NCBI GenBank assembly: GCA_000004985.1 | Contig: GG738909.1 | Direction: 5' to 3' (one strand) | DNA from: Naegleria gruberi | Lineage: Eukaryota | Length of the DNA: 64,000 nt | Shown here: one piece after another, positions 1 through 64,000 of the stretch | Layout of the letters: each line of letters begins with the position of its first letter | Position numbering within the stretch: the stretch's first letter is position 1 | Position numbers and translations under genes: made by a program | Notes under the pieces: model-generated | The model's database searches: none | Told to the model about the DNA's origin: nothing | What the model saw: the letters and a program-made list of their open reading frames with translations, nothing else

Positions 1-435
1 TTATTATTATTAACATTACCAACATTATTAATTGTTAAATTATTAGCACTATTAGCTCTTGAAATATTATAAGGACCACTCGTGCTTGATGTTGTTACAT
101 ATTGTTGAAGTTGTGGTGATGATATTGGGTTGTTTTTGTTGTAATTTTGATTGGCGGGAAAAGTTGTCGAAGAAACAAGAGAAAAATTGTGATGATGATT
201 AACACCGACTCGCATGAAGGTTTCTTCCGTTGTGGTTGCCGTGTTGTTGTTATTAGTATTATTATTTGATGCAACAACAGAGGTGTTACTTGATGATGAC
301 GTCGGATATTGGTGATGGTAATTGGGAGGCTGGTAATTATAATGATGATGATTATTGTGATGGTGATGATTATCTAGAGTTGTTGATTGTTGTTGCTCTA
401 ACAACAGGTTGCCTTTATTGTTGGTTGTCGTCATT
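1..435 (-). CDS. Partial CDS, the N-terminal part of a low-complexity protein rich in Asn/His/Thr/Ser. The gene continues beyond the window start.
   Basis: The minus-strand frame is open from an ATG (reverse complement at about 433-435) to position 1 with no stop. Composition is poly-N/H/T. It is absent from the ORF track because no stop lies within the window. (TTA)n microsatellite at 1-30. Confidence 0.3.
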
Positions 436-748
436 GGACAAAAACCACAGGCGAGTAGAGGTTTGTTGGTGAGTTGATCTGGTAATGGTGATGGAAACAA
501 GATTAAAGGAGTTTTTTTCTTGAATGTCAAATGTCCTCAGGTCAATTTGGTGATGGTTGAGCAATGACCAACCACACTTAATTGCAAACAGAAAGATAAT
601 AATCCACTCTTTGTCTTTTAAAATATGGCTCCTTATTTCTTCTTTTTATTTCAAGTTTACAATTCACAAGCTATTCCAATAATTAGAAACCCCAAACACA
701 ACAATCACAGAGTGTCACTGAAATTTTAAATTTTTAAATTTAAAAAAA

Positions 749-1402
749 ATGCAAAACTTGTCTTTGGATGATATCTTTTGTGTGATGGAATTTTTGCCCA
801 GTCATGATTTGGCGAATGCTCTGATGACTTGCAAGGAGTGGTATTCCTTGGATCAATTTGAACCATTCTGGAAGACAATTCTACAACACTATCTTACTTC
901 AAATATTATTTTACTATACGGAAAGATTGTCGGAGTTCATAAAGTCTCCATGACGATCAAAAATTATTGGGATCTGCCAAAGGTGAAGAAAACACTTAAA
1001 ACAGGTAATACAAAGGAAAAGAAGGCATTAATTTCATCTTTGAGATCTCTCAAGACGAAAAAAAACTCTAAACTCTTTACTATAGATAGATCAATATTGA
1101 ATATGTTTCTTACCTCATATGATATTCACATATTGCAGGATAAGACAGCTTCTAGAGAGTCTTTGAAAAAATTTATTATTCATGATGAAGAAGTTGGACC
1201 AACAGATGAAGAAATGGATGAATTTGATAATGGAGAAACGTCATCAGAGAGCAAGAGACCAGCAGTGATTGGCAAAAGATTCAAATACTTGATGGAAAAG
1301 CAATTATACTCTAAGAGAACTGTTATTATTTCTACATTCTTAATATCAACAAGAGTAATTATTATCATCGTGCAGATGAGGCTTTCATACTTTCATTATT
1401 AA
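749..1402 (+). CDS. F-box domain protein (first coding segment). It is probably the same gene as 1543-2619, joined by an unresolved intron or frame change.
   Basis: The N-terminus LSLDDIFCVMEFLPSHDLANALMTCKEWYSL matches the F-box consensus. The frame-2 ORF ends at 1402 and a frame-1 open frame begins at 1357. A candidate intron at 1355-1449 (GTAATT...AG, 95 nt) has compatible phase but is unverified. Confidence 0.5.
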   Translation: MQNLSLDDIFCVMEFLPSHDLANALMTCKEWYSLDQFEPFWKTILQHYLTSNIILLYGKIVGVHKVSMTIKNYWDLPKVKKTLKTGNTKEKKALISSLRSLKTKKNSKLFTIDRSILNMFLTSYDIHILQDKTASRESLKKFIIHDEEVGPTDEEMDEFDNGETSSESKRPAVIGKRFKYLMEKQLYSKRTVIISTFLISTRVIIIIVQMRLSYFHY

Positions 1403-1542
1403 GTACATGTTTAGGAAAGGAATATAGAAGTGAGACGTGTTCCGTAGAGGATTACCAACTTGGAAAGGAAGCCTTTTCATTATTTTTCAAATTTCATGAA
1501 CAGTTAGATTATGCTGACAAATGTTGGGCCTCAATATTAGAT

Positions 1543-2619
1543 TTGTGCGTTATGAGCTTGAACGAGTTTGTAAAAGTAGAGGATTATGAGGAGGTTTTGA
1601 AAAAGATTTTGGAGGTCAAATATACTTTCAGTATTGATCTCTCATTGGTTGAATATATATTTTTCCAAACTGATTGCTGTACGAACGGTCTTCTGCCATT
1701 AATAACACAAATACTTGAAAAAAATAGAATGGAGGGCTCCTTTACAAATTACATGATGTATCAGAGTATATATGATATGACTGATGAGCTGAAACTTGCT
1801 AAACAAGTTGCTGACTATTTTACATATTTGGAAAAGTTCAGAACTCGTGAACAAATAATGCAAAGTCACCTTAATGATTTTATTATTTCATCAATGGGAA
1901 GATTGCCAGATACTTATATTGATGAGCTCTTGAAGCTATATCCTATTGATCTTAATTCAGTTTCATTCTCCGATTGTGCACGATTTCAAGTTACTGAAAA
2001 GATCCTAGAGATTGCCAATAGAAGAGGAATTTATTATCCTCTAGAGACTGTAGAGAAAGCCATTGTCGACATATATTACACTCGCTCTTCCTATAATACC
2101 ATCAAATACATTATGGAGCACTATAATTTGGATATTTACGAGATTGAGAAAAGAACCAAATTTTTCTCTAGATTTTTAGGATCGCTCTTAAGATATGATA
2201 TCAATACTGAACAATTGAAATCAAATATTGAAACAATATTCCCAAACTCACCAATAGAATGGAAAAAATTGGCAAGCATACATGATGGAATTAATGAAAT
2301 TACTGAAAGAATCATTAGTCTTGTTCAAACTTGTTGTGAGAGACCGTCAGGTGAAGAGTTACTTTATTTAAGGGAGTGTTTTACACCAAATATTTTTGAT
2401 CTGAATGTCATGGTACGATCACTGTCCAATGCAACACCTGCATGTTCCCTCACTCTCTATAATCTTACCATGTATTCTGAAGATGAGAAACTCTCTGACC
2501 ATATGGATAGAATGCTTAATGAGCAAGATTTTTCACATTTTACAGGTATTGATTTTGCAAATTACGGTCCATCAGATCCTAGATATTTAGTAGCAGTTTA
2601 TCGATTTGTCCACCAATAA
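1543..2619 (+). CDS. Hypothetical protein, about 358 aa, probably the C-terminal part of the F-box gene upstream.
   Basis: Long ORF on the same strand immediately downstream of the F-box segment. The track's start is a TTG. No motif recognised. Confidence 0.4.
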   Translation: MCVMSLNEFVKVEDYEEVLKKILEVKYTFSIDLSLVEYIFFQTDCCTNGLLPLITQILEKNRMEGSFTNYMMYQSIYDMTDELKLAKQVADYFTYLEKFRTREQIMQSHLNDFIISSMGRLPDTYIDELLKLYPIDLNSVSFSDCARFQVTEKILEIANRRGIYYPLETVEKAIVDIYYTRSSYNTIKYIMEHYNLDIYEIEKRTKFFSRFLGSLLRYDINTEQLKSNIETIFPNSPIEWKKLASIHDGINEITERIISLVQTCCERPSGEELLYLRECFTPNIFDLNVMVRSLSNATPACSLTLYNLTMYSEDEKLSDHMDRMLNEQDFSHFTGIDFANYGPSDPRYLVAVYRFVHQ

Positions 2620-3266
2620 ATCATATTTAATAACAATAGATTCAATCAGGAACATTATGTCTAAAGATTAAATGCAAGAGAATTGTCAATATTGACAAAT
2701 TCTATCGGACTGATTTCAAATGAGGGAATGAGCCTATATCTATTACAACTCGTACGAATGGAATCTTTGGAATTAATAATAATTGGCATCCGAGTTTTTC
2801 CGAAAGGGCTCACTTTCTCTCAATTTCTTCCTCCCGCAATCGCAAGTTTAATCCGGTTGTAAAATAGTGGGATAACAATAAGGAAGAGAGTCGTTATCTT
2901 TGTGAGGTATTGGCACATGCCAATAATCCTTTTCTCCTTCTCACTACAGACCAATTCAAAGAAGTATCAATTCCATGATGATGTTGCTCCATTGGAGGAT
3001 CATCAAAATTTCAATCAATTTCCCATTAACATTTGAACTCTCTCTTGAAAATACGTGTTTTCTTCTCTTTCTCTTTACAACATTAAGATATTTTCTTCAA
3101 CTTTCAATATTTCCCGAATCGACCTATTTAAAGAGTAACAAACTTCGCTCAAGTGTTGGATAAATCAAACTTAAAAAAAACTCCTCATCTCTTTTCCGCG
3201 TTTTTTCAGAGCCTTGTTGAAAAGAGAAGTTTTAAATAGATTCAAAAAGAGAGATTTATATAAAGA

Positions 3267-4952
3267 ATGACTGAGACAAGTGGTAGGGTTGTTGCTTCTG
3301 CTGATTTGAAAGAGGTGGTTGATGATCAAGTACAACAACATGCTGATGTTGTCGATAATCATCATCAACAACAATATCAGGCTAGTGCCGAGAAGGCTAT
3401 TGCTAATGGTCAATCGGATGTTGTAGTTAATGATGCTCAAGTTTTGGACAAGATGGGAGAAATTACAAAGAATGAAATGAATCAAACAGAGAGGTTTTAT
3501 TTGAGGAAGATTGTTGCCAAGACATGTAGTGATCCACCTAATTTGATAATTTATTCATTGATTATTTTATTTGGGCTATCTTCGTGGATTGCAGTGAATG
3601 GCATCTATTCAGAGATACCTCTATTGGGTTATGTCATGCCAGAAGGGTATGCTATTGCTGTGGATATGAATTTGAGTTTACAATTGGCTAATATTGTCCC
3701 CTTCATGTATTTTGTGTTTATGATTTTCAAAAAGATGATTCAAAGAAAGCTCAAACCAACTACGACAAGGAAGTCAACATTTGACATTGTGGATACAGTA
3801 TCTATTTTGAGCTTATTTGTGATTGGTATTGGAGCATTGATTGGCATGTCGTTTTTGTGGAATATTCCAATTAATGGAAGGTCATGGCCATTTTTAATAA
3901 TGATGTTCTTGGTTGGAGTTAGTGATTGTACCTCAACATTGTTGTTTTATCCATTTGTATTACATTTCAAACATGCTTATTCAAGTGCTCTATTAATTGG
4001 AGAATCCTTAACTGGTTTGATAGCTTCCATTATTTCCATTATTCAAAATTCAACTCCAACACCATTGTTCCCATTTTGGGTATTTTGCATCATTATTGCA
4101 GGTATCACTGCCATTAGTTTGGTTTCTTATTGTTTATTAAGATTTTTACCATACTCTAAAAAGGAATTGAGAAGAGATGTTGATGCTTTGGATGAGGAAA
4201 CAAGAGAATTAATAGTGAAAAAACGACCACTCATGACATGGTCTACCGTAAGGTTGATTTTTTTCCAATTCTTGATAAGCTGTTCTGAAAACGGAGTTGT
4301 TGTTTCAATCATGCCATATGTCTTTGCTCACTACAAACATCATGCCACATTGTTGCAGTATGCTATCACCATAGGTATGATTATCAGCCCAATAGCTAGT
4401 GGCGTTGCTTACCTCGTTCCATTTTACAACTTTTTCATTGCCATGTTCTGCCACTTGATTTGGATTGTTGGTGCTTGCTTTTTAACAGTTATTGCATTCA
4501 ATAATCCAAATCCTCCATTGAAATACTCGACAGCTTTCGGAGGATTCCTAGTGGTCGTGGCCATTCTCACAAAGGGATTCATGTCATTCTGTAAAACAAA
4601 AGAATTTTTACACAGCCATCAAGTCATTGAAAAGCAGGACGAAATGATTTATAAGAAATTATTATTGGAATCTAGAAAAAAGACTGAACAAACTCAACAT
4701 GTGGAAGAAAAACTCGAGCAAATTGAACCAATTAGTACTGAACAACAAGAAGCAACAATCGTTCCTAATGGAGAGGAAATTATTGACCTACCAATCAATC
4801 AAAAGAAATTAACCTTTGGAGAACGTTTAAGAGATGCTCTAACTCAAATGGATTTGAATCCTTTCCGATGTGCTGGTTTTGGAATTCAAATTGGAGCTCT
4901 TGTAGCTACAGTTACAGTGAAATTATTCTCAGACGCTCATTATTTTTCATAA
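3267..4952 (+). CDS. Riboflavin transporter-like (SLC52/RFVT family) multi-pass membrane protein.
   Basis: 561-aa ORF with about 10-11 hydrophobic helices. The segment SSWIAVNGIYSEIPLL...PEGY resembles the conserved SLC52 N-terminus (SW.AVNG.W.ELP...PEGW). Single exon. Confidence 0.55.
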   Translation: MTETSGRVVASADLKEVVDDQVQQHADVVDNHHQQQYQASAEKAIANGQSDVVVNDAQVLDKMGEITKNEMNQTERFYLRKIVAKTCSDPPNLIIYSLIILFGLSSWIAVNGIYSEIPLLGYVMPEGYAIAVDMNLSLQLANIVPFMYFVFMIFKKMIQRKLKPTTTRKSTFDIVDTVSILSLFVIGIGALIGMSFLWNIPINGRSWPFLIMMFLVGVSDCTSTLLFYPFVLHFKHAYSSALLIGESLTGLIASIISIIQNSTPTPLFPFWVFCIIIAGITAISLVSYCLLRFLPYSKKELRRDVDALDEETRELIVKKRPLMTWSTVRLIFFQFLISCSENGVVVSIMPYVFAHYKHHATLLQYAITIGMIISPIASGVAYLVPFYNFFIAMFCHLIWIVGACFLTVIAFNNPNPPLKYSTAFGGFLVVVAILTKGFMSFCKTKEFLHSHQVIEKQDEMIYKKLLLESRKKTEQTQHVEEKLEQIEPISTEQQEATIVPNGEEIIDLPINQKKLTFGERLRDALTQMDLNPFRCAGFGIQIGALVATVTVKLFSDAHYFS

Positions 4953-5089
4953 TCAGATATAAAGTAAAATATCTGATTAATTTTCAAAATTTCCAAAAAT
5001 AGCAAAACGTGACCATCACGTTTATGCTACAGACTTATTATCATTCAAGCATTGCGAGCACGTTTTGTTTTCAATAATTAAAAAATAAG

Positions 5090-7816
5090 ATGCAAATGCT
5101 TCACATTTTGATAATAAGCGTTTTCCTCACGTTGTTGACACCAGCCATATGTCAATTTATTCCACCTGATATTGAAGTCAAACCTATTATTACTGGCCTA
5201 AAGGGACCCTCTTCACTCTTTTACCAACACGACAGTCTCTTCATCCTAGCAACTAATCAACAAATTCTACTCAAGACAGACTTTCAATCAAAGCCAAACA
5301 TTATTCTTGGCATTAACAACACTTTTGGATACAATGGAGATGGAAAACTTGCAAAGGACACCACTTTAAGTAATCCTCACGGTTTACATGTGAATGGCTC
5401 GTTCATTTATATTCCAGATAAATGGAGTCAGCGCTTGAGAATGGTCAACAAGGAAACAATGATTGTTCAAACAATTGCTGGAAATGGAATCTGTGGTTTC
5501 AGTGGTGATGGACAAAAAGTTGGAGTGCCAAATACACAATTGTGTAATCCACAAGGAGTTTTTGTGGAGAAAAATGAGATTTATATTGCAGATACTTTCA
5601 ACAATAGAATTAGAAAGATAGATTCGAATAATTTTCTTTCGACTGTTGTAGGGTCTAGCTCAATTGGTGGGTTTTCAGGGGATGGAGGTCTAGCAACAAA
5701 CGCCAAACTCTTTAGACCTGAATCTGTATTTGTGTATATGAATCAAGGCCAAACTGATATATTGATTGCCGACACTTTTAATAATAGAATCAGATTAGTC
5801 AAGAATGGTATAACCTCAACAATAGCAGGCGGAAATACCCAAGGATACAATGGAGATGGTATTCTTGCTAAAGATGCGTATCTATGTCAACCTAGCTCTG
5901 TATTTGTTACAACAGTTGGTGAAAGTCTTATTGCTGATTATTGTAATCACAAAATTAGAAGAATTTTCACAAATGGAACGATAACTAGTTTACCAATACA
6001 GGTCAGATATCCAAAATCCATTTTTCTTGATCAAACAAATGGCAATCTTTACATCTCTGAATTGGTTGATGGGACAGTTCAACAAGTGACATTTTACTGT
6101 AAAGAAGGATACAAATTGAATGATTTTCTTGTATGTGAACCTGTTTGCCAACAATCATGCAATACGAAAGGTAAATGTTTGGCTCCTGATGTTTGTGAAT
6201 GTCAGGACAGATACTATGGTGAGTTCTGTGAGGAGTTTACATGTTTTGGAATCTCAAAGGATCATCCAATGGTTTGTTCTGGACATGGATCTTGTATTTC
6301 TCCTGATTCATGTGAATGTGAAGTTAATTACTTTAACAGTAACTGCTCAGCAACTTCTTGCTTTGGAAAGAACTCAACCGAGCCATCTGTTTGCAATTCA
6401 CATGGTAAATGCACTTTATTCAACACATGTAAATGTGAATTCAACAAATATGGTGGCAATGAGTGTGAAATTCCTCTATGCAATGGAAAAAACTCTTCAG
6501 ATCCCAATGCATGCTCTGGTAATGGATTCTGTAGCACTGTCGTTTCTCCCGCTTCATGCATTTGCACTCGAGATATGAGTGGAGCATATGTAGGATCTGA
6601 TTGTCAATACCCAACCTGTATTTCAATCCCCTCTTACGAACCGAGAGTTTGCAGTGGAAATGGTCGTTGCTATGGATTTAATTTGTGTGAATGCAAAGAA
6701 GGATACGAAGGACTGTTTTGTGAATCAGTTACATGTGGAACTGGTTGCAAGATAGCTGCTTCAATTCCTGCGAGCGTTGTAGTCGGAGTTTGTGGTGTTA
6801 TTAGTTTGGTTTTGTTTCTGACGAGAACGAAACTGAAAGAATTTGCTAAAAAGCTCACATATACTGAACTTAAAGATATAGAGATAGTACCTTATCAACA
6901 TTTCTACATTGCTACAGAAGATGAAAAATACGAATACAAACTCAAAAGAATATTAGGAAAGGGAGGATTTGGTAAAATTTATGTTTTTGATGAGATTAGT
7001 GATGGGCAAACCATTGAAGTTGCAGTGAAAATCGTTGAGTCAGTTGATATGTCTGTTCTTAATGAGCCTACAACTATGAGTAGGTTACAACATACCCATA
7101 TTGTACCTATTCGTCGTTTTACAATTGTTGGTGATGGAAAGTATACTTGTTTAATTATGCCACTGTATCTCTGTGATTTGAGAAAGTGGTCTCAAAGCTC
7201 ATTGATGACCATTGAACTGATTATTGAAATTGTTAAGCAAACTGCCTTCAATATCTGCACAATATGAATATGGTCCATAGAGATCTGAAACCAGAAAACA
7301 TACTAGTTGAATCTCCAAATCCTTCACAGGATACGATCATTGATATATCCTCATTCCACTTGCGTGTTGGCGATTGGGGATCAGCCAGATTCGAATCTGT
7401 TGAGACAAGCAATGGTTTCACAGCACAGTACTGCTCACCAGAACATTTTCAAGAAGGAATAACTTCCTGCAACAAGAGTGATATTTGGAGTCTTGGATGT
7501 ATTCTCTATCAATTACTCTCATCAGATTACGAATCGAAACTAAATGTAGTGAAACAAAAAACTCAAAGTGATGAAGACGATAAGGAAATTAGGGAAACAG
7601 TAAGGGGAATGACCAAACTGGATGATTCATTCAAGCTTAATTCCATGTGTGATTTAATGCTAAATATGATCAAGTTCAACCCAGAGGAAAGGTAAGTTTG
7701 CTTTGAATCTAATAATCTTAATCATAATGGATAGAATATCTGCTGATGAAATATTGCACAGATTGAGTACCATTAATAATCAGTCAATGGATATAGCTCA
7801 GAATTCTGGCAATTAA
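5090..7816 (+). CDS. Receptor-type Ser/Thr protein kinase with a signal peptide, NHL-like repeats, Cys-rich EGF-like repeats, a TM helix and a kinase domain. Contains a 1-nt frameshift at about 7237-7245 and an intron at 7692-7734.
   Basis: - Repeated xADTFNNRIRxI units (NHL-like), then multiple CxCxxxxxGxxC EGF-like modules.
- TM segment VVGVCGVISLVLFL.
- Kinase motifs GKGGFGKIY, VAVK, HRDLKPENILV, DWG and SPE.
- The frame switches from 2 to 1 at a run of three A at 7239-7241. Restoring one A gives ...EIVKQNCLQYLHNMNMVHRDLKPEN.
- Donor GTAAGT at 7692, acceptor AG at 7733-7734, last exon 7735-7816 (...FNPEERISADEILHRL*). Confidence 0.7.
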
Positions 7817-7939
7817 GTATTCACTCTTTTAACACAATACAATATGAATTATTCAGAGGCATTTTCCATACATTTTTGTTAGTATCCTGTCAACCTTAAA
7901 ATTCCAATTTCGAATAATCATTTTAAAAAAATTCTCATC

Positions 7940-9161
7940 ATGTCCTTCGATCTTCTTCCATACGACGTTCAAGGTCACATCCTAAGTTTTCTTTCCTTCC
8001 GAAATGGAGTCAAATGGATGTTCATCTCCAAAGTTTGGTACCAATTATTGAGAGAACATTTATTTTCTCAATATTATTATTGTATTACACTTTATGGAGA
8101 TAACTATTTGCAAAGGCAGGGTCATGCTGCTGTTCCGTATGGTGAGGATAAGTTGATTTTGTTTGCAGGATATGATGGTCATGTAACTGATGAACAGGTA
8201 AGTTGATTGTAAAGTTTTTAATAATATTAAAATGTTTATTGTATATTTTTTCATTACATAGACCAACGAATTGATGGTTTATGATTTGAAAAAAGATTAT
8301 CTTAAACACTTACAAAGATTATCAAAAAACTCCAAAAAAGTTCCAATAGGAAGATCTTTCTTTCCAATGTGTTCTATTGGAAACAATGAATTTGTTTTGA
8401 ATGGAGGATATTGTGACTTCATAACTGATAAGCAGTTGAACGATACTTGGACAATCTCCATTCAAAATAACAATCAACTCGAATGGAAACAAGTCAATCA
8501 AAGTGGTGAAATTCCACCCATTATGGACACCCATTCACTGGTTCACTACAATGGATATTTAGTTTTATTTGGAGGAAGTCAATCAGTTTCTGATGAATTT
8601 CAAAGTGTTTATCATGATATCTATGTTATGAAATTAGAAACTGGAGTTTGGTATAAATTGATATTGGATAGAAATAGTATTTCACCTGGGAATATCACTG
8701 GTCATACAGCACATTTAATTGAAGGAACAAATCAAATGATTTTATTTGGAGGACGAACAAATCAAGGAATTCAAAATCAAATTTGGATTCTTCACATTGT
8801 TTTACCAGATAATTCCAAATATTTCCAAGAATATTCAAAATGGGAATTAGTTAAACCAGTTTCCAAATTAATTCCACAACCAACACTTTATCATGCCTCT
8901 GTTTTGGTTGGTGATGAATTATTTATTTTCGGTGGATGGTCCACCTATAGCTCAACTAATCAATTTCTTGCATTCAATTACAAAACAAGAAACTGGAGAG
9001 ACCTTTCAAAATTAGTAATTGGTCGGACAATCAAAGAAGAATTGCCTTATTCATATGGACATACTTTGACTCTGGTGGGAAATAAGATTGTTTTGATTGG
9101 AGGATGTGGAATTAATGGTTATCAAAAGAATGTTTTAGTTTTTCTTTCATTGAAAAACTAA
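7940..9161 (+). CDS. F-box / kelch-repeat protein; join(7940..8197, 8262..9161).
   Basis: - N-terminal F-box-like LLPYDVQGHILSFLSFRNGVKWMFISKVW.
- Intron: GTAAGT donor at 8198, acceptor AG at 8260-8261 (64 nt), phase 0.
- Downstream kelch / galactose-oxidase-type repeats (LVLFGG, ILFGG, LFIFGGW, VLIGG). Confidence 0.7.
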
Positions 9162-9193
9162 ATAATCTAGAAGAAAGTTCCTAAGGATGAAAT

Positions 9194-10176
9194 TTAATGT
9201 TTATGATCCAATTCGAATATGTAAAAGTCATAAACTGGTTTGAAACCAAACTTTTCATAAATTCCAATTCCCATTTCAGTTGCTTCTAAAACCATTTTCG
9301 TGTAACCTAATTGTTTGGCCATGTCTATCATTGAAACCATGAGAATGGTTGCAAATCCTTGGTTTCTGTGTCCATCACGAGTTGCCAAATGATTAATAGA
9401 AGCAACATGTTTTCCCATCACTAATTTTCCACAAGCAACTATTTCCACTTGTCCATTCGAAAGTTTTTGCTTAATTCCAACAGTGAAACTTTTCACAGAC
9501 GAATCTGGAGCAACTGTCGAAGTATCATTTCTAATAATTTCCTTCAAATTATCAGAAATTTGTGGAACACCACTAAATGCATCGGATTGACAAGTCCAAA
9601 ACTGAACCATTTCCTCTGGACTTTTCATTTCTACCAATTCGAATGATTTCTTCTCATTTTCACAAATCTTTCGTCCAGAAAATATTGGAATTGACGAGTA
9701 TTCCATATTTTCCACCATCCATCTTCTCTTTTCCTGATAATATTCAGTCAAATCTTGAATTTGTAAAAGCATGACAGTTTGCATTGTCAAGCTAGAAAAG
9801 CATTCTTTCAAATTCATCTTTTCAAGCTAGAAAAGCATTCTTTCAAATTCATCTTTTTGTAAATGTAAGTGGAGCCAAATTTCAATCGTTCTTGAACTTT
9901 TTCACTCCACAGCAATTGGTATTCTTGTAAGAGAGTCAAATTTTCACTTGTGGCCATATTAATCTTGCAATAATAAAACTGTGGAGTGCCATTGAGTCCT
10001 AAATTTGAAATCCTCGTGGCTGTGTCCATCACATCCTTGGTGTATCCACCAAAAACCTCCAGATACTCCAATCCTACCAATTCAAAGTGACTCATCGTGG
10101 CGTGAGAAGTCGTAAACTCTGCAAAACTATCCTGCACCATACTCATGAGTGCATTCTCTCCTTCCAAACTTGCCAT
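9194..10176 (-). pseudogene. GNAT-family N-acetyltransferase whose reading frame is interrupted by a perfect 35-bp tandem duplication. Either a pseudogene or an assembly artefact.
   Basis: Two adjacent minus-strand ORFs both contain MNLKECFSSL. Removing one 35-bp unit at 9788-9857 fuses them into a single frame of about 315 aa. The C-terminus has the GNAT fold motif RNQGFATILM...LEATEMGIGIYEKFGFK. Confidence 0.5.
9788..9857. repeat. Perfect 2 x 35-bp tandem duplication (caagctagaaaagcattctttcaaattcatctttt) inside the GNAT coding sequence.
   Basis: Read directly: 9788-9822 is identical to 9823-9857. The unit length is not a multiple of 3, so it introduces a premature stop. Confidence 0.9.
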
Positions 10177-10465
10177 TTTCGTGTTTTAAATTTTCAAACT
10201 ATTGTGAGCGGTATTATTAATATTTGTTACATAAAAAAACAATATTTTGCAAATCTTATATGTTGTGGGCTATGAAGCAGTTTCTAGCACAGTGCAAGTT
10301 ACTCGTTTTTTTTGAATCAAAAAAAGAATGCACTAGACGGAGTATTTAATGTACAAATAAGGATGTGATATGAGAAAGAGGAATGGACTAATAAGGACGT
10401 CAGGCAAAGAGAGGTTTTGGTTCAAGATTGGTTGAGGCACTGACAATATAAATTGAAATTTGGTT

Positions 10466-10500
10466 ATTAATGTCTCTTGCATCGTAAAGACCTGAGAGAC
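10466..10500. other. Conserved hairpin-forming motif of about 35 bp (attaatgtctcttg.atc...gacctgagagac). A second copy lies at 53546-53581.
   Basis: 17/18 and 12/12 identical blocks flank a variable loop. The GTCTCT / AGAGAC arms can pair. Both copies are intergenic. Confidence 0.4.
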
Positions 10501-11436
10501 GATGTCAGTCTACAACCATTAAGTTTAGGGTGGATGTTAAGTGGTTGGTTGGACTGAGTCTGTCTGTGGTATTTCCTGGTTAACAGTGAAGCTTGTAACA
10601 AATTGAGTTCCACTACAAATTAACAGCAAGCTTGTGACTTGGCTTGAAATTGAAATTCCCAAGTTGAGAGGAATCTTAGTTATCAAAACATGGAAACGAA
10701 TCTTGTTAAGGTTAAATTAACTGTCGCATGCGGCATACATTTCATCCCTACACTTGCACTGAAAAGATTTTTTTGTCAATACCTTAAGTTGACCAATTTT
10801 GTTTTTTTCAACATCTTTGTAAAAGACCTTTCGTCTACAGTTTAGGTGAACCTTGGACTACGGTTCCTACTACTGTTTTTTGACCATATTGGCAGAACTA
10901 ACACCATACTTGTTAAGCCACAAGATATAGTTGTGCGGTGCCAAATATTGAAATTTGTCAAAAGTCACAAAATTCTTCTTATTGAAATAGTGCTGAACAC
11001 CACAAATATTTTGGAAAACACCATTTCCACGTAAATATTAATTACCTTTTCAATTTTTATGTATCCATATTTCTTTCCATGTCAACATCCCTATTTATAA
11101 AATATTAAAATATTGAAGAGTGACAGTTCACATAGCCATGTAAATTGTAAATTGAAACTATTTTAAATTCTGTAGTTGTACTGTAGAAATACTGTAGTGT
11201 TAGTAGTTGGCTTACAATTAACTACATTATTACTATGCTTATTAATATTTTTTTCAAGTTGACCAAATTTTGACAAGTATTATATTAGTTTCTCAACACT
11301 ATTACAAGATAAACAAATAGTTTACTAATAGTTTCTTATAAAACTATTCTAAACATTTCATTCCATAAAATTGCAAGTCAACCAAGTGTTAAAAATTTCA
11401 ATTTAACAATTTTATTGTACAAGTTTTTTGTTGAAT

Positions 11437-12189
11437 TTAATTCAACCAAGATTGACAGGTAGTTACATCACCTCTCTTTGCAGTTCCAACAGGTGGGAAT
11501 CTCAACCATTCTCTCATTGACACTTGACTTTTACCTAATGTGGAATCATGCATTGGCATGGTGACAACACCTTGAGAAGCACCAACTCCCCATTCAGGGG
11601 AATACAAATCAAAGATAATATTACGTGAGTGATCGAGATTTTGTTGAGCATCTCTCCAACCTTCTTGGAAAGTTTGACTGGTGACTTTGATTGGTTCAGT
11701 AAACTTGGTATTGTTAGCTCTGTAATAGAATGAATAGTAACCAAATTGTGCAATGGCATCCTTTGGAATTGGATATTGAGTCAATGGATCAACGTTAGTG
11801 GAATTCAAACTGACAACTGTCAACATGTCAGCATAAACTCTAATCAATGGACTGCCAAAGAATCTAGATTTGTTAGTAACAGCACCAACTACTGAATATC
11901 CCTCAAAACTTCCCTTTTCCAATCTGAAATATTTTGGTTGACTGTTGGCATTTGTAAAATCAATTCCAAATCTGGTTTTAAAAAATTGCAAACCTTCATT
12001 CAACTTGGCATTTGTAAAACGTTGAGTATTCAATGGATATTCCATTCTCTTTGGAATCAAATCGAATGGTAAAGCATCATCAAATAATAAACTCAATTCT
12101 GCATCTAAAAGTTTACTTGGATCGCAAGCTGCTGATGTGAAATTTACAATACAGCTTAGCAATAATAATGTTACAAGGAGTTTGTACAT
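11437..12189 (-). CDS. Secreted protein (signal peptide) homologous to the N-terminal domain of the adjacent PAP2/haloperoxidase-like gene.
   Basis: 250-aa ORF with a hydrophobic N-terminus (MYKLLVTLLLLSCIVNFTSA). The block LQFFKTRFGIDFT...GYSVVGA..RFFGSPLIRVYADMLTVVSL aligns with FYRNQYGLDIS...GYPTLAG...VYDDAFAIMLTQ of the 12687 gene. Confidence 0.5.
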   Translation of the reverse strand: MYKLLVTLLLLSCIVNFTSAACDPSKLLDAELSLLFDDALPFDLIPKRMEYPLNTQRFTNAKLNEGLQFFKTRFGIDFTNANSQPKYFRLEKGSFEGYSVVGAVTNKSRFFGSPLIRVYADMLTVVSLNSTNVDPLTQYPIPKDAIAQFGYYSFYYRANNTKFTEPIKVTSQTFQEGWRDAQQNLDHSRNIIFDLYSPEWGVGASQGVVTMPMHDSTLGKSQVSMREWLRFPPVGTAKRGDVTTCQSWLN

Positions 12190-12686
12190 GATGTGGAGTG
12201 TGTGTTTGGTTGTTTTTTTTTGGATTTTGTTTATTGAAATGAAGATTGATTGGCGTTTTGTTGAAATTGAGTGACTTGTGGCAGGCTGAATTGATTGAGG
12301 ATCTAATTATACGACAGGAAGGCGCTGTTCTCTGTTACATTATGAAATCGCCCACTATTTATTATTGAACATGTTTGTAAATCTAAGAGTTTTGCTTCCT
12401 TTTTAAAAAACATGTCACTTGCCAATAAAATATAAAAAGTAATGTTTTAATAAACAAAGAAGGAAACAGCCATGTAAGTAAACTAAATAACCTGCTCCTA
12501 TTTAAAATACCGACCTGAAATGTTGATGTGTTCAAGAACGCCAGCTGTCACTTCAACTCATTTCACACACAACCTGCCTCAATAACCAGAGAACTCGATT
12601 CTTTAAATACCTACACCAAACAACTCCAAATACCTTTCACAACACAAAAAAACAAAACAACTTGTATAATAATTAAACTGTATAAT

Positions 12687-14624
12687 ATGTCAGCAAAACA
12701 ACTGACACGATTCCTCGTGTTTACAATGCTGCTGATGATTTCAACACTCATCATGATGGTAAGCTCCTACTCACCTACCACAGAAACTGATCCACAAGAA
12801 TTCGATGCTCAATTCCACTTGTCATACTTGGCAGATGGCATCCAAGCAGGTGACATTGCTCCAATCACTCGTTATCCAGATGCCTATGAAAAAGCCACTT
12901 CTTTCTATAGAAATCAATATGGTTTAGATATCTCTGATAATGGTTCTCGTCTCCCACCTGGCACTCAATTTTTCACATCAGTCGGTGATAAATATGTCGT
13001 TGAATATGCAAAGGTTCGTGGTTATCCAACTTTGGCTGGTTCTCAAGATTTGGGAGTGTATGATGATGCCTTTGCTATCATGCTCACTCAACCACTTGTT
13101 GTTCATGGTGCTTATGGAGGTAAGAATGGTACTTGGGTTGATAGTGGCTCAGTATTGCCATTTGGGTTTTATACCTATTTTTGGAAGGTTAATGGAACGA
13201 CTGCCTTTCCAAGAATTACTTGGTCTAGTCCAATGCCAATGAGAATTTCAGCTGATGGTTCATTGGTTGTCGATTGTGAATTGACTTCAAATATTTGGGG
13301 TAAAGGAATGGCTAGAGGTTTGAATTTGATTAGAATTAATCCTGCCACTGGTCAATATTATGTCTCTGTTGTCAGTTCTCATACTTTCCCAGTTAGTCAA
13401 ACTGATATTAGTCCAAAATGTGCTGCCATTACCACTGAAAAGGATATTTTCAATGAAGATTTCATTATCAAGTGGAATAATGTCTTGTTGGCAACTGTCA
13501 GAGATTTCAAAGTTGCTCCACCTGTTGCTTCCAGAGCTATGGCTATTGTTCACTCTGCTGTTGATGATGCTTTGGGTTTCTGTAGAAGATTGAGATATAC
13601 TGGTAGACCATGTGATTATGCCACCATTGCTACAACTGTTTCCTATGCTGCTCATAGAGTTCTTGGTCAATTGTTCCCAAATAATATTGATTGTTATACT
13701 GCTGCTTTAAAGAGCGCTTTGAAATGTAATGGTTGTCAAGAATATGAAAGCTCAGAATTAACTAGAATTGGTAAGGTTGCAATCTTGGCTGCCGATAGAG
13801 TTTTGAGATCGAGAGATAATGATGGTAGTTCTGATTTTGTTGATTATCAATTCAGAGATGGTCCAATGGATTATCAAAGTCATGCTCCAAACTATGTCAG
13901 AATTCCATTGTTGCCTCAATGGTCAGCTGTTGAACCATTTGGAATTCAAGATGTTGAAAGTTTCAGACAAGGTCCTCCACCACAAATTGGAACTCCTGCA
14001 TTCGAAACTGCCTATGATGAAGTTTTCTTGTACGGTAGAAATGATTCGAGCGTTAGAACCTTCGATCAAAGAAGAATTTCTTGGTTCTGGGATGATGGTG
14101 CAGGTACTGCCACTCCACCAGGTCACTGGAATGTCATCCTTCAATCAATTATTAGAAGTCAAGGAATTACTGACACTTTCAAGATTTCAGCCATGTTCAA
14201 ACTCTTGGGTTGTTCAGTTGCTGATGCTGGTATCGTCTCTTGGGATCACAAATATTTCTATAATGCCCTTCGTCCAGTAACTGCTGTCAATAACAGAAAT
14301 AGAAATCTCAATTGGTTCCCTCTCTTGGCCACTCCACCATTCCCAGAATATACAAGTGGACACTCAACATTCTCTGGAGCTGCTGCCAGAATTTTGAGTT
14401 TATTGTTGGGTAGTGATGATATAACCTTTGATGTGACAAGTGATGGTTACAAGTATCACACCAGAACTTTTAACAGATTGTCAGATGCTGCTAAGGAAGC
14501 TGGTAAATCAAGAATTTATGGTGGTATTCATTTTGAATATGCCAATCAAGCTGGTTGGAATTCTGGTGTTGCTGTTGCCAATGCTGTTTACAATCAATTG
14601 TGTAGAAATGGAAATTGTCTTTAA
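12687..14624 (+). CDS. Secreted PAP2-superfamily (acid phosphatase / vanadium-dependent haloperoxidase-like) protein with an extra N-terminal domain.
   Basis: - The ATG at 12687 is followed by a signal/anchor sequence (FLVFTMLLMISTLIMMVSS).
- The C-terminal region carries the PAP2/haloperoxidase signature: KYFYNALRP, PEYTSGHSTFSGAAARIL, SRIYGGIHFEYAN.
- The track's 12528 start is a GTG. Confidence 0.6.
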   Translation: MSAKQLTRFLVFTMLLMISTLIMMVSSYSPTTETDPQEFDAQFHLSYLADGIQAGDIAPITRYPDAYEKATSFYRNQYGLDISDNGSRLPPGTQFFTSVGDKYVVEYAKVRGYPTLAGSQDLGVYDDAFAIMLTQPLVVHGAYGGKNGTWVDSGSVLPFGFYTYFWKVNGTTAFPRITWSSPMPMRISADGSLVVDCELTSNIWGKGMARGLNLIRINPATGQYYVSVVSSHTFPVSQTDISPKCAAITTEKDIFNEDFIIKWNNVLLATVRDFKVAPPVASRAMAIVHSAVDDALGFCRRLRYTGRPCDYATIATTVSYAAHRVLGQLFPNNIDCYTAALKSALKCNGCQEYESSELTRIGKVAILAADRVLRSRDNDGSSDFVDYQFRDGPMDYQSHAPNYVRIPLLPQWSAVEPFGIQDVESFRQGPPPQIGTPAFETAYDEVFLYGRNDSSVRTFDQRRISWFWDDGAGTATPPGHWNVILQSIIRSQGITDTFKISAMFKLLGCSVADAGIVSWDHKYFYNALRPVTAVNNRNRNLNWFPLLATPPFPEYTSGHSTFSGAAARILSLLLGSDDITFDVTSDGYKYHTRTFNRLSDAAKEAGKSRIYGGIHFEYANQAGWNSGVAVANAVYNQLCRNGNCL

Positions 14625-15019
14625 ATAAAATGTAAAATTTCCAAAACAAGGACTTGCTTTTATTGAAATTATTCTCGATTATATTATCATTAATGATATC
14701 TTGTTGCAACATGTTGATGATTATTTAAGTGTGTGCCAAATGTTAATCAAATGTTCTTGTTGAAAGGTGTGAGGAAAATTGTAAAGTGAAATGCAAAAAC
14801 AATTAAAATAATTTATTGTGTTGATGAGATTCATTAAATAAATAATATTTGAGGGGTTTCTATACAAAAGGAAAAGGCACTCGAGTTATAAATTACAGTT
14901 AGTTCTTATTCTTCACAATCATTCTCATGTTTGCGAAAGAATGTTTTGAAAAAGATCAAAAATCTTCAAAGAGTTTTCGACCCTTGATCAAAGATTAGCG
15001 CACATTAAAGATAATCTGA

Positions 15020-15196
15020 TTAACAATTCTTGTGACTTCTTTCTTCCTTGGTAGCCTTTTCTTCTCTTTGGAAATGATCTTCACCATAGGCCATCTTGTA
15101 TGCATCAGAGATGGTTTTAACTTGTCCTCTCATCTTATCGTAGACTTGTTCAATGCTTTCTTGATTCTTGTTGGTTTGAGCAGCTGAGGAGTTCAT
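15020..15196 (-). CDS. Small hydrophilic protein of 58 aa (MNSSAAQTNKNQESIEQVYDKMRGQVKTISDAYKMAYGEDHFQREEKATKEERSHKNC). Below the ORF-track size cutoff.
   Basis: Clean ATG-to-TAA ORF on the minus strand in an otherwise ORF-free interval. Composition is charged and hydrophilic. Function unknown. Confidence 0.25.
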   Translation of the reverse strand: MNSSAAQTNKNQESIEQVYDKMRGQVKTISDAYKMAYGEDHFQREEKATKEERSHKNC

Positions 15197-15952
15197 TCTT
15201 AATGTTGTAGTTTGTTGTTGTAGTTTTTTTTTGTGTTTTGTAGTGGCTTGTATTCGTGCATTTCTCGCTTTTATACCATCTCGGTAATTTTCCTAACGCG
15301 AATTAGGATTTTCGCGTTTTTTAATTATTTGCTGCGGCCACAAGGATCATAAGGTCCCTCCTTTCATAATGTATAGAGAGTTTACAATGTTTCGTACAGT
15401 TTGTGAAGTATATTGAATAGATAGATGCAGTTGTTATATTAATAGTAAGGAGAATGAAGGAAAATTTTGAGGTATTTTTAATGATAATGTGGTGATGAGA
15501 GTAATGTCATTGCAATCAATAAGAAGAAACAAAAATCTTATTTAATCAAAATTTGTTTCTTCCAGCTCAAATAATATTCGAATATTTCACGTGAACCAAC
15601 CCCGTACAATAATTCATCAGCACCCCATGACCTCAGAAGTATTGGCGCCAAAAAAGCTACAACTTTTAGAATGTTTATCGCGCAGCTTGTAAAGTTAATC
15701 TCATTCAATTCTATAAGGCTCGATCAAGCACAAGCCCTTAAAAAGAACTGTTTCTTGTTGAAAAACATCCCGCGCTCATTTTCTACAGTCATCATTAAAT
15801 TAAATTAAAAAAATAATATCATGATGAAGCTCATCAGATAAAAAAGTACTCACGCGTAGCATTGGACGTCCTGAAAAAAGGTATTCTTAATGAGTTTGCT
15901 CAATAACTAATATTAAACAACATATGAACCTTTATTAACAATAATAAACAAA

Positions 15953-17066
15953 ATGCGCACGCAATATCTCATCTTGTTTTCAATCCTCTCACTTTTCCTT
16001 GCCTTGTTCTTCTATCAACAAGTACAAGAATCAAAAAAAACAACATCATCACTCGATTTTAAACAAGGAATGTCTTCAGCAACAACTTCTGGAAGAGGAT
16101 TAAAAGCCATTGTAGTAGGATCAACAGGTTTGGTCGGAAAGAACGTTGTCAGAGTCTTGTCTCAACAAAATCCTCAAGAATATGCCAAGATTGTGGCCAT
16201 TTCGAGAAGAAAGGACAATCCATTCAATTATGAAACAAGTGTTCCTATTGAACATATTACATTGGATAGTTTGGATAATTTGGATCAAATTTCTGATGTT
16301 TTTAATGAAGTAGAGTAAGTTTTTAGACGAATCATCATGAAATTAATATTTAAATAATCAATTTATTATAATTAATCAATTGATTGCTATTATCATGTAA
16401 TATTCGGAAATTATATTTATTTGGAATATAAACAGTGAAGCATATTGTTGCTTGGGAACAACTATCAAAAGAGTTGGAAATGATAAGCAAAAGTTTAGAC
16501 ACGTTGATTTTGATTATCCAGATTCATTTGCTAATTTGGTTTACAAATCATTCACCAATGCTGCTCAGAACACTTCCGAGAATTTGAAACAATTCTTCCT
16601 TGTCACTTCTACAGGAGCTGATAGCAGTTCAATGTTTTTCTACAATCAAGTGAAGGGAGATATTGAAAAGTCGGTTGCTCAAAAGCAATTGGATTATCAA
16701 CAATTTACTCAAGGAAAATCACTCAATCAATCTTCTTACTGTCACATTATCAAACCAGGTTTATTAATTGGAGAACGTGAAAATGATGAAAGATTTGGAG
16801 AAAAGGTTGCTCAAAATTTGAATAATTTATTATCGTGGGCACTTCCAAGAAGTGTGAGTGGAATTAAGGGAGAGGAAGTTGCCAAAGCAATGCTTCAAAT
16901 TGCTGCCACAACAAGACAACAAAAATTGGATCTTTTGAAGGAAAGAGATTCTCATTCATCTGTTGGAGGAGTGGATCAAGCAACTCGTTTCACAAATCGA
17001 ATCTTTGCTCATGGAAATGCAAATCTCAAAGATTATTCAGATGAGTATGATCTTACTCGTAAATAA
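15953..17066 (+). CDS. HTATIP2/TIP30-like NAD(P)-binding oxidoreductase; join(15953..16314, 16436..17066).
   Basis: - N-terminal TM anchor, then the Rossmann motif VVGSTGLVGKNVV.
- Intron: GTAAGT at 16315, acceptor AG at 16434-16435 (121 nt), phase 2.
- The junction gives ...FNEVDEAYCCLGTTIKRVG.
- Exon 2 resembles TIP30: CCLGTT..., LVTSTGADSSSMFFYNQVKGDIE, IIKPGLLIGERE. Confidence 0.65.
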
Positions 17067-17173
17067 TTGATCTATATATTTCTATATATATTTATTTTCA
17101 AAATATCAAGTTGTTATTATGTACATTAAAGTTTGTGTGTAAATATTACAAGTAGAGAGAGTTTTCAAAAATT

Positions 17174-18301
17174 CTACTTTTTCTTTTCTTTTTGGGATTC
17201 AAAGAACTTTTGAGCATGTGAAGCGACTTGAGTTCTTGTTCTATATCAAGTAGTAGTATTGGAAATTATTATAGAAATTAGAATAAAACATTCGAATTAA
17301 ACTTACCTGGTTTTGACATACTTTTCAGCAATTTCTCTCCATCTCCCTTTTCCACATTCGTTCAATCCTCTGACGAAATCTTCATGTTCCTGATCTGTCC
17401 AAGATCCATCATTGATTCCAATTTGTTGATGTTCAGAATTTACAAATTTGATTTTCGAACTGTCAGACGAAATTGAAAAATTCATAAATTGGAATGAAGA
17501 TGCAGAACTAGAAGTGGAATTTGGTGATTTCCTTGAAGTGCCACTATTTCTTTTCACCAATTTTGGACTATTCGTTATTGGTGAGCTAGATTCTGAACTT
17601 TCGTCATGTTTCCTCTTTTTCTTTCCATTATTTTCAGATGCATTTGAAGAATTTGAAGCTGTCGTTGCCACACTTGGAGTGAAACTCAATGGCGATGTTC
17701 TATTTGGACTAATTATTGGTTTAAAAGTTGCTGGTGATGTTGCAGAAAGATTACTTGTCGTAGTTGACCATTTGTTTTGAAATATTGGAATAGGTTGAGT
17801 AATTGTATTTGGACTATTAGGTTGGATTTTCAAATTAGATTCGTCCCATTTCCTTGTATTGGAATAATTATCAGAGGCAATGTCAGTTGACTTCCACATC
17901 CCATTTATGTATGCATGTTGCTGTTGTAAGAAAGTGGACGAATGATTAAATCGCTGCTCCTCTATGAGAGGACTTGTTGAAATGTTATGGTTGTTGTTAC
18001 TGGAAGGTAATGTTGTAGAAGAAGTGCATGTGTATGAAGTAACTTGTTGGTTATTCGAATGTTGTTGACTATTCGAAAGTAGATGGTGATGAGTATTATT
18101 ATTGAGAGAAGTATTATTGTTGTTATTGTATGATTTGAACCCTACAACAGTAGAATTTTGAACAGTATTTTGATTATTAGAAACATCAGTATTGACTTTT
18201 AACTGTTCCAATTCCTTGACAGATGGCAGAATCACTTTCTCTGGACTATCATTTAAAAGCGAGGCTATCGAAGGTAATTGCATTCTTTGAATTGAGATCA
18301 T
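17174..18301 (-). CDS. SHAQKYF-class Myb/SANT DNA-binding protein with long Asn/Ser/Thr-rich low-complexity regions; complement(join(17174..17240, 17307..18301)).
   Basis: - C-terminus WTDQEHEDFVRGLNECGKGRWREIAEKYVKTR, then across the intron TRTQVASHAQKFFESQKEKKK*.
- Intron: GTAAGT on the minus strand at 17306-17301, acceptor at 17242-17241 (66 nt), phase 2. Confidence 0.6.
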
Positions 18302-19415
18302 GAATTATCTTTTCAATGTCAAAAGTCAACAGGCAAAATGTTGTTTGTTATTAATTGTGTAATTCAAGATTATCCACTTACATTGAGAATGATATTATGT
18401 TTCTTTTTTTTGAGTTTTTAATCCTATTATTCACCTTTTCACTCCCTTCAATTTAGTCGCATGGTATTGCGACAGGTGGCAGTTGTGGAAAACAAACCCA
18501 AAAAGTTGAAGAGAAATATCCTCTGCCTCATGTGTTGGTGATAAGGAAATTTGGAAATTTAAAAATGTTTGACCACAAATGATGCAAAAACACAACACAA
18601 AAAATGAAGAATCCAAACGAAACTGGAGGAAACCAAATGAAACAGATGGACAATTTATCTTGATGTGTTTATGGAACATGTGTCCAAATAAATCTGAGGA
18701 TTATACACCTATTATCATTGTAAACATTCGTAACCCTCAAATTTGCGCTATGACGCAACGATTGATATTGAACGAATTCTTGCGACTCTTCCATGAATGT
18801 AAAAGGATAGGTAAATTGAGCAGTGATTAACAGATTGAATTAACACTGTGCTGGAATCCTGTAAAATACTTATTAGATTTGTAATTAGGATAACAATTAT
18901 TCGAAAGGTGTTGACCTTCATAAATAGGCATTGACTGCGAGAAGGATAGTGTTGAATCTCTGCAGTAACACAGCTAATTACAGATCTACTGTGTTTCTTA
19001 TGCGTTTGTTGATGGTTTTATTCGAAAGTAAACTAAACAACATTTATTTCGAATAGATAATAACCAATTAATTGTAATAAATGCAATTTTCATGCAAGAG
19101 ATTCTAATCGCCTAATTGTCTCTTTGAATTCCAAATGTTTCTAATACCCTCTTTAAAATCTCAAATTAGTAATCCAACGTTCATCCATAAAAGTGCTCAT
19201 CCACCAATATAGTAACTGTATCTAATAAAAATGGCCTGAAAATGAGAATCGTACATTAAATGCACAATATTTGATATTATTCAATGTAAAATCTTCCTAC
19301 ATTTTGAATGTGCATGATTTTAACGTATTAACTCTTTCAGATTTTTTAGTTTCTTCCAGTAATCCGAATCTTTGTAATACAGATGTGAGTAATTCAATCA
19401 TTCCCATCATACTGA

Positions 19416-19814
19416 TACAGCACGTTTACTTCAAGTTTGACAAGATTTGGGGGAAATGAAATTTTTTTTTTTAAAATTTAAAGTATTTCATCTTTCAATT
19501 TTGATTTGGCAAGTAAACTCAACTCCATTTGAAAAGAATCTGTAACGATAATATTTTATTCAACAAAATGCTAATTTCTCGATGGAATTAAGGTAGTTTT
19601 GAAATCTGACTTCAAATTATGAATCCTCGCATTGACATACCCCTTGGGGTGGCAGCATTCTCAAAAATATGTAGAAATGAGTAAGAACGAGTGGTTAGGT
19701 GTTGTTCTATTGAAATGCTTATTTTGGATTTGACAGCAGAAGAACAACAAAATTTTTTCTAAATAATTTATTTTCTTTCAAAAAACGCGTCAAATTTGAA
19801 GTAAACGTGCTGTA
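19416..19814. mobile_element. MITE-like / foldback element of 399 bp bounded by 26-27-bp terminal inverted repeats.
   Basis: The left terminal repeat TACAGCACGTTTACTTCAAGTTTGAC (19416-19441) is the reverse complement, at 25/26, of the right repeat GTCAAATTTGAAGTAAACGTGCTGTA (19789-19814). The interior is AT-rich and non-coding. It lies in a 2.8-kb ORF-poor interval. No clear target-site duplication. Confidence 0.35.
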
Positions 19815-21104
19815 CTGTTTATTAATTTATACCGAGTGTATTGTTATCACATCATTTAAATATTCGAAAGGTTTACAGTTTTTTGAGTATGAGGTTGTAC
19901 CAGGACGAAAGCGCACCTTCTAATACCTCATTTGAAATAAGCTTGTGAGGATTTCTGAGATTAGTAACCAAGATGGAAAGAGCAAGCATCAGGGGAAACT
20001 AATTATCAGAAAGGTTTCACATTACATTCTTGATTAACGTGAACTTCTTACACACAAAAAGGATAAAACTTTCATTTGGAAAGTGTTTATCTTCCTTTAA
20101 GACATGGGTAATTTCCATATTATTTTAAAGTTTACAGTTAATTGAATTTGAGATTTTCATCAATATGCATCGACATGCCAAAGTTAAACAAACAACATTG
20201 GTAAATGTTCTTAATGAAATTGAGTTTTGTCAATTCAACACATTGTTGATGGTTCTAATGATTGTAAAATAACAAAATTAAATAGCAGTAGCACCTTGAT
20301 ACCAATATTTTAATTCTAAATGTTGTGTATGTCAAGTTAACGCTGTTTGGAGCTTGGTATTTGACAGGAGTCAATTTACCATCATGAAAATCTAGGTGGA
20401 TTGGAACAGATTGCTGACAGAAGTTACTGAGCCATATTCGAAAGAAAGGGATTTGATGTTTATTACTGCAGAGGCTACAAATAATGTTGATTCTTACTTT
20501 CCAACATTTAACTTTCAAGAGGGATATATTAGATGATAAAAGTCAATAGAACAGTATCCAAATTATGATGAGACTTTCCATCTGGTGGGAGTAATCCATG
20601 AAATTGGAGAACTTTGCAAGACTTTAGAAGATTGTACTTCAAGCCAATCTTTAAGACCAAAATGTGGATAAATACGATTCTTGCTTGGCTGTCTGGTTAT
20701 TGTTGGTTGTTCATTCAACAACTAGCCTTTAAAGATTGAAAATTTCCCACTGGAAAACTATTAAAATAAAATTAAATTCAAACAATTAATTCACCATCCC
20801 GAAAATTTGATGACCCTTGACGTCTCATTTTTTTGATAATGTAATTTGCCTTACTCTATTAAACTTTGATGAAATCACATCCAAGAAAAACCGTTAGCTT
20901 AGCTCTTAGTTTCAGACTCGTAACATGAGCGAGCCAAATAAGTACCACCTACCAAGAAAAAAAATTTTGTAAATTTTTTTTTAAATTTCTTCAACGCTAA
21001 AAAATACATCAAAACTCTACGCGGCTCGTTGTATTGCTGTTTTGTGGTAAAAGAAAGATCATCTCTGTGTTGTTACACTCTTTACATATAAAATACACAC
21101 GAAA

Positions 21105-24100
21105 ATGGATATGCGTGGATTGTCAGTGTTCATTTCCGACATTAGAAAATGTTAGTATATTGTTTTTTTGTTGGTTTTTTAACTGGCTTTTGGATATGAT
21201 GTTTTTGTTGTTGTTGTTTAAATATTCTTGTCATTATTAATTATAATCGATCCTGATCGTATTGTTGTATTATAATTACTTCCTTTTCAACAATACCAAT
21301 ACGATATTTAACAATGATTTAACTTGTGGATTATACACTCAACAATAATAATACAATAACAAAATAATAACAACAACAAATACTTGCGCGATGATACAAT
21401 AATTGCTCGCTGCTCTATCCAACACCTCTATTGTTGGTCGTCATCGATAATAACAACAACAAAATTTTTATTAATATTACACAATAATTAACAGCAACTA
21501 CAAAGGAAGAAGAACAATCTAAAGTAGAAAAAGAATTAGCCAAGATCAGAGGTAAATTCAAGAATGGTGGAGCTCTTAAAGGATATGATCGTAAGAAGTA
21601 TATCTGTAAATTGCTCTATATTTACATGCTTGGTTATGAAATTGAATTTGGTCACATTGAAGCCGTCAATTTGTTGGCTTCACCAAATTACTCTGAAAAA
21701 CATATGGGTTATCTTGCTTGTTCATTGTTGTTGAACGAAAATCACGAAATGGTTACACTTATTACCCAATGTATGAAGAATGATTTGAATAGCAAAAATC
21801 CAAATGATCAATGTTTGGCACTTACAGCTATTGCCAACATTGGTGGTAAGGAACAAGCTGAAGCTCTTGCTCACGACGTACAAAAATTGCTCATCTCCAA
21901 CGAAACCAAATTGACTGTCAGAAAAAAGGCTGCTCTTACTCTCTTGAATTTGCATAGAAAATACCCAGAAAGTTTGCCTCCAGATTCTTGGTCCGAAAAG
22001 GTTATTGCTCTTATCAATGGTAGAGATCTTGGTGTTATTACCAGTGTTATGAGTTTAATTTTGGGACTTGCCGAAAAGAATCCAGAAGCTTATCAAGATG
22101 CAGTTTCAAAGACTGCTCGTTTATTGATGAAGTTGGTTTTGAACAGAGAATATTCTACATCATATTTGTACTACAAGATTGCTGCCCCATGGTTGCAAGT
22201 TAAAGCTTTCCAATTACTCCAATACTACCCAGTTCCAGAAGATAAGGCCATCTATGACTCTATCATCCAAGCTATTGAAAAAGTTATTCAAATTGCTAAG
22301 AAATCAAAGGAAACTACATCAAAGAGTGTGAGTCAAATTAATGCTGCTCACAGTGTTCTCTTCGAAGCAATGAATCTTGCTATTCACTACGATTCATCAA
22401 AGACAATCTTGGTGACAGCTTGTTCCATGTTAACTAAATATTTGAAGGATAGAGAAACTAACTTGCGTTATCTTGCTCTTGATACTCTCTCACGTATGGC
22501 TTACTCTCAATTCGATGAAGTTTTGGCTACTATCAGAAAGGAACAAGATACCATTTTACTTGCTTTGAAGGATCCTGATATCAGTATTAGAAGAAGAGCT
22601 CTCGATTTGTTGTACAGTATGTGTAACAGAGATAATGCTGGTGAAATTGTTGGTGAATTGCTCAACTATTTGCCACTTTCCGACTATGCTATCAGAGAAG
22701 AATTGGTTTTGAAGATTGCCATTCTTGCTGAAAAGTTCTCTGTTGATCTCACTTGGTATGTCGATGTTGTTCTCAATTTGATTTCCCAAGCTGGTGACTT
22801 TGTTGCTGATGATATTTGGCACAGAGTTATCCAAATCGTCACAAACAAGGGTGAAGAATTACAAAAGTACACTGCTCAAACTGTTTTCAGTGCTGTTTCT
22901 TCTCCAGCTGCTCATGAAACTTGTGTCAAGATTTCTGGTTACATTTTCGGTGAATTTGGTGACTTGATTGCTGATAATCCTCAAACTGATGCTTTTTCTC
23001 AATATGAATTGATCTTGTCCAAGTTCAACTTGTGTTCAACCACTACTAAGTGTCATTTGTTCAACTCTTTGATGAAGTTGTACAATTTGTATCCTGATAA
23101 CCAAGGACTCCGTGATAATATTAAGGATGTTTTCGAAAAGCACACCAATTCTTTCGATGCTGAATTGCAACAAAGATCTGCTGAATATTTGGCTCTCATC
23201 AATACTGGTGATGAAGATCTTATTCAAGCTGTCATGGATAACATGCCAATGTATCCAGAACGTGACTCTCAAGTCATTAAGAGATTGATGGAAAAAGAAG
23301 CTGCCAAGAAGCGTGGTGCTACTGGTACAGGAAGAGAAAACAACGAAGACGAAGAAGAAGAAAATCCAGATTTGGATGTTCAAGTACCTGAAACCAAACA
23401 AGGTGGAAATGATTTGTTGGATATGCTCGATATGGGTGGTTCTTCAAATAACAATAATGCTGGAGGATATAGTATGGATGACATTTTGGGAGGATTTGGT
23501 GGACCAGTTTCTCAACCACAACCAACTAATAATGGAGGAGGTTTGAGCATGGACGATATTTTGGGAGGATTTGGTGGACCAGTTACTCAACCACCTGTTC
23601 AACAACCACCACAAAACAATGTTGGTGATTTCTTTGGAGGAGGTGTTAACATTGCTGCTCAAGCTGCCAACATGGGTAAGCAAAAGAAGGAACAAAGAGA
23701 TACTACCGGATTCAACTTTGATGATGTTGTAGTTGCTAACAGAGATAATGCTCTTGAACAAAACGAACAAGTCCATCAAGACGCTGCTGTTAAGCATCAA
23801 GTTTTGCTCAAGTCTAACGAAGGTGTTGCCATTGAAGACGAACATTTGCAAGTCAAGATTAAGACTGAATATCACGGATGTAAGGGTAGACTTATTCTCC
23901 TCTATGGTAACAAGACTACTAATCCATTGACTCAATTCAAGGTTCACATTCTCGTTCCAAAGGAATTGGAAGCTCAAATTTCCAAGGTTCCACCAATGAT
24001 TTCACCAAAGACTCAAGTCCAACAATACGTTGACTTGGTTGCTAAGGGCCCATTCAGCCAATTGACTGATTTGGATTTGTACTTTGAAGCTAATCGTAGA

Positions 24101-24502
24101 TATTACAGATTCAACATCAAGTTGCCAATCGTTCCACACAAGTTTGTTGAACCATTGGTCATCCAAGGTGCTGAAAACTTCTTTAAACAATGGCACGCAA
24201 TTGGAAAGGAACAAGAAGTCCAAAAGATTTTCCCATGCACTCCTGTATATTCTGATGTAAATGCCTGTGCTAAGGTTTTGTCTGAAGGTTTCCGTTTGGC
24301 CATTTTGACTGGTATTGACAATCCAAGTAATATTGTTGCTGCTGGTTCTTTCTTCTATGATCCTGTTGGTAAGGTTAACGTTTTATTACGTCTTGAATAC
24401 AATGCTCCAAAGCAAGCTTACAGATTAACTGTCAAGGCTCAAGATGCCACTATTGCTCAACAAGTTTTCAATTACATCTTACAAGAACTCACCTCCCAAT
24501 AA
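21105..24502 (+). CDS. AP2A: AP-2 complex alpha-adaptin; join(21105..21150, 21495..24502).
   Basis: - Exon 1 encodes MDMRGLSVFISDIRK, the conserved alpha-adaptin N-terminus.
- Intron: GTTAGT donor at 21151, acceptor AG at 21493-21494 (about 344 nt), phase 1.
- Exon 2 continues STTKEEEQSKVEKELAKIRGKFK...YICKLLYIYMLGYEIEFGHIEAVNLL.
- HEAT/ARM trunk, Gly/Pro/Gln-rich hinge with an internal repeat (MDDILGGFGGPVxQP twice) and a C-terminal appendage. Confidence 0.8.
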
Positions 24503-24622
24503 TTTAAATAAACCTAATTTATTTACTTCGTGTAAAAATGATTAATCTATTATTTGAGCTAGCTCCAATTAGACATTTGCAGCCTATTTATTGGAGAGAT
24601 TCTCAACTTTGTTCATAACATT

Positions 24623-24714
24623 TACTCCAAAGTATTATTTGGAGATAGGTAGGCTTCATAACAGAGCTCAAAATAAATTACTCCAAAGTATTATTTGGAG
24701 ATAGGTAGGCTTCT
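24623..24714. repeat. 36-bp direct repeat (ttactccaaagtattatttggagataggtaggcttc) present twice, 20 bp apart. It spans the stop codon and 3' UTR of cyclase copy 1 and is absent from copy 2.
   Basis: Read directly: 24623-24658 is identical to 24679-24714. The homologous 3' end of the paralog at 53225-53290 carries a single copy. Confidence 0.7.
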
Positions 24715-27700
24715 TGATTGATTGTCAAGGTAATATTATCATTGTTTCTTGTTGGTGTTTTGGGTTCATTCAATGTTTCAAGATTTGCAGAATTTTTCTT
24801 TTGTAAAATGTTTAAACTTGTTCTCAACATGTCAGTGAAGGATGGAACAAGAGCTGGAGTGTGATGTTTCTCATGCAACATGTAAGCAATACATTCACCT
24901 TTTCCTTTCACATTTAAATGTCTTTCTTCAAAAGTGAAACCCAAATCATAAACTCTTTCGTAGGTTGATCTGGAAATTTGAATTCTTCCTGGAATTGAAT
25001 TAGATTCCATTCTTGAAGCTGTATTAATTGTATCTCCCCATAAATCCTATTTAATTAAATATTAAGATGAAGTATTGAAAATGTACATGTTAAAATGTTA
25101 AAATGTTGAAATTAAAAACATACATATGCAAATTTCTTCCTCCCAATAACACCTGCAATAACACTTCCAGTATTAATACCAACACGAATATTAATTTGTT
25201 CAGATGGATGTTTTCCTGATTTTGAATTAAATCTTTGTAAAACATCAAATGTATCAATGGAAAATCTCAAAATTCTTTCAGGATGATCTGATTGTGCATT
25301 CAATCCATGTAATCCACCCACACAAAAATATGAATCTCCAATCGTTTTAATCTTTTCCAAATTATACTTGTCTGTCAAATCATCAAATCCAATTACAATT
25401 TCATTCAACATTTGAACCAATTCAGATGCTTGAATTCCAGTACTCAATTTTGTAAATCCCACCATGTCACTAAAAAAACATGAAACATCATTGAATTTCT
25501 CTGCAATATAAGTTTCTCCTGATTTCAATTTACTTGCTACTGCACTTGGTAAAATATTCAATAATAATTCTTCAGAATGTTTCTTTTCTTCTGTCAATAA
25601 TGAATTATGTTTCTTCTCTGTTGTAATATCCTTAATGAAACAAGTTACAACACTTTGAGAATTGTGAAGAGTGGCAAAAATATTGACACGTGATGGGAAG
25701 CTTGTTTGATTCTTTCTGATACATTCCAATTCAATAGAATCTCCTTTCGAATCACCTCTTGCTGCATTCACCAACATTTCATCAATGAGGTTTTTAATTT
25801 TCGATTGCTCATTCTTTTCAAATAATTGATACAATGATCTTCCAATCGTTTCTGTTTGATTGTATCCAAATATCTTTTGAGCTGCTGGATTGAATATTTC
25901 AATATCAACCTTCTCTCCACTGCACATCACTGCTCCATCTACAGATGCATTCAAAATGCTTCGAACTTTTGAGTCACCTTCCCCTAAATTTGACTTCTTT
26001 TTGAGGAGGGAAGACAATGTATTTGGAATATGGTGATGTACAATGTAATTCTTGATATTTTCATTAGAATCCATTAACTCAATTGATAAATAGTTAAAAA
26101 GAAGACGAAGTTGTTGGACAGAGTTGGCATGTTGATGTAAGGACCAACGAATGGCAAGTGAAATGGAGATAATTGCAATAAATCCAACGAAACTGAATGC
26201 GTAGACAAGTTCTTCATCAGTTATGGCAGCATCTTTTGAAAAAACAGTAGAAAAATCAATCAATTGATCTGAAATGGCTCTGGAAAGATGGAAATGTTTA
26301 ACAAACGTTTCGAACAGCTTCAAGTTATTAATTTTTCCGTTTTCATCCATTAGCTCCATTATTTCATTGGAAATTGTGACGAAATTTGTAATCATATCAT
26401 CAATTCCCATAACGCACGAATGATTACCATCTTCTTTAAACATGTCAGTCAATGTACAATTTTCCTGACCTGCCACGAGTAAATTTACATCATCAAATTT
26501 TCCAAGTATGGTATTTTCTGGATTCTCTCCAATGGATGTTCCATAAATACATAAATTCCAATGGTTTTTCAAGTCACTTGATTTTTCAGTAACATAATGC
26601 TTTGGATTGGATGTAAAATTGTATAAATTAGAAACTCTGAAGAAAGCATCATTGTTGGAGCGAAATCCAGATATAATATACTTCTCAGTGATAAAATTAC
26701 TCAAATATTGAATATCTTCAAAAGTTTGGAATGATTCTTTCATAATAACATAGGATCCGTAACATTGATTCACATTTTGTAAAGTTTCCAATAAGAATAG
26801 CCCACAACAAACTGAAACAATTAGAGAGAGAATAAGAGCCAATACAACTACAACACTCCTTGGATATTTCCAAACACTCTTGACTGGATGAGTTGATGTA
26901 TCATCATTGACTACCTTACTCAATTCATGGAATAATCTTCCTGCATCATTTTTTGAAACATTCTTCTCAATGAGAAGAACTATCTTTGTTATAACAGATA
27001 GATCTAACTTAGAGTAGAATACATAAAGAGATGTATAGAGGAAGTAGACTGTCACAATGATGGAAAAGTAAATGATAAAAGTATTAGTAATTAGTTGAGT
27101 TTCATCCTTTGAACTGGAAACAAAATTCACACAAAAATCAGAATAGGCAGTAACCATTCTCTCGGAATTAAAGTACTGCACATGATTAGAATAAAACTCT
27201 AGAACAACTAACTTACCAATAACATAAAGGGATAACTTGACAGAAAACTCTCTAGGTCTGCTAGTCCAAATTTAGAAATAGTTTCAGAGTGTGTATAGAA
27301 TAAATTTGTAATATCTGCAATAGTGGTATTAGTAGTGGTCGAAATGTTATAAACCTTATCGATTTCTGTTGCTGGCCATGAAGTTGGTAAATTGAAAGTG
27401 TAATAAATTTCATGATATTCAGAGTACATTTCCTGTGTGAATTTTCCGTCATGAACCAATTCTCGCACTGATTTCAAAATGTCCCTGTAAGTATTAATGT
27501 GTTCTAACATTTCTTCATGATAATGTTCCAAAGAAGTATATCCATACTTGGACATGACATTCATCCATTCAACCATTGAGTGATTGTACAAATATGTGAT
27601 TGGTTGAAAAGCTCTCATACTAGACATGATCTGAACAGAGGCGCCAACTGGAGCACAAGCTGTTTCCACTATTTTAACAGTGCCTGAAATATAGGATGAG

Positions 27701-30087
27701 AATGAAACACTCAAAGCCAAACTAACACTCAAAAACAAGATGGAAAATAAGACAAATAGAGAGAAGAGGAAAACTTGGAGAGTGTGTCTGTGTGGAAGGC
27801 TCAGTGAAGTTCTGAATACGTTTTCCTTTCTAAATTCTGGATTATTCTCAATTCCATTGAATTCTGGATTGGTTTCTGCCTCTTTCTGATCGCCATAGAA
27901 TGAACTGCTCTCACTTCTAATGTCGTGTTCCTGGAGATGGATACCAATATTTGGGCCTTCTTGTGTTGGAACTATTCTGTTTTTAAACTTGGACTTTTGA
28001 TTCCTCTTCTTTCTTAATTGAGCATTTCTTTTGGTTTCTTCCTCTTCCAAACTTGATGCTTCAGCATACAGCTCTTGAGCAGCATCCTTATTAAACTTGA
28101 ATTCTTCAATGTATTTGGCAAAATTTCGTAATAAATTCTTGTCATTCTTATAAATTGCCAACATGTTCAAAAACTTGGTTTCACATTCATTGGAAATAAT
28201 TCCCATTCTTACAATGATTGATTCAATCTTATCCCTCAAGACACATTCCTGGAGCATTTCCTTCCAGAACATTCTGTGAAGGGCTTTCAATTCATTTTGT
28301 CTCCTTTCGAGAATGAACATTACTTCACTCATTTCTTCAGTATTTTTGGCATTTGGATTAATTTGATGAACTATAATGTCAACTTCCTTCTGTTTCAAAT
28401 AGATGAGGAATCTATACCATGTATTTGGTCTCTTTTTTATGGCTCTCCTTAAAATTCCTTTGGAAAATGTTGTGGCATTGACATCATTTACGAGACAATT
28501 TGATGCTATAGAACTTGATAAGAGAAGAATATCATTATCGAGTTGTGAGTTGAGTGATGATATACCTCTAACAAGAGAAAGAGACATTTTCAGATTGCTC
28601 AACATATTTGGATTGCTGGAAAGAGTTGGATCTTCTTCATCTGTTGGAATCTTTTCCTTAATGGAGAATTTCAAAAAAAGTTTCAGATAATTCAACTTTT
28701 TGGATTCTAGAAAGTATTGGTAAATATTAATGGAATCCTTCTCGATTGCCTTTTCCAGTAAATCAGGGAAACCATTATTAGATTCATTTCTAATACCTTC
28801 AATTACAATAAATCGAACACTTCTAATCAAAATTCTTGTAATCGCCTCCATTACCATCATTCCAACAAAAAAAGAGATGATAATCATTGCCAAAGTCATT
28901 CCAGCTAGACCAATTCCCAGCACATTATCAACTGACTTGTAAATTGCCGAAAGATTTGGATTATTTACAACGCCACTAATTAGAGAACCAAAACTTGAGA
29001 AGATCCTTGCAGATAACACTCCAACCATAATGGAATTCTCAAATCTCTTAAAATATGGAACGTTTTTCGAAAAACCAATCATTAAACCAATCGAAACTAT
29101 CAAATGCACAATCGATCTGATAAATGCATACTGAGGAGGAATCACATAATGTGAAAGAATTTGGAATTGAGTACAAATCATTGTTCCAATAAGGAAAATT
29201 GGATGATCAGAAGTGAATGGAGAAAAGTGTTGGGGATGACAATTCGTCACAATTAATAGAGAAAAACATGATAATATCATTTGAATGATTATTCCAATAA
29301 TCATGATGGCCATGAAGGCAATATTAATAGTTGAATAACATTCAATGTTCTGGTTTGAATATTGTAAAAAACGGTTGAGAACTGAGACAGAACCAAGATT
29401 ACAATCAAGTGGTGTTGTCAATAGGTAAACAGCTGGAAGAGAAACGAGTAGAAAAAGTTTCGAACCAAGGGCCAAACCTTTCTTTGTCCATTTCAAATAT
29501 TGAGAAGTTGTTTTGTAAGCATACACACTCCAAACCAAGTAAACAATAAATAACAGCTCTACAGCTATAACCACAAACGCTAGAGCCAACGAACCTATAT
29601 AAGGTAACCTTTCGAATGATAAAGTCAAAGGATAGTTCAATACAGAAAAAACCCATGTTCCCCACTCTCCGTATTTCATTTCCATTCCAAGATTTGGCAA
29701 GAATATACCAATCCAAAATACATAAGTATGAAATAGTAAACTAATCAAATAGGAATATAGACCTTCTCTTAATTGTGCCTCTTGCATGAAGAATATAAAA
29801 TCCATAAGTTGATTTCTGAGCTTGATTCCAATCGAAATCTCAGAGCCAGTAATATCTGTTGTTGAATATTTGGAATGTTGGGACGAGAAGGATACATTTG
29901 ATGAGCTAGAGGTATGTTGTCCATGAACTGAGGGAATATTCAGATAACTTGTTGGAGTCGTCTGGTTTCTAGCAACGGTTGACCCACGACGTGAAGTACT
30001 AGCAATAGAGATTGAATCCTCTTCTATGGCAATATTGTTGTTGTTAGTATTATTCAATTGATTTATACTAGCATTGGGATGCAACAT
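24678..30087 (-). CDS. Multi-TM, PAS-domain, class III adenylyl/guanylyl cyclase, copy 1; complement(join(24678..25046, 25124..27175, 27217..30087)), about 1763 aa.
   Basis: - Two clusters of TM helices, a PAS-like segment (ILNASVDGAVMCSGEKVDIEIFNPAAQKIFGYNQTETIGRSLYQLF), then the cyclase domain (FSDMVGFTKL, KIKTIGDSYFCVGGL, DLWGDTINTASRMES).
- Intron 27176-27216 (41 nt, GTAAGT..CAG, phase 0).
- Intron 25047-25123 (77 nt, GTATGT..AG, phase 0) splits FAY|DLWGDT.
- Paralogous to 47986-53257. Confidence 0.8.
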
Positions 30088-30563
30088 GTTTTTTTGTAGT
30101 TGTTTTGTTGTAGACTTTCGTTTGGAATGAATCTAAGAATTATTTTCTAATCCATTGTTTGAAACTTTCTGATTTAAACTTGATAGAGAATTTGGATATA
30201 AATAGAAATATTAAGCAGTGTACCGTTAGAATTTAAAATACAATAATGAGCTAGATGTGTTTTCAGGTAATGCACATATACAGATTATGTAATTCTTGAA
30301 GAAGTATTAAATAACTTCATTTAACTTCATTTAGCTAGAATGCTAGCACCATACAATTATACATCAGATTGATTCATTATGAAAACATGTCTGTGTCCAT
30401 TTAAATACAGTTCCCTGTTTGCATTCCGTGCTTGTAATATAATAATAATTACTATCATCATTAGTGATAATTATCACTACATATTCGAAAAATCAGCTGC
30501 CAAGTATCATCTGTAGTTTTTTTTACGTTATTTTTGGTGGGAAATTTTTAGGGAAAGTTTTCT

Positions 30564-32405
30564 GTGGAGGAGTGTGATAAAATTTTCAAAGCAATAGATA
30601 AACCAAATTTATATCTTCTAACAACGTTTCTTAAAAAACCAATAGATATGCAAAGGAAAAGGGACTTGTGGAAGCAATTTGATAACATGATTCAGAAAAT
30701 GTCAATTCAACAAAAGAAAAAAACATCAATTCATATTTGTGGAATTTCATCATTAGGGAAATGTGCCAATACAATTTCCAATCGGCAATGGATTATTTCT
30801 ACTTGGTGAAGAGAAAATCTAGCTTTATTGGAGAAGTACACTTTGAATAATTTATTAAATTCGTGCAGTACTTTTGGAACGTGGGAGGCTGAGTTTATAT
30901 TTCGAAACATTGAGGCACGTGACAAGTTTCATTATTCCTGCTACATCAAAGCTGGATGCACCACAAAAGAATCTGCTTTAAAGCTGGAAGAATTAATTAT
31001 TAATAGTGGATTTTTCAATGATATAATTGTCCAAACAAGCCTCATTTCTATGTTCTCCAAGTGTGGGTTATTAGAAAGGTCTATTGAACTGTTCAACAGC
31101 ATGGAGAAGAAACCAACAGCAAGATGGAATGCAATGCTTTCCGCATACGCACATCACTCTCTTTACAATGAAGTACTACTGTTATTCAGCGAGATGGAGG
31201 AATCTTCAATTGAGACGGACAAGCAAACTTTTAGCTATGCTATTCTAGCCCTATCGAGTCTTGGAAAATCTCACTATCATGCACTAATCAAGGGATGTAT
31301 TAACAGTTCGAATTTCTCAAGCTTTGAATGTTTTAGAGCTGATGAAAAGAAAGCGAATTCCACTAAGCTCTCGAATATTTATATCACTCATGAATGAATG
31401 CATCAAAAGTGGTATTTTGTATGATGCAAAAGTTTTACATCAAGAAATTGTTGAAAATCTACCTTCTTTTTTGTCTGATCCCTTTCTGGTAGTGTCATTA
31501 ATTAATATGCTTGGTTGTTTCAATCAGTCCCAGGCAGTATTGGATGTTTTTGGTGGGTACAATGGACAAGATGTGGCCGTGTTAAATGTTACATTGTCAG
31601 CTCTTTACAAGGATGGTTTAATTCATAATGCTCTCAATCTATTCTATGAAAATACGAAAAATTACAAGTTTGATGAAAAAACATTTACAATTATTTTAAC
31701 AATGTGCAAAGACATGCAAAACGACGATAGTGTAAAGGGTCAACAATATTTTGAAATGATGAAACAATATGAAGTTGAACCAAATATCTTCCATTATACA
31801 TGTCTTATCAAGTGTTTTCTCTCAGAAAAGCAATTTGAAAGGGCTCTGGATATTCTCTTTGATATTCATTTGAAAGGAATTCTAATTGATGATGCTTGCT
31901 TTAACTCTTCCGGGGGGTCTCTTTAAATCATGATCATTATGAAAATTACAATGGAATTGCATCAAATAATCATCACGATGAAGGAAACTTTTCATTCTTC
32001 TTTTATTGATTTCTGTGCCCAGTACAGTATGAGAGAATTGGCTGGTAGAGTTCACATATAATGAAAGATTTTGGACATAAACCAAATATACAACTCTTCA
32101 ATATGCTAAATATGTACTTGAATGTTGGAAATTTTGAAAAAGCTCTAGAACTGTATAAAGAATTAAGAAATCAAGCCAATATTATCACTTGCAACATTCT
32201 CATATCTGGATTAACTTTGAATGGGCAGGGTAAAGAAGCTATTAGGATATTCAAAGAAATGAATATAGCCCCTAATGGCACCACATTTGCTGCAGTGTTG
32301 AATGCATGTAGTCATTGTGGATTAATTAAGGAAGGATTTCAAATCTATGAAAGTATGCAAACAAATCATGGTATTGAACCAGATGGTCGGACTTTTAATG
32401 TTTGA
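30564..32405 (+). pseudogene. Plant-type PLS-class pentatricopeptide repeat (PPR) gene, degraded: in-frame TGA, at least two frameshifts and a C-terminal truncation.
   Basis: - PLS-style repeats: LISMFSKCGLLERSIELFNSMEKKPTARWNAMLSAYAHHSLYNEVLLLFSEMEESSIETDKQTFSYAILAL and ITCNILISGLTLNGQGKEAIRIFKEMNIAPNGTTFAAVLNACSHCGLIKEGFQIYESMQTNHGIEPDGRTFN.
- In-frame TGA at 30807-30809.
- Frame-3 to frame-1 shift at about 31311-31320, and a further shift between 31926 and 32061.
- The ORF ends at 32405, where the duplicated coiled-coil segment begins, with no E/DYW extension. Confidence 0.6.
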
Positions 32406-32430
32406 CAACCAACCTACATTAAAAGTTATT

Positions 32431-33898
32431 GTAACCTTACAAAAAAACTATTATTGGAGAGATGGTGAACTTTGCTATTGTGGTAATTTCCCGCACTTTC
32501 TATTTTCATTTTTCAACAACAAAAAAAACAAATCAAACAATTATTTAAATAATAATCTAAAACAATTGATAAGAAAGAAAATGTGTACTAATAATAATAA
32601 TAATAATACTCTCACTGGTAAATTAATCATGAGAAAGAACAAGGAAGAAAGTATTGAAAAGGTTTTCCAATTAATTAATTTCGGAGGCTTGAATGAATCT
32701 GTTAGAGAATTTGTTCAAGATTTGTCATCTGCTACTTCTTCTGATGAAGTGTTATTATCCACTTTCAAGATCAAGGCTATTGTTCCATCTTCTGAGAAGA
32801 GAAAAACAATTTATATAATTAATAATGAAAATGATTTTTCTGAAATGATGAAATTAATTCAAGAAATTCCACAAGATAAACCAATTCTTTTCAGAGTAAT
32901 GAAGAAGAAATTGAATCATGAAAAGAAGGAAAGAAAGGAAAAGAAAGAAAGAAAGGTCAAACTTCAATTGACTGAAGAACAATCTCAAAGTCTTTCCGAA
33001 AAGAAGCAACAAGTTGAATTATTGAAAGATGAAATTAAGATGAAGAAGGAACAAATCAAGACTATCAAATTTGAAATGAAATCTTTGAGAAAGTCATTCC
33101 ATCATGTCAATGTTAGCATTGACTCAAATGTTCCATCTACTATTAAGTCATCTCCAAACAAGGAAGAAAGACTTAAACTCAAACTTGAAAAGAAGGAAGA
33201 AAAGAAAGCTTTCAAATTGGAAAAGAAGTTACTCAAAGCTCAATACAAGCTTGAAAAGATTGCATTGAAGAAGCAAAGAAAGCAACAAGGAAATACTTCT
33301 ACTCAACCAGAAACTGTTTCAACTACCACAACTTCTAGTGAACCAACTGTTCCAATTAACGTACCTATTGTTGAACCAGTAATTGTTACTGTACCACCAG
33401 TTCAACAAGTAACAACTGAACCAGTTTCCAACAATGATGAGATTGTCACTCCAACTGTTGATGCAAGGCTCTTGTTGAAACTCCAAAAAAAGGAACAAAA
33501 GCATGCTTTGAAAATGGAAAAGAAACTTGAAAAACAAATAATCAAAGCTCAAAGAAAATTGGAGAAACAAGGTCAAAAGCAAGAGAGAAAGGAAAGAAAA
33601 TTGTTAGAAAAGCAACAAGTTACCACTCCTTCTCAAAATTAATATTAGTTTAGAATAATTTTAACAACTATCATCAGAGAACTATTCATCAATCGTAATT
33701 TCTCCCTCCACATTTGTTGTGTCTGAGAGAATGAATTGTGAAATAGATTTTACTGAGATAGTTTAATTGCACCAGTCAATCATGATATAGCTGGATTTAA
33801 GGATCATGAAACAAATCTAAACAATATCTTGTAAATAACAAAATAAATCAATGTTACACAATTGTATGGCAAGTTTTCTATTTATTGTGGGACTATTG
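32431..33898. repeat. Segmental duplicate B, left arm. The inverted partner is 62227-63690, at about 95-97% nucleotide identity.
   Basis: Partial aligned comparison of the 5' flank, coding sequence and 3' flank. The coiled-coil proteins differ at about 16 of 355 residues, plus a poly-Asn length difference (N6 vs N8). Confidence 0.8.
32581..33642 (+). CDS. Lys/Glu-rich coiled-coil protein, copy 1 (353 aa).
   Basis: ATG at 32581. Poly-Asn tract, a globular N-terminal region and long K/E-rich heptad-like repeats (KLEKKEEKKAFKLEKKLLKAQYKLEK...). A nearly identical inverted copy lies at 62488-63555. Confidence 0.6.
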   Translation: MCTNNNNNNTLTGKLIMRKNKEESIEKVFQLINFGGLNESVREFVQDLSSATSSDEVLLSTFKIKAIVPSSEKRKTIYIINNENDFSEMMKLIQEIPQDKPILFRVMKKKLNHEKKERKEKKERKVKLQLTEEQSQSLSEKKQQVELLKDEIKMKKEQIKTIKFEMKSLRKSFHHVNVSIDSNVPSTIKSSPNKEERLKLKLEKKEEKKAFKLEKKLLKAQYKLEKIALKKQRKQQGNTSTQPETVSTTTTSSEPTVPINVPIVEPVIVTVPPVQQVTTEPVSNNDEIVTPTVDARLLLKLQKKEQKHALKMEKKLEKQIIKAQRKLEKQGQKQERKERKLLEKQQVTTPSQN

Positions 33899-33998
33899 TA
33901 AATATGACAATGTACCAAAGGTTAGTTTAAAAAAAAGAAAACAAAGGTAAAGAAAAAGGAGTGAATACATTTATATTTCACACTTTAAGAAATTGAAT

Positions 33999-34119
33999 GG
34001 CTACGGCCATATCACGATGAATGCACCTCATCCCGTCCGATTTGAGAAGTTAAGCATCGTCGAGCCACATCAGTACTGAGGTTGGAGACAACTTGGGAAC
34101 CTGTGGTGCTGTAGTCTTT
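33999..34119 (+). rRNA. 5S: 5S ribosomal RNA gene (solitary).
   Basis: GGCTACGGCCATATCACGATGAATGCACCTCATCCCGTCCGATTTGAGAAGTTAAGCATCGTCGAGCC...GGGAACCTGTGGTGCTGTAGTC matches the universal eukaryotic 5S pattern (GCCTACGGCCATACC...CCCGTCCGATCTG..GAAGTTAAGC...GGGAA...GGTGCTGTAGGC). About 120 nt. Confidence 0.85.
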
Positions 34120-34122
34120 TTT
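34117..34122 (+). terminator. Pol III T-run terminator (TTTTTT) at the 3' end of the 5S gene.
   Basis: T6 immediately after ...GCTGTAGTC. Confidence 0.5.
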
Positions 34123-34377
34123 CTTAAGAACAGAACTAAATGTAAGTTATCATATTCCTTCCGTTAAGTCTTGTCTTTTCACTCCTTAATTGCATATTTA
34201 TTTTGTAATGCGATCACACCGGCCAGAAATTTCATCATGAAAATTTTTTAGCCTTCAGAAAAAATTACTTGTCACCAAAACAAAAGAAAAATCAAGCAAA
34301 CTTGTTCACTCCAAGAAGAAGATCAAAGGTTAGCGATTTTGCAAGTGTAAATAAAGAGAACCAATAATAACAATAAC

Positions 34378-36228
34378 ATGAGAAAAAGAGAAGCATTGAT
34401 GGACGAGTTTTCCGATCCATCACCAAAGAAATTATTGGATGATGATGACGAGGAAACTTCTGATTTTATTGAACATAAGAAATCGACCAAGAAGAAGAGT
34501 AGTAGCAAGACAAAGAATCAACATAATAGAACATTCTCATCATCGAGTACGGGGAGTACAGGGAGTGGTGGTGGGGAAATGTAACTTTTGGATATGGAAA
34601 AAAGCAACAACACACAAGAACACAATCATCAACATCGAGTACAGGTTCTCCTGTTGGAGGAGGTTATCAATCATCGGGTATATATGATGGTGATTCCTCT
34701 CCTGTTGTTACATCAGATAATTATGATAATAATCGATTGAATTACTCTGCATCGAATAGTAATATTGATAAATACAAGGGAATAAGTTCAAGAGATATGG
34801 GAAAGGTTAATAGTATGCCATCAATTTCGGAATCATATGAAAATTCATCATCATCATCATACTCTAATGATCCACGTATTGGTACCATGAAGAATAATTA
34901 TTATGAACAGGCAAGAAAGAGACAAAACGAAGAGAGTGGTCCATACATTTTGCAAGTTATTGCCGATATGTTAAAGTATATTTATTCATCAATTACAGAA
35001 ACTGCCAATATTGGAGGATCTAGATTGACAAGTGCTGTCTCGGGAATGAATTTCAGACAGAATCAATCCAATGCAAACCCAAGAGCAGGAGGTGATTTCC
35101 CATCTCCAGAGATTTATTTAGAACCTGAAAAGAAGCAAATTTTGGAACAATTCAAAAAGTATTGCTCTAAAAAGTTCGATATTGAGAATGACAAGCATCA
35201 AAAACTGTTATTCTCACTCTACAAGTGTTGTACTCAGAAGAAGACTATTTTAACTGAGGGAGAACATTGGAAATTCTTGGGATTCCAAAACACAAAACCA
35301 GAAACTGGTAAGTAATCACTATTGTTCTTGTGTCATATTAATAATTATCTATTCAATCATGTTTCATAACTTTGCTTGTTCAATTTCATCAATAATTGGA
35401 TCGGAATAATTATTAATAACAGACTTTAGAGGAGCAGGTATTCTTGGGTTGAGAAATTTACTCTACTTCTCCAAACATTACAAGAAGAGATTCAAGAATT
35501 ACTTTGGAAAATGTACAAATGAGATTTCTGTCACTGATGATGGTACTTTCACAAGTTATCCATTTGTTATTGCTGGGTTGAATGTGACAATGTTGCTCTT
35601 GTCCTTCCTAGGTATTGGATTCCAAGCATCTAAGGTACATAATGTGACGGCCAAGAAGAATTTCATTGAACTTTTAACATCCGGAAGAGGAAAACCAGTT
35701 CTTGAAGAGGATGAAGACGAAGAGGAGGATGAAGATTCTACACCTGTAGTTACGGAAGGAACACTGCTTTCCTTTGATGACATTCCAGAACAAAAACCTA
35801 AAAAGAAGGGAATTAATATTTTGGATGATGAAATTTCACCTGTTGTGTGGGATAATAATTCTCTGTCGTGGGATGAACCAAATTCTGCCACTTCCTCGAA
35901 AAATGTTGCTGCTGGTAGTAATACTAAAAAGTCAACAGCTGGCACCAAGCTTGTTCCAGCTTCACCTGTAAAGATATCCCAAAAGACTGAAAAGAAGAAA
36001 AAGCCAAAGGCCAAGACTGAAACTCACCAATTTAATCTCGATCTTTTCAATGAAATGTATGTGGTCGGATTTACTTGCCTTCACAGAGAATGGCACAGAA
36101 CTAAGGCAACCTATTTTGATTTTGGACGTGTTCTTGATAATGCTCGTAAACATTTGGAAGATTTATTAGAATTGAGATTTAACAGTTTTGGAGATGTTAA
36201 GGAATTCAATCAATCATTGAAAAACTAA
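34378..36228 (+). CDS. ELMO-domain protein (ELMOD-like); join(34378..34580, 34619..35307, 35423..36228).
   Basis: - Exon 3 begins DFRGAGILGLRNLLYFSKHY after ...EGEHWKFLGFQNTKPET, the ELMO domain signature.
- Intron 35308-35422 (GTAAGT..AG, 115 nt, phase 1).
- Candidate 38-nt intron 34581-34618 (GTAACT..AG) restores frame between two diverged tandem Ser/Gly-rich coding repeats. Confidence 0.6.
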
Positions 36229-36341
36229 ACATTATTTTATTCTCTTCGTGATTTAACTCTTAACCACAAGCATGGACATGATTACTGACATGCTTTACAG
36301 CCTCATCATTTTGAAAGGAAATACGTTATTCGAACAAAACT

Positions 36342-36824
36342 TTATACACTCCTATTTACAGAATTTTCCAACCAATTCGAATTGGTGGAATCACAAATAC
36401 TCAACACCAAATATTCAAACTTGCTGAGCCATTTCATATTCAGGTGTTGTTTCCTTATTTTCTGAACAACATTTCGGTAGTGCAATGAACGAGCATTCTG
36501 TTTCTGTTCTTCCCTATCAACGTGCGTGTGTGAAGAATTCCTTCTCGTTGTCGTTTTTGTGGCCTTTCCTTTCGTCCAGTGCATGGCCAATAATCGTTTG
36601 ATGAGGATTTGTTCGAGTCTTGATGAGTGCTGTTGCTGTTTGATTGGCAAGTATGTTGCATCTGTTGATAATCTCCTTTCCAACTCTAAATCTTCGTCTG
36701 GATGTGATGAAAAGTTTTGTTGATGAGGACCTAGTTGAGTTGTGTGAATACTAATAGGAATTTCCATTACACTACTATCTTCCTCTTGTTGTTTAACAAT
36801 GGGACTAGTTGTTTCTATGGCCAT
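36342..36824 (-). CDS. Hypothetical protein (160 aa).
   Basis: ORF only. No motif recognised. Confidence 0.2.
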   Translation of the reverse strand: MAIETTSPIVKQQEEDSSVMEIPISIHTTQLGPHQQNFSSHPDEDLELERRLSTDATYLPIKQQQHSSRLEQILIKRLLAMHWTKGKATKTTTRRNSSHTHVDREEQKQNARSLHYRNVVQKIRKQHLNMKWLSKFEYLVLSICDSTNSNWLENSVNRSV

Positions 36825-37132
36825 AAATTCGAGATTTTCTTTTTAGTAATTTAATTTTGCAAGTCTCAGCTTGTTGAGGTATTTAAGGGAATTTCCAAAT
36901 ATGAACATCCCACTTGATGCCTCAATAATTAACAAGCAATGAAATGGCCATTATCAAGGATGCCCTGATGGACCATCTACTCCCTAATGGATCCGTTGCA
37001 AAACATGATGGCATTTTAGTTATCCGTTGAACATCAGATGCATTCAATGATTGGCATTTGATTTCATTCTCTCAATTGACTAGAAAATTGATAGAATTAG
37101 ATAATTGAAAACATTAAGTAATCTGATATGCA

Positions 37133-37615
37133 TCAAAGTTTGTGTTTTTGTTTTATTGAATGAGCATGTGATGGAAATGTCGAATCAAAGAAATCTTCAA
37201 TAAAAGTGACATGTAAGGCGTCATTCTTTTCTTCATGGTTTGGATGGTTAGGAAAATGATATTTGGATAATCTATGTTGGAGAAGAGCTGTCTTGAATTC
37301 TCTCTCTATTTCTTTGAGGGTTGATTTTGACATTTGATTGAGGAAAGTGTCAAGTGATGATGTGTTGGCATCAAATCTAGTTTTGATGTAATATTGTACA
37401 GTGTAGTGTCGCCACAGGGTTGGGTTACTTCTTTCAATTTCGTCTATTAGTAAAGAGTGATGTTTCACGATGAGATTCGAACTGATTTCGTCGGCACTAT
37501 TCGAATCTGAAATGCCACCATTCTGTTCTATCGAATAGTGTCCATAATGTTTCATCAGATTGGAAATCTGTTCATTCGATTCCTCATGATGGCAGTTAAC
37601 ATGCTTATTTCCCAT
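37133..37615 (-). CDS. Hypothetical protein (160 aa) with an MGNK N-terminus.
   Basis: ORF only. No motif recognised. Confidence 0.25.
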   Translation of the reverse strand: MGNKHVNCHHEESNEQISNLMKHYGHYSIEQNGGISDSNSADEISSNLIVKHHSLLIDEIERSNPTLWRHYTVQYYIKTRFDANTSSLDTFLNQMSKSTLKEIEREFKTALLQHRLSKYHFPNHPNHEEKNDALHVTFIEDFFDSTFPSHAHSIKQKHKL

Positions 37616-39481
37616 TGTTGTTTAGTTTTTTTCTATTGGGAATTTAAAAATTTTAAACATTCAACATCTAACAAAGGAGAACGAAAGTTGATTCATTGTT
37701 AGAAATGGATTCAAACAGTATTGCTTTGGTGTATCTGGATTGAAAGAGCTACATCTCTTTGATGACTATTTTTGGAAAGAATCAATAAAAGGCAATTTTT
37801 GATAGTAGGCGAAACTTTTAAACCCTATTCGAAATGAAGTGTCACATTGAAATTCATGACAACCCCCATCTCTGCTCCAAAAACATTTTGAAATATGTTG
37901 AGAATAATAAAATTGGAAGAAAATCGACAAAAATTTCAAATAGAAATTCGAAATTGATTTCTTTTCATTCTCTAAATGGTGTGTAAAAGATTTCAAAATG
38001 CTGATGAGATTGATTGAAATGGTTGTTGAGCATTAAAAATGCTATTCATTGTTCATGAATTTGCAATCTTGTTCAATTGGCAAGTTTACAATAATTTTGA
38101 TAAGAATTTAAATAGAATTTACATACACAGAAATATTATTTATTGAATGATTCTAATCTAGTACGAGAATTGAAACTTTCCCTTACGAGTTTGCTAATTT
38201 TCTGCTCCAAATCCAAATATTGAAATTTTCACATGCACTACTGTATGAAAATCCAAAAAAATTTACAACACATGCACGCATGTGAATGATCCTATCACTG
38301 CTTTCCAATCCCTTGAAAGGTTTTACATCCACACGTCTACACTTTTCCTATCAAATTTCATCAATTCTACTCATTTTCATCATTTTCAATAAAATTCCTC
38401 TCTTGTTTGCGCATGTAAAATTCAAAAAATTCAAAAAATTGGAAAACAGCAAAAGAAAACAAAAGAAAATTAAACATTATCAACTTGGAAGGAAATTTTT
38501 ACATTGTTCGGATCGTAACGTAATTGTCCTTGCATGGTTCTCTTCTCTCTTCGATGGAGAATATAGAAAACCAAAGCACATGGACAACAAAAGATGAAGA
38601 GCAATACCCAGACCCAAAATGGAAACTTTTCAATGTGTCCAAGGAATTTTCCCCTCTGTGCATTGGTGGTGGATGAAGCCATGATGATGATGTGATTCGG
38701 TCTAGCAATTGAGTGGAAAGTGGTTTGATTTTTTTTTTACTGAATTTTTGTTATGATTGACGAGTGAAGTGATGTGAAATGTCATTATAGGCATAATGAA
38801 TGATTCGGATAACCGAACTGTTTATTGGATGACACAATGTTAGATTGTTACCATGTTTGATTCATTAAATATATAATTGCAAAGAAGAAAGTACTATATT
38901 CGTCAACTCTTTTTTGTCCATAGCAAAGATGCATCGATATTAAGCCAAATGCAGAATGAAGAAAGTTTATTCAATGGAATATCACAGCAAGGCAAACAAC
39001 AAGAAAGTGAGTTACGCAGTCGAGACTCTAAGGTTTTGTTTCATTGACATTCCAAGACTTCCTCAACTTGGCGGAGACATGCTGGTGAATCCAACAAGAA
39101 ATGCCAAACTTGGAATATTCCGCGTATTGGTGAACTTATTCTCCTTAATAACTCGACTAGTATCATTTAAGGATGTGCATATATCCAATTTTATCCATCC
39201 TTAGCCCGCCTTTTTTTGCCGCCATTTAGCATTACCAAATCAAAAAAAAACTAAGGGATTCATCCTCCGTAGAGAACAATTTGCTGAATCAAAGGACCAA
39301 ACAAACAATTAAACTTTCTCAATAAAGTATACTTTAAAAAACAAACAAAAGTTATTAAGAGCATTAATATATTAGCTTCATCACACTAATATATTACTAC
39401 GCCTCTCATTATATATATATTAATTGTAATAAGCATCATTATCAAGAAAATTAAATAATATCTTTCTATTAAGGAATAATT

Positions 39482-41043
39482 ATGAAGGTATTGAAAAGAT
39501 GGATCAAGATGATACCCTCCGAGTCTTCCAATCAATGTGAATGTTGTTGTACGTTTGATAGTAGCAAGGGAAATAGTAAGAGTGTTCTTCCGGTGATGGA
39601 AAGCACTTCCAGTGCATCTTGTTATCGAGTCTCCTTTGATGATATGTTGTGTGAAGATGTCATTGTTATAATTTGTTCCTTCTTGGGAGCAGAGGAGTTG
39701 TGGAATAATACTAGAAGGGTGAATACGAGTTTTAGAAATCAAACAATGAAGGATAGATTGTGGAAGGAACTGTATCATTTGAGGTGGGGCAATTTGAATG
39801 AATCTCTTGTTGTCAATTCATGTGTCTATCATCAGCAGATTGAGGCATCAATTCCTTGGTGGCAGATATACATGCAAAGGTTTGTACTGTTTTTCACTAT
39901 CTTGTTAACAAATTATCTTTTGATTTTTCACATAGACACAAATGGTTATCGTTCGAGTTTAATACATTGGAAAGAAAGTGTCCAACACTGAATGTGATGG
40001 AGGAACTGTTCTGCTCTGTGAATTGTCTGGAAAGTGGGATGGCATTCTATGAGAGATTACACTCACTTGGCAAAATCGCAAGCGAATGTGGTCTCCACTT
40101 GATTTCACAGCAACAAACAAAGAATACCAAGTCACAAGCTTCCACCAATCCACTGTATACAGTCCCTAAATCCAATGTTGAAGAATGCGTCATGTTTTGT
40201 AAACTATTCCTCAAGGCCTATTATGGAAAAGCAACAAGTTATGTTCAAGGTCCCAGCAGACTTTTCTCTGCCTTACTAAATTTGCAAGTGATCTTTTTAC
40301 TAGTCCAATCGTATTCTATAAGTGGAGAATACGACAAGACAATTGCCTACTCGACAGAGTGTTTGGATGGCATCCACACTATTAAGCAACAATACTCATC
40401 AGAATCGACAAGCTCTGATGAGCTTATGATGAGTAAGATTGAGGAAAAGTGCATCTTCTACAGAGGTTACTCATCCCACAAGTTGGGACTCTTCACTCAA
40501 GCAGAGAGGGATCTTGAGGTGGCAGAATCCGTGTACTCCGTTTCATCATGTGCACAAGAAGAGTACTGCTCCCCAATAAGAGAAGGTACCATTAACAATT
40601 CGAGAAAGTACTACCACCTCATGAATATTCAATTCACACTCATTAATAACCATATCAAACTGAAACAATTCCAACAATCTTTAGAGTATTTCATCAAATT
40701 GATTTCACTCATGAGAAGTGCCACAGATAGCCAGCAAATCATTGGAAAGTCTTCCATAACCATTGAATCAATGGATGAGAAATCATGGAACCTACTCAAT
40801 TTGTGGTTTCCTGGATTGCCATACTTTTTCCTTGCTGAATTTCTTTACAAACAACAGGACTACTTGTCCTCCAACATTCTCTTTGAGAAATATAGCAACT
40901 ATGAGCAAGGAAGAAAGCTTTCCGTGCATAAGCATCAAAAACAAACACCACCATCCAATCCTTCCAAAGATAAGCAATTGGTTCATGCCATGAGCAGAAT
41001 TAATCAAATAAATTCTGTCATCCAAAGTGATCAAGAATATTGA
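39482..41043 (+). CDS. F-box-like N-terminus plus a helical-repeat hypothetical protein; join(39482..39879, 39936..41043).
   Basis: F-box-like segment LCEDVIVIICSFLGAEELWNNTRRVNTSFRN. Intron GTTTGT at 39880, acceptor AG at 39934-39935 (56 nt), phase 2, joining ...WWQIYMQ|RHKWLSFEFNTLERK. Confidence 0.5.
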
Positions 41044-41078
41044 TCCACAGAAGTATTTATTCCAATATATAATATTAA

Positions 41079-41743
41079 TTAATGTTTTTCAGAGAGACGA
41101 CGAATAGGTTGATGCTTGGCATGTTGAGCTTGAGCAATTGATTCAATAGTTTTGGTCAAATAGTCCAAACTTGTTGTGATATTTTGTTTTTCATCATCAC
41201 TACTAGATCCATAATTATTCAATTGTGTTACATAGAAATTCAAATGATCTTGAGGTGACTTGACAAGTAAATCAACCAATTTACTTTCATCATTCTCAGT
41301 CAACCACTTTTTATAAGCATCATTTGTTTGTTTTTCTCTTTCCAAATAGGAAAGAATTTTAGGAACTGAACTATAATATTGTTTATAAGGAGCCAACAAT
41401 TGTGATGAAACAGTTGAAAATAACGATCCAAATCCTGCATAATTATTCTTATTGGAAAAATCTTCCAATCTTGTCAAGGTGAAATGATGTAATTTTGTAA
41501 TAATATTTAAACTACTAGAAATATTATGAAGATAATTTTCTTCTTGATGATGTTCTTCGGATTGATGACAAACGGAATGAACAAGAGGTGAAGATTCCTC
41601 ATCAGCGAGTGGTAATAAATATTTCTAATAATATTTAGGATAAATCTTGGTCAATTAATATTGAAACTAACCTGTATCAAAGTATTGAGTTGATCAATGT
41701 AGGACTTTTCGGCTTGAATCAAAGTTTGGACAATTTCTGACAT
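41079..41743 (-). CDS. Hypothetical protein of about 205 aa (possible DH/RhoGEF-like first helix, weak); complement(join(41079..41624, 41672..41743)).
   Basis: Exon 1 encodes MSEIVQTLIQAEKSYIDQLNTLIQ. Intron GTTAGT..TATTAG, 47 nt, phase 0. Exon 2 begins KYLLPLADEE... The xxERxYVxxLxxLxxxYxxPL pattern is DH-like. Domain assignment is tentative. Confidence 0.45.
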
Positions 41744-41972
41744 TTTTTATTGGTTTTACTTTGTCATAAATCAATGTCAAATTTACAGAGCACCATTTTA
41801 GTGTTTTGGAGATAAAAATAATGCCAATAGATGTAATATCAAATTATTATTATTTTGTAATTCGTTCAACAAAAAACGTTAAATGATGAATTATTAGTTT
41901 TTTGTAACAATGCTAAAGCACAGTTGTTATGTAGACTGTATAAGTAGAGCATAGATTCAATCAACATGTATA

Positions 41973-42044
41973 TCCCGTGTAGTCCAATGGCTAGGATACC
42001 TGGCTTTCACCCAGGAGGTCCGGGTTCAATTCCCGGCATGGGAG
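41973..42044 (+). tRNA. tRNA-Glu (anticodon TTC).
   Basis: TCCCGTGTAGTCCAATGGCTAGGATACCTGGCTTTCACCCAGGAGGTCCGGGTTCAATTCCCGGCATGGGA folds as a cloverleaf. The 7-bp acceptor stem has one G-U pair and the anticodon loop is CTTTCAC. No encoded CCA. T-runs follow at 42051-42060. Confidence 0.85.
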
Positions 42045-42754
42045 GATAATTTTAGGTTTTGCCTTATTAATTTAAAGTGGGTTTGTCCAAACTACAGTTG
42101 TGTGTTTAAATTTTATTCAAATGAACAGAAATCCCCAGAACCTCAGAGTTCAGATATCGCAAACATGGATGATAGATAGCAAGACCAAATCTTGCCAAAA
42201 ACATTTTCACCTTAATAGGGATGTGCTCGGCAGGTCCTTATATACAAAATCCCCCTTTAGTCCATTAAATTGTCCAAACTGATTCAGTTTCTGAATAACA
42301 AAAACAAAATGAGAGCATTTGTGATTGTAGACGAAACCTCTAAAACCAAAGATCGATGCAGCAACCCACTCCCAAAGACAAAAGCACCCAACAAACGAAA
42401 AGCCACCCAACAACCAGATTATTGTCACAACATCTTTCAGTGGCATTCGGCACCCTCTAACTCGATGGTAAATAATTTCAACAACAGCAGAGAATCTACC
42501 ATGATGCATTCCAAATATCTTCCCAACAATGATGATACCTATTTTGATGACTTGTGGGAAGCATTCATGAATGATTAATTATATTGCTTCATTCTCAATA
42601 ATAAACTTTCCAAAGTAAGCAAAGCAGTTGTTGAAATTACCCAATCTTCAAGATTCTCCGGATTACTAAACTCAATAAAAGACAACAACTCTCTTCTCCA
42701 ATTTCACAAAGTTGCGCTTTTACGAAACGAAAAAAAGTAAGAACGGAGCAAATA

Positions 42755-44988
42755 ATGAAACGAGTCTCTCGAATTGGGATTGAAGGAGAGCAGCAACAAG
42801 AACCTCAGCAACGTCGACAACAACAACCACAAACATCAACAACAGAATTAGCATCATCATGTCCGAACCTACATGTATTAGTACAGCACCAACACCAGCA
42901 CCATAATCCAGAGAAGTATCTTGCTGTTACTACATGTACTAATCTTCATACTAAAAGTCCTTCTTCTTCATCGTCATCAACATATGAACATGAGCATCAC
43001 ACACCAGTAACAAACATTGTCATGCAACAAGCAACAATATCGTTACCTTCTTCACCAGTTGTGAATAACGAATCATCTTTACCATCAACATGTTCAGCAA
43101 GGATAACATTACATCCCATCTCATGTAAACGTTGCAAAAGTAGACATACTAGATGTGATAGAGTCTTACCAGCATGTAGTTATTGTTTAAAGAACAATTT
43201 CGAATGCATGTATGAGACTCCAAAAAAGTTAAGGAAGAATTTCAATGCAGAGTTTGTCGATCTGAATGAGAAGACATCAAGTAGCATGCATGCATCAATC
43301 ACACATCCACAACAACCCAAGTCCAAGTATAAGGTCTATAAGTTCAAGTTGAATACCAAAACTAAAGCTGAAGATGAGGAACCAATGGAAGAATGTGAAA
43401 AATATTGTGTAATTGATGATAAACCAATGTCAGCAAGGAAATTAGTGGAAGAACATTCTCATGTGATGGTGATGGTGATGGTGATGGTGATTCCCATAGA
43501 GAAAATGCTACTTTTGAGTTTAGAAATGAAATCAGACTCTTTGCAAAGAACTTTCTTGAATCATCATTGGATTATTATTCGAAACATATTTCGTAAGTTG
43601 AAGTATTTGATTGGAAGAAGTAGTTACCAAGTTGTATATATGGAAGGTTTGGGAATGACATTATGACAAGGGCAGATGTGTTGACTTTGTTGGACTTGAC
43701 AAACTCGGAAAGTTTACAATTATTCCCAGATGATTTGTTAGCACTAATGTATGCCTCACAAGCATTGATTCTGTATTTTAAGGAAGAATGGCGAGAGGCA
43801 GAGGAATACTACAACAAGTGCATTCAAATATTGGAAGATGAAACCGAATCAAATAGGCTTCTTTGTCTTTCTACCACTTTTGAGAATAGGACAATGTTTT
43901 TCACATCGAATAGAATGGATTCTCAGTCTCTGTTCTTGATAGGAACTAGGTTAATATTGTGTCAGTACAAATTGTCGATGGGAGATTTGAAAGAAGCTGT
44001 AAAATTTGTTAGATTGGCAGATGTCATGCTGGATGAAAGGTTTCCTGTATTTAAGGAACAAAGTTTTTTACCAATCAATGCTAATGAAATACCTCAAAAT
44101 CTATTTGATGGAATATCAAAGGAGGAAATTCTAATTATCAAAAAGAGGATTCATTGTGGAATGCTTTTGGATGAATTGAAATTCACACTGGAAAACCTAA
44201 AAGAATACATACAACCTGAATCAATGGTTTCCTCTCCACTTTTCAATAATCAATCATTCATACTGAAAGAAAGTAGTACTTTCCAATTTTCTTCATTTGT
44301 GAATAGATTTGTCTTTGGAAATTCAATAGATATCAGAGGTAGATGTAAATATGAACTGCTGTGTTTGTTGCAGTCCCCTAATGTGATTTTTAGGAATCAG
44401 ACTAATGTACCCTTCTTAATAATAGGAATAGCTGAGAATAATGTGAAACATTTGGAAGAAGAAGCTTTGGAACAATTTGGAATTGGAAAAGTACAAGCTA
44501 TTTCACTGAATGAATCATCAAGTCTAGATTTAAACGAGTTTAATCAAGTAGTATTCGTGTTACAGAAAATATACTTGACTAGTTGCAGTCTGCTTGTTCT
44601 CCACGAAATAATAATCAACAGCTCCCAACAATTTACACAACAATGTGATAGTGAAATTGTTGAAAAGTGTAAAATATGGAGGAGTGCCTTTGCAGACGAG
44701 CTTAGTGATTATTATGCACTACTACCAACAGAAACAGTAAATATTTGCTTATTGGTTGTGGCTGTGTTCGTGGTGGCAAACATTCATGCTGACCTGATTC
44801 GAAGAGAGCTGCTCAACAAAACTCCTCCGCCCGCGTTACTTGTGCGTAGAATGAGGAATGATTTTAGATTGCTCTCACTTTTAAAGAGAAAGTTTTCCAA
44901 CTGGTTTGGAAGTTATCATAATAAGTTGTGCGAGAATATAGAAAACTTATTGAACGAAATTGCAATACTTAATAAAGAAAATTTATAA
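42755..44988 (+). CDS. Zn(II)2Cys6 (GAL4-type, fungal-type) binuclear-cluster transcription factor, with an apparent 1-nt frameshift at about 43651.
   Basis: - CKRCKSRHTRCDRVLPACSYCLKNNFEC has C-x2-C-x6-C-x6-C-x2-C-x6-C spacing.
- The frame switches from 2 to 1 within a run of three G at 43651-43653. Four G would give ...YMEGLGNDIMTRADVL.
- (GTGATG)n hexanucleotide microsatellite at 43458-43490 encodes (VM)n. Confidence 0.6.
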
Positions 44989-45043
44989 GTATTTCAGAAT
45001 GATAAGATTTCCAACATGGTGTCATACAATGTGACACACGGAT

Positions 45044-46729
45044 TTAGTATCTATGATGATCTGAATCTCTTCCTGGAGTGTTATGCTCTTGAATTGAGGC
45101 AACATTGAAAAAATCTTCATTTTTGTTTCCTTCCTGTTGACTGGTTGTCTTCAGGTAAATCTTTTTCAGTAATCTTTTGAATACACCACCAATTAAGGCA
45201 AGTAAAATACCCAACAGACCTATTCCACAAATAATAAAGAATATCAAAAAGAATTTAGAACCTGAATTTTTCAGTTTAAGATCGCCATATCCAATAGTTG
45301 TTAGTGTAATAAATACAAAGTAGAGACTATCACCAAACACCCAATCTTCAAATGCCATAAAGATGAGAGCTCCAACAATGGAATACGTTGCCACTAGGAA
45401 GAAGAAATATACAATTTGACTAAGAGGATGTTTCACAATTACAGAAACAACTCGTTCTATCCTACTAGTCTTTCTTTGAGTGGAATTGAAACTGCATGAC
45501 ATGCAGAGTTTGATGAAGAATACTATAATATTGGAAATTAAGGTGAGGAAGGATTTGGTGTTTTGCATTAACTTTTTAAATAATACTCCTGTCATGGCTC
45601 CCATCGTTGCCAATCCCAAAATACCAAATAAAACTACAAATAGTTTTCCTGCAACTGTTTGAGGAACAACATCTCCATATCCTACAGTAGTAACTATTTA
45701 GACGAAAGTTAAAAGAATTGTATGATTTGAAATTAACTTACACGTCACAGTACTAAAATACAAGCAATTAGTATAATACCAATGGTCAATATTGAATAAA
45801 TCATAGGTAATGTCTGTCTCATTAGAGGAAGTGGTAACGTTATTAATGGTAAAGTTACTGGTCATTTGATTCAGGGTTTGAGCTTCATAGGTTCCCTCAA
45901 TTAACCAAATTGGAACACTAGCAACAAGGAGGAAGATGAAAATTGATACTATCAACAATAAGGCATAGCAACAATTCTTGGAGAATTGCTTACAGGTAAT
46001 ATCTTCCACTTGGAAATATTCATCAGCTGTGTTATGTCGAGTTCTTTCACTACGTTTGTGATATCTGGATTGGTAATATTCATGATCTACTTTCTTTTCC
46101 TTCCTAAAGCTTTGATTGGACAAAGCCATATACTCATACCTAGCATTTAGACTTTCAAATAAAAAGTCTGAAACATGACACATTGCCATGCAGGTTTCTC
46201 TTTCATCCAATTCATTGTACTGTCCTGTTGTCTTTTTCCACATTAATGATTCAATATCTGAAACATCTGCCAACACTGTTTGAAAAACATCAAAATTCGA
46301 TATCGTTACTTGATAGTCCTTTTTGAAATAATCTTTAGACAGGTATTGTCTCGCCACTACACAATATCTTCCATCAGGGTATTTAGCTCTAGCCACTAAA
46401 AAGTCATCCTGTTCGTCCACATAATTTATTTTCATCCTCCTTGGTGAAATTAGCCTCCTATTGTTACTACTAGTTCCATCTGTATTATCGGTATACAATG
46501 AATTCTTATCAATTTTGACACTAGACAATTCATAATTTCCTGTCATCATTGATGGGTCTTCCGACAATCGTATAGGCACAGAAAGTTCTGGTAACTCTCT
46601 TCTCGATGATGATATTGATGGTGGTAAAAGTCCATCTTCACTATAACTTGAATTCATCACCTGAATATCTGGCACTTCATACGAATCTTTATCTAACAAA
46701 CTTTCCGTTAATTCTTTTCTTGATGACAT
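45044..46729 (-). CDS. Two-pore-domain K+ channel (K2P-like) with a long cytoplasmic N-terminus; complement(join(45044..45693, 45742..46729)).
   Basis: Intron GTAAGT..AATAG of 48 nt, phase 1. Across it: ...YFSTVT|FTTVGYGDVVPQTVAGK (pore 1). The second selectivity filter is TLTTIGYGD. There are four or more TM helices. Confidence 0.75.
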
Positions 46730-47985
46730 GATGTTTTTCTAGAACTATTACCCATGATGTGTCAAAAACAATGACTATTTGGTGTTGAAATAATGACACA
46801 GAGGGTGTGTTTCTAATTTTTTGTTTGGTGTGCTGATGGATAATCTAGAACGAATCATGAGGTGGCAAAAGTGAATGAACCCATTTTGGAGGAATAAAGG
46901 TCCGCAAAATATCTTCTTTACATGGAAGAATCCTTTGATTACCAAGCCATGATAATTTGCTTATAATCTTGCTAGCCTACTACAACAATTTTTTAATTCC
47001 GAACAATAATAAGGCTGTGATTCAAATATTGAGGAAGCCACTCTGGAAGTGACCGTTAAGAAGTTTTCTATTTGGCGCTATTTTTTTAAAAAATATTTAA
47101 AATAAAAAAGTGATACAATGTTTCACCATCACAACAACAGAACAAGGTTGACTCTTCGTATCCTTGTTTTGACCAACGTTTAAAAATGTCTACACAACAG
47201 GGTCAGTTTGTCTATGCGTGTGTCTATCGTAAATTGATCAAACACAAAGGAACAGCAGCAAATATTAGTAATGTTAATCATCACGAGGAAGAAATAATAA
47301 TTTTGGAAGATGAACAGAACAAACCAGAGTATTCCATTGAACCGTAATGCCAGTGCTAATGCTCAGTCAGAATTCAAATCAATTTCTAATGAACCAATAC
47401 TAGAAGAAGAGAGAGTGAAGAATAATGGAATAGTAAGCAAAATCTTGACGTATTTTAATACAGAATATGTTGATCCACTAATCAAGCTTCAACAAGAGAT
47501 AGAAAGGGCAAGAGCTAACTGTCCAGATCGTGTGCTTATGTACAACCGTATAATTGGTACCGATAACAGATATGGTGACTGATTATTGTCCATATTCAGT
47601 TTCATACAAAACATCAGAGGACATTTCAGTGACAGAACAATTGACAAATGTGGATGATTAGTTGTTAATTGAGTATTTTATTGGCCTATAATGACATCAC
47701 CATAATAAGAGTAAGACCGCATGCAAGAATATTCTTCCTACAAAATACCACTATTTAATTAGAAAAACTACGAATAAGGTTGTGATGCTCCATAACGTTT
47801 TCCATAAGTTCATAAGTATTTTGTACCTGACTTCCTGAAAAGAAATATAATTTCATTTTACTACATCCTTATTAGTTTTATATGATTCCCGCCATACAAA
47901 TCTCATTGGTTATGATTTTGTTATTGAGCAAGGTATTTGATTATTTCATCAACTCAGCCAGTTCAATTTTAAAAAAACCAGAATA

Positions 47986-50900
47986 ATGACATCTCTCAAT
48001 GTTAATGTGTTTGACGATAGAGGTTCAAACAGTTCTCAAAGTAATTCGAGGGTGCTGCTCTCTCCACCTCAGGGAGCCAACAATTACTTACTAATTCCAA
48101 CCAGTAACTATGCAGGATCATCAGTATGTTCCTCTGACAGACATTCCAAAACTGACATTTCAGGTTCTGAAGTTAATGCGGTAACAAAACTGAAGAACTC
48201 GACTTTGGAGTTTGTACTCTTCATACAAGACAACCAAGTGAAGGAGGGAATCTATGGTTATGTGATAACCTTGTTGATTCACTTGTACATGTTTTGGATT
48301 GGAATTTTTCTACCAAATCTTGGACCAGAAATGATGTACGGAGATTGGGGAACATGGATTTTCTCAGTACTCAACTATGCTATTACTCTCTCATTTGAAA
48401 GGATCCCTTATAAGGGAGGTATTGTATTGGCTTTTATTGGAGTAGGTATTGTATTGGTATTTGTAATTCTATTGATCTGGACAATCTTTGCCTACAAGAC
48501 AACCTCCCAACATTTAAAGAACTCGAGAAGAGCTATTGCCATCTTTTCCAAAGTATTTCCATTCATATCAGTACCTCTCTTGTACTTGATGACATTCTCT
48601 CTTGATTGTAATTATACAGTAAGCTCATCAAATCTGAATAGATTTGAATTCTATTCCCATGAGGTGATCCAATGCCACGATACTAGCAATATTATATTTG
48701 TGGTGGTAATGATCTTGGCCATCCTGTTATTGATTATACTCAATGTATTCTCCATGCTCATTGTACCAAACTGCCATCCTCAAAATATAGCTCCATTTGT
48801 GACCGATAATCCAGTTTTCATGAGCTTGTTAGTTGCCTTCAATCTGTGGCAACTCTTTTTACACTTTATCATTCCAACACAATACTCTTTTATGAGAGCT
48901 ATTGTTCATAGTGTTGGATCTATTATTTTAATTATAATTTTTGCCAAGCTGATTCCATTCATTAGAAGAATTGAGAATAGTATTGTATTTGGTTGCCTGT
49001 TGGCTAGATTAGCTTCGAGTATTGGAGCTATTGTAACTTCTATTGTAAATAACCCATCCCTATCAAAGATACTGCCATCGGTGGATAATACACTTGGTGT
49101 TGGACTTGCAGGTCTAACTATTGGTTTGATTATTATTGGTTTTGTGCTTGGTTTCTCCCTTATGGAATTGTATACGAGATTTATTGTGAGATCTATTAGA
49201 AACTTTGTTCTGGAATGTATTCAATCAGATAATGATGAAACAAATCTAGATTCCAAAGAAACTGAAAAATACATTGAGAAAGAAGCACAAATTATTTATC
49301 AACAGTTGGTTGAGTCAAGAAAATTAAGGCACCTTAGAATATTCTTTAAATTTTCTATGAAATTCAAAGAAAAATATCCAACGGAAAAATCAGAAACGCC
49401 CACACAGCACAATCTACTCGATATTTATATTTGTATTGCTCTGATTAAGGGGTTCTCTTCCAATAACCAATTAGATAATGAGATTATCCTTCTCTCTAGT
49501 ATGATTATTGCAAATTATTTGCCAAACGAGGTCAATTCTACAACATTTGCTCAAGGACTTTTGAAGAAAGCTTTTAAAAGAAGACCATCCACTTACTATA
49601 ATTTATTAATTAGTCTAGCTCAAAAACAAGTAGAAGCAACGGTCTATCAAACCAATCCAGAGAGCAGAAACAATGTTGAAATGGCCAAGCTTATTGGTCA
49701 CTTAGAAAGAAGACAGGATGAATTACGAGCACTTCACAGAGCTTTCTGGAAGGAAATCATGCAAGAAAATATCAATCATGAAAAATGTGAATCTATTATT
49801 GTAAGGATTGGGATATTGTCTCATGAATGTGAAACTAAATTCAAGAATTTAATGCACATTTACAAAAACGACAAGACAGTTCTTCGATGTGTTGCTAAAT
49901 ATGTAGAATCTTTTAAATTCAATAAGGAAGCTGCTCAGGAATTATATTCTGAAGCAACAACAATTGAAGAAGAGGATTCCAAACGAATGAATGCCTCCTC
50001 TAAAAGAAGAATTAAAAAGAACCAAAAGAACAGAGTGCATCCTCAACAAATCAGTCACGCTTTTGAGACGTTATCTTATGGTGATGCTAATCATCATGAG
50101 GTAGAGTCCACTGTTGTAGGAGATTTGAATAACGATTTTGGTGGTGTTGAGAATAATCCAGAATTGAAGAAGGAGCTTCTGTTCAGGAATGCATTGGCCA
50201 TCTCACATAAGAATCATTCACATCTCACAATGTTTTTCATTTTCATTGTGCTATCCTTGCTAATTTTGGTTTCAACATTAGTAATGAGCTTGATGTTTTC
50301 GAATTATGTTACTGAGAGCGTACTTGTTGTGGATACTGCCTGTACACCGATTGCATCTGCTATTCGAATTGTTAGTGGAACAAGAAGTTATCAGAGCTCT
50401 CTATTGTTGTACAGTTCCAATTCATCAGCTTGGCCTTCATTATTGGCAGAATATGGCTACTCGAGCCTTTCTGAATTCAAGAAAGCTCACAAGAAAGAGC
50501 TAAGGGATAATATTGATTACTTAATTCTATTGAAAGAGCTAGCACAAACAGCCAAGTTTACCACTGATATGTACTCTGAATTTCATGAATACTACTATAG
50601 CTTTAATCAACCAAAGGCAAATACTAATGGTTTGGAAAAGATTTACAACTCTACCACAGCTATCAATATTACCATTGCAGATATTACTAATTTGGCTATA
50701 ACCTATTCAGAGCAGATTTACAAATTTGAAGATGAGGATTATCTACATACTTTCAGCAGTTATCCTTTCATGATACTATTCAACAATAGGAATATTATGA
50801 CAGCAGCTTATTCTTCATTCTGTTACAAATTTGTTGAGGAATCCAAGAGCTATACCAAGACGATTTCCAATACTTTTATTATTTACTACTCTTGCTCAAT

Positions 50901-53257
50901 TGTTGTTTATTTTACTTACACTGCTATTTATTTGTGCTTTGCAAGATTGGATTTGTCTTTTTTGAAAAAGCTTATTGTTTTATTGGAAAAGAATGTGTCA
51001 AAGCATGAAGCAGGAAAAATGTATCACAATTTGGGCAAGCTAGTCCAAGATGACAGCTCTGTAAGACCGGCCAAGAACTCTGCTTTATACCCTAGGAATG
51101 TTGTGGTAGGATTGGGAATTGTGACAGCAATCTGTGTTGCACTCTGTGCTGGTTTGTTCCTAGCTCAAACTCTCAGCAATTCTCAATACAGCTTTGAGTC
51201 CTATGTCACCATGAGGGATGCTTTCAATGCATTAGAAAACTCCCAATATATTGCAGAAGCGATAACTGAGGAATTCATTAATTTAAAAATTGCTGACAAA
51301 ACATTTATTAATGGATTGGTTTCATCTAATACTGAGCGTTCTGAATCTATTCAAGCATCAATTAAGAAATTAAGATTCTATTGGAATATGTGCATGTATG
51401 GGTCTAATTATTACCCAGATGAGACTCTTGTGATTGGTCTTTTCGAAAAGACTGATTTGATGATAAAGGGAGAAGCTAATTGTACATTTGAAAAGATGAT
51501 TTCACATAATTGCAGCATTGGTGTTGATAAATTGATCACAACTTACACGACTAAAGCCACACAACTCACAGAAGATATTGATCTCAAATCAACAACATTT
51601 GAATCATTATTTGATGACTATTTGGTAGTTAGTTTTTTCTCTACCTATGTAAGCAATTCATTACTGTCATTTTCAGATGTATTTGCTATGGCTGCCTCTG
51701 TTCCATCAGACAAGTTGGTGATTCCATTTGCCATTCTTGGATTTTTGACTTTGTTTATATTCTCGATTGGTATTTACATGTCAATGGGAAAGTATTTCAA
51801 TTCAGTCCAACAACTGCGTCTTCTTTTCAATTATCTACCTCTAGACTTGATGGACTCAAACGAAAATATTAAGAATTATATTGTACATCATCATCTTCCT
51901 GACTCATTCTCAAACATTTTTAGAAGAAAGAAAGGTTCTTCATCAGAGGGCGACTCAAAAGTTCGAAGCATTTTGAACGCATCTGTAGATGGAGCAGTGA
52001 TGTGCAGTGGAGAGAAGGTTGATATTGAAATATTCAATCCAGCAGCTCAAAAGATATTTGGATATAATCAAACAGAAACGATTGGCAGATCATTGTATCA
52101 ATTATTTGAAAAGAATGAGCAATCGAAAATTAAAAACCTCATTGATGAAATGTTAGTGAATGCAGCAAGAGGTGATTCGAAAGGAGATTCTATTGAATTG
52201 GAATGTATCAGAAAGAATCAAACAAGCTTCCCATCACGTGTCAATATTTTTGCCACTCTTCACAATTCTCAAAGTGTTGTCACTTGTTTCATTAAGGATA
52301 TTACAACAGAGAAGAAGCATAATTCATTATTGACAGAAGAAAAGAAACATTCTGAAGAATTATTATTGAATATTTTACCAAGTGCAGTGGCAAGTAAATT
52401 GAAATCAGGAGAAACTTATATTGCAGAGAAATTCAATGATGTTTCATGTTTTTTTAGTGACATGGTTGGATTTACAAAATTAAGTACTGGAATTCAAGCA
52501 TCTGAATTGGTTCAAATGTTGAATGAAATTGTAATTGGATTTGATGATTTGACAGACAAATATAATTTGGAAAAGATTAAAACGATTGGAGATTCATATT
52601 TTTGTGTGGGTGGATTACATGGATTAAATGCACAATCAGATCATCCTGAAAGAATTTTGAGATTTTCCATTGATACATTTGATGTTTTACAAAGATTTAA
52701 TTCAAAATCAGGAAAACAACCATCTGAACAAATTAATATTCGTGTTGGTATTAATACTGGAAGTGTTATTGCAGGTGTTATTGGGAGGAAGAAATTTGCC
52801 TATGTATGTTTTTAATTTCAACATTTTAACATTTTATTGTGTAAATTGTACATTTTCAATATTTCATATTAATATATTAATTAAATAGGATTTATGGGGA
52901 GATACAATTAATACAGCTTCAAGAATGGAATCTAATTCAATTCCAGGAAGAATTCAAATTTCCAGATCAACCTATGAAAGAGTTTATGATTTGGGTTTCA
53001 CTTTTGAAGAAAGACATTTAAATGTGAAAGGAAAGGGTGAATGTATTGCTTACATGTTGCATGAGAAACATCACACTCCAGCTCTTGTTCCATCCTTCAC
53101 TGACATGTTGAGAACAAGTTTAAACATTTTACAAAAGAAAAATTCTGCAAATCTTGAAACATTGAATGAACCCAAAACACCAACAAGAAACAATGATAAT
53201 ATTACCTTGACAATCAATCAAGAAGCCTACCTATCTCCAAATAATACTTTGGAGTAA
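47986..53257 (+). CDS. Multi-TM, PAS-domain, class III adenylyl/guanylyl cyclase, copy 2; join(47986..52803, 52889..53257), about 1728 aa.
   Basis: Same architecture as copy 1. Intron GTATGT at 52804, acceptor AG at 52887-52888 (85 nt), splitting FAY|DLWGDTINTASRMES. There is no intron at the position of the copy-1 41-nt intron. Confidence 0.8.
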
Positions 53258-53840
53258 TTTATTTTGAGCTCTGTTATGAACAAAGATGAGTTCTAAATGA
53301 AAGACCTCCAGTGAATAGGCTTGCCAAACGAGGTGCAAGATTAAGCAACAAATCCCAAAATGAGAATTGATTGTGTTTACACTCCGTAATTCACATCAGC
53401 GGTGTTGCTCAGTTTGGAAGAAATTCAAATGGTTCATATTGAGATATTTCACTTTGATAGTTTGATAGGGATGAGTATATTCTGTATTGACTTAATAAAT
53501 TGTAGTTAACCATCAGTTTACTTCACAATAAAGATGTGTAAGTGTATTAATGTCTCTTGTATCAAAAACGACCTGAGAGACCACACTTTTCGGCATTTAA
53601 GGACTCTGTGCAACATTTGAATGATTTGGGTTAAGATTGAGTGCCTAAAGTAGGCAGTTTACTTCACATAATACGCACTTCTAGTTGCTTTCATGTGTTT
53701 CAGAGTAATAAGACGGTGCCATTTTCTGTTGTTCCAACTAAAGAATTTTTCACCACTGTCACATGCAAACCGCCCTCTATGAGAAAACTAATCTTATCAT
53801 ACGTAATTAGTCAACCAATTACTTTCCATCTCATAAAAAA

Positions 53841-54570
53841 ATGGTTAAAGGTTTACTTTTGACTCTTTTAGCAGTCCTTGTTGTCATTGTTGCTGTTGTA
53901 CATGCACAACAATCAACATGTGGTTCCTTGTCAAACAATTCTCGTTACATTAACCTTGTCGGTTCTTGGAGAGAAACTTCGAGTGGTAAGATTTGGACCA
54001 GTGTTCAACAGGGAAATCATTTCACTTGGACACAACAAGGTACCAATAGAAAGGCAACTGGTTTTGTTGGTAAGTAAACTATAGTTTCGAATGAACATGT
54101 CATTTGTGTTTGTGAAAATAGTTGCTCCATGTCAAATTTCTACTGCAGTTGCATATATTACATTTGATGGAAGTACTCATTGGAAAGTTAGTATTTCCTC
54201 CGATGGAGAAATTATTCGTGGACCTTCAGAAACTTTTACTAGAGTGAATGCTACTCAACCAGTTGCTCAACCAAGAGGTCAATATAAGGAAAAGTCAGGA
54301 AAGATTTGGACTGTCACTGGCTCTACTTGTCATGCTTTTACTTTGCGTAATCAAGGTAAGTTTCGAATAGTTTCAGATAATTAAAAATTCTTAATTGAAA
54401 CAGATGGAAGAACTGCTGAAGGTTTCTACTCAAATGATGAATCTACTGGATTGACTACTATCTATATTACATTCCATGATCCTACTGGAGATACTATTTT
54501 GAGATCAACTACTCCTAATATGGATATTTGGCAATTATCGAATGGTGATGTTTTCAGAAGAGTTGTTTAA
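53841..54570 (+). CDS. Small secreted protein with an internal duplication; join(53841..54069, 54122..54355, 54404..54570).
   Basis: - Signal peptide MVKGLLLTLLAVLVVIVAVVHAQQ.
- Two GTAAGT..AG introns (52 and 48 nt), both phase 1.
- Repeated ..SGKIWT..Q.. modules.
- Function unknown. Confidence 0.5.
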
Positions 54571-54579
54571 GGAAATAAA

Positions 54580-56351
54580 TTAATTTCCCACCAAAGAATA
54601 GTTCAATATTTTCAATTTTTTAGAAATATTAGAATTGACTATTTGGGAAATATCCAAATTAGAATGAATCACATTCAATTCAGTTAAAGTATTTCCAAGA
54701 TTGTCCACCAATTTGGATAGATCAGAAATATTCAAGTTTTTAACTCCATTCAGTGAAAGGCTTTGCAATTTTGGAGGAAATTTACAATCAGAAATCGCTG
54801 AAAGATTGCTGAAATTACAAAAATCCATTTTGAGAATTTTCAAATTTCTAAATTGTTGATTCTCAAAGAAATATTCAAAGTCCTCTTCTTTGAGAAGGTA
54901 ATTATTGCTCAAATCTAAATATTCCAAACTTTTAAATCTGTCATCCTTAACTAGATGTTGAAAAATATCGCTTGTCAAGAAACATGATTGTAAATCAATA
55001 AATTTCACATATTTGAAGGGAGTTTTCATAAACAGTTCAAGATTGGGTTTCTTGACCCTAATTCCGCCTTCATTCATAATTCCATTAAATTCACGGCAAA
55101 CTAATCTCATGTTCAGAATGTCATCCAAATCAAAGAATTCTGAAACAGAAAGAATTTCGTCTCGTTTCAAAGGTCTTGCTGTCCAGATAATTTCAATTTC
55201 TGGTTTGGAAAGAATTGCATCCATTAAATTGGTGAATCGAGTGGTTGGAATATTGACTTTCCAATTTGGATCAACTTTATCCAACCATTTGTCCACTTCT
55301 GAAGGTGTTGGAATGAAATTCAGATCGATCATATCAAATGCTGGTCTTCCAACAACTTCATTAAACATTCCAACTAGAGATTCTCTATGGAAACAACAAT
55401 CAACAACAAAGTGCTTGGCAATTTTAGATTCTCGATCCAAATTAAGAAACTTTTCAATGATAAAGTCTTTCACCTCATTTGGATCTGAATCATTTCCCTT
55501 AAAATCCTTAAAGAATGATGAAAGCTTGTATCCTCTCCTAATCTTTTCTCTCAACACTTCAAATTTTGTGAAAATTACATAAAGTCTCTTGATTTCCTTT
55601 CTTTCCAAAACACTCTGAAAAAGTCTATACGAATCGTCAAATCTATTCAAATCCGAAAGTTCATAACACAATTCATTGCACTGAGATAGAGAAATTACAA
55701 AGCAATGTTTACATTCTGAGCTCGTAATTAAATCTTCCCATCTACTTCTCTCACATCTCTGTCCGCCAGTATCGAAACATGTAACTCCACAAACAGTTCT
55801 TTCAACTATTCCAACAGTTTTCATATAGATTCTAGCATAATCCTTTGGTATTAATCTCTGTTTCATATACCTTTCTAATACATTTCTTTGATTGAAATAC
55901 GAAACTGTTTCACTAATTTCTGAAATACAATTTCCTTCAATTTCCTTTTCATGAATACATTTCTGAAATCCAGAATCGTGATACATTAAATAGAAATATT
56001 CATGTATTTCATCATCCAATTTCTTATTAGGTATTCTATTCTTTACCAGTGCAGAATCTTGAACTTTATCAAATGCTTGTCCAAATTTAGTAAAATCATT
56101 CCTGGATGGATTTATATCGGATAGGAATAGTTTAAAACACCAGGGAAGATGATTATATTTTGTGGTGTTGCAACGGGAAATTGTAGGGTTGTTCAATCCA
56201 AGCAAGGTATTAAACAATGTTGCTAAAATATAGAATATTCGAATCCTTTAGAATATTGTAATTTAATTTCTTACTTTTTCCTGATCCACCACTTCCCAAG
56301 AAAACCTTTGCAAAATAACTATGATTGTTAAATTGTGATTTTACTTACCAT
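54580..56351 (-). CDS. G-alpha-like GTPase domain fused to an F-box-like motif and leucine-rich repeats; complement(join(54580..56222, 56275..56305, 56349..56351)).
   Basis: - P-loop VFLGSGGSGKTT.
- About 120-aa helical insertion.
- Switch I RIYMKTVGIVER; switch II DTGGQRCERSRW.
- CFVISLSQ matches the G-alpha IIFCVALS block.
- NKxD is replaced by TKFE, and the TCAT region by VVDCCF.
- F-box-like LSVSEFFDLDDILNMRLVCREFNGIM, then LRRs to the C-terminus.
- The first two small exons are inferred from splice motifs (introns 43 and 52 nt); the ATG-only first coding exon is tentative. Confidence 0.55.
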
Positions 56352-56550
56352 CTTGTCGTGTGATGCAAAATCTTCTCCCTCATTATGTGTTCATTTTTTT
56401 TGTGAAGTTTCGTCCAAGTTCTTAGAATGTTCCAAACTGACCAGTGGTGGCTACCGTCAATTATTAACAATAGTTCCATTGTTGACCTGATGTTTACTTT
56501 ACAAAAATTTCACAATAAATTGACTTGAGAAATTCAACAAATATTTATCC

Positions 56551-58877
56551 TTATTCAATTGTAGTCTTCATGGTGCTTTCCATAAATTTCAAGTAGATTT
56601 GAGTTGTAATCTCAGTCAATTCATCAAATATATCTTCAAAAGTTGGTCTCTCTTTTGGATCAATGTGTGTACATTTCATTCCCAATAAATGAATCTTTTG
56701 AGCTTGTTCTTGAGTGAGGAAATTGAACCTCTCCACCAATTGAACTACTGAAATAAAACTTCCAAAAACATCTGCCATATTGGCAGGTCTATATCCAGAA
56801 ATGAGTGTGTGCATTGTGACTCCAAAACTGAAAATATCCAAAGCTCTAAACACAAACACTGTGTCTTGTTGCTTATTTCTCAATTCTGGTGCCATGTAAT
56901 ATAATGTGCCAGCAGTGGTGCAGGAATAGGTTTCAGGTTTGTCCACTGTGAGAGAAACATCAAAATCTGACAATTTGACATTATCAATAATCTCAACTCC
57001 ATCAATTCTCATCTTTTTCACCAAAATATTATTTGGTTTAATGTCATAATGAATCACATTCTTGGAATGTAAATATTTCATTGTATCTGAAACCTTGACA
57101 AGGGAGAATAATATTTGAACAAGTTCAATAATTGTTGGTTCAGTTATTGAAAATGAAGATAATGAATCATCCATCTTTTCCATGAATAAATGTTCGATTC
57201 CATCTTGATTATAGTGATGTAACAATTTTACAACACCATCATGTTCACAAATTCCATTCATAATTTCAATCTCACTCGTTCCAATATTATTAGAAATTTT
57301 CTCTGCAACAGGAACATTATTCATCAACACTGAATATACAGCTCCATTTGCCCCATTTCCAAGATATGTTCTATTGGCTCTGTTAATGACAGCCCCTTCA
57401 ATGACTGTGGCTCTATTTAAAGTGATAGTTGAAAGAGTTTCTCTTTTCTTCAATCTGCAAGATAAAATATATGACATATTATATGAAAAATATTCTCCAA
57501 GAGACTTGAACTCATCCAATTTCCTATTCAGCATTAAATCAGCTTGTGGAGCCAACATATATTTGAGAATGCTATTATTTGTGATGATTTCTGATTGATT
57601 GTCCACAAGTTTTGGCAAAGTGTAAATGTTAATGAAATATCTGAATGGCTCAATCTCCCCTTCTGACAATAATTCAACCAATGATTCTGCTTCAACACCT
57701 GAACTGAGTAATATTCTGACATCATGGTGATTTCTCTAATTGTAGATGCGAGTTTTTATAAGTATTGGAAATTTTTACAAATAACAAACCTTAATTAGGT
57801 GATGAGCAATTAATAATCTCATAATTTTTGTAAAATTATTAGTTTTGGCAATTTCAAATGGTGTTTCTCCCTTTCTTGGTGTGAATATTGATTTTTTAGC
57901 AAACAAACTTACACACTAATAACCATAAATGGTATTCCAAATAATTTACACTCAAAAACTTACTGACTATTCAAAAAGTTAGTTGGTTATCTTTAATAAA
58001 TACATACACACTGTGAAATGGTTGAGAAATGATCGATTACGAAATCAACTTACATTCTTTTAATTGTTAATGCTTCATTGTGGAAATGAAATTAAACTTA
58101 CATGCTTTAAAATAATTAATTTGAAAAGTAATTGAAATACTTACACACTATAAAAACGTCAGTAAACTCCAATAGATCACTATCAACTTACACACTAATC
58201 AAATTATTCCTCTGCAAAACAACTAATAAGCATACTTACTCCCTAAAATCTCTTATTCGAAACTGTATATGCTAAACTTTACTTACTCCCTAAAACCATT
58301 CAAAATCTCAAATCTACAAATCTACTTACTCCATTCTTATAATCAACCAATGGCATACTCTTCAGTAAATATTTCACAACTTTAACTTGTCCATATTTGC
58401 AAGCAATGTACAACAAAGTTCTCGCTGGAGGATAGTTCTTATTCTTCTCTGGAATTAAAACATCAAGAAGTGATGGTAAATCTTTCATTCGACTCAATTC
58501 TTTCACATTTCCTTGTTTCACCCAATAGGCAGCCAATAATGCATTGTACATTTGTGGAAACAATCGAATAGTTGTTAGTGCTGGACTCCATTGGGATGGC
58601 TGCACCAATAGTTGGAAAATAGGATGAGATGGTTGTCGGAAAGGATAATTGGAAGGAAAAGAAAAAGTGAAAACAAATGGCTCCTCCTTTCAAATTCCAA
58701 TAATTCATTCATCATTGATCAATAAATTGATAAATCTATTCGAAATAAACTCACATCAACAATTTTAAAAGTTACTGTCCATTCCGAAAGTTCATTGTCA
58801 TTCTTAGGTTCGACAGTAAAGCCAGGATGTGTCAGTTGTTTAATATCTCGCAATTCTCTCTGTACTCTCTTCAACAT
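56551..58877 (-). CDS. UEV (catalytically inactive E2-like) - ankyrin repeat - protein kinase gene. Exons: 58755..58877, 58330..58686, 57790..57870, 56551..57735. Between the second and third exon lies a 459-nt tract of ten mini-introns.
   Basis: - Exon A: MLKRVQRELRDIKQLTHPGFTVEPKNDNELSEWTVTFKIVD (E2 N-terminus).
- 68-nt intron (GTGAGT..AAAG).
- Exon B: EEPFVFTFSFPSNYPFRQPSHP...SQWSPALTTIRLF. It has the E2 core, including the invariant SQWSPALT, but lacks the HPN...Cys segment. ANK repeats follow.
- ANK exon: GETPFEIAKTNNFTKIMRLLIAHHLIK.
- 54-nt intron.
- Kinase exon: LGNGANGAVYSV, HYDIKPNNILV, DFD, APE. Confidence 0.55.
57871..58329 (-). other. Tandem array of 10 canonical mini-introns (GTAAGT...AG, 40-48 nt) separated by exactly 3 nt, lying in an intron position of the UEV-ANK-kinase gene.
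   Basis: - On the plus strand, ACTTAC (or ACATAC) occurs at 57907, 57958, 58002, 58048, 58096, 58139, 58186, 58234, 58281 and 58324.
- Each is followed by three nucleotides and then CT. Read on the minus strand this is AG-NNN-GTAAGT.
- Donor-to-donor spacing is 43-51 nt. Confidence 0.6.
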
Positions 58878-59786
58878 TCTCACAAATTTTTTTTGATTTA
58901 TTTTGTTTGATTGGTGAATATTAATAGAAAGGAAAGAAACTGTATCAATTTTGATCTACCAATTGAACTAGCGAAACACATCTATTTAAACGAAGAGAAT
59001 TGTTAACTTTTCAGCAGCAACAACTTTATATTCAATCAAAAAGCAATAAAAAAAATAAAGAAACACTCGAGCAAAACCAACACGTGAAAGATGTCATTCA
59101 TTCTTTGTGATTAATCTTGTTGGTGGTACAAAACTTTTTGATGAGTTTCTTAATCAAGTTGACAAAGAGAAACATTCTCCAACAGATTTAGTTTCTCTAT
59201 TTGCATTGACTATTAATATTAATGTCAGTACTTTGGTTGATAAGATTCCCTCCATTACTCCAATTGACTTTCAACAGTAACATCACCACTTAATTCAAAC
59301 CTTACCAAATCAAAACAGATTTGTTAGGAATAATGGAGATTTATTGCTAACAGAAATTTTCCTGAAACTAGTGGACCATTACAACGAGAATGATTGGAAT
59401 TGTAGATTGGACCGAATGAATGATTTTTTCGACCAGAAATTGAAAGATCAACATGTCAAGATAGGGTTTTCTTTCGATGAAGCTCACCTATTATTCAAAC
59501 ATGCCCAACAAAAGGTGTAAGTCAATGGCCAACTAAAGGGGGGTCTCTTCCATGCTGTTTATGAACAAAATCGACAATTTAACAATCCTGTTTTTCTTGG
59601 CTCAACATTTAACATATCAGATGCCAATCTTGATGTCAGTCGAGAAGGAAGACAATTGGTTAGACGTGTTATTGGAACTCTTCAACCATGGCTGTTGCCA
59701 GGAGTTAACACAGCATTGACTCACTTGTTTCTGGTTCACCTCAAAACGTAACCATTTTACATAGAGAATTATTACAAAAATCATAT

Positions 59787-60700
59787 GTGAATTCAAATGA
59801 CAAATTTTCCATTATTAGAGATGCTCTAGATGTTGTTATTCAATACAAGAGAATGAAAAGTTTATCCAGACTGACATCCTTCCTTAATGAAACTAAATTG
59901 ATTGATATAAAAACACACCTATTACGATTATTATTCAACAAGAATCGCGTGTTTGATTTTCGAGAAATAGACTCTGAGTTGGAAAGCACCAATCATTCCT
60001 ATACTTATTCACAAGCATTCATTGAACACTCAATTGCCCATGTTTCGAAATTATGGTTGATGATATGTGGCAATTCATGTCATATGAGTTTAAAGGAACT
60101 GGTGAGGAATTTGAATTGTTCATGGGTATGCTTCTCCTACACGAAAGTACATCATTGAAAGGACAATCCTTTACAAAAAGTCCACTATTTAAAAGTATAA
60201 CAAACTCAACGTTGAACCTAGAATTGGAAGAATGGTCAATCAACATAAAAAGCTTGCTACATGATAGAAATCTCTCAAAGATAACACTTCAAATCACAGT
60301 TGGTAATAGGTTCACTCAATTGGCAAACAATTATTTTAGAAATTCTTTTATAAAACCATATGATGAAGCATGTCCAGATGGAATGTTTTATTTAAAACAT
60401 CATCAAGAAGAAAAGTATCAATTGGTAATATGTGCCATGACCTTAATTGCTGATCCTGTTACTGACAGGCTACAACCAGATAAGGCTCTCAATTTGCTCA
60501 AAACATTAGTTCTCTACTCTGGAAAAGATGAATCAGAAATTCACACAGAAAACTCTGCTATTGGATGGATTATTGCTCCAAATATGGATGCAAATACGAT
60601 CAGTCTAACAAATTTGCGAAATTTAAAGCAAACACCAACATCTCAAGCTCTATCTTCACTTGAAAATGGTTCTTTGAAATTAATGGTTACAGAGCTCTAG
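59787..60700 (+). CDS. Hypothetical protein in two overlapping frames (apparent frameshift near 60026-60052).
   Basis: Two same-strand ORFs overlap in different frames. No motif is recognised and no intron candidate was identified. Probably one gene with an indel, or two small genes. Confidence 0.3.
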
Positions 60701-60743
60701 TAACAATACAATTACCTTGTATTATGTTTCGAATAATCAAATT

Positions 60744-62048
60744 TTATTTAGTTTTTAAAGATTGTGAAAATGATTTGGTGTCTTCGGTTGAAATAACAGT
60801 CAATCTTCTATCAGTAGCAAACACTTGTGTTCCAGCATTAATAGGAATCTTGAATTCAACTCTAGGACTTACTGAACTATCGCCTGTTTTGAAGATGACC
60901 ATCCCAGTATCACACACCACAGCAAACTTTTCATCATCTACCAAACTAATGTGATTCGAACAATTTTTTGCATTATTTCCAGTAACATAGCTCAAATTAA
61001 TTTCATAAGATTTTGAAATATGAATTCCCTTAATAGAATAACTATATACGAATGGTGGTGAGTTTCTTGCTTTACACATAAAACTAAACGTCTGCGGGGT
61101 AGAAACAATGTTGGAACAATCATTCAAATCAATTGGAACTCCAAATTGATCTATTAAGGCAATAGATGAAGACTTGCCACCTGTATCCATAACACGACGT
61201 GCACTATAATTGACAATCATGTAAGATTTTGGTCCTTTTTGAATAGTAGCAACCAGAGTATTGTCGTAATAAGTTAAGGCAAAGTATTCTTGTCTTCCCT
61301 CAACATGGAACGTATCATTAACCGAATACCACAGGGATCCAGTTGCAGCACTAAATTGATAACCAAAAGCTTTACAAAATACGTGAATGTAATCCTCAAA
61401 AAGGAAGAGTTTAACATGTCCATTAAAATCTCTGTAATGTTCCCAAAGTTGTACACCTGTATCAGAGTTGTAACATATGAGAAGATTATTATTTACGACA
61501 GCAATTCCATTTCTTCCAGATTTAACAAGAATCATTCCATAGATAGTGGAATAACTTCTAGAGGTTGTGAAACTAAAGTGAGTACCATTCAATACGGAAG
61601 TTCTCAAAATAAAGTCCATATTTGTCTTGGGATTTCTTCTCACTGTGAAATAGTAATTGCCCTCTTGTTGATACAGTGGTGAGATCTCCTTAACTAATTC
61701 TCCTTCCTCTGAAGATGGAAATTGAACGATTGGTAACAAGGTTCCATTTACAAGATCAATAGCAATCAAGAAATCCATTCCAGTGGCAATATTATTGGCC
61801 ATTCCATATAGTTGCTTGCTTAATGGATCCATCACGACAGAACGTGGGAGAATTCTCCAACCGAGATGAGCAGTTTGATAGACAGTAGATGTTGCATCAT
61901 CTCTAACATATCGACTTCTCCACATGTTTCCATCAGGCATGGCCCAACTATCATCTAAACTAGCACCATAATCAAGGCACCAAATTCCCTCAATCAAGAC
62001 GAAAAAGCTAAGCAAACAAATAGTGAATGAAAACGGTGAGTTTTTCAT
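60744..62048 (-). CDS. Secreted hypothetical protein (434 aa) with an N-terminal signal peptide.
   Basis: MKNSPFSFTICLLSFFVLIEGIWC is signal-like. The long single-exon ORF is rich in beta-type residues. Function unknown. Confidence 0.45.
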   Translation of the reverse strand: MKNSPFSFTICLLSFFVLIEGIWCLDYGASLDDSWAMPDGNMWRSRYVRDDATSTVYQTAHLGWRILPRSVVMDPLSKQLYGMANNIATGMDFLIAIDLVNGTLLPIVQFPSSEEGELVKEISPLYQQEGNYYFTVRRNPKTNMDFILRTSVLNGTHFSFTTSRSYSTIYGMILVKSGRNGIAVVNNNLLICYNSDTGVQLWEHYRDFNGHVKLFLFEDYIHVFCKAFGYQFSAATGSLWYSVNDTFHVEGRQEYFALTYYDNTLVATIQKGPKSYMIVNYSARRVMDTGGKSSSIALIDQFGVPIDLNDCSNIVSTPQTFSFMCKARNSPPFVYSYSIKGIHISKSYEINLSYVTGNNAKNCSNHISLVDDEKFAVVCDTGMVIFKTGDSSVSPRVEFKIPINAGTQVFATDRRLTVISTEDTKSFSQSLKTK

Positions 62049-62226
62049 CGTCGATACACTTTGAAATATTTGTTTTTGTGTTTTGATGGTGCCCCTGTTT
62101 ATATTAACTGCGAGATGATTGTTTGTACGATGCTACAAGCTTACTAATATCTCATAAATCTGCTACCGTATTGAACGTTTACGGTTGTGATACAGTATTT
62201 GAATACAAAATACAATCTAACATGTG

Positions 62227-63690
62227 CAATAGTCTCACAATAAATAGAAAACTTGCCATACAATTGTGTAACATTGATTTATTTTGTTATTTACAAGATA
62301 TTGTTTAGATTTGTTTCATGATCCTTAAATCCAGCTATATCATGATTGACTGGTGCAATTAAAATATCTCAGTAAAATCTATTTCACAATTCATTCTCTC
62401 AGACACTACACAACAAATGTGGAGGGAGAAATTATGATTGATGAATACTTCTCTGATGATAGTTGTTAAAATTATTCTAAACTAATATTAATTTTGAGAA
62501 GGAGTGGCAACTTGTTGCTTTTCCAACAATTTTCTTTCCTTTCTCTCTTGCTTTTGAGCTTGTTTTTCCAATTTTCTTTGAGCTTTGATTATTTGCTTTT
62601 CAAGTTTCTTTTCCATTTTCCAAGCATGCTTTTGTTCCTTCTTTTGGAGTTTCAACAAGAGCTTTTCATCAACAGTTGGTGTGACAATATCAGCATTGTT
62701 GGAAACTGGTTCAGTTGATACTTGTTGAACTGGTGGTACAGTAACAATTACTGGTTCAACAATAGGTACGTTAATTGGAACAGTTGGTTCACTATAAGTT
62801 GTGGTAGTTGAAACAGTTTCTGGTTGAGTAGAAGTATTTCCTTGTTGCTTTCTTTGCTTCTTCAATGCAATCTTTTCAAGCTTGTATTGAGCTTTGATCA
62901 ACTTCTTTTCCAATTTAAATGCTTTCTTTTCTTCCTTCTTTTCAAGTTTGAGTTTAAGTCTTTCTTCCTTGTTTGGAGATGACTTAATAGTAGATGGAAC
63001 ATTTGAGTCAATGCTAACATTGACAGGATGGAATGACTTTCTCAAAGATTTCATTTCAAATTTTAGAGTCATGATTTGTTCCTTCTTCATCTTAATTTCA
63101 TCTTTCAATAATTCAATTTGTTGCTTCTTTTCGGAAAGACTTTGAGATTGTTCTTCAGTCAATTGAAGTTTGACCTTTCTTTCTTTCTTTTCCTTTCTTT
63201 CCTTCTTTTCATGATTCAATTTCTTCTTCATTACTCTGAAAAGAATTGGTTTATCTTGTGGAATTTCTTGAATTAATTTCATCATTTCAGAAAAATCATT
63301 TTCATTATTAATTATATAAATTGTTTTTCTCTTCTCAGAAGATGGAACAATAGCCTTGATCTTGAAAGTGGATAATAACACTTCATCAGAAGAAGTAGCA
63401 GATGGTAAATCTTGAACAAATTCTCTAACAGATTCATTCAAGCCTCCGAAATTAATTAATTGGAAAACCTTTTCAATACTTTCTTCCTTGTTCTTTCTCA
63501 TGATTAATTTACCAGTGAGAGTATTATTATTATTATTATTATTATTAGTACACATTTTCTTATCAATTGTTTTAGATTATTTAAATAATTGTTTGATTTG
63601 TTTTTTTTGTTGGTTGAAAAATGAAAATAGAAAGGGTGGGAAATTTTATTTCATTCCACAACAGCAAAGTTCACCATCTCTCCAAAAATA
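62227..63690. repeat. Segmental duplicate B, right arm (inverted partner of 32431-33898).
   Basis: See the left arm. The (ATT)n microsatellite at 63517-63548 is longer than in the left copy. Confidence 0.8.
62488..63555 (-). CDS. Lys/Glu-rich coiled-coil protein, copy 2 (355 aa).
   Basis: Intact ORF, about 95% amino-acid identity to copy 1, poly-N of 8 residues. Confidence 0.6.
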   Translation of the reverse strand: MCTNNNNNNNNTLTGKLIMRKNKEESIEKVFQLINFGGLNESVREFVQDLPSATSSDEVLLSTFKIKAIVPSSEKRKTIYIINNENDFSEMMKLIQEIPQDKPILFRVMKKKLNHEKKERKEKKERKVKLQLTEEQSQSLSEKKQQIELLKDEIKMKKEQIMTLKFEMKSLRKSFHPVNVSIDSNVPSTIKSSPNKEERLKLKLEKKEEKKAFKLEKKLIKAQYKLEKIALKKQRKQQGNTSTQPETVSTTTTYSEPTVPINVPIVEPVIVTVPPVQQVSTEPVSNNADIVTPTVDEKLLLKLQKKEQKHAWKMEKKLEKQIIKAQRKLEKQAQKQERKERKLLEKQQVATPSQN

Positions 63691-63786
63691 GTTTTTTTGT
63701 AAGGTTACAACAACTTAATTAACGCCAATCTTGCTTCACCTTTAATAAAAACAAGAACAAATTTCCAATACTCAACTCTTTCAACT

Positions 63787-64000
63787 TTACAATGAATATT
63801 TACAAGGAACAGATTTGCAAATTTGTGCTAATTTAGAAAGTATGGTTGAGCAAAAAATTGGCTCTTCATAATAATCTTCCAATTGTTCTGCCCATTTACT
63901 TGCTTCCTCCTCATTTGTAAATTCAACTTTTTCAGTGCAATATTCAATCAAATCATTTAGTCCATGTTCGTGAGCTTTCTTCATGACGTTTAAGAGATTT
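63787..64000 (-). CDS. Partial hypothetical CDS running to the window end.
   Basis: The 63787-63984 ORF is acidic and helical (…EEEASKWAEQLEDYYEE…). The gene may extend beyond the window. Confidence 0.25.
   Translation of the reverse strand, partial: NLLNVMKKAHEHGLNDLIEYCTEKVEFTNEEEASKWAEQLEDYYEEPIFCSTILSKLAQICKSVPCKYSL

What the first reader, a model, noticed from the sequence alone, without database searches (positions are those of the whole stretch)
7237..7245. Recurrent single-base frameshifts at homopolymer runs in otherwise intact genes
Three cases were found:

- The receptor kinase switches frame at a run of three A (7239-7241). Adding one A restores ...EIVKQNCLQYLHNMNMVHRDLKPEN.
- The Zn2Cys6 factor switches at a run of three G (43651-43653). 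Adding one G restores ...GLGNDIMTRADVL.
- The hypothetical gene at 59787-60700 changes frame near short runs at 60037-60050.

Each lesion is 1 nt and sits in a homopolymer, and the flanking coding sequence is otherwise clean. This points to sequencing or assembly indel errors, which would mean gene models in this assembly need correction. The alternative is very recent pseudogenisation. The PPR gene also has a frameshift in a run of T (31311-31320), but it carries a nonsense codon and a truncation as well, so that one is a true pseudogene.
Basis: seen in the sequence. Interest (0 to 1): 0.5.

Follow-up and report, generated by a model that had tools for sequence, protein, structure and literature searches.

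The report
Frame-broken genes in Naegleria gruberi reference
Two otherwise intact genes and two clearly decayed pseudogenes in this stretch of the Naegleria gruberi reference genome have broken reading frames, but the link to homopolymer runs is no better than chance, and only read data can show whether the two clean breaks are real mutations or draft errors.

Summary
The window is the Sanger-sequenced Naegleria gruberi NEG-M reference: four window ORFs are exact NCBI proteins on a 250,472-bp scaffold.

- **Site 1, receptor kinase:** confirmed. A net -1 frame break lies inside a contiguous kinase domain (possible interval 7237-7264), and no intron can explain it.
- **Site 2, Zn2Cys6 factor:** confirmed (interval 43624-43663). 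The public gene model hides the break with a 137-nt "intron". That segment is homologous to coding sequence in the N. lovaniensis orthologue. Homology places the lesion near 43627-43629, not at the GGG run.
- **Site 3:** the frame change is real, but the gene is not otherwise intact. Homologues show an in-frame TAA and a second frame-breaking gap, so it is a multi-lesion pseudogene. Only its last 215-aa ORF is annotated.

The homopolymer link is at chance level. Of all bases, 21% lie in runs of 3 or more, and intervals of 21-30 nt contain such a run 80-89% of the time. All 128 runs of 5 nt or more in 32.5 kb of ORFs are crossed in frame.

I could not decide the cause of the two clean breaks. 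I estimate about 0.5 for a real young or allelic mutation and about 0.35 for a draft consensus error. Splicing rescue of the Zn2Cys6 gene is not excluded. This is an ordinary annotation-quality matter of low interest.

The parts
5090..7816 (+). Receptor kinase gene with signal peptide, NHL repeats, EGF repeats, TM segment and kinase domain. Exon 1 is 5090-7691, the intron is 7692-7734 (GTAAGT...ATAG, 43 nt) and exon 2 is 7735-7816. It is intact apart from one frame break.
   Evidence: Pfam hits. Restored translation of 894 aa. GKGGFG, VAVK, HRDLKPEN, DWG and SPE motifs are all present. No public N. gruberi model appeared.
7237..7264 (+). Interval that must contain the kinase frame break (net -1). 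It is bounded by TAA 7234-36 in the downstream frame and TGA 7265-67 in the upstream frame. Homology narrows it to about 7237-7250.
   Evidence: Pkinase model positions 107 to 110 across the break; no frame-restoring intron keeps the catalytic loop; repairs by +1 nt or by -5 nt are both compatible.
42755..44988 (+). Zn2Cys6 (Zn_clus) transcription-factor gene. The restored product is 744 aa and is the orthologue of N. lovaniensis C9374_003867.
   Evidence: 32% identity over residues 120-718.
43624..43663 (+). Interval that must contain the Zn2Cys6 frame break (net -1). The best homology fit is at 43627-43629 (context TACCAAG).
43593..43729 (+). The 137-nt segment removed as an intron in public model P0121 (GTAAGT...TTATTCCCAG). 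An alternative 83-nt version ends at 43675. The inside is homologous to orthologue coding sequence (LKxL.G..Y.SC.Y..FG ... LFPDD).
   Evidence: the spliced window equals P0121 exactly; 8 of 2000 shuffles reach the real score; sense-strand GTAAGT occurs only 3 times in 32.5 kb of ORFs.
59323..60700 (+). Multi-lesion pseudogene of a roughly 520-540 aa protein of unknown function. Lesions are an in-frame TAA at 59518-59520, a frame break with about 16 residues missing at about 59724-59730, and a frame break at about 60044-60056 (TTT 60043-45). Only 60053-60700 is annotated, as EFC38257 (215 aa).
30810..32405 (+). PLS-type PPR pseudogene. It has a frame break at about 31305-31310, an in-frame TAA at 31924-26, double stops at about 32055 with a return to the first frame, and a truncation at the edge of a 95%-identical duplicated block that starts at 32423.
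1315..1399 (+). Unverified extra candidate. In the F-box gene 749-2619, two long open frames (226 and 434 codons, net -1) overlap here, and no consensus splice donor is present.

Best explanation
The window is part of the Sanger-sequenced Naegleria gruberi NEG-M reference. Its frame breaks are a mixed set of gene-decay states, not one class of homopolymer artefact.

- Two loci are old pseudogenes with several independent lesions: the PPR gene and the unknown-function gene at 59.3-60.7 kb.
- Two loci carry a single net -1 break in an otherwise perfect gene: the receptor kinase and the Zn2Cys6 factor.

I infer that these two single breaks are most likely genuine, very young loss-of-function mutations. 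They may be present on only one allele of this heterozygous amoeba and have been captured in the mosaic consensus.

The consequences are shown. The kinase would be truncated before its catalytic loop. The Zn2Cys6 protein would end after 303 residues unless the segment is spliced out. Automatic annotation responded by dropping the gene, inventing an intron, or keeping only the last ORF.

The cause of the two clean breaks is inferred, not shown.
For: **Identity of the window.** Four ORFs are exact NCBI N. gruberi proteins, and P0121 equals the window once spliced. The technology is Sanger (PMC9928731 Table 1).

**Real decay in the same 64 kb.** There are nonsense codons and multi-residue frame-breaking gaps in two genes.

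**No homopolymer signature.** Runs of 3 are background. All 128 runs of 5 nt or more in ORFs keep frame. The best repair site in Zn2Cys6 is not the GGG run.

**Natural small indels are common here.** There are 10 indel events against about 100 substitutions between two pairs of 95%-identical duplicated blocks.

**Heterozygosity.** It is reported for N. gruberi (PMC9928731 citing Fritz-Laylin 2010).

**Gene families.** The affected genes belong to lineage-specific, fast-evolving families. The nearest full-architecture kinase homologues are about 30% identical overall and 25-26% in the kinase region, and the window holds recent duplications.
Against: - Both single-break genes are 'too clean'. 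All kinase catalytic motifs are intact, and 184 and 441 downstream codons have no further lesion. An assembly error would look exactly like this.
- Two single-lesion genes against two multi-lesion ones is more single-lesion cases than a steady state of fixed pseudogenes predicts.
- An unfinished Sanger draft can carry indel errors. As one example, 30 indels were corrected in a 95.7-kb Sanger draft mitochondrial genome (PMC4511438).
- No independent sequence of these loci could be found.
Confidence: 0.5

Rival explanations
1. The two clean breaks (kinase, Zn2Cys6) are consensus indel errors of the unfinished Sanger whole-genome-shotgun assembly, for example in a low-coverage or low-quality patch. 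The real genes would then be intact. Nothing here is specific to homopolymers.
For: The genes are otherwise flawless. The restored Zn2Cys6 reading is homologous to the orthologue right across the break. Sanger drafts do contain indel errors. Two such errors in about 37 kb of coding sequence is within the range I would expect of draft accuracy; that expectation is my own knowledge and was not computed here.
Against: Sanger has no known weakness at 3-nt runs. No break occurs at any of the 128 runs of 5 nt or more in ORFs. The same window shows undoubted real decay in two other genes. Natural 1-nt indels are seen between recent duplicates.
Confidence: 0.35
2. This applies to the Zn2Cys6 site only. 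The segment starting at GTAAGT 43593 is really spliced out (137 nt as in the public model, or 83 nt), so the mature mRNA is in frame and the gene works. The 'intron' would be former coding sequence that has been, or is being, turned into an intron.
For: The donor is a perfect GTAAGT, the dominant donor of confirmed introns in this window. It is rare inside ORFs, with 3 sense-strand occurrences in 32.5 kb, one of which is this donor and a second probably a true donor. Frame-compatible acceptors exist at 43675 and 43729. The public model uses it.
Against: The removed segment aligns to orthologue coding sequence (8 of 2000 shuffles). Both spliced products fit the orthologue worse than a 1-nt repair: 19/21 and 38/44 against 52/61. 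The orthologue's own intron is at a different position and is absent here. A gene finder will pick any usable donor to bridge a frameshift, so the model is not evidence. GTAAGT also arose by chance at the nonsense codon of the site-3 pseudogene (59517).
Confidence: 0.2
3. The breaks are bypassed during translation by programmed -1 ribosomal frameshifting.
For: All clean breaks need a -1 shift. A formal X XXY YYZ pattern (T TTG GGA, 43648-54) exists at the Zn2Cys6 site.
Against: The kinase interval has no slippery heptamer. From general knowledge, U UUG GGA is not a functional eukaryotic slippery type, because YYY must be AAA or UUU. The 96 nt downstream fold no better than shuffles, z = 0.07. 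Homology places the switch about 20 nt upstream of that heptamer.
Confidence: 0.01

Closest known systems
Young unitary pseudogenes or segregating loss-of-function alleles in heterozygous microbial eukaryotes
   Same: There is a single frame-breaking lesion in an otherwise conserved ORF, in dispensable, expanded signalling and transcription-factor families. Older multi-lesion pseudogenes lie nearby.
   Different: Allelic status and reality of the lesion are unverified, and no second haplotype or strain sequence was available.
Consensus indel errors in draft assemblies
   Same: They give isolated frameshifts in clean genes, and annotation pipelines react by truncating models or adding introns.
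   Different: The classic homopolymer-length errors belong to 454, Ion Torrent and Nanopore data and concentrate in long runs. This is a Sanger assembly, the runs are 3 nt, and all longer runs in ORFs are in frame.
Frameshift-bridging artefactual introns in automatic gene models
   Same: P0121 removes 137 nt (2 mod 3) that are open in two frames and homologous to orthologue coding sequence.
   Different: The donor is a perfect consensus GTAAGT, which is rare in coding sequence here, so real splicing is not excluded.
Programmed -1 ribosomal frameshifting
   Same: The direction of the needed shift is the same.
   Different: There is no functional slippery site or stimulatory structure, and the gene types are unrelated to known cases.

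Membership tests
Homopolymer-length sequencing error | The lesion lies in a homopolymer more often than chance, with risk rising with run length | tested here: not met
   Runs of 3 or more cover 21% of bases, and 21-30-nt intervals contain one 80-89% of the time. All 128 runs of 5 nt or more, 26 of 6 nt or more and 6 of 7 nt in 32.5 kb of ORFs keep frame. The best Zn2Cys6 repair site is 43627-29, not the GGG run.
Homopolymer-length sequencing error | Assembly produced by a homopolymer-prone technology (454, Ion Torrent, Nanopore, PacBio CLR) | tested here: not met
   The window equals N. gruberi NEG-M, and that assembly is listed as Sanger (PMC9928731 Table 1).
Homopolymer-length sequencing error | Raw reads disagree with the consensus at the site | not testable with these tools
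   No reads are available here. Public NEG-M Illumina and Nanopore data exist.
Pseudogene (decayed, multi-lesion) | Two or more independent disabling lesions relative to intact homologues | tested here: met
   Site-3 gene: TAA at 59518-20 plus two frame breaks, measured against P0123 and P0124. PPR gene: two frame changes, in-frame stops and a truncation. The kinase and the Zn2Cys6 gene have only one lesion each.
Pseudogene (young, single lesion) in kinase and Zn2Cys6 | The lesion is real in the organism's DNA and the product is not rescued | not testable with these tools
   This needs reads and RNA. No independent assembly or contig was found.
Spliceosomal intron (public model of Zn2Cys6, 43593-43729) | Consensus donor and acceptor with a frame-compatible length | tested here: met
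   GTAAGT...CAG, 137 nt (2 mod 3). The spliced translation equals P0121.
Spliceosomal intron (public model of Zn2Cys6, 43593-43729) | The removed sequence is non-coding, so orthologues lack the corresponding residues or have an intron at the same position | tested here: not met
   The orthologue has aligned residues throughout, including LYPDD against LFPDD. Similarity of the segment is significant, with 8 of 2000 shuffles reaching it. The orthologue's intron sits between CYIA and FG, a position that is continuous DNA in N. gruberi.
Spliceosomal intron (public model of Zn2Cys6, 43593-43729) | Spliced transcripts are observed | not testable with these tools
   No transcript data were available.
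Programmed -1 ribosomal frameshift | Functional slippery heptamer in the zero frame within the permissible interval | tested here: not met
   There is none in the kinase interval. The Zn2Cys6 site has only the non-canonical T TTG GGA.
Programmed -1 ribosomal frameshift | Stable downstream stimulatory structure | tested here: not met
   43655-43750 folds at -16.5 kcal/mol, z = 0.07 against shuffles.

The most novel reading that the evidence does not exclude
The Zn2Cys6 locus could be a snapshot of intron birth from coding sequence (intronization). In this reading, a stretch that is still recognisably homologous to orthologue coding sequence, and that now carries a frameshift, is removed from the mRNA. 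Removal would use a consensus GTAAGT donor, a motif that is otherwise strongly avoided inside ORFs of this genome. The gene would stay functional without about 28-46 residues.
Probability: 0.1. Interest if true: 0.55.

Novelty: already known. Interest (0 to 1): 0.15.

Why it matters
The main value is for users of the N. gruberi reference. At least three public gene models in this 64 kb are wrong or missing because of frame breaks:
- a receptor kinase has no model;
- a Zn2Cys6 factor is missing 46 residues because of a probably artificial intron;
- a pseudogene is annotated as a 215-aa protein.

The tempting rule 'frameshift next to a short run means sequencing error' does not hold in an AT-rich genome. 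If reads confirmed the breaks, they would give a small estimate of how many null alleles this heterozygous amoeba carries. If reads refuted them, they would give a local error rate for the 2010 assembly. Neither outcome would surprise a specialist.

Tried and rejected
**1. Intron explanation for the kinase break: rejected.** The Pfam kinase model runs from position 107 to 110 across the break. Every frame-restoring GT..AG combination either deletes core kinase-domain sequence (including the catalytic loop in most cases) or has a poor donor.

**2. Apparent extra frameshifts: rejected as real introns.**
- The split of cyclase paralogue B (27208-30087 / 25112-27181, minus strand) is a 41-nt GTAAGT...TGCAG intron that paralogue A lacks.
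- The overlap 39482-39991 / 39856-41043 is a GTTTGT...CACATAG intron.

**3. Search for independent sequence of the loci: found nothing.**
- Exact look-ups of broken and restored ORFs.
- Homology searches, which returned no near-identical fragments.
- Two metagenome scans.
- N. gruberi contigs are not in the contig index.

**4. 'Open path' test for the putative Zn2Cys6 intron: uninformative.** 20-48% of non-coding segments of the same length pass it.

**5. Representative search with the N. lovaniensis orthologue.** It gave only ORF fragments starting after the region of interest. One Logan contig (L002, an unnamed species about 80% identical to the N. lovaniensis protein over its C-terminal half) repeats the N. 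lovaniensis structure, so it is little extra evidence.

**6. Programmed -1 frameshifting: rejected**.

**7. Stop-codon reassignment: rejected.** It was considered because of in-frame TAAs in the site-3 gene. ORFs of up to 1609 codons are stop-free and genes end normally.

**8. First search used badly.** The first homology search used the whole kinase and was swamped by bacterial NHL-repeat proteins.

Full report
**What the window is.** The sequence is eukaryotic with about 33% G+C. A search with the restored Zn2Cys6 protein returned 'predicted protein [Naegleria gruberi]' (P0121, 698 aa). Splicing 43593-43729 out of the window reproduces P0121 exactly. Four further window ORFs are exact NCBI N. 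gruberi proteins (EFC38287, EFC38297, EFC38246, EFC38257) on a 250,472-bp scaffold. The only N. gruberi assembly listed in a 2023 pangenome paper is strain NEG-M, sequenced by Sanger, at 40.9 Mb (PMC9928731 Table 1). Another paper gives 33% G+C and 1.7 exons per gene (PMC8296547). The window is therefore the 2010 Sanger draft reference, not a long-read or 454 assembly.

**Site 1, receptor kinase (the flagged coordinates).** ORF 5090..7267 encodes a signal peptide, NHL repeats, EGF repeats, a TM segment and Pfam Pkinase model positions 1-107. The -1 frame from 7237 carries positions 110-251, including HRDLKPEN.
- The domain is continuous, so there is no room for an intron. Every GT..AG pair that would restore the frame either removes core kinase-domain sequence (including the catalytic loop in most cases) or has a poor donor.
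- Stop codons confine the break to 7237-7264.
- A genuine 43-nt intron (7692-7734, GTAAGT..ATAG) and a normal C-terminus follow, and all catalytic motifs are present.
Against the two nearest full-architecture homologues (about 30% identical overall, 25-26% in the kinase region), removing 5 nt gives the homologue spacing and scores at least as well.
- No N. gruberi protein model for this gene exists in the 5.8-billion-cluster collection.

**Site 2, Zn2Cys6 factor.** The frame switches between the TAG at 43621-23 and the TGA at 43664-66.
- The public model hides this by splicing 43593-43729 (137 nt, GTAAGT..CAG).
- The N. lovaniensis orthologue (P0122, 32% identity over nearly the whole length) has residues aligned throughout the removed stretch, including LYPDD against LFPDD.
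- The orthologue's own 51-nt intron lies between CYIA and FG, a position that is uninterrupted DNA in N. gruberi. A Logan contig from an unnamed species about 80% identical to the N. lovaniensis protein shows the same structure.
- I scored every possible 1-nt repair against the orthologue. The best fit is at 43627-43629 (52/61), which gives ...GRSSYxSCIYGRFGNDIM... against ...GIYEYYSCYIAFGTTFI....
- The similarity of the 'intronic' 84 nt to orthologue coding sequence is reached by only 8 of 2000 dinucleotide shuffles.
- This is therefore coding sequence, or was until recently, with a net -1 break, and the GGG assignment is not supported.
- One caveat remains. The donor GTAAGT is the usual donor of real introns here and is rare in ORFs, with 3 sense occurrences in 32.5 kb. 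Real splicing of this segment cannot be excluded.

**Site 3.**
- Two homologues of 540 and 514 aa (ENA, 35-39% identity) align to the window in three frames: 59323-59730, 59724-60044 and 60056-60691.
- The first block crosses an in-frame TAA (59518-20) that is aligned to V/L.
- At the first junction the two frames overlap in the DNA, and about 16 homologue residues are missing.
- The second junction (TTT 60043-45) could be a 1-nt event, giving IAHV|FEIMVDD where P0124 has VFEIVDP.
- The gene is therefore a multi-lesion pseudogene, not 'otherwise intact'. Only its last ORF is annotated, as a 215-aa protein.
- The PPR gene is likewise multiply broken and is truncated at the edge of a duplicated block.

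**Is the homopolymer link more than chance?** It is not.
- 21% of all bases lie in runs of 3 or more.
- A 9-nt window contains such a run 56% of the time, a 21-nt window 80% and a 30-nt window 89%. The permissible intervals are 28 and 40 nt.
- 32.5 kb of open frames contain 128 runs of 5 nt or more, 26 of 6 nt or more and 6 of 7 nt. All are crossed in frame.
- A length-dependent error process would hit those longer runs first.

**What causes the two clean breaks?**
- *For real mutation.* The technology is Sanger. Two undoubted pseudogenes lie in the same 64 kb. The region is rich in recent duplications (two 1.5-kb blocks at 95% identity) and in lineage-specific families. Natural small indels occur at about 1 per 10 substitutions between those duplicates. 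Heterozygosity is reported for N. gruberi, so a recessive null allele could persist and be picked up by the consensus.
- *For error.* Both genes are otherwise perfect. Single-lesion cases are as frequent as multi-lesion ones. Sanger drafts do contain indel errors, for example 30 corrected in a 95.7-kb draft mitochondrial genome (PMC4511438).
- *No independent sequence exists in the collections I could search*.
- *My estimate.* Real young or allelic lesions about 0.5 and consensus errors about 0.35. For Zn2Cys6 only, splice rescue is about 0.2, and it overlaps with 'real'.
- *Programmed -1 frameshifting is rejected.* The kinase has no slippery heptamer, Zn2Cys6 has only a non-canonical U UUG GGA, and the downstream fold has z = 0.07.

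**False alarms checked.**
- The two-ORF split of the PAS-adenylate cyclase on the minus strand is a real 41-nt intron that its paralogue lacks.
- The overlap at 39.8 kb is a real intron.
- One further possible net -1 break is in the F-box gene at 749-2619, where the frames overlap at 1315-1399 and no consensus donor is present. It remains untested.

**Comparison with known things and verdict.** These are ordinary phenomena: pseudogenes, possible null alleles or draft errors, and annotation artefacts that bridge frameshifts. The practical message is that three public models here are wrong or missing, and that public NEG-M reads (PMC12344493) can settle the cause in an afternoon. The only mildly novel possibility is that the Zn2Cys6 segment is coding sequence being converted into an intron (probability about 0.1).

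Noticed in passing
window 57890-58335, minus strand: About 430 nt lie between two ankyrin-repeat exons ('...LVDYKNG' and 'KGETPFEIAKTNNF...'). They consist of roughly nine consecutive intron-like units of 40-50 nt. Each unit starts GTAAGT and ends in AG, and most are separated by only 3 nt (GGA, GGA, TGT, CAT, AAT, TCA, TGT). TRF finds no tandem repeat. It looks like a stack of mini-introns, or one long intron full of reiterated donor sites.
   Followed up: partly
window 24655-26126 vs 53280-51798, and 32423-33914 vs 63716-62211: Two inverted duplicated blocks of about 1.5 kb are 95% identical. The first covers the 3' ends (cyclase domain) of two PAS-adenylate cyclase paralogues whose N-terminal halves are only 47% identical in protein, which suggests gene conversion or a partial recent duplication. 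The second is a Lys-rich gene next to the truncated PPR pseudogene.
   Followed up: partly
window-wide; ORF set listed: The splice-donor hexamer GTAAGT is strongly depleted on the sense strand of ORFs. There are 3 occurrences in 32.5 kb, against about 11 that I estimated by hand from base composition. One of the three (45741, minus strand) is probably a true donor near an ORF end. This suggests selection against cryptic donors.
   Followed up: partly
window 749-2619 (+), overlap 1315-1399: The F-box gene has two long open frames (226 and 434 codons) that overlap by 85 nt with a net -1 shift, and no consensus donor is present; the best candidate is GTAATT at 1355. It is either another frame break or an intron with a weak donor.
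   Followed up: partly
L001:11200-11260 (N. lovaniensis) and L002:1260-1330, vs window 43640-43655: The Zn2Cys6 orthologues of N. lovaniensis and of an unnamed species about 80% identical to it share a 51-57-nt intron (GTATGT...ACAG) between CYIA and FG. N. gruberi lacks this intron precisely, which indicates intron loss or gain within the genus about 20 nt from the frame break.
   Followed up: yes
window 60744-62048 (-), protein EFC38297: A 90-aa ENA-derived fragment (P0127, 788-nt contig) clusters at 90% identity or more with this N. gruberi protein. Some public environmental or transcriptome assembly therefore contains a very close N. gruberi relative.
   Followed up: no
window 59517-59522: The nonsense codon of the site-3 pseudogene (GTG TAA GTC) itself creates a GTAAGT hexamer. 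This shows that the donor consensus can arise by chance in decaying sequence.
   Followed up: yes

What the first reader, a model, noticed from the sequence alone, without database searches (positions are those of the whole stretch)
9788..9857. Perfect 35-bp tandem duplication disrupting a GNAT acetyltransferase gene
Two identical 35-bp units are adjacent inside the coding sequence. Because 35 is not a multiple of 3, the first copy runs into a stop (…KKMNLKECFSSLKR*) and the protein restarts in the second (MNLKECFSSLTMQ…). Deleting one unit yields a clean GNAT ORF of about 315 aa.

Zero divergence between the units means the event is extremely recent, or it is an assembly artefact. If real, it is a replication-slippage-type null allele caught in the act.
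Basis: seen in the sequence. Interest (0 to 1): 0.5.

Follow-up and report, generated by a model that had tools for sequence, protein, structure and literature searches.

The report
Frameshifting tandem duplication in acetyltransferase gene
A perfect 35-base head-to-tail duplication splits a two-domain acetyltransferase gene of the amoeba Naegleria gruberi into two reading frames; this is an ordinary frameshift allele (or a sequencing error) and it explains why the public gene model covers only the last 207 codons.

Summary
Window 9787-9857 holds two identical 35-bp units plus one shared base. It is the only perfect tandem duplication with a period above 12 in the 64 kb window, and none appeared in shuffles.

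The window is Naegleria gruberi, a eukaryote. The downstream ORF (9194-9817, minus strand, 207 aa) is identical to XP_002671031.1 / NAEGRDRAFT_81661.

Removing one unit fuses the 120-aa upstream ORF to it and gives 315 aa. That protein aligns in one frame, aa 3-315, with an uninterrupted 453-aa N. fowleri homologue. The upstream ORF alone matches that homologue's N-terminal part at E=3e-19. The ancestral gene was therefore a single intronless ORF, with an N-terminal domain followed by a C-terminal GNAT domain, and its fold resembles tandem-GNAT proteins.

The duplication shifts the frame and creates a TGA after codon 120. Splicing cannot rescue it, because the unit has no GT on the coding strand.

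I could not obtain any independent sequence of this locus, so a real allele (about 0.6) and an assembly or cloning artefact (about 0.3) remain unresolved.

Interest is low.

The parts
9822..9856 (-). Copy 1 of the 35-bp unit, upstream in gene orientation. Coding-strand sequence AAAGATGAATTTGAAAGAATGCTTTTCTAGCTTGA, read in the native frame as K-K-M-N-L-K-E-C-F-S-S-L.
9787..9821 (-). Copy 2 of the 35-bp unit, downstream in gene orientation and identical to copy 1. In the frame inherited from copy 1 it reads K-R-stop. In the native frame it reads M-N-L-K-E-C-F-S-S-L and continues into the rest of the gene.
9857..9857 (.). A single shared base (T on the + strand) that extends the period-35 identity to 71 nt. 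This is the only perfect microhomology at the junction.
   Evidence: one search shows the imperfect TT(G/T)T context
9814..10176 (-). ORF A, 120 codons: the native N-terminal 118 aa plus K-R, then the premature TGA. It is homologous to aa 74-201 of the N. fowleri homologue P0002 (E=3e-19). It is not in public protein collections as a separate product.
9814..9816 (-). Premature stop codon TGA created by the frameshift. It overlaps the ATG of ORF B (ATGA).
9194..9817 (-). ORF B, 207 aa, identical to XP_002671031.1 / EFC38287.1 (NAEGRDRAFT_81661, UniRef D2VY18). It corresponds to aa 109-315 of the repaired protein and includes the complete C-terminal GNAT domain.
9233..9445 (-). Core of the GNAT domain matched by Pfam (repaired aa 233-303; Acetyltransf_1, _7 and _10).
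9350..9367 (-). Acetyl-CoA binding motif A of the form R-x-x-G-x-A (RNQGFA, repaired aa 259-264). G262 is invariant across 77 homologues.

Best explanation
The locus is an intronless Naegleria gruberi gene that originally encoded a 315-aa two-domain acetyltransferase. It has an N-terminal accessory domain, probably a degenerate GNAT, and a C-terminal catalytic GNAT domain. A 35-bp segment encoding K107-L118 has been duplicated head to tail. This segment lies in a poorly conserved, length-variable loop just after the conserved ERLKFGSTYIY block. Because 35 is not a multiple of 3, translation from the native ATG (10176) shifts frame in the second copy and stops at TGA 9816-9814 after 120 codons, leaving the catalytic domain out of frame.

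Shown: the duplication, the frameshift, the single-ORF architecture in relatives, and the identity of the downstream ORF with the public gene model.

Inferred:
- The duplication is a real genomic allele of the sequenced strain. It is probably one haplotype of a heterozygous strain, or a recent mutation.
- It arose in one step by a templated duplication process, either polymerase slippage or template switch, or fill-in and end-joining of a staggered break.
- It is a loss-of-function or strongly hypomorphic allele, because a eukaryotic ribosome will rarely reinitiate after a 120-codon ORF.
For: - Duplication: it is perfect and unique in the window.
- Organism and gene: ORF B equals the N. gruberi protein XP_002671031.1.
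- Repaired product: 315 aa, with the GNAT domain above the Pfam threshold.
- Closest relative: the exhaustive HMMER scan finds P0002 (453 aa, E=7.5e-63), encoded by one uninterrupted ORF in N. fowleri GCA_008403515.1 and again in an independent Logan contig.
- One polypeptide: repaired aa 3-315 align to that ORF in a single frame, and ORF A alone aligns to its N-terminal part at E=3e-19.
- Architecture: more distant relatives share the N-terminal domain plus C-terminal GNAT layout.
- No decay: both half-ORFs are still open although stops occur at 0.058 per codon. The chance of an open frame is 7e-4 for 120 codons and 4e-6 for 207.
- Not at a scaffold gap: the window has no N runs, so the site lies inside a long contiguous stretch.
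- Heterozygosity: it is reported for N. gruberi (PMC9928731), so a frameshift allele in the consensus is plausible.
- No splicing rescue: there is no GT in the unit. The shortest frame-restoring GT-AG span is 71 nt, has a poor donor (GTTCAA) and would remove the conserved block.
Against: No reads and no second assembly, transcript or allele of this locus could be obtained. A cloning, consensus or assembly artefact therefore cannot be excluded, and a perfect duplication is exactly what such an artefact would look like. Loss of function is inferred, not shown: the catalytic domain is intact in ORF B, whose ATG overlaps the upstream stop (ATGA). No expression data were available.
Confidence: 0.6

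Rival explanations
1. Sequencing, cloning or assembly artefact. The genome carries a single 35-bp unit, and the second copy was introduced during library construction, consensus building or gap closure. The real gene would then be the intact 315-aa ORF, and the public 207-aa model would be an annotation casualty.
For: The two copies are 100% identical. Both half-ORFs show no other defect. Nothing in public collections independently supports the two-unit state.
Against: The site lies inside a 64-kb stretch without any N, not at a contig junction. No other perfect duplication of this kind occurs in the window, so there is no sign of a systematic assembler defect. From general knowledge, reads of several hundred bases span a 70-bp feature completely, so an overlap-consensus assembler has no reason to create it unless coverage is very low. 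Small tandem duplications are a common class of natural insertion.
Confidence: 0.3
2. The split arrangement is functional. In this reading the 207-aa C-terminal product (ORF B, the annotated protein) is made and active. It would arise either from an internal transcription start or by termination-reinitiation at the overlapping AUGA, possibly together with the 120-aa N-terminal fragment.
For: ORF B retains the entire GNAT core and the RxxGxA motif. It includes the confidently modelled strand 117-127 and helix 133-146. Its ATG overlaps the stop of ORF A.
Against: All relatives with sufficient length carry the N-terminal region fused to the GNAT domain. ORF A is still fully open, which fits a very young lesion rather than a settled new gene structure. 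From general knowledge, reinitiation after a long ORF is inefficient in eukaryotes without dedicated signals. There are no expression data.
Confidence: 0.07
3. One 35-nt unit, or a longer span around it, is removed as a spliceosomal intron, so the mRNA encodes the intact protein.
For: N. gruberi does have very short introns. A 41-nt GTAAGT...CAG intron is seen at about 27176-27216 (-) in this window. Removing any 35 nt within the repeat would restore the frame.
Against: The unit contains no GT on the coding strand. The only GT-AG spans that restore the frame start at or upstream of 9897 with poor donors and delete conserved residues (ERLKFGSTYIY). The GC-AG options are 23 nt or remove coding sequence.
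Confidence: 0.01

Closest known systems
Naegleria fowleri homologue P0002 (453 aa; GCA_008403515.1, contig VFQX01000017.1, locus L001:5001-6362)
   Same: It has the same two-part architecture in one polypeptide. Identity is 47% over the matched stretches. The blocks NGTPQFYY, ERLxFGSxYxY, TMQ, FWTCQSDAF and INHxATRxGHRN are conserved, and the gene is intronless.
   Different: The ORF is uninterrupted. It is longer, with a low-complexity N-terminal extension and about 30 extra residues exactly where the N. gruberi duplication sits. Neighbouring genes within 5 kb are not shared, so orthology as opposed to paralogy is not established.
Tandem-GNAT (two-domain GNAT) acetyltransferases, e.g. Legionella VipF (7wx5, 6wqb), Kribbella 4ius, Staphylococcus 3frm, mycothiol synthase MshD (1ozp), N-myristoyltransferases
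   Same: The AlphaFold model of the repaired protein aligns over about 240-270 columns with these two-domain proteins (Foldseek probability 1.0, E down to 1.7e-8). The C-terminal half is a confident GNAT fold.
   Different: Sequence identity is only 10-15%, TM-scores are about 0.4, and residues 33-89 of the N-terminal half are modelled with pLDDT below 50. A second GNAT-like domain is therefore suggested but not demonstrated.
Short tandem-duplication insertions as a mutation class (replication slippage or template switching; fill-in and end-joining of staggered breaks). This comparison rests on my general knowledge and was not tested here.
   Same: There are two perfect head-to-tail copies and minimal junction homology. 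The frameshift follows from a unit length that is not a multiple of 3.
   Different: Nothing distinguishes this case from the class. The mechanism cannot be assigned from one junction with 1 nt of microhomology.
Glucosamine-6-phosphate N-acetyltransferase (GNA1), the name UniRef gives to D2VY18
   Same: It shares the generic GNAT fold. A. fumigatus GNA1 (6tdh) appears at rank 39 of the fold search, with 145 aligned columns and 18% identity.
   Different: No solved GNA1 appears among the sequence matches at E<=0.1. The relatives are two-domain proteins roughly twice the length of the solved GNA1 chain 6tdh (164 aa). The name looks like an automatic label.

Membership tests
GNAT (GCN5-related N-acetyltransferase) superfamily | Profile match to a GNAT family model above the curated threshold | tested here: met
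   PF00583 scores 33.9 bits against a cut-off of 20.7. PF13508 (29.5 vs 27) and PF13673 (26.6 vs 23.6) also pass, at aa 233-303.
GNAT (GCN5-related N-acetyltransferase) superfamily | Acetyl-CoA binding motif A, Q/R-x-x-G-x-G/A | tested here: met
   RNQGFA at aa 259-264. G262 is invariant in the 77-sequence alignment.
GNAT (GCN5-related N-acetyltransferase) superfamily | Mixed alpha/beta GNAT fold | tested here: met
   The AlphaFold2 model has pLDDT above 90 over most of aa 160-310. Foldseek gives 236 PDB matches at E<=0.001, and the listed top matches are GNAT-fold acyltransferases.
GNAT (GCN5-related N-acetyltransferase) superfamily | Acetyl-transfer activity | not testable with these tools
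   This needs an enzyme assay.
Tandem-GNAT two-domain acetyltransferases | Two GNAT-like domains in one chain | tested here: inconclusive
   The best fold matches are two-domain GNAT proteins aligned over about 245 columns. However, TM is about 0.4 and the N-terminal residues 33-89 have pLDDT below 50.
Glucosamine-6-phosphate N-acetyltransferase (GNA1) | Specific sequence similarity to characterised GNA1 enzymes | tested here: not met
   No GNA1 chain appears among the PDB sequence matches at E<=0.1. There is only generic fold similarity (6tdh, rank 39).
Tandem duplication mutation | Two adjacent head-to-tail copies with nothing between them | tested here: met
   9787-9821 is identical to 9822-9856, with 100% identity.
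Tandem duplication mutation | Single-copy ancestral state documented in an allele or a close relative | tested here: inconclusive
   The N. fowleri homologue has one continuous ORF across the site, but it is too divergent for DNA-level comparison. No other N. gruberi sequence was found.
Replication-slippage product | Short direct repeats (several nt of microhomology) flanking the duplicated unit | tested here: not met
   There is only 1 nt of perfect microhomology, and TT(G/T)T matches at 3 of 4 positions.
Spliceosomal intron | GT...AG (or GC...AG) boundaries that give an in-frame product retaining conserved residues | tested here: not met
   There is no GT in the unit. All frame-restoring spans delete conserved sequence or are too short.
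Assembly or sequencing artefact | Reads support only one unit | not testable with these tools
   No read data are accessible, and the public collections hold no independent copy.

The most novel reading that the evidence does not exclude
The duplication is real and the split gene still works. Under this reading, ribosomes terminating at the TGA of ORF A reinitiate at the overlapping ATG (ATGA). This would yield the N-terminal fragment and the catalytic GNAT domain as two polypeptides that may reassemble. It would be a freshly born 'gene fission' of a tandem-GNAT enzyme in a eukaryote.
Probability: 0.03. Interest if true: 0.5.

Novelty: new member of a known kind. Interest (0 to 1): 0.15.

Why it matters
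The main value is for annotation. The public N. gruberi gene model NAEGRDRAFT_81661 (207 aa, labelled glucosamine-6-phosphate N-acetyltransferase in UniRef) is the C-terminal remnant of a 315-aa two-domain GNAT gene. The N-terminal 118 codons are unannotated and the functional label is unsupported. If reads confirm the duplication, it is one datable frameshift allele in a heterozygous laboratory strain. That has minor use for studying small-insertion mutagenesis or allele-specific expression in Naegleria. It does not bear on any open biological question.

Tried and rejected
1. Independent copies of the locus.
- The exact look-ups of the repaired 315-aa protein and of ORF A in the 15-billion-protein collection found neither.
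- The gene-position look-ups for ORF B, ORF A and the upstream neighbour 11437-12189 were all 'not on record'.
- The exact 29-mer scan of JGI metagenome contigs gave 0 hits.
- The protein-pattern scan of the same collection gave 100 pattern hits, none confirmed.
- The real-versus-artefact question therefore stays open.

2. Intron rescue. I enumerated every GT/GC...AG span of 20-600 nt that removes the stop and keeps an open frame. None is credible.

3. Paralogue in the window showing the single-unit state. tblastn of the repaired protein finds only the locus itself.

4. Synteny with N. fowleri to prove orthology. None of nine neighbouring window ORFs matches within +/-5 kb of the N. fowleri gene.

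5. Hairpins or long direct repeats that could explain the breakpoints. Only short, weak repeats were found.

6. Literature. There is no mention of the locus tag, and the N. gruberi genome paper is not held.

7. The bacterial-style reading that 'the protein restarts' by translational coupling at ATGA. I rejected this as the default because the organism is a eukaryote, and kept it only as the low-probability novel case.

Full report
**1. The observation**

The sequence at 9787-9857 is a perfect tandem duplication.
- Tandem Repeats Finder gives period 35, 2.0 copies, 100% matches, no indels and score 142.
- Direct comparison shows 9787-9821 identical to 9822-9856. The period-35 identity continues for one more base, to 9857, so the unit boundary is ambiguous by 1 nt.
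- The unit occurs exactly twice in the window even with three mismatches allowed, and never in 100 dinucleotide-preserving shuffles.
- An exhaustive scan for perfect tandem duplications with units of 8-399 bp finds nothing else with a period above 12 in the 64 kb.
- The window contains no N.

**2. Organism and gene**

The window is 33% G+C with moderate coding density. The ORF downstream of the repeat (9817..9194, minus strand, 207 aa) is identical over its full length to a Naegleria gruberi protein: EFC38287.1 / XP_002671031.1, NAEGRDRAFT_81661, UniRef D2VY18, on a 250,472-bp record. The window is therefore nuclear DNA of a eukaryote, the amoeboflagellate N. gruberi.

The neighbours fit this:
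- a kelch-repeat protein (8271-9161)
- an SLC52-type riboflavin transporter (3267-4952)
- an NHL/EGF receptor kinase (5090-7267)
- a PAP2 protein (12528-14624)

**3. Anatomy, minus strand**
- Translation from ATG 10176 runs for 118 native codons and enters the first copy, which encodes K107-K-M-N-L-K-E-C-F-S-S-L118.
- In the second copy it reads K-R-TGA (stop at 9816-9814). This is ORF A, 120 aa.
- The second copy also contains the same ATG as the first (M109), now at 9817-9815. From there ORF B (207 aa) runs in the native frame to the stop at 9194. This ATG overlaps the premature stop, giving ATGA.
- Deleting either unit gives one 315-codon ORF.

**4. Was the ancestral gene one ORF?**

Yes.
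- An exhaustive HMMER scan of 1.84 billion representatives with the repaired protein finds P0002 as the best non-self match (453 aa, E=7.5e-63, 47% identity).
- P0002 is encoded by a single uninterrupted ORF in N. fowleri GCA_008403515.1 (L001:5001-6362) and again in an independent Logan contig (L002).
- By tblastn, repaired residues 3-315 align to that ORF in one frame.
- ORF A alone aligns to P0002 residues 74-201 with E=3e-19.
- More distant relatives (P0006, P0008, P0010, P0054) share the same layout: an N-terminal region of about 150 aa followed by a C-terminal GNAT domain.

ORF A is thus real coding sequence from the same gene as ORF B. The public 207-aa model is a truncated remnant.

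The duplicated codons sit directly after the conserved block ERLKFGSTYIY. At this point N. fowleri carries about 30 extra residues, and the structure model is of low confidence there (pLDDT about 52). This is a length-variable loop.

**5. What the protein is**
- Pfam GNAT models match aa 233-303 above their curated thresholds.
- The acetyl-CoA motif R-x-x-G-x-A is present (RNQGFA, aa 259-264). Its glycine is invariant among 77 homologues.
- An AlphaFold2 model built on that alignment (mean pLDDT 76, pTM 0.77) is confident for aa 117-146 and 160-310 and poor for aa 33-89.
- Foldseek against the PDB puts two-domain (tandem) GNAT proteins first: Legionella VipF, 4ius, 3frm, the clavulanate tandem GNAT, MAB_4324, MshD and N-myristoyltransferases. 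They align over about 240-270 columns but with TM of only about 0.4.
- I read this as a tandem-GNAT-like enzyme with a degenerate N-terminal domain. Membership of that architecture remains 'inconclusive'.
- The UniRef label 'glucosamine 6-phosphate N-acetyltransferase' has no specific support. No GNA1 appears among the PDB sequence matches at E<=0.1, and there is only generic fold similarity.

**6. Can expression bypass the frameshift?**

Splicing cannot.
- The unit has no GT on the coding strand.
- Among all GT/GC...AG spans of 20-600 nt that restore an open frame, the shortest GT-AG one is 71 nt (9897..9827). It has a poor donor (GTTCAA) and would delete the conserved ERLKFGSTYIY block.
- For comparison, a genuine N. 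gruberi intron seen elsewhere in this window is 41 nt with GTAAGT...CAG (about 27176-27216, minus strand). Short introns exist here, but this is not one.
- Termination-reinitiation at the overlapping ATGA is formally possible. It is not expected to be efficient after a 120-codon ORF in a eukaryote (general knowledge). I keep it as a low-probability reading.

**7. Real or artefact?**

This is the key open point and I could not settle it.
- The repaired 315-aa protein and ORF A are both absent from the 15-billion-protein collection.
- A word-indexed search with the repaired protein finds only the public 207-aa entry.
- Gene-position look-ups for ORF A, ORF B and the upstream neighbour are all 'not on record'.
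- An exact 29-mer scan and a protein-pattern scan of the JGI metagenome contigs found nothing.

In favour of a real allele:
- The site is inside a long gap-free stretch.
- There is no sign of a systematic duplication artefact in the window.
- N. gruberi is reported to be heterozygous (PMC9928731), so frameshift alleles in a consensus assembly are expected.
- Short tandem duplications are a common natural insertion type (general knowledge).

In favour of an artefact:
- The copies are perfectly identical.
- Both half-ORFs are completely intact. Stops occur at 0.058 per codon, so the chance of an open frame is 7e-4 and 4e-6 respectively.

Both observations fit a very young real mutation equally well. 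My estimate is 0.6 real, 0.3 artefact.

**8.
- **Age.** With zero differences in 35 paired sites, the 95% upper bound on per-site divergence since the event is about 4.3%. The event is much younger than the N. gruberi / N. fowleri split, but it need not be 'extremely recent'.
- **Mechanism.** The junction has 1 nt of perfect microhomology, with TT(G/T)T matching at 3 of 4 positions, and no notable hairpin. Classical slippage between pre-existing direct repeats is therefore not specifically supported. Template switching, or fill-in and end-joining of a staggered break, fits equally well (inference).
- **Null allele.** The catalytic domain is untouched, so loss of function depends on translation, which was not tested.

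**9. Verdict**

This is an ordinary frameshifting tandem duplication, or an artefact that mimics one, in an annotated eukaryotic gene. The useful outcome is a corrected gene structure and a caution about the functional label. Interest is low.

Noticed in passing
window 24655-25981 and 51946-53280: A pair of inverted repeats about 1.3 kb long and 98-100% identical. They form the 3' ends and downstream flanks of two oppositely oriented PAS + adenylate/guanylate cyclase genes (25112-30087 minus; 47986-52815 plus). Elsewhere the two proteins are only about 47-64% identical. The near-identical 3' block looks like recent gene conversion between diverged paralogues.
   Followed up: partly
window about 27176-27216 (-): A 41-nt GTAAGT...CAG intron joins ORFs 27208-30087 and 25112-27181 into one cyclase gene. 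The paralogue at 47986-52815 has no intron at this position. This shows that very short introns exist in this genome.
   Followed up: partly
window 32423-33914 and 62211-63716: A second inverted duplicate of about 1.5 kb, 96-98% identical. It carries ORFs of 431 aa and 355 aa with no Pfam match and purine-rich 18-bp microrepeats. It may be a repeated element or a young gene duplicate.
   Followed up: partly
window 33999-34117 (+): A 5S rRNA gene (Rfam RF00001, 105 bits) lies about 85 bp to the right of the 32.4-33.9 kb repeat arm. No 5S copy was found next to the other arm within the window.
   Followed up: no
window 41973-42044 (+): A tRNA-Glu(TTC) gene.
   Followed up: no
window 23453-23594 (+): A 75-bp tandem repeat, 1.9 copies, 86-87% identical, in frame inside the alpha-adaptin gene 21611-24502 and located between the Adaptin_N and appendage domains. 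It is an older, in-frame example of the same kind of event as the 35-bp duplication.
   Followed up: partly
window 36342-36824 (-) and 37133-37615 (-): Two adjacent ORFs of identical length (160 aa) on the same strand, possibly a tandem gene pair. They were not compared.
   Followed up: no
window 9194-10176 (-); public entries XP_002671031.1 / UniRef D2VY18: The public gene model covers only the C-terminal 207 codons. The UniRef name 'Glucosamine 6-phosphate N-acetyltransferase' is not supported by sequence comparison with solved structures.
   Followed up: yes

Follow-up and report, generated by a model that had tools for sequence, protein, structure and literature searches.

A conserved head-to-head gene pair in Naegleria encoding a putative secreted vanadium haloperoxidase fused to a barrel domain and a free-standing barrel homologue

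Within a 64-kb window (the whole stretch of DNA analysed) of the genome of the heterolobosean amoeba Naegleria gruberi, we identified a divergently transcribed gene pair which, on balance and with some reserve, we take to be one copy of a conserved two-gene module consisting of a secreted, bacterial-type vanadium haloperoxidase (VHPO)-barrel enzyme and a free barrel partner. The sections below document how the pair is built, that its two barrels are homologous, that the active-site residues are intact, that secretion signals are present, and that the genes stay linked and have duplicated together; that the barrel binds a ligand and that the two proteins cooperate, physically or functionally, is what we infer. 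A search of the literature found no publication on these Naegleria proteins.

Organization of the gene pair

Both open reading frames have the coordinates, strands and head-to-head order given in a preliminary description of this DNA. The free barrel gene (11437..12189, minus strand; D2VY19, XP_002671032, NAEGRDRAFT_73941) is a single exon encoding 250 amino acids plus stop; its product is a 100% match to P0001 and was placed in its family by hhalign and HMM searches. The barrel-VHPO fusion gene (12687..14624, plus strand; D2VY20, XP_002670991) is also a single exon, encodes 645 amino acids plus stop and is annotated as a "PAP2_haloperoxidase domain-containing protein". P0008 is 100% identical to this protein and covers 97% of its length. 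The NCBI model of the fusion protein begins at Met23, and so is without the signal segment (P0008 starts MMVSSYSP).

The genes are separated by a divergent intergenic region of 497 bp (12190..12686, no strand), presumed to be a bidirectional promoter. Equivalent gaps in N. lovaniensis (L001) and in L004, L006 and L015 keep the same length class, about 440-580 bp. Alignment of four intergenic regions revealed no convincing shared promoter element, and their sequence is not conserved. Of the "shared 500-bp promoter region" proposed earlier, the divergent spacer stands and the promoter role is a presumption.

The catalytic domain

The C-terminal ~390 residues of the fusion protein are, as judged by alignment and structure prediction, a complete two-bundle VHPO fold with all seven vanadate-binding residues. 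This all-helical domain (13461..14621, plus strand; residues 259-645) was delimited with Foldseek, phmmer and Pfam, and its AF2 model has a pLDDT mostly above 90. The best Foldseek matches were 4USZ/4CIT, the Zobellia iodoperoxidase (VIPO; E 7e-18, TM 0.77, ~415 residues), followed by NapH3, XhnO11, NapH1 and VCPO, whereas single-bundle acid phosphatases reached only E~1e-4 to 1e-3 over ~225-235 columns. A phmmer search of PDB sequences also ranked 4CIT first (E 1.2e-31), with fungal VCPO at E ~5e-9. The Pfam PAP2 model matched residues 508-638 with 34.2 bits, above its gathering threshold of 27.2, a match that marks membership of a superfamily which includes the VHPOs; precomputed Pfam assignments list VCPO_2nd plus PAP2. 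The PAP2/vanadium-haloperoxidase type of enzyme suggested from the sequence signature is borne out by the profile match, the 4CIT match, the fold and the seven ligands together.

Three motifs make up the active site. Motif 1 (W519-D-H-K522-x6-R529-P530, WDHKYFYNALRP; 14241..14276, plus strand) supplies a vanadate/phosphate-binding Lys and Arg. Its W519 aligns with a Trp of Zobellia VIPO and is near-invariant across the family, and the columns of K522, R529 and P530 are invariant. Motif 2 (F552-PEYT-S557-G558-H559-S, FPEYTSGHS; 14340..14366, plus strand) was located by alignment to 4CIT, and F552 is identical to the aligned Phe of Zobellia VIPO. From the VCPO and VIPO structures, the Trp before the motif-1 Lys and the Phe before the motif-2 Ser presumably line the halide pocket. 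Motif 3 (S608-R609-IYGGI-H615-FEY-A619, SRIYGGIHFEYA; 14508..14543, plus strand) contributes an Arg and the vanadate-binding or phospho-accepting His. The seven ligands, K522, R529, S557, G558, H559, R609 and H615, align residue for residue with those of Zobellia VIPO, are invariant in 8/8 Naegleria-type proteins and are near-invariant in the 106 bacterial homologues.

The same scaffold raises the possibility that in the fusion protein we have a PAP2 acid phosphatase, secreted or lysosomal, whose barrels would bind phosphorylated substrates or serve nutrition, for example phosphate scavenging by a bacterivorous amoeba. Besides the Pfam PAP2 match, this reading draws on the K..RP / SGH / SR..H residues common to acid phosphatases and VHPOs (PMC4859513), on the ability of apo-VCPO to form a phospho-intermediate (PDB 3BB0, in the Foldseek list) and on the labelling of bacterial relatives as phospholipid phosphatases in some sources. 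PAP2 acid phosphatases such as those of E. blattae (1D2T) and Salmonella (PhoN, 2A96) have this scaffold and a C-terminal bundle like that of the Naegleria protein. However, they consist of a single ~220-aa bundle, and the fusion protein has neither this architecture nor that of the six-TM PAP2 phosphatases, fitting instead the full two-bundle VHPOs. It also departs from the full phosphatase signature (KxxxxxxRP - PSGH - SRxxxxxHxxxD), with Thr instead of Pro before SGH and no charge-relay Asp in HxxxD. This H+4 position is Ala in the fusion protein, as in Zobellia VIPO, and A, G or S in 8/8 Naegleria-type proteins, while it is D in 89/106 bacterial homologues. In addition, the top sequence match is an experimentally named iodoperoxidase, and the Trp and Phe beside motifs 1 and 2 are those of that enzyme. 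Grouping with lipid phosphatases was looked for and not found: the relatives of the domain are bacterial, and an ordinary PAP2 gene in L002 has no similarity to the fusion protein. That the preliminary description spoke of metazoan lipid phosphatases hints that an animal was assumed; the host is a heterolobosean amoeba. VHPOs and PAP2 acid phosphatases have identical active-site residues (PMC4859513), and for that reason haloperoxidase chemistry is not provable from sequence alone; the features listed above point to haloperoxidase rather than phosphatase chemistry, and we regard the acid phosphatase as an unlikely identity.

Among solved structures, Zobellia galactanivorans Zg-VIPO1 (4CIT/4USZ), NapH1 (3W36), NapH3 (8CXL) and XhnO11 (9L8X) have the same two-helical-bundle fold as the Naegleria enzyme. 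The enzyme shares with Zg-VIPO1 identical vanadate-site residues, the flanking Trp/Phe and the Ala in place of the HxxxD Asp, at ~25% identity over the whole domain. Unlike Zg-VIPO1, it belongs to a eukaryotic host, starts with a eukaryotic signal peptide, contains numerous additional cysteines, and is partnered with a divergently transcribed gene for a free barrel. It alone carries an N-terminal ~200-aa predicted beta-barrel, which is absent from any solved VHPO and from the 106 bacterial homologues. The VHPOs classically known from eukaryotes are those of fungi and algae. Those of Curvularia inaequalis (VCPO, 1VNC/1IDQ), Ascophyllum and Corallina (VBPOs) belong to the same superfamily with the same active-site residues, and the algal VBPOs matched in Foldseek at only E~1e-3 to 1e-2. 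Because VCPO and the algal VBPOs match far more weakly, the Naegleria enzyme does not descend from the known eukaryotic VHPO lineages.

The two barrels and their family

The free protein starts with a classical signal peptide read from the sequence (12130..12189, minus strand; residues 1-20), with the boundary between MYKLLVTLLLLSCIVNFTSA and ACDPS. An equivalent hydrophobic N-terminus is found in all orthologues, and in the AF2 model (pLDDT 75.9, pTM 0.72) the signal region forms a helix at the N-terminus, after which comes a stretch of low confidence. The mature domain (11440..12129, minus strand) is modelled as two helices and then ~8 long antiparallel strands. Conserved columns on the minus strand include the motifs FFKTRFGID (11959-11985), FGYY (11734-11745) and WGVGASQG (11569-11592), and Cys22 and Cys245 are invariant across the free family.

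The fusion protein likewise begins with a hydrophobic segment, a putative signal peptide or signal anchor (12687..12767, plus strand; residues 1-27), and its orthologues P0011, P0012, P0013, P0015 and P0280 have hydrophobic N-termini. The N-terminal barrel domain (12792..13391, plus strand; residues ~36-235), defined by hhalign, by a bacterial-only HMM and by the full-length model, has the same helix-plus-8-strand pattern as the free barrel. It is followed by a low-confidence interdomain linker (13392..13460, plus strand; residues 236-258; pLDDT below 50 at residues 236-243) whose Cys245, within an invariant PKC, is kept throughout the fused family. Given the pTM of 0.72 and the low-confidence linker, the full-length model predicts no definite contact surface between the barrel and the active site.

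The pairwise similarity of the free protein to the fused N-domain is weak (BLASTP: 23% identity, 256 columns, collinear, E 2e-4) and becomes firm with profiles. Comparison of the free family (7 sequences) with the fused N-domains (8 sequences) in hhalign gave a probability of 97.5% and E 6.3e-12 over 195 aligned columns. An HMM built from bacterial-type members only recovered both independently, with E~1e-25 for the fused protein and 1e-10 to 1e-15 for the free ones. The neighbour is thus, as first proposed, a secreted protein homologous to the fusion N-domain alone, and that domain, in which Pfam finds no match, is unrelated to PAP2.

We next consider whether the free gene is a recently split or duplicated copy of the enzyme's N-domain. 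Adjacency and homology of the two genes favour such an event, but identity between the barrels is only ~21-25%, and the scores of the fused copy are 72 bits with bacterial-type P0130 and 114 with P0123, compared with 33 for the adjoining free protein. P0122 and P0124, relatives of the free type, align to the free copy with 275 and 120 bits. Moreover, the family-wide hGxYGGxxG loop is kept in the fused copy and lost from the free Naegleria copy, and the same architecture occurs in five loci, from genomes whose identity goes down to ~57-60%. These observations already refute the "recent fusion or fission" of the preliminary description as a recent event, leaving it a very slight probability. It is conceivable that a tandem duplication took place in the distant past and that the free copy then diverged rapidly.

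Comparison of profiles places both barrels in an uncharacterised family of ~250-aa secreted proteins for which there is no Pfam model. A search with a 24-sequence barrel profile returned 9 proteins, and an exhaustive HMM search returned 139 cluster representatives at E<=1e-3 and 35 at E<=1e-10. Their median length is 259 aa, their N-termini are mostly signal, Tat or lipobox, and their motifs are FFxxx[FY]G[IL]D, hGxYGGxxG, FGxY, WGxGxxxG and (R)xxxTFP; the Naegleria barrels match the family profile over the whole domain. The family spans bacteria and eukaryotes, with members confirmed in Armatimonadota and Solirubrobacteraceae MAGs. No Pfam model matched the free protein or the fused N-domain at E<=1, including the Dirigent and AOC-like models, none was common among the 139 members at E<=0.05, and the barrel profile found nothing among PDB sequences. 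For structural comparison we set the barrel beside the AOC-barrel/dirigent/beta-barrel Diels-Alderase superfamily, exemplified by Cyc15 (8OF7), Tsn15 (6NNW), the rice JAC1 dirigent domain (7R5Z), PyrI4 (7DVK), AbnU (7DVI) and AtAOC2 (1Z8K). Two bacterial barrel loci, found for a 4-sequence subset, have nothing informative in common and give no functional hint: one lies near radical SAM, methyltransferase and MFS genes and the other near DUF3179.

Conservation and co-duplication of the pair

The head-to-head pair was verified by sequence in five loci, namely the window, N. lovaniensis L001, L004, L006 and L015; L014, the contig of P0009, is too short to reach the position of the partner gene. 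None of the genes flanking the L001 pair matches any part of the 64-kb window. In N. gruberi there are three free/fusion pairs, each on one scaffold with consecutive accessions; the free copy P0002, for instance, shares its scaffold with a fusion gene of consecutive accession. The two genes have diverged in parallel (92/87, 73/73 and 85/85% identity), and the pair seems to be present in three copies in N. gruberi, duplicated as a unit.

Adjacency could also be a historical accident without functional meaning, for example an old tandem barrel duplication in which an incoming VHPO gene was taken up by one copy, with the free protein acting on its own. The two genes are indeed not always linked: L002/L003 has a free copy at a distance from any fusion gene, and the N. 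gruberi fusion paralogue D2W2B5 has no known partner. The lack of a conserved intergenic motif and of linkage between barrel and VHPO genes in bacteria fits this explanation as well. Against it, the head-to-head order and the 440-580 bp spacer recur in 5/5 sequenced loci, while flanks differ between N. gruberi and N. lovaniensis, and the pair was seemingly duplicated as a unit three times with matching divergence. We therefore think mere accident improbable, though worth keeping in view. The comparisons suggest that the two proteins probably work as a pair, and the "two-component secreted system" proposed earlier gains circumstantial support from linkage kept where flanking synteny is lost and from co-duplication.

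Origin of the catalytic domain and of the fusion

All 106 non-Naegleria matches to the catalytic domain were bacterial or metagenomic, at 35-44% identity or less, and named bacterial matches include Thermoanaerobaculia, Acidobacteriota and Planctomycetes. This affinity agrees with the earlier proposal of a horizontal-transfer candidate. Any transfer would be old, because at 0.26-0.28 the pair's GC3 matches the background of the window (0.295±0.04) and the Naegleria clade is well supported and has since been duplicated. In a neighbour-joining phylogeny of the catalytic domain the Naegleria-type enzymes form one clade (200/200 bootstrap), which could not be placed within the bacterial radiation, its long branch joining near the distant outgroup; this attachment is probably due to long-branch attraction. 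That only bacteria supply the nearest relatives is in keeping with an old transfer since ameliorated in composition, whose direction we read from those relatives; the likeliest course is that the VHPO core came from bacteria long ago.

The barrel occurs on 0/106 bacterial VHPO homologues; the fusion is exclusive to Naegleria-type proteins and is already fixed in every Naegleria-type genome sampled. Around the closest bacterial VHPOs (L009-L013) there is no barrel gene out to 8 kb, and the sampled bacterial barrel genes have no VHPO gene nearby. Co-transfer of barrel and VHPO from a bacterial operon is rejected on the current sample, in which the genes are unlinked.

Bacterial contamination or an assembly artefact might be suspected from the exclusively bacterial relatives of the catalytic domain. 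The probability of this is negligible and the idea effectively refuted: the pair sits in a 250-kb scaffold amid typical eukaryotic genes with the GC3 of the host, the enzyme is fused to a domain absent from its bacterial homologues, paralogues lie on other scaffolds, and orthologues exist in N. lovaniensis and in L004, L006 and L015.

Proposed function and significance

In the reading we propose, gene 1 encodes a secreted enzyme whose C-terminal ~390 residues are a bacterial-type VHPO closest to the monomeric Zobellia iodoperoxidase. Vanadate would be bound at K522/R529/S557-G558-H559/R609/H615, and H2O2 would oxidise halide to a species at the level of hypohalous acid. A flexible ~20-residue linker joins this core to the N-terminal ~200-residue predicted beta-barrel. 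Gene 2, transcribed divergently from the common 497-bp spacer, encodes a secreted protein that stands alone and belongs to the same barrel family, from whose fused member it diverged anciently. The barrels may bind a small hydrophobic molecule or a target surface and so capture or position whatever the oxidised halogen attacks, with the free paralogue as a second binding or partner subunit to the enzyme and the head-to-head arrangement securing co-expression. Selective VHPOs provide a precedent for separate oxidation and halogenation pockets (PMC12633397), and VHPO selectivity is controlled by tunnel and loop (PMC11871015).

A bolder and rather doubtful extension is that the barrel is a new substrate-directing ("dirigent-like") or target-binding haloperoxidase module in a two-protein secreted or phagosomal halogenating system. 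The Naegleria system would then comprise a bacterial VHPO and two diverged barrel family members, and could be a selective halogenase for some metabolite or, in a bacterivorous amoeba, a vanadium-based functional analogue of killing by myeloperoxidase. If so, the 139-cluster barrel family would constitute a new protein class whose members bind small molecules or play an accessory part. An ordinary phosphatase with a passive barrel would instead be a routine lineage-specific domain fusion.

Independently of Naegleria, our analysis brings to light a sizeable secreted family without a Pfam model. VHPOs are valued biocatalysts. The basis of substrate selectivity in some of them is an active question (PMC11871015, PMC12633397). 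What the pair means for VHPO selectivity, prey killing or host damage is something we infer, because the case rests on sequence. With the fusion protein, a VHPO-type enzyme would be described for the first time in a heterolobosean protist, and its descent would be bacterial and not fungal or algal. A VHPO-type enzyme naturally fused to a barrel and co-inherited with a free paralogue would be a natural experiment in equipping a halide oxidase with a binding module. The pair also occurs in species related to the pathogen N. fowleri, where an enzyme that generates oxidants, is secreted and is foreign to humans could play a part in killing prey or damaging the host.

Gene pair and protein architecture

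In the heterolobosean amoeba Naegleria gruberi, two single-exon genes lie head to head on a 250-kb scaffold, with a divergent spacer of 497 bp between them. The minus-strand gene (11437-12189) encodes a free protein of 250 aa with a predicted barrel fold (D2VY19, named 'predicted protein'), and the plus-strand gene (12687-14624) encodes a protein of 645 aa (D2VY20, 'PAP2_haloperoxidase domain-containing protein') in which an N-terminal barrel is fused to a domain of the vanadium haloperoxidase (VHPO) type. The ORF list agrees with the coordinates in the preliminary description, and each protein has an NCBI/UniProt entry that it matches at 100% identity.

A hydrophobic signal sequence is present at the N-terminus of both proteins. 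The database model of D2VY20 has 623 aa, begins at Met23 (MMVSSYSP...) and lacks this signal, as residues 1-22 (12687-12752, plus strand) are missing from it. Since all orthologues and paralogues of the long protein (P0011, P0012, P0013, P0015 and P0280) carry the signal, 12687 is the better start, and the annotated gene model probably lacks the first 22 codons. In addition, an N-x-[ST] sequon (NNT or NGT) aligns at a single position across both kinds of Naegleria barrel, free and fused, and their free-type/fused-type relatives P0122-P0124. It lies at residues 159-161 of the free protein (~11707-11715, minus strand) and 169-171 of the fusion (~13191-13199, plus strand), is missing from the bacterial-type barrel members, and would fit N-glycosylation in the secretory pathway. 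The flanks at 9194-10176 (minus strand; 207 and 120 aa) and 15953-17066 (plus strand; 121 and 204 aa) each hold two successive same-strand ORFs that look like exons of a single intron-containing gene, unlike the two intron-less genes of the pair.

Homology of the two barrels and age of the fusion

The free protein had been proposed to be homologous to the N-terminal domain of its neighbour. Pairwise BLASTP gave a collinear but weak match (23% identity, E 2e-4), whereas hhalign comparison of seven free-type proteins with the N-terminal ~240 residues of eight fusion-type proteins gave a probability of 97.5% and an E value of 6.3e-12 over 195 columns. A profile built from bacterial-type members, without any Naegleria sequence, gave E values of ~1e-25 for the fused domain and of 1e-10 to 1e-15 for the free proteins. 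The homology is therefore confirmed. Motifs common to the free and fused barrels include FF[KR]xx[FY]G[IL]D, FG[YF]Y, the sequon, WGxGxxxG and a terminal Cys.

A recent fusion or fission, which had also been suggested, does not agree with these data. In all-against-all BLAST, the fused domain scored 114 bits against P0123, 72 bits against the bacterial-type P0130 and only 33 bits against its free neighbour, and the best relatives of the free protein were themselves free-type (P0122, 275 bits; P0124, 120 bits). The family-wide hGxYGGxxG loop is kept by the fused copy and lost from the free Naegleria copies. These differences indicate that the two neighbours represent two old lineages of the barrel family, and recent fission is effectively excluded. 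The barrel was found in none of the 106 bacterial VHPO homologues, and no barrel gene lay next to a VHPO gene in the sampled bacterial loci; for these reasons, it appears that the two domains were joined within the Naegleria lineage.

Identity of the catalytic half

The catalytic half has an above-threshold Pfam PAP2 match, to which precomputed annotation adds VCPO_2nd. Its closest solved sequence is the vanadium iodoperoxidase (VIPO) of Zobellia galactanivorans (4CIT, E 1.2e-31), the fungal chloroperoxidase (VCPO) reaching only ~5e-9. We compared active sites on a 114-sequence alignment of eight Naegleria-type proteins and 106 bacterial homologues. All eight Naegleria-type proteins keep the residues at seven positions, K522, R529, S557, G558, H559, R609 and H615, where VHPOs bind vanadate and PAP2 phosphatases bind phosphate.

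In the main rival explanation, the fusion protein would be a secreted acid phosphatase. VHPOs and acid phosphatases have a common active site (PMC4859513), and for this reason haloperoxidase chemistry is something that we infer. However, where phosphatases have the Asp of their 'HxxxD' relay, the Naegleria clade has Ala, Gly or Ser (89 of the 106 bacterial homologues have Asp), and the Zobellia VIPO lacks this Asp as well; the Zobellia residues aligned to W519 and F552 are identical to those of the Naegleria enzyme. The AlphaFold model of the full-length fusion protein has a pLDDT of 84.7, exceeding 90 over most of residues 259-645, and Foldseek matched it to the Zobellia VIPO at E 7e-18 (TM 0.77, ~415 residues), followed by NapH3, XhnO11, NapH1 and VCPO, while single-bundle acid phosphatases matched only at ~1e-4. 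Judged from this model, the fusion protein is structurally a full VHPO, and its earlier assignment as a PAP2/vanadium-haloperoxidase-type enzyme holds.

Origin of the catalytic half

Matches along the entire query came from Naegleria-type proteins alone; the remaining 106 were confined to the C-terminal ~60%, with identities of 35-44% or below, and those with names are all bacterial (Thermoanaerobaculia, Acidobacteriota, Pirellulaceae, Gemmataceae, Pleurocapsa and Kordia). In a neighbour-joining tree the Naegleria-type sequences form one clade in 200 of 200 bootstraps, with no resolved attachment point within the bacterial radiation. Both genes have a GC3 (0.26-0.28) equal to the background of the window (0.295±0.04); taken with the existence of paralogues and orthologues, this suggests that the domain was acquired from bacteria long ago and has since fully ameliorated. 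The same observations rule out recent transfer, and contamination, which might otherwise account for a bacterial-looking enzyme, is effectively excluded. Thus, the proposal of horizontal transfer stands as regards bacterial affinity, although any such event is old.

We also found that the closest bacterial VHPO homologues, P0017 and P0036, have a neighbourhood in common (L011, 2498-7840; L013, 6233-11922) with the gene order JAB/Prok-JAB, ThiF-rhodanese, VHPO, peptidase S10 and ThiS-MoaE, in which a sulfur-carrier/ubiquitin-like gene set adjoins the haloperoxidase-type enzyme; at another bacterial locus, L009, the VHPO is instead preceded by a sulfatase and a phosphodiesterase. In the ~534-aa bacterial homologues (L009-L013) the catalytic-domain profile matches residues ~27-420, so that their extra region of ~115 aa is C-terminal and not N-terminal. 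Other bacterial VHPO homologues carry dockerin, HemolysinCabind, PEP-CTERM or T9SS sorting domains, and many are therefore likely to be extracellular as well.

Linkage and apparent co-duplication of the pair

The head-to-head pair, with a spacer of ~440-580 bp, is also found in N. lovaniensis (C9374_007298/9, consecutive locus tags) and in three more Naegleria-type contigs (L004, L006 and L015). Genes flanking the N. lovaniensis pair have no counterparts anywhere within the 64-kb window, so the two genes have remained linked after local synteny was lost. N. gruberi has two further free/fusion couples, D2VLP7/D2VLP6 on a 380-kb scaffold and D2V7U6/D2V7U7 on a 602-kb scaffold, whose adjacency is deduced from consecutive UniProt accessions, and a fusion paralogue, D2W2B5, with no partner known. 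Free and catalytic sequences are 92% and 87% identical between Ng1 and Ng2, 73% and 73% between Ng1 and Ng3, and 85% and 85% between N. lovaniensis and L004, the parallel divergence that joint duplication of both genes would produce. The Pearson correlation over all comparisons, 0.94, is driven by these few close ones, and the rank correlation is not significant.

The rival explanation, that the neighbourhood is accidental, draws on one free copy located apart from any fusion gene (L002/L003) and on the lack of a recognisable motif common to the spacers; persistent linkage and parallel divergence lend circumstantial support to the two-component system suggested previously. An ordinary 262-aa PAP2 gene (L002, 7653-8441, plus strand) lies 1.7 kb from the unpaired free barrel gene. 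As it does not resemble the VHPO domain, this proximity is probably a coincidence.

The fusion protein may be a secreted or phagosomal halide oxidase, with the fused barrel and the free barrel protein binding the molecule or surface to be halogenated. Such a mechanism would fit reports that selective VHPOs carry out halide oxidation and substrate halogenation in distinct pockets (PMC12633397) and that access structures govern VHPO selectivity (PMC11871015). Counting against it, the full-length AlphaFold model shows the domains joined only by a flexible linker, without a confidently predicted interface between them.

The barrel family

An exhaustive profile search recovered 139 cluster representatives of the barrel family (clusters set at 50% identity), 35 of them at E<=1e-10. 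Almost all of these proteins consist of the barrel alone, and their median length is 259 aa; most have N-terminal signal peptides, some of the Tat or lipobox type typical of bacteria. Bacterial members were confirmed in metagenome-assembled genomes (MAGs) of Armatimonadota (L007, 5974-6735) and Solirubrobacteraceae (L008, 5846-6619), and a eukaryotic member of 1178 aa (P0182) comes from the amoebozoan Flabellula baltica. The family motifs are hGxYGGxxG, WGxGxxxG and a C-terminal RNVLTFP (P0122-P0259). No Pfam model matched any recurrent part of the family, and the barrel profile found nothing among PDB sequences. By its sequences, the barrel is a sizeable uncharacterised, putatively secreted family of ~250 aa in bacteria and diverse eukaryotes, with no informative annotation.

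In P0182 the barrel is joined to a right-handed beta-helix, and another member has a CHRD domain; with a few members fused to other extracellular modules, the barrel recurs as a module of secreted multidomain proteins. Its fusion to a VHPO is unique to Naegleria-type sequences. Upstream of the Armatimonadota barrel gene, at 866-4336 of L007, lie genes for a radical-SAM enzyme with an HMPTM zinc ribbon, a class I methyltransferase and an MFS-like protein, and directly upstream is a 274-aa ORF with no Pfam match (5084-5908).

In conclusion, both genes were already in databases under generic names, and our literature search found no paper on them, on a Naegleria haloperoxidase, or on a VHPO combined with a dirigent-type domain. 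The function of the two proteins is entirely inferred, whereas their evolution and architecture make a clean, testable and somewhat unexpected case. The enzyme core belongs to a known family; what is new is its fusion to a barrel, together with a free paralogue inherited alongside it and a barrel family that lacks annotation.

What the first reader, a model, noticed from the sequence alone, without database searches (positions are those of the whole stretch)
27176..27216. Intron presence/absence polymorphism between the cyclase paralogs
Copy 1 needs a 41-nt GTAAGT...CAG intron (27176-27216) to keep the frame, reading ...SYPFMLL|YFNSERMVTAY. Reading through it hits TAG. At the homologous position copy 2 reads straight through (...SYPFMILFNNRNIMTAAY) with no intron.

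This is a recent intron gain or loss between paralogs. In a genome with very short introns it is a useful case for the mechanism.
Basis: seen in the sequence. Interest (0 to 1): 0.5.

Follow-up and report, generated by a model that had tools for sequence, protein, structure and literature searches.

The report
Old intron lost from one cyclase paralog
One of two neighbouring Naegleria gruberi cyclase genes carries an ordinary 41-base intron, already in the public gene model, that its sister gene most likely lost long ago; this is a routine case of intron loss.

Summary
On the minus strand, 27216..27176 is a 41-nt GTAAGT...CAG phase-0 intron. Read through, it gives VS-TAG; removed, it joins two long ORFs. 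The paralog on the plus strand reads through the homologous point (50778|50779) with an ungapped protein alignment.

The window is Naegleria gruberi NEG-M. The protein obtained by removing this intron and a 77-nt 3' intron is exactly the reference protein NAEGRDRAFT_73946 (XP_002671034.1), so the intron is already annotated.

'Recent' is not supported. Around the site the copies are about 45% identical in protein, with third codon positions near 40%. Only the last 1.5 kb is 95% identical overall, and 98-99% over the last ~400 codons (gene conversion). The N. fowleri relative FDP41_007387 has a 57-nt intron at exactly the same codon boundary, so the position predates the species split.

In the segment holding the site, my likelihood test groups intron-less copy 2 with the intron-bearing N. 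fowleri gene (RELL 0.86-0.91), which implies one precise loss in copy 2. The tree is mosaic, so a gain is not excluded.

A 98.8%-identical strain keeps the intron, and the downstream exon shows pN/pS 0.13, so copy 1 is not a pseudogene. No other copy of the 41-mer was found. Low interest.

The parts
27176..27216 (-). Intron A of copy 1 (NAEGRDRAFT_73946): 41 nt, GTAAGT...TTCTAATCATGTGCAG, phase 0, with an in-frame TAG at its third codon.
   Evidence: Its removal is part of the exact match to XP_002671034.1. It is kept in strain contig L001 with one T>C change at 27193.
27217..30087 (-). Copy 1 exon 1, 957 codons: multi-pass membrane region, TPR_TmcB domain and most of the extracellular-like region.
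25124..27175 (-). Copy 1 exon 2, 684 codons: second membrane region, PAS domain and most of the cyclase domain.
   Evidence: Against strain L001 it shows 16 synonymous and 8 non-synonymous changes, pN/pS 0.13.
25047..25123 (-). Copy 1 intron D: 77 nt, GTATGT...AAATAG, phase 0, after KKFAY in the cyclase domain.
24678..25046 (-). Copy 1 exon 3, from DLWGDTINTASRMES to the stop codon.
47986..52803 (+). Copy 2 exon 1. It is uninterrupted across the site homologous to intron A. The reference annotates it as NAEGRDRAFT_81665, a model that runs on into the 3' intron.
50778..50779 (+). The point in copy 2 homologous to intron A (…ATG ATA CTA | TTC AAC…). No intron is present and the protein alignment has no gap here.
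52804..52888 (+). Copy 2 intron D: 85 nt, at the same position as in copy 1 and nearly the same sequence.
52889..53257 (+). Copy 2 last exon. The reference annotates it as a separate 110-aa gene, NAEGRDRAFT_81666.
24655..26126 (-). Homogenised tract in copy 1, matching copy 2 at 51798-53280: 95% identical overall and 98-99% over the last ~400 codons, intron D and the start of the 3' UTR. I read it as a recent gene conversion. It does not reach intron A.
51798..53280 (+). The same homogenised tract in copy 2.

Best explanation
27216..27176 (minus strand) is a canonical U2-type GT-AG spliceosomal intron: 41 nt, phase 0, 5' GTAAGT, a TTCTAAT branch-like motif ending 9 nt before the CAG.

It lies in the N. 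gruberi NEG-M gene NAEGRDRAFT_73946, a membrane-bound cyclase with TPR_TmcB, PAS and class III adenylate/guanylate cyclase domains. It is spliced out to join codons L957 and Y958. The public gene model already does this.

The intron position is old. The N. fowleri relative FDP41_007387 has a 57-nt intron at exactly the same codon boundary. The neighbouring paralog, NAEGRDRAFT_81665 plus 81666, about 18 kb away between gene ends and in opposite orientation, once had this intron and lost it by a precise excision that left the reading frame and flanking codons intact.

The most likely route is recombination of the gene with a reverse-transcribed spliced mRNA. That step is inferred and not shown. 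The loss happened long ago, since the flanking synonymous sites are saturated.

Shown: the intron and its boundaries, its conservation in a second strain and in N. fowleri, its absence from copy 2, and selection on the downstream frame. Inferred: the direction (loss, not gain) and the mechanism of loss.
For: 1. Anatomy and frame.
2. The spliced product is exactly XP_002671034.1.
3. Strain contig L001 is 98.8% identical and keeps GT...AG, with one substitution inside the intron and no exon indels. Exon 2 has 16 synonymous and 8 non-synonymous changes, pN/pS 0.13, binomial P = 1.5e-6. Exon 1 has pN/pS 0.19. The frame after the intron is therefore translated.
4. N. fowleri contig L003 reads gtt ttg|GTAAGTATTTAAGC...TTGAATAG|ttc tta aac, a 57-nt phase-0 intron after SYPFMVL. 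The annotated protein FDP41_007387 reads SYPFMVL FLNADYVTSAYSDFC.
5. Copy 1, copy 2 and FDP41_007387 form one clade. NJ bootstrap was 96% in the 27-taxon tree and 300/300 for the whole unconverted region in the 8-taxon set, though only 170-220/300 in the sub-segments around the site.
6. In the segment that holds the site, ML with RELL gives ((copy2,Nf),copy1) 0.86 for aa 500-1310 and 0.91 for aa 750-1310. The only topology under which a single gain is parsimonious, ((copy1,Nf),copy2), gets 0.02-0.07. NJ by region agrees.
7. With either of the other two topologies, one loss in copy 2 explains the pattern; the alternative is two gains.
8. The excision is exact: the alignment across the site has no gap.
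Against: 1. No transcript evidence could be obtained here.
2. The three-way relationship is not uniform along the gene. Aa 1-500 favours (copy1,Nf) or (copy1,copy2) and rejects (copy2,Nf). Polarised shared-state site counts over aa 1-1310 are 30/31/31. The history is therefore mosaic, or distorted by unequal rates. Copy 1 is the more diverged gene in aa 1044-1336, and long-branch attraction could mimic (copy2,Nf).
3. The nearer outgroup paralogs sampled have uninterrupted genomic ORFs across the site: N. fowleri FDP41_001627, FDP41_011611 and FDP41_003060. So the intron was gained at some point within or just before this clade.
4. Intron positions in this family are labile (offsets of 1 and 9 nt), which weakens parsimony.
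5. The 3'-most intron is retained. That is not the pattern expected of the classical 3'-biased reverse-transcriptase model.
Confidence: 0.7

Rival explanations
1. Gain, not loss. The intron was inserted once in a common ancestor of copy 1 and N. fowleri FDP41_007387, and copy 2 descends from a lineage that never had it.
For: The nearer outgroup paralogs sampled lack an intron at the site (continuous ORFs P0257, P0259/P0261, P0269). In aa 1-500, ((copy1,Nf),copy2) is the best topology, RELL 0.54 and NJ 61%. The N. fowleri gene has two further introns, B and C, that neither N. gruberi copy has and whose positions were not seen in other family members. This suggests gains do occur in this family.
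Against: In the segment that contains the site, this topology has RELL 0.02-0.07 and NJ support of 3-14% depending on the segment. It also requires N. fowleri to have lost its copy-2 orthologue.
Confidence: 0.2
2. Parallel gain at a preferred site. Copy 1 and the N. fowleri gene acquired introns independently at the same codon boundary, and copy 2 never had one.
For: A distant subfamily (N. fowleri FDP41_007173 and FDP41_007427/8) has a phase-2 intron only 1 nt upstream of this site. In the cyclase domain, five intron positions fall within about 12 codons across paralogs. The two clade-A introns show no evident sequence similarity beyond the splice-site consensus, by eye.
Against: Same codon boundary and same phase in two members of one well-supported clade is most simply shared ancestry. 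Lack of intron sequence similarity is expected once neutral sites are saturated. The copy 2 sequence at the site, CTA|TTC, shows no MAG|GT-like proto-splice motif.
Confidence: 0.07
3. Copy 1 is a decaying pseudogene, and the 41 nt are a frameshifting insertion that is not spliced.
Against: The sequence has a canonical GTAAGT...CAG with a branch-like TTCTAAT motif. Both flanking ORFs are intact in two strains with no indels. pN/pS is 0.13 in the downstream exon, P = 1.5e-6. The same intron is annotated as spliced in N. fowleri.
Confidence: 0.02
4. The intron is a recent insertion of a mobile, introner-like element.
For: None found.
Against: Only one copy in the window at up to 3 mismatches, and only 8-13-nt chance matches by blastn-short. 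There were 0 exact matches in the JGI metagenome contigs. The position is shared with N. fowleri, so it is not recent. At 41 nt it is far shorter than the introners I know of (own knowledge).
Confidence: 0.01

Closest known systems
Reference gene model NAEGRDRAFT_73946 (XP_002671034.1, EFC38290.1, UniProt D2VY24) of Naegleria gruberi NEG-M
   Same: The protein I obtained by removing 27216..27176 and 25123..25047 is identical to it over all 1763 residues. The intron is therefore the one already in the public annotation.
   Different: Nothing differs for copy 1. The reference does not treat the paralog consistently: copy 2 is split into NAEGRDRAFT_81665 (1609 aa, running into the 3' intron) and NAEGRDRAFT_81666 (110 aa).
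Naegleria fowleri FDP41_007387 (XP_044568923.1), the closest relative outside N. gruberi
   Same: Same domain order, TPR_TmcB, PAS, Guanylate_cyc. It has an intron at exactly the same codon boundary and phase.
   Different: That intron is 57 nt, not 41, with no evident sequence similarity beyond the splice-site consensus. The gene has two extra introns: B, 155 nt, phase 2, after WNMC; and C, 116 nt, phase 1, after AEKFSD. Its cyclase-domain intron lies after GKKK, 9 nt upstream of the N. gruberi position after KKFAY.
Precise intron loss in paralogs and orthologues through recombination with reverse-transcribed mRNA, the standard model of intron loss (own knowledge of the literature)
   Same: The removal is exact, with no change of frame or of flanking codons. 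The gene is expressed and under selection.
   Different: No 3' bias: the 3'-most intron is kept. No diagnostic trace of the event survives at this divergence. Genomic deletion with microhomology cannot be excluded.
Near-coincident intron positions among homologues ('near intron pairs' or intron sliding; own knowledge)
   Same: A distant subfamily has an intron 1 nt upstream, phase 2 against phase 0. Several paralogs have cyclase-domain introns a few codons apart.
   Different: Within the clade that matters for this finding the position is identical and not merely near. The near-coincident cases were only partly checked at the DNA level.

Membership tests
U2-type GT-AG spliceosomal intron | GT at the 5' end and AG at the 3' end, with the genome's usual extended 5' site | tested here: met
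   GTAAGT...CAG. GTAAGT is the 5' site at 8 of the 10 donor sites in the window's candidate list, and the other two are GTATGT.
U2-type GT-AG spliceosomal intron | Branch-point-like motif shortly upstream of the 3' AG | tested here: inconclusive
   TTCTAAT ends 9 nt before the terminal CAG. The N. fowleri paralog intron has TTCTAAC in a similar place. This is motif resemblance only; no branch mapping was possible.
U2-type GT-AG spliceosomal intron | Removal restores one conserved reading frame that continues to align with homologues | tested here: met
U2-type GT-AG spliceosomal intron | The spliced junction is seen in RNA | not testable with these tools
   No transcript contig carrying the product was on record. 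Indirect support comes from pN/pS 0.13 in the downstream exon.
U12-type (minor) intron | An extended, highly conserved U12-type 5' splice-site motif (consensus recalled from memory, not checked against a source here) | tested here: not met
   The 5' end is GTAAGTTAG, which is the ordinary U2-type site of this genome.
Introner or introner-like mobile element | Many near-identical copies at unrelated intron sites | tested here: not met
   A single copy in the 64-kb window and none in the JGI metagenome contigs. The whole N. gruberi genome could not be searched.
Introner or introner-like mobile element | Recent insertion, absent from orthologues | tested here: not met
   The position is shared with N. 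fowleri FDP41_007387.
Reverse-transcriptase-mediated intron loss (for copy 2) | Exact excision of the intron | tested here: met
   The alignment across 50778|50779 has no gap.
Reverse-transcriptase-mediated intron loss (for copy 2) | Adjacent introns lost together, with a bias to the 3' end | tested here: inconclusive
   Relative to the N. fowleri gene, copy 2 lacks A, B and C but keeps the 3'-most intron. Copy 1 also lacks B and C. Whether B and C are ancestral is unknown.
Membrane-bound PAS-domain class III adenylate/guanylate cyclase (the expanded Naegleria family) | PAS and Guanylate_cyc catalytic domains after a long membrane region | tested here: met
   Pfam: PF00211 at 2.5e-53, PF13426 at 1.2e-14, PF25474 at 2e-12. 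There are 125 family hits, and those I could identify were Naegleria. The literature reports at least 81 cyclases in Naegleria (PMC9928731).
Processed or decaying pseudogene (for copy 1) | Neutral evolution, frameshifts or stop codons downstream of the lesion | tested here: not met
   No exon indels between two strains. pN/pS is 0.13 in exon 2 and 0.19 in exon 1.

The most novel reading that the evidence does not exclude
The site is one of several intron 'hot spots' in the Naegleria PAS-cyclase family, where introns are repeatedly gained, lost or shifted. Three observations point that way. There is a phase-0 intron in clade A and a phase-2 intron 1 nt upstream in a distant subfamily. Five different intron positions fall within about 12 codons of the cyclase motif GVIG.KKFAYDLWG. 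The 3' intron is offset by 9 nt even between the N. gruberi genes and their N. fowleri relative. If so, the family would be a natural system for studying ongoing intron turnover in a free-living excavate, and the difference between copy 1 and copy 2 could be one product of that turnover and not a simple one-off loss.
Probability: 0.2. Interest if true: 0.5.

Novelty: already known. Interest (0 to 1): 0.15.

Why it matters
It matters little. The intron is already part of the public N. gruberi gene model, and differences in intron content between old paralogs are common in eukaryotes.

There are three modest gains:
- A polarised example (probable loss) in an excavate, a group where intron history is poorly sampled.
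- A correction to the reference annotation: copy 2 is split into two models at its 3' intron, and at least two other family models are truncated in the same way.
- A pointer that this large cyclase family has unusually scattered and near-coincident intron positions, which might repay a systematic study.

Tried and rejected
1. Word-indexed protein searches. The search for homologous proteins with copy 1 and with a five-sequence N-terminal profile returned only 2-3 family members. Low-complexity words probably crowded the candidate list, but I did not test that. The exhaustive representative search and cluster look-ups were what worked.

2. N. gruberi genomic DNA for other paralogs. P0002, P0006 and P0272 are 'not on record', so the intron state of other N. 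gruberi family members could not be read from DNA.

3. Synteny. The N. lovaniensis region around AP-2 alpha (L002) has no cyclase. The N. fowleri contig L003 shares no flanking genes with either copy. Orthology could not be settled by gene order.

4. Metagenome scans. A clade-A profile found no related locus and the 41-mer found no match.

5. Transcript evidence. None was retrievable.

6. First NJ tree. On the N-terminal 830 columns it gave (copy1,copy2) 86%. I do not rely on it, because region-wise NJ and ML showed a mosaic signal.

7. GA-AG intron. I considered that the GAAAGT 5' end in L004 was a genuine non-canonical intron. I rejected this because another N. fowleri strain has GTAAGT there, and L004 carries further lesions in the same gene.

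8. Tandem repeat in the copy 1 3' UTR. Tandem Repeats Finder reports nothing there. The duplication is visible by eye.

9. Published N. gruberi intron-length statistics. The genome paper is not held, so I used the candidate introns of the window instead.
Full report
**1. What is at the coordinates**

The gene is on the minus strand. Read 5'->3' on that strand, the sequence is ...AGT TAT CCC TTT ATG TTA TTG | GTAAGTTAGTTGTTCTAGAGTTTTATTCTAATCATGTGCAG | TAC TTT AAT TCC GAG AGA ATG GTT ACT GCC TAT....

- The 41 nt occupy 27216..27176.
- They begin GTAAGT and end CAG.
- Length is not a multiple of three, and the third in-frame codon is TAG.
- They separate a 959-aa ORF (27208-30087) from a 689-aa ORF (25112-27181).
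- A TTCTAAT motif ends 9 nt before the 3' CAG.

A second intron of 77 nt (25123..25047, GTATGT...ATAG) interrupts the cyclase domain after KKFAY.

The paralog lies on the plus strand at 47986-53257. It is one ORF of 1609 aa that reads SSYPFMIL FNNRNIMTAAYSSFC straight across 50778|50779. It has only the 3' intron (52804-52888, 85 nt). The two proteins align across the site without a gap.

**2. Which organism and which genes**

- The AP-2 alpha ORF next to copy 1 is 100% identical over its best local alignment (59% of the query) to the N. gruberi protein, and 87% identical to N. lovaniensis.
- The copy 2 ORF is exactly NAEGRDRAFT_81665, on a 250,472-bp scaffold.
- The copy 1 protein I assembled by removing both introns is exactly NAEGRDRAFT_73946 / XP_002671034.1 over 1763 residues.

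The 41-nt intron is thus already part of the public N. gruberi NEG-M gene model.

Both proteins carry TPR_TmcB, PAS and Guanylate_cyc domains. They belong to the large Naegleria family of membrane-bound PAS cyclases. The exhaustive search returned 125 family hits, and the literature reports at least 81 cyclases in the genus (PMC9928731).

**3. Is the intron really spliced?**

No RNA evidence could be retrieved. Three indirect lines support splicing.

- (a) An environmental contig, L001 (ENA ERZ929261), is 98.8% identical to copy 1. It keeps the intron with GT and AG intact and one T>C change inside it.
- (b) Between the two strains there are no indels in any exon. Exon 1 has 10 synonymous and 7 non-synonymous changes. 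Exon 2 has 16 and 8, giving pN/pS 0.13, with a binomial P of 1.5e-6 against neutrality. The frame downstream of the intron is therefore under purifying selection, which requires removal of the 41 nt.
- (c) The homologous intron in N. fowleri is annotated as spliced, and its removal gives the conserved protein.

A truncated pseudogene is very unlikely.

**4. How old is the difference?**

Along the first ~1310 codons the copies are about 45% identical in protein. Third codon positions are about 40% identical, which is saturation for this A+T-rich genome.

The last ~400 codons, intron D and the start of the 3' UTR are 98-99% identical. The whole aligned tract, copy 1 26126..24655 against copy 2 51798..53280, is 95% identical. 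That is a recent gene-conversion tract, and it ends about 1 kb short of intron A.

The intron difference therefore lies in old, unconverted sequence. 'Recent' is not supported.

**5. Relatives**

The exhaustive search returned P0125, an ORF that stops at exactly the same place (…TSYPFMVL VSI*).

- Its contig, L003, is from run SRR29240419. I assign that run to N. fowleri because a neighbouring MPN protein on a contig from the same run is identical to FDP41_007429.
- Its DNA reads gtt ttg|GTAAGTATTTAAGC...CATTGAATAG|ttc tta aac. This is a 57-nt phase-0 intron at L003:3926-3982, at the same codon boundary as in copy 1.
- The gene is FDP41_007387, whose annotated protein reads SYPFMVL FLNADYVTSAYSDFC.

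That gene has four introns: A (the shared one), B (155 nt), C (116 nt) and D' (92 nt, after GKKK). Copy 1 has A and D. Copy 2 has only D.

Other N. fowleri paralogs have uninterrupted genomic ORFs across the site: FDP41_001627, FDP41_011611 and FDP41_003060.

A distant subfamily, FDP41_007173 and FDP41_007427/8, has a phase-2 intron 1 nt upstream (tta att tt|GTAAGT...TTCTAACGCTGTTACAG|c tat ctt).

**6. Direction of change**

Copy 1, copy 2 and FDP41_007387 form a clade. NJ bootstrap was 96% in the 27-taxon tree. In the 8-taxon set it was 300/300 for the whole unconverted region, but only 170-220/300 in the sub-segments around the site.

The order within the clade is not uniform along the gene.

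| Analysis | Segment (aa) | (copy2,Nf),copy1 | (copy1,copy2),Nf | (copy1,Nf),copy2 |
|---|---|---|---|---|
| Polarised shared-state sites | 1-1310 | 31 | 30 | 31 |
| ML + RELL | 1-1310 | 0.51 | 0.34 | 0.15 |
| ML + RELL | 1-500 | 0.004 | 0.45 | 0.54 |
| ML + RELL | 500-1310 | 0.86 | 0.12 | 0.02 |
| ML + RELL | 750-1310 | 0.91 | 0.01 | 0.07 |

The ML model was my own script: a BLOSUM62-derived rate matrix with empirical frequencies and four gamma categories, on eight taxa. Region-wise NJ bootstraps agree.

The intron site is at aa 957. In that segment the intron-less copy 2 groups with the intron-bearing N. fowleri gene, and the intron-bearing copy 1 lies outside.

- Under that tree, or under (copy1,copy2), one loss in copy 2 explains the data, against two gains.
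- Only under (copy1,Nf) is a single gain as good or better, and that tree has little local support.

I therefore favour loss in copy 2 at about 0.7. The caveats are:
- possible long-branch effects, since copy 1 is the more diverged gene in aa 1044-1336;
- the mosaic signal along the gene;
- the evident lability of intron positions in this family;
- missing species, since N. lovaniensis and species closer to N. gruberi could not be reached.

**7. Mechanism**

The excision is exact. That fits the standard model of recombination with a reverse-transcribed spliced mRNA (own knowledge). Precise genomic deletion cannot be excluded. No footprint can survive at this divergence, and the retained 3' intron does not fit a simple 3'-biased model. 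The case is therefore not a useful one for the mechanism of gain or loss.

**8. Introner idea**

- The 41-mer occurs once in the window at up to three mismatches, with 0 expected.
- blastn-short finds only 8-13-nt chance matches.
- There is no exact match in the JGI metagenome contigs.
- The position is shared with another species.

There is no support for a mobile origin. The full genome was not searchable.

**9. 'Very short introns'**

A mechanical scan for GT(A/G)NGT...YAG segments joining long open frames gave candidate introns of about 48, 52, 64, 77, 83, 85, 115 and 121 nt elsewhere in the window, nearly all with GTAAGT. The 41-nt intron is the shortest of these, but it is not out of line.

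**10. Verdict**

This is a real, canonical intron that is already annotated. The presence/absence difference between the paralogs is old and most probably reflects loss from copy 2. It is an ordinary finding of low interest.

The by-products are more useful than the finding itself: the mis-split model for copy 2, the recent 1.5-kb gene conversion, and the near-coincident intron positions across the family.

Noticed in passing
window 47986-53257 (+): The reference annotation splits copy 2 into two genes: NAEGRDRAFT_81665 (1609 aa, ending ...KKFAYVCF* by reading into the 85-nt intron) and NAEGRDRAFT_81666 (110 aa, the last exon). Spliced, they give one 1728-aa cyclase. NAEGRDRAFT_71278 (ends ...DLWGVSCQ...) and NAEGRDRAFT_61738 (ends ...FFSDM) look truncated at introns in the same way.
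   Followed up: partly
window 24655-26126 (-) and 51798-53280 (+): A 1.5-kb tract covering the PAS and cyclase domains, the 3' intron and the start of the 3' UTR is 95% identical overall, and 98-99% over the last ~400 codons. The rest of the genes is saturated. This looks like a recent gene conversion between two inverted paralogs whose gene ends are about 18-23 kb apart.
   Followed up: partly
window 25047-25123 (-), 52804-52888 (+); L003:6297-6388: The cyclase-domain intron lies after KKFAY in both N. gruberi copies but after GKKK, 9 nt upstream, in the N. fowleri relative FDP41_007387. Other paralogs appear to have introns after GVIG, after GTKK, after FAYD plus 1 nt, and after DLWG. That makes five positions within about 12 codons. 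The positions other than the first two are inferred from GTAAGT-like read-through peptides at ORF ends.
   Followed up: partly
L005:4306-4370 and L006:4389-4450 (N. fowleri FDP41_007173 and FDP41_007427/8): A distant subfamily has a phase-2 intron exactly 1 nt upstream of the copy 1 intron site (tt|GTAAGT...AG|c tat). This is either a slid intron or an independent insertion at almost the same place.
   Followed up: partly
L004:7679 and L004:9425-9470 (N. fowleri run SRR29240419): In this contig the 5' splice site reads GAAAGT where another strain has GTAAGT. The same gene also shows a 2-nt deletion (gaaaag to gaag) and a damaged next 5' splice site (atg|taggt). These are either sequencing errors of that run or a strain-specific pseudogene. 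The NCBI models FDP41_007427 and FDP41_007428 are also split here.
   Followed up: partly
window 24623-24713 (-): The copy 1 3' end carries a direct duplication of about 36 nt: gaagcctacctatctccaaataatactttggagtaa occurs twice, about 55 nt apart. It includes the last codons and the stop, and it is absent from copy 2 (seen). Tandem Repeats Finder does not report it.
   Followed up: no
window 30552-31532: About 1 kb upstream of copy 1 is missing from the 98.8%-identical environmental contig L001, whose first 292 nt map to 31533-31824. In the window this stretch holds part of a PPR-repeat gene (ORFs 30828-31926). It is either a strain deletion or a metagenome mis-assembly.
   Followed up: partly
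P0134 (ENA contig, 1736-aa uninterrupted ORF; same 90% cluster as NAEGRDRAFT_72081): At least one family member is a single uninterrupted genomic ORF with no introns at all. Intron number in this family therefore ranges from 0 to at least 4.
   Followed up: no
window 33999-34117 (+) and 41973-42044 (+): A 5S rRNA gene (105 bits) and a tRNA gene lie between the two cyclase copies.
   Followed up: no
copy 1 aa 1-500 versus aa 500-1310 (window 28588-30087 versus about 26100-28590): The genealogy of copy 1, copy 2 and the N. fowleri gene changes along the gene. The N-terminal third rejects (copy2,Nf) at RELL 0.004, while the rest supports it at 0.86-0.91. This suggests an older recombination or conversion event, or strong rate shifts.
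   Followed up: partly

What the first reader, a model, noticed from the sequence alone, without database searches (positions are those of the whole stretch)
30564..32405. Degraded plant-type PLS-class PPR gene, a candidate relic of horizontal transfer
The repeats carry hallmark PLS-class signatures: WNAMLSAYAHHSLYNEVLLLFSEM, GQGKEAIRIFKEM...TTFAAVLNACSHCGLIKEGFQIYESMQTNHGIEPDG. These are characteristic of land-plant organellar RNA-editing factors and are otherwise known only sporadically, in a few protist and bdelloid lineages.

The genomic context here is non-plant: short introns, an animal-like gene set, AP-2, K2P and ELMOD. The copy is dead. It has an in-frame TGA at 30807, frameshifts near 31315 and between 31926 and 32061, and it is truncated at 32405, at a duplication breakpoint, before any E/DYW domain.
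Basis: partly seen in the sequence, partly recalled or inferred. Interest (0 to 1): 0.6.

Follow-up and report, generated by a model that had tools for sequence, protein, structure and literature searches.

The report
Dead PLS-type PPR gene, Naegleria
This is a broken, truncated copy of a plant-like RNA-editing-factor (PLS-class PPR) gene, but the genome is Naegleria gruberi, an amoeba already known since 2010 to carry this gene family, so it is an ordinary pseudogene and not a new case of gene transfer.

Summary
The sequence observation holds. Window 30552-32402 (+) encodes about 615 codons of pentatricopeptide repeats with a PLS-type P/L/S arrangement. They are interrupted by two frameshifts (about 31310 and 32049-32061) and an in-frame TAA (31924). 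The array ends at a TGA (32403-32405), 15-18 nt before a 1.49-kb inverted segmental duplicate (32420-33905, partner 62211-63720). No E or DYW domain follows anywhere in the window.

The window is Naegleria gruberi: its AP-2 alpha ORF is identical to the NCBI N. gruberi protein. N. gruberi was the first non-plant organism reported to have DYW-type PLS PPR proteins (11 genes, two mitochondrial C-to-U editing sites, ancient transfer from plants proposed).

The fragment has host-like GC and codon usage and is at most 35% identical to any protein in a 1.84-billion-protein library. It carries few lesions, so it lost function recently, at roughly the age of the adjacent duplication (2.2% divergence).

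I could not retrieve N. gruberi's own DYW proteins, so its position within that family is untested. Interest is low.

The parts
30552..30809 (+). Weakly PPR-like 5' remnant in frame 0. It begins in the middle of an S-like motif ('GKFSVEECDKIFKAIDKPN') directly after a stop codon, has no usable start codon or N-terminal region, and ends at TGA 30807-30809.
   Evidence: No Pfam hit. 6.2-bit match to S-P-L positions of a PLS profile. No plant tblastn match upstream of 30810.
30810..31313 (+). Frame-0 block of PPR motifs. Clear L-S-P-L run: L 30918-31022, S 31023-31115 ('IIVQTSLISMFSKCGLLERSIELFNSMEKKP'), P 31116-31220 ('TARWNAMLSAYAHHSLYNEVLLLFSEMEESSIETD'), then L from 31221.
   Evidence: Pfam PPR_2 3.7e-13. 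87.8-bit domain against a profile of 38 plant PLS proteins. Aligned without gaps to the L-S-P-L units of the synthetic PPR-DYW protein 9kfx.
31288..31394 (+). Interval that must contain the frame 0 to +1 shift. The most likely position is about 31305-31318, inside a PPR motif ('...YHALIKGCINS|SQALNVLELMKRK...'). There is no room for an intron.
   Evidence: Three-frame translation. tblastn of the conceptual protein joins at 31310/31315.
31315..31923 (+). Frame +1 block reading P-L-S, then P2-like, L2-like ('DEKTFTIILTMCKDMQNDDSVKGQQYFEMMKQYEVEPN') and S2-like ('IFHYTCLIKCFLSEKQFERALDILFD') motifs.
   Evidence: Pfam PPR_2 3.1e-10. 79.9-bit domain aligned to profile positions 806-997, the P2-L2-S2 region. 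No E motif follows in any frame.
31924..31926 (+). In-frame TAA nonsense codon next to a G6 run (31911-31916). The surrounding motif is degenerate in all three frames.
31927..32058 (+). Degenerate L-like motif in frame +1 ('...ITMELHQIIITMKETFHSSFIDFCAQYSMRELAGRVHI'). The +1 to 0 frameshift lies at 32049-32061.
   Evidence: domain 4 begins at residue 475, nt 31981.
32058..32402 (+). Frame-0 terminal block: S 32082-32177, P2 32178-32273, L2 32274-32381 ('NGTTFAAVLNACSHCGLIKEGFQIYESMQTNHGIEP'), then 7 codons of an S2-like start.
   Evidence: Pfam PPR_2 2.7e-20. 87.9-bit profile domain. It aligns to residues 320-376 (P2-L2) of synthetic PPR-DYW 9kfx, 236 residues before that protein's end. It also ends exactly 47 residues before the Pfam E motif in three plant DYW proteins.
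32403..32405 (+). TGA that ends the array 7 codons into S2. No E1/E2/DYW lies downstream.
32420..33905 (.). Copy 1 of a 1.49-kb inverted segmental duplicate (partner 62211-63720). It carries a complete gene for a 336-aa Lys/Glu-rich protein with no Pfam match. Its left edge lies 15-18 nt after the PPR stop codon.
   Evidence: the repeat finder I1/I4/I5, 95-98%. Edges from alignments. 32 substitutions (2.2%) and about 7 indels in the homologous core. In copy 2 the sequence beyond the same edge is the 3' end of an unrelated gene.

Best explanation
The locus is a non-functional fragment (pseudogene) of a PLS-class pentatricopeptide-repeat gene, sitting in the nuclear genome of Naegleria gruberi. 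That amoeboflagellate already has a documented, lineage-expanded family of plant-like PLS/DYW PPR genes.

How intact members work is established for plants and inferred for Naegleria. They are imported into mitochondria. The P/L/S repeat array reads the RNA upstream of a target cytidine, one motif per nucleotide, and the C-terminal DYW cytidine deaminase converts C to U.

This copy cannot do that. It has no recognisable start or N-terminus. Its array is broken by two frameshifts and at least one nonsense codon. It stops 7 codons into an S2-like motif, so it has no E1/E2 or DYW domain.

The 3' end coincides, within 15-18 nt, with the edge of a 1.49-kb segmental duplicate. The most likely history is therefore a rearrangement that cut off the 3' part of the gene, or placed a gene fragment here, followed by a short period of neutral decay.

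Shown: PPR and PLS identity, the lesions, absence of E/DYW, host identity, host-like composition, and the duplicate's edge.
Inferred: that it is untranscribed or non-functional, that the ancestor carried a DYW domain, and that the rearrangement caused the inactivation.
For: Host is N. gruberi: the AP-2 alpha ORF is identical to the NCBI N. gruberi protein, versus 87% to N. lovaniensis and 76% to Willaertia. The window also holds TmcB-TPR/PAS/cyclase genes.

The family is known in this host: 11 DYW-type PPRs, 2 editing sites, lineage-specific expansion, and a proposed transfer from early land plants (PMC4202320; PMC3239186).

PLS class:
- 16 of 22 word-index hits carry the Pfam E motif and 7 carry DYW.
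- The exhaustive search gave 13,843 hits. All 13 of the 20 sampled top-150 hits that carry a source name are lycophyte, fern or conifer PLS proteins.
- 19 of the 38 top hits have an E motif.
- A profile built from those 38 hits matches the fragment at 249 bits in P/L/S register.
- The best solved-structure match is a synthetic PPR-DYW protein, 2.2e-60, ahead of designer P-type PPRs.

Truncation register. Lesions.

Not in the annotated proteome: no protein of high identity turned up in either search, although N. gruberi proteins are in the collection.

Host-like composition: GC 0.34 and GC3 0.31, against 0.31-0.39 and 0.26-0.33 for 11 host ORFs; RSCU correlation r = 0.79.

Recent decay: 4.8% of possible substitutions would create a stop. 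One or two observed stops in 1.6 kb therefore imply about 1-3% neutral divergence, similar to the 2.2% between the duplicate copies.
Against: - I could not retrieve N. gruberi's own DYW-type PPR proteins because plant sequences saturated every hit list. The fragment's relationship to those 11 genes is assumed, not shown.
- No protein anywhere exceeds about 35% identity, so no parent gene was identified. For a pseudogene that appears young, that is slightly odd.
- A second L2/S2-like unit sits mid-array. L2-like motifs in this lineage are therefore not restricted to the C-terminus, so the 'about 236 aa missing' figure is only a minimum, and the ancestor may never have had a DYW domain.
- There are no transcript data.
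- The RSCU control was weak: an out-of-frame reading scored r = 0.81.
Confidence: 0.8

Rival explanations
1. The gene is intact and functional in the organism, and the frameshifts, stop codons and truncation are sequencing or assembly errors. Under this reading the inverted duplicate would be a mis-join.
For: The TAA at 31924 lies next to a G6 run and one possible upstream shift lies at an A-run. The window contains several 98-100% identical inverted repeats, the kind of sequence that can confuse assemblers. The reading frames between lesions are long, at 168, 203 and 115 codons.
Against: At least four independent lesions are present. The two clear frameshifts are not in long homopolymers. There is no start codon or N-terminus. 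No E/DYW sequence occurs anywhere in 64 kb. The duplicate copies differ by 2.2% plus indels, so they are real separate loci and not a collapsed repeat. No annotated N. gruberi protein corresponds to the locus.
Confidence: 0.06
2. It is a relic of a separate, recent horizontal transfer from a plant, independent of the known Naegleria PLS/DYW family.
For: All named best hits are land-plant PLS proteins, mostly lycophytes, ferns and conifers. No Naegleria protein appeared in any hit list.
Against: Identity to any plant protein is only 22-35%, far too low for a recent transfer. GC, GC3 and codon usage are indistinguishable from host genes. Plant dominance of the lists is expected from database size and from scores that sum over many repeats. 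The host already has the family.
Confidence: 0.03
3. One or more of the remaining ORF pieces is still expressed as a short PLS-only RNA-binding protein. It would act with a DYW deaminase supplied in trans, as E-class PPRs do with DYW1/DYW2/MEF8-type partners in plants.
For: Long open pieces persist in an AT-rich genome, where random ORFs average about 13 codons (from the stop-codon frequencies at 33% GC). The last piece starts with ATG and contains a well-preserved S-P2-L2 unit. PLS-only proteins without E/DYW exist in an unidentified AT-rich eukaryote (P0293).
Against: None of the pieces has a targeting sequence or more than about 5 motifs. The persistence of open pieces is explained equally well by recent inactivation. 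There is no expression evidence.
Confidence: 0.06
4. It is an ordinary P-class mitochondrial PPR (LRPPRC/PTCD-like) whose PLS resemblance is superficial.
For: Designer P-type PPRs also score well against it (for example 6een, 1.3e-48). The middle of the array is less clearly PLS-like.
Against: S-type motifs of 31-32 aa carrying the 'MFSKCG/MY..G' signature alternate with P and L motifs. The 'ACSHCGLIKEGFQIYESMQTNHGIEP' L2 signature aligns to L2 of a synthetic PPR-DYW and of plant DYW proteins. The best hits are PLS proteins bearing E/DYW. Natural P-class ribosomal and PPR10-type proteins score far lower.
Confidence: 0.03

Closest known systems
DYW-type PLS PPR proteins of Naegleria gruberi (Knoop & Rüdinger 2010; Rüdinger et al. 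2011; as summarised in PMC4202320 and PMC3239186)
   Same: Same organism. Same repeat class, a P/L/S array with an L2-type 'ACSH.GL..EG....SM....GI.P' motif. Same intron-less, AT-rich coding style as host genes.
   Different: It lacks the E1/E2 and DYW deaminase domains that define those 11 genes, lacks a start, and carries frameshifts and stops. It is not represented among annotated proteins. Direct sequence comparison with the 11 genes could not be made.
Land-plant PLS-class organellar RNA-editing factors (E, E+ and DYW subclasses), including the consensus-designed 'Synthetic PPR-DYW protein' PDB 9kfx
   Same: Motif order, motif lengths and signatures match. The terminal block aligns to P2-L2 of 9kfx (residues 320-376) and ends 47 residues before the E motif in three plant DYW proteins.
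   Different: Only 22-35% identical overall. A second L2/S2-like unit lies mid-array. The P2 motif is 3 residues short. There are no C-terminal domains. It sits in a heterolobosean nuclear genome.
PLS-only PPR protein P0293/P0271 from an unidentified gene-dense, AT-rich eukaryote in metagenomes (JGI 3300057245; Logan SRR29605744)
   Same: AT-rich, amino-acid composition unlike plant proteins. Each of its repeated S-P-L triplets has an L2-like L motif. It is 29-35% identical to the fragment's terminal block at four separate triplets.
   Different: It is intact (835 aa) and lies in a gene-dense contig. Its own closest named relatives are again plant PLS proteins. Its organism is unknown.

Membership tests
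PPR superfamily (Pfam PF01535/PF13041) | Tandem ~35-aa helix-turn-helix repeats that match the PPR profiles above the gathering threshold | tested here: met
   PPR_2 scores of 49.8, 40.4 and 72.6 bits (threshold 30) in the three pieces.
PLS subclass of PPR proteins | Alternating P (35 aa), L (35-36 aa) and S (31-32 aa) motifs with their characteristic signatures | tested here: met
   A profile of 38 plant PLS proteins aligns L-S-P-L (residues 123-237), P-L-S-P2-L2-S2-like (244-434) and L-S-P2-L2 (475-610), 249 bits in total. Ungapped alignment to the PLS units of synthetic PPR-DYW 9kfx. No curated P1/L1/S1/P2/L2/S2 models were available, so single-motif calls are approximate.
PLS subclass of PPR proteins | The closest relatives are PLS proteins carrying E/E+/DYW extensions, not P-class proteins | tested here: met
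   16 of 22 hits have E motif PF20431 and 7 of 22 have DYW PF14432. 19 of the 38 top exhaustive-search hits have an E motif. Named top hits are plant PLS proteins.
E / DYW-type RNA editing factors | C-terminal E1/E2 motifs after S2 | tested here: not met
   No Pfam E_motif hit in any piece or frame. The array stops 7 codons into S2.
E / DYW-type RNA editing factors | DYW cytidine-deaminase domain (HxE, CxxC zinc site, C-terminal DYW) | tested here: not met
   tblastn of nine plant PLS proteins, seven with a DYW domain, against all 64 kb finds no E or DYW segment. The single E = 0.54 match at 7381-7488 lies in a kinase-like ORF.
Naegleria gruberi PLS/DYW gene family | Encoded in the N. gruberi nuclear genome | tested here: met
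   The AP-2 alpha ORF 7 kb upstream is identical to the NCBI N. gruberi protein.
Naegleria gruberi PLS/DYW gene family | Groups with the 11 described N. gruberi DYW-type genes in sequence comparison | not testable with these tools
   The N. gruberi PPR proteins never appeared in the capped hit lists, which plants saturate. The N. gruberi genome is not in the contig index.
Pseudogene | Disabling lesions relative to functional homologues | tested here: met
   Two frameshifts, TAA 31924, TGA 30807, no start, 3' truncation.
Pseudogene | Lack of expression or of selective constraint | not tested
   No transcript data, and no orthologous locus. Synteny with N. lovaniensis and Willaertia ends at the AP-2 alpha gene itself.
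Recent horizontally transferred DNA | Composition or codon usage foreign to the host, or high identity to a donor | tested here: not met
   GC 0.34 and GC3 0.31, within the host range. Best identity to any protein is 35% or less.

The most novel reading that the evidence does not exclude
The fragment is the last trace of a PLS gene lineage in Naegleria that is distinct from the 11 described DYW-type genes. It has no relative above about 35% identity anywhere, yet it appears to have been inactivated only recently by a segmental rearrangement. That would make it a direct snapshot of ongoing birth-and-death turnover in a horizontally acquired editing-factor family whose members far outnumber the known editing sites (11 genes versus 2 sites). 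Alternatively, its open pieces may still make a PLS-only RNA binder.
Probability: 0.12. Interest if true: 0.35.

Novelty: new member of a known kind. Interest (0 to 1): 0.15.

Why it matters
It matters little beyond annotation. It adds one apparently unannotated, recently inactivated PLS-type PPR fragment to a family already described in N. gruberi. It hints that the family is still turning over through segmental rearrangement. That fits the published puzzle that N. gruberi has many more DYW-type PPR genes than known editing sites (PMC4202320). It does not provide new evidence for or against the plant-to-Naegleria transfer hypothesis.

Tried and rejected
1. Retrieving N. gruberi's own PLS/DYW proteins failed. 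I tried the word-index search with the conceptual protein, the exhaustive representative search (with names checked), and a search seeded with the only non-plant-looking hit, P0293. All returned plant or anonymous metagenomic PLS proteins and no Naegleria.

2. Exact-product look-ups of three window ORFs and of the NCBI N. gruberi AP-2 alpha protein found nothing. The N. gruberi genome is therefore not in the contig index.

3. Synteny gave nothing. In N. lovaniensis and Willaertia magna only AP-2 alpha itself is shared with the window, so no orthologous PPR locus could be found.

4. The metagenome scan for close relatives found only two 22%-identical loci, L005 and L006. The ORF examined at L006 is an intact PLS-E-DYW gene.

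5. I considered that 30700-30830 reads better as a PPR motif in frame 2 ('NSYLWNFIIREMCQYNFQSAMDYFYLVKRK'), which would imply extra frameshifts. Pfam gave no support, so I dropped the idea.

6. I considered that the mid-array S2-like motif is followed by a decayed E motif, which would make the locus a fusion of two gene ends. No E-motif signal appeared in any frame.

7. Introns cannot explain the frame changes. The motifs continue seamlessly across both junctions, and the only GT..AG pair at the first junction spans 10 nt (sequence).

8. My first motif scan used consensus motifs recalled from memory. I replaced it with profile-based and PDB-based alignments.

9. Three papers (Rüdinger 2011, Schallenberg-Rüdinger 2013, Knoop & Rüdinger 2010) are not held in the library. 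Their content is cited only through PMC4202320.

Full report
**What is in the sequence.** Window 30552-32402 on the + strand can be read as about 615 codons if one follows frame 0 (30552-31313), frame +1 (31315-32058) and frame 0 again (32058-32402).
- Pfam finds PPR repeats above threshold in each of the three main pieces: PPR_2 at 3.7e-13, 3.1e-10 and 2.7e-20.
- Frame 0 is closed by TGA at 30807-30809.
- The first frame change must lie within 31288-31394. Motif continuity ('...YHALIKGCINS|SQALNVLELMKRK...') puts it at about 31305-31318.
- Frame +1 has an in-frame TAA at 31924-31926, beside a G6 run.
- The second frame change lies within 32049-32061.
- The reading ends at TGA 32403-32405.
- Neither frame change can be an intron. 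The repeat continues without any spare sequence, and the only GT..AG pair at the first junction spans 10 nt.

The one qualification concerns the 5' part, 30564-30809. It has no Pfam hit, no plant tblastn match, and only a 6.2-bit match to S/P/L positions of a PLS profile. It begins mid-motif, immediately after a stop codon, with no plausible start or N-terminal region. The fragment looks cut or decayed at its 5' end as well.

**Is it PLS class?** Yes, by several independent tests.
- A word-index search gave 22 significant hits. All named ones are plant proteins, 16 carry the Pfam E motif and 7 carry the DYW deaminase domain.
- An exhaustive HMMER search of 1.84 billion representatives gave 13,843 hits at E<=1e-3. 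All 13 of the 20 sampled top-150 hits that carry a source name are lycophyte, fern or conifer PLS proteins. Of the top 38, 19 have an E motif.
- A profile built from those 38 proteins matches the fragment at 249 bits in four domains that respect P/L/S register: L-S-P-L at residues 123-237, P-L-S-P2-L2-S2-like at 244-434, and L-S-P2-L2 at 475-610.
- Among solved structures the best match is a consensus-designed 'Synthetic PPR-DYW protein' (9kfx, 2.2e-60), ahead of designer P-type proteins. Natural P-class proteins such as PPR10, PAP2 and mitoribosomal rPPRs score far lower.
- The terminal block (32103-32381) aligns to residues 320-376 (P2-L2) of 9kfx, 236 residues before that protein's end. In three plant DYW proteins it ends exactly 47 residues before the Pfam E motif.

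So the array stops 7 codons into S2, and everything that would make an editing factor catalytic is missing. No E or DYW sequence exists anywhere in the 64 kb. The single E = 0.54 match falls in a kinase-like ORF.

One caveat applies. The middle of the array also contains an L2/S2-like unit with no E motif after it. An AT-rich metagenomic PLS-only protein, P0293, has L2-like L motifs in every triplet. 'About 236 residues missing' is therefore a minimum, and the ancestor need not have carried a DYW domain.

**Whose genome is it?** The AP-2 alpha ORF 7 kb upstream (21611-24499) is identical to the NCBI 'predicted protein [Naegleria gruberi]' over every aligned segment: 571/572 residues, where the one mismatch is the ORF's TTG start, and 259/259 residues. 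The gaps are introns in the deposited gene model. Identity is 87% to N. lovaniensis and 76% to Willaertia magna. The window's 31-38% GC, long intron-poor ORFs and TmcB-TPR/PAS/cyclase genes fit that host.

N. gruberi is the first organism outside land plants reported to encode DYW-type PPR proteins. It has 11 such genes and two verified mitochondrial C-to-U editing sites. The family is described as a lineage-specific expansion, probably acquired by ancient horizontal transfer from early land plants (PMC4202320; PMC3239186).

The 'animal-like gene set' impression came from ordinary eukaryotic housekeeping genes.

**Is it a separate or recent transfer?** Nothing suggests so.
- The fragment's GC (0.34) and GC3 (0.31) fall inside the range of 11 host ORFs (0.31-0.39 and 0.26-0.33).
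- Its codon usage correlates with the host set at r = 0.79, against 0.66-0.96 for individual host genes. An out-of-frame control scored similarly, so this test is weak.
- No protein anywhere is more than about 35% identical, and collinear identity to plant proteins is 23-25% over about 500 residues.

**How and when it died.** A 1.49-kb segment (32420-33905) is duplicated in inverted orientation at 62211-63720. It holds a complete gene for a 336-aa Lys/Glu-rich protein of unknown family. Homology between the copies begins 15-18 nt after the PPR stop codon. Beyond that edge, the sequence next to copy 2 is the 3' end of an unrelated gene. Beyond the right edge of copy 1 comes a 5S rRNA gene, not the rest of a PPR.

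The event was therefore not a simple insertion into an intact gene. Either a rearrangement removed the 3' part, or a gene fragment was placed here.

The two copies differ by 32 substitutions (2.2%) and about 7 indels. In the PPR fragment, 4.8% of possible substitutions would create a stop. One or two observed stops in 1.6 kb correspond to about 1-3% neutral divergence. The fragment also keeps open stretches of 168, 203 and 115 codons in a genome where random ORFs average about 13 codons. Inactivation was therefore recent and of roughly the same age as the duplication. That the rearrangement caused the inactivation is an inference.

**Mechanism.** Intact PLS-DYW proteins bind organellar RNA through their repeat array and deaminate a specific cytidine with the DYW domain. 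This is established for plants, and for Naegleria it is inferred from the co-occurrence of the genes with two editing sites (PMC4202320). This copy has no start, a broken array and no deaminase, so the best-supported reading is that it does nothing (confidence 0.8).

Rivals, each given low probability with reasons in the structured fields:
- assembly error hiding an intact gene (0.06);
- residual expression of a short PLS-only binder that works with a trans-acting DYW (0.06);
- a separate recent transfer from a plant (0.03);
- a P-class PPR (0.03).

**What could not be done.** I could not obtain the sequences of N. gruberi's 11 DYW-type proteins. Every capped hit list was saturated by plant PLS proteins, and the N. 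gruberi genome is not in the contig index. The fragment's placement inside that family rests on host identity and repeat class, not on a tree. Synteny with N. lovaniensis and Willaertia ends at AP-2 alpha itself, so no orthologous locus was available. The primary papers by Knoop, Rüdinger and colleagues are not held.

**Verdict.** This is a recently decayed, truncated and apparently unannotated member of a gene family already known in this organism. It is a new member of a known kind, and interest is low (0.15).

Noticed in passing
window 33999-34117 (+): A complete 5S rRNA gene (Rfam RF00001, 105 bits) lies about 90 nt beyond the right edge of the 1.49-kb duplicate copy 1. It is not part of the duplicated segment.
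   Followed up: partly
window 24655-25981 and 51946-53280 (inverted): Two TmcB-TPR/PAS/adenylate-guanylate cyclase paralogues lie at 25112-30087 (-) and 47986-52815 (+). They share 98-100% identical 3' ends and downstream flanks (902 nt and 404 nt), while the rest of the genes have diverged. This suggests gene conversion or a recent partial duplication between inverted paralogues. The order of this repeat pair and of the 32420/62211 pair does not fit one single inverted duplication.
   Followed up: partly
window 25112-27181 and 27208-30087 (-): The cyclase/PAS ORF and the TmcB-TPR ORF on the minus strand are separated by only 26 nt. Together they mirror the single 1609-aa ORF at 47986-52815. 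They are probably one gene with a short intron or a lesion.
   Followed up: no
window 32632-33639 (+) and 62488-63555 (-): The duplicated segment encodes a 336/355-aa Lys/Glu-rich, probably coiled-coil protein with no Pfam match. The 22 substitutions within the copy-1 ORF (32632-33639) introduce no frameshift.
   Followed up: no
window 41973-42044 (+): tRNA-Glu (anticodon TTC), found by both ARAGORN and Rfam.
   Followed up: no
L003 867-3374 (JGI metagenome 3300057245) and L004 (Logan SRR29605744): An intact 835-aa PLS-only PPR protein (P0293) with no E/DYW. Every triplet has an L2-like L motif. It sits in a gene-dense, apparently intron-poor eukaryotic contig next to TRAPPC8 and a peptidase C39-like gene. 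Related metagenomic proteins include one with a DYW domain (P0346). The organism is unidentified and may be another non-plant PLS-bearing protist.
   Followed up: partly
window 23453-23594 (+): A tandem 75-nt (25-codon) direct repeat at 87% identity lies inside the AP-2 alpha hinge region. The deposited N. gruberi gene model splices out part of this region.
   Followed up: no
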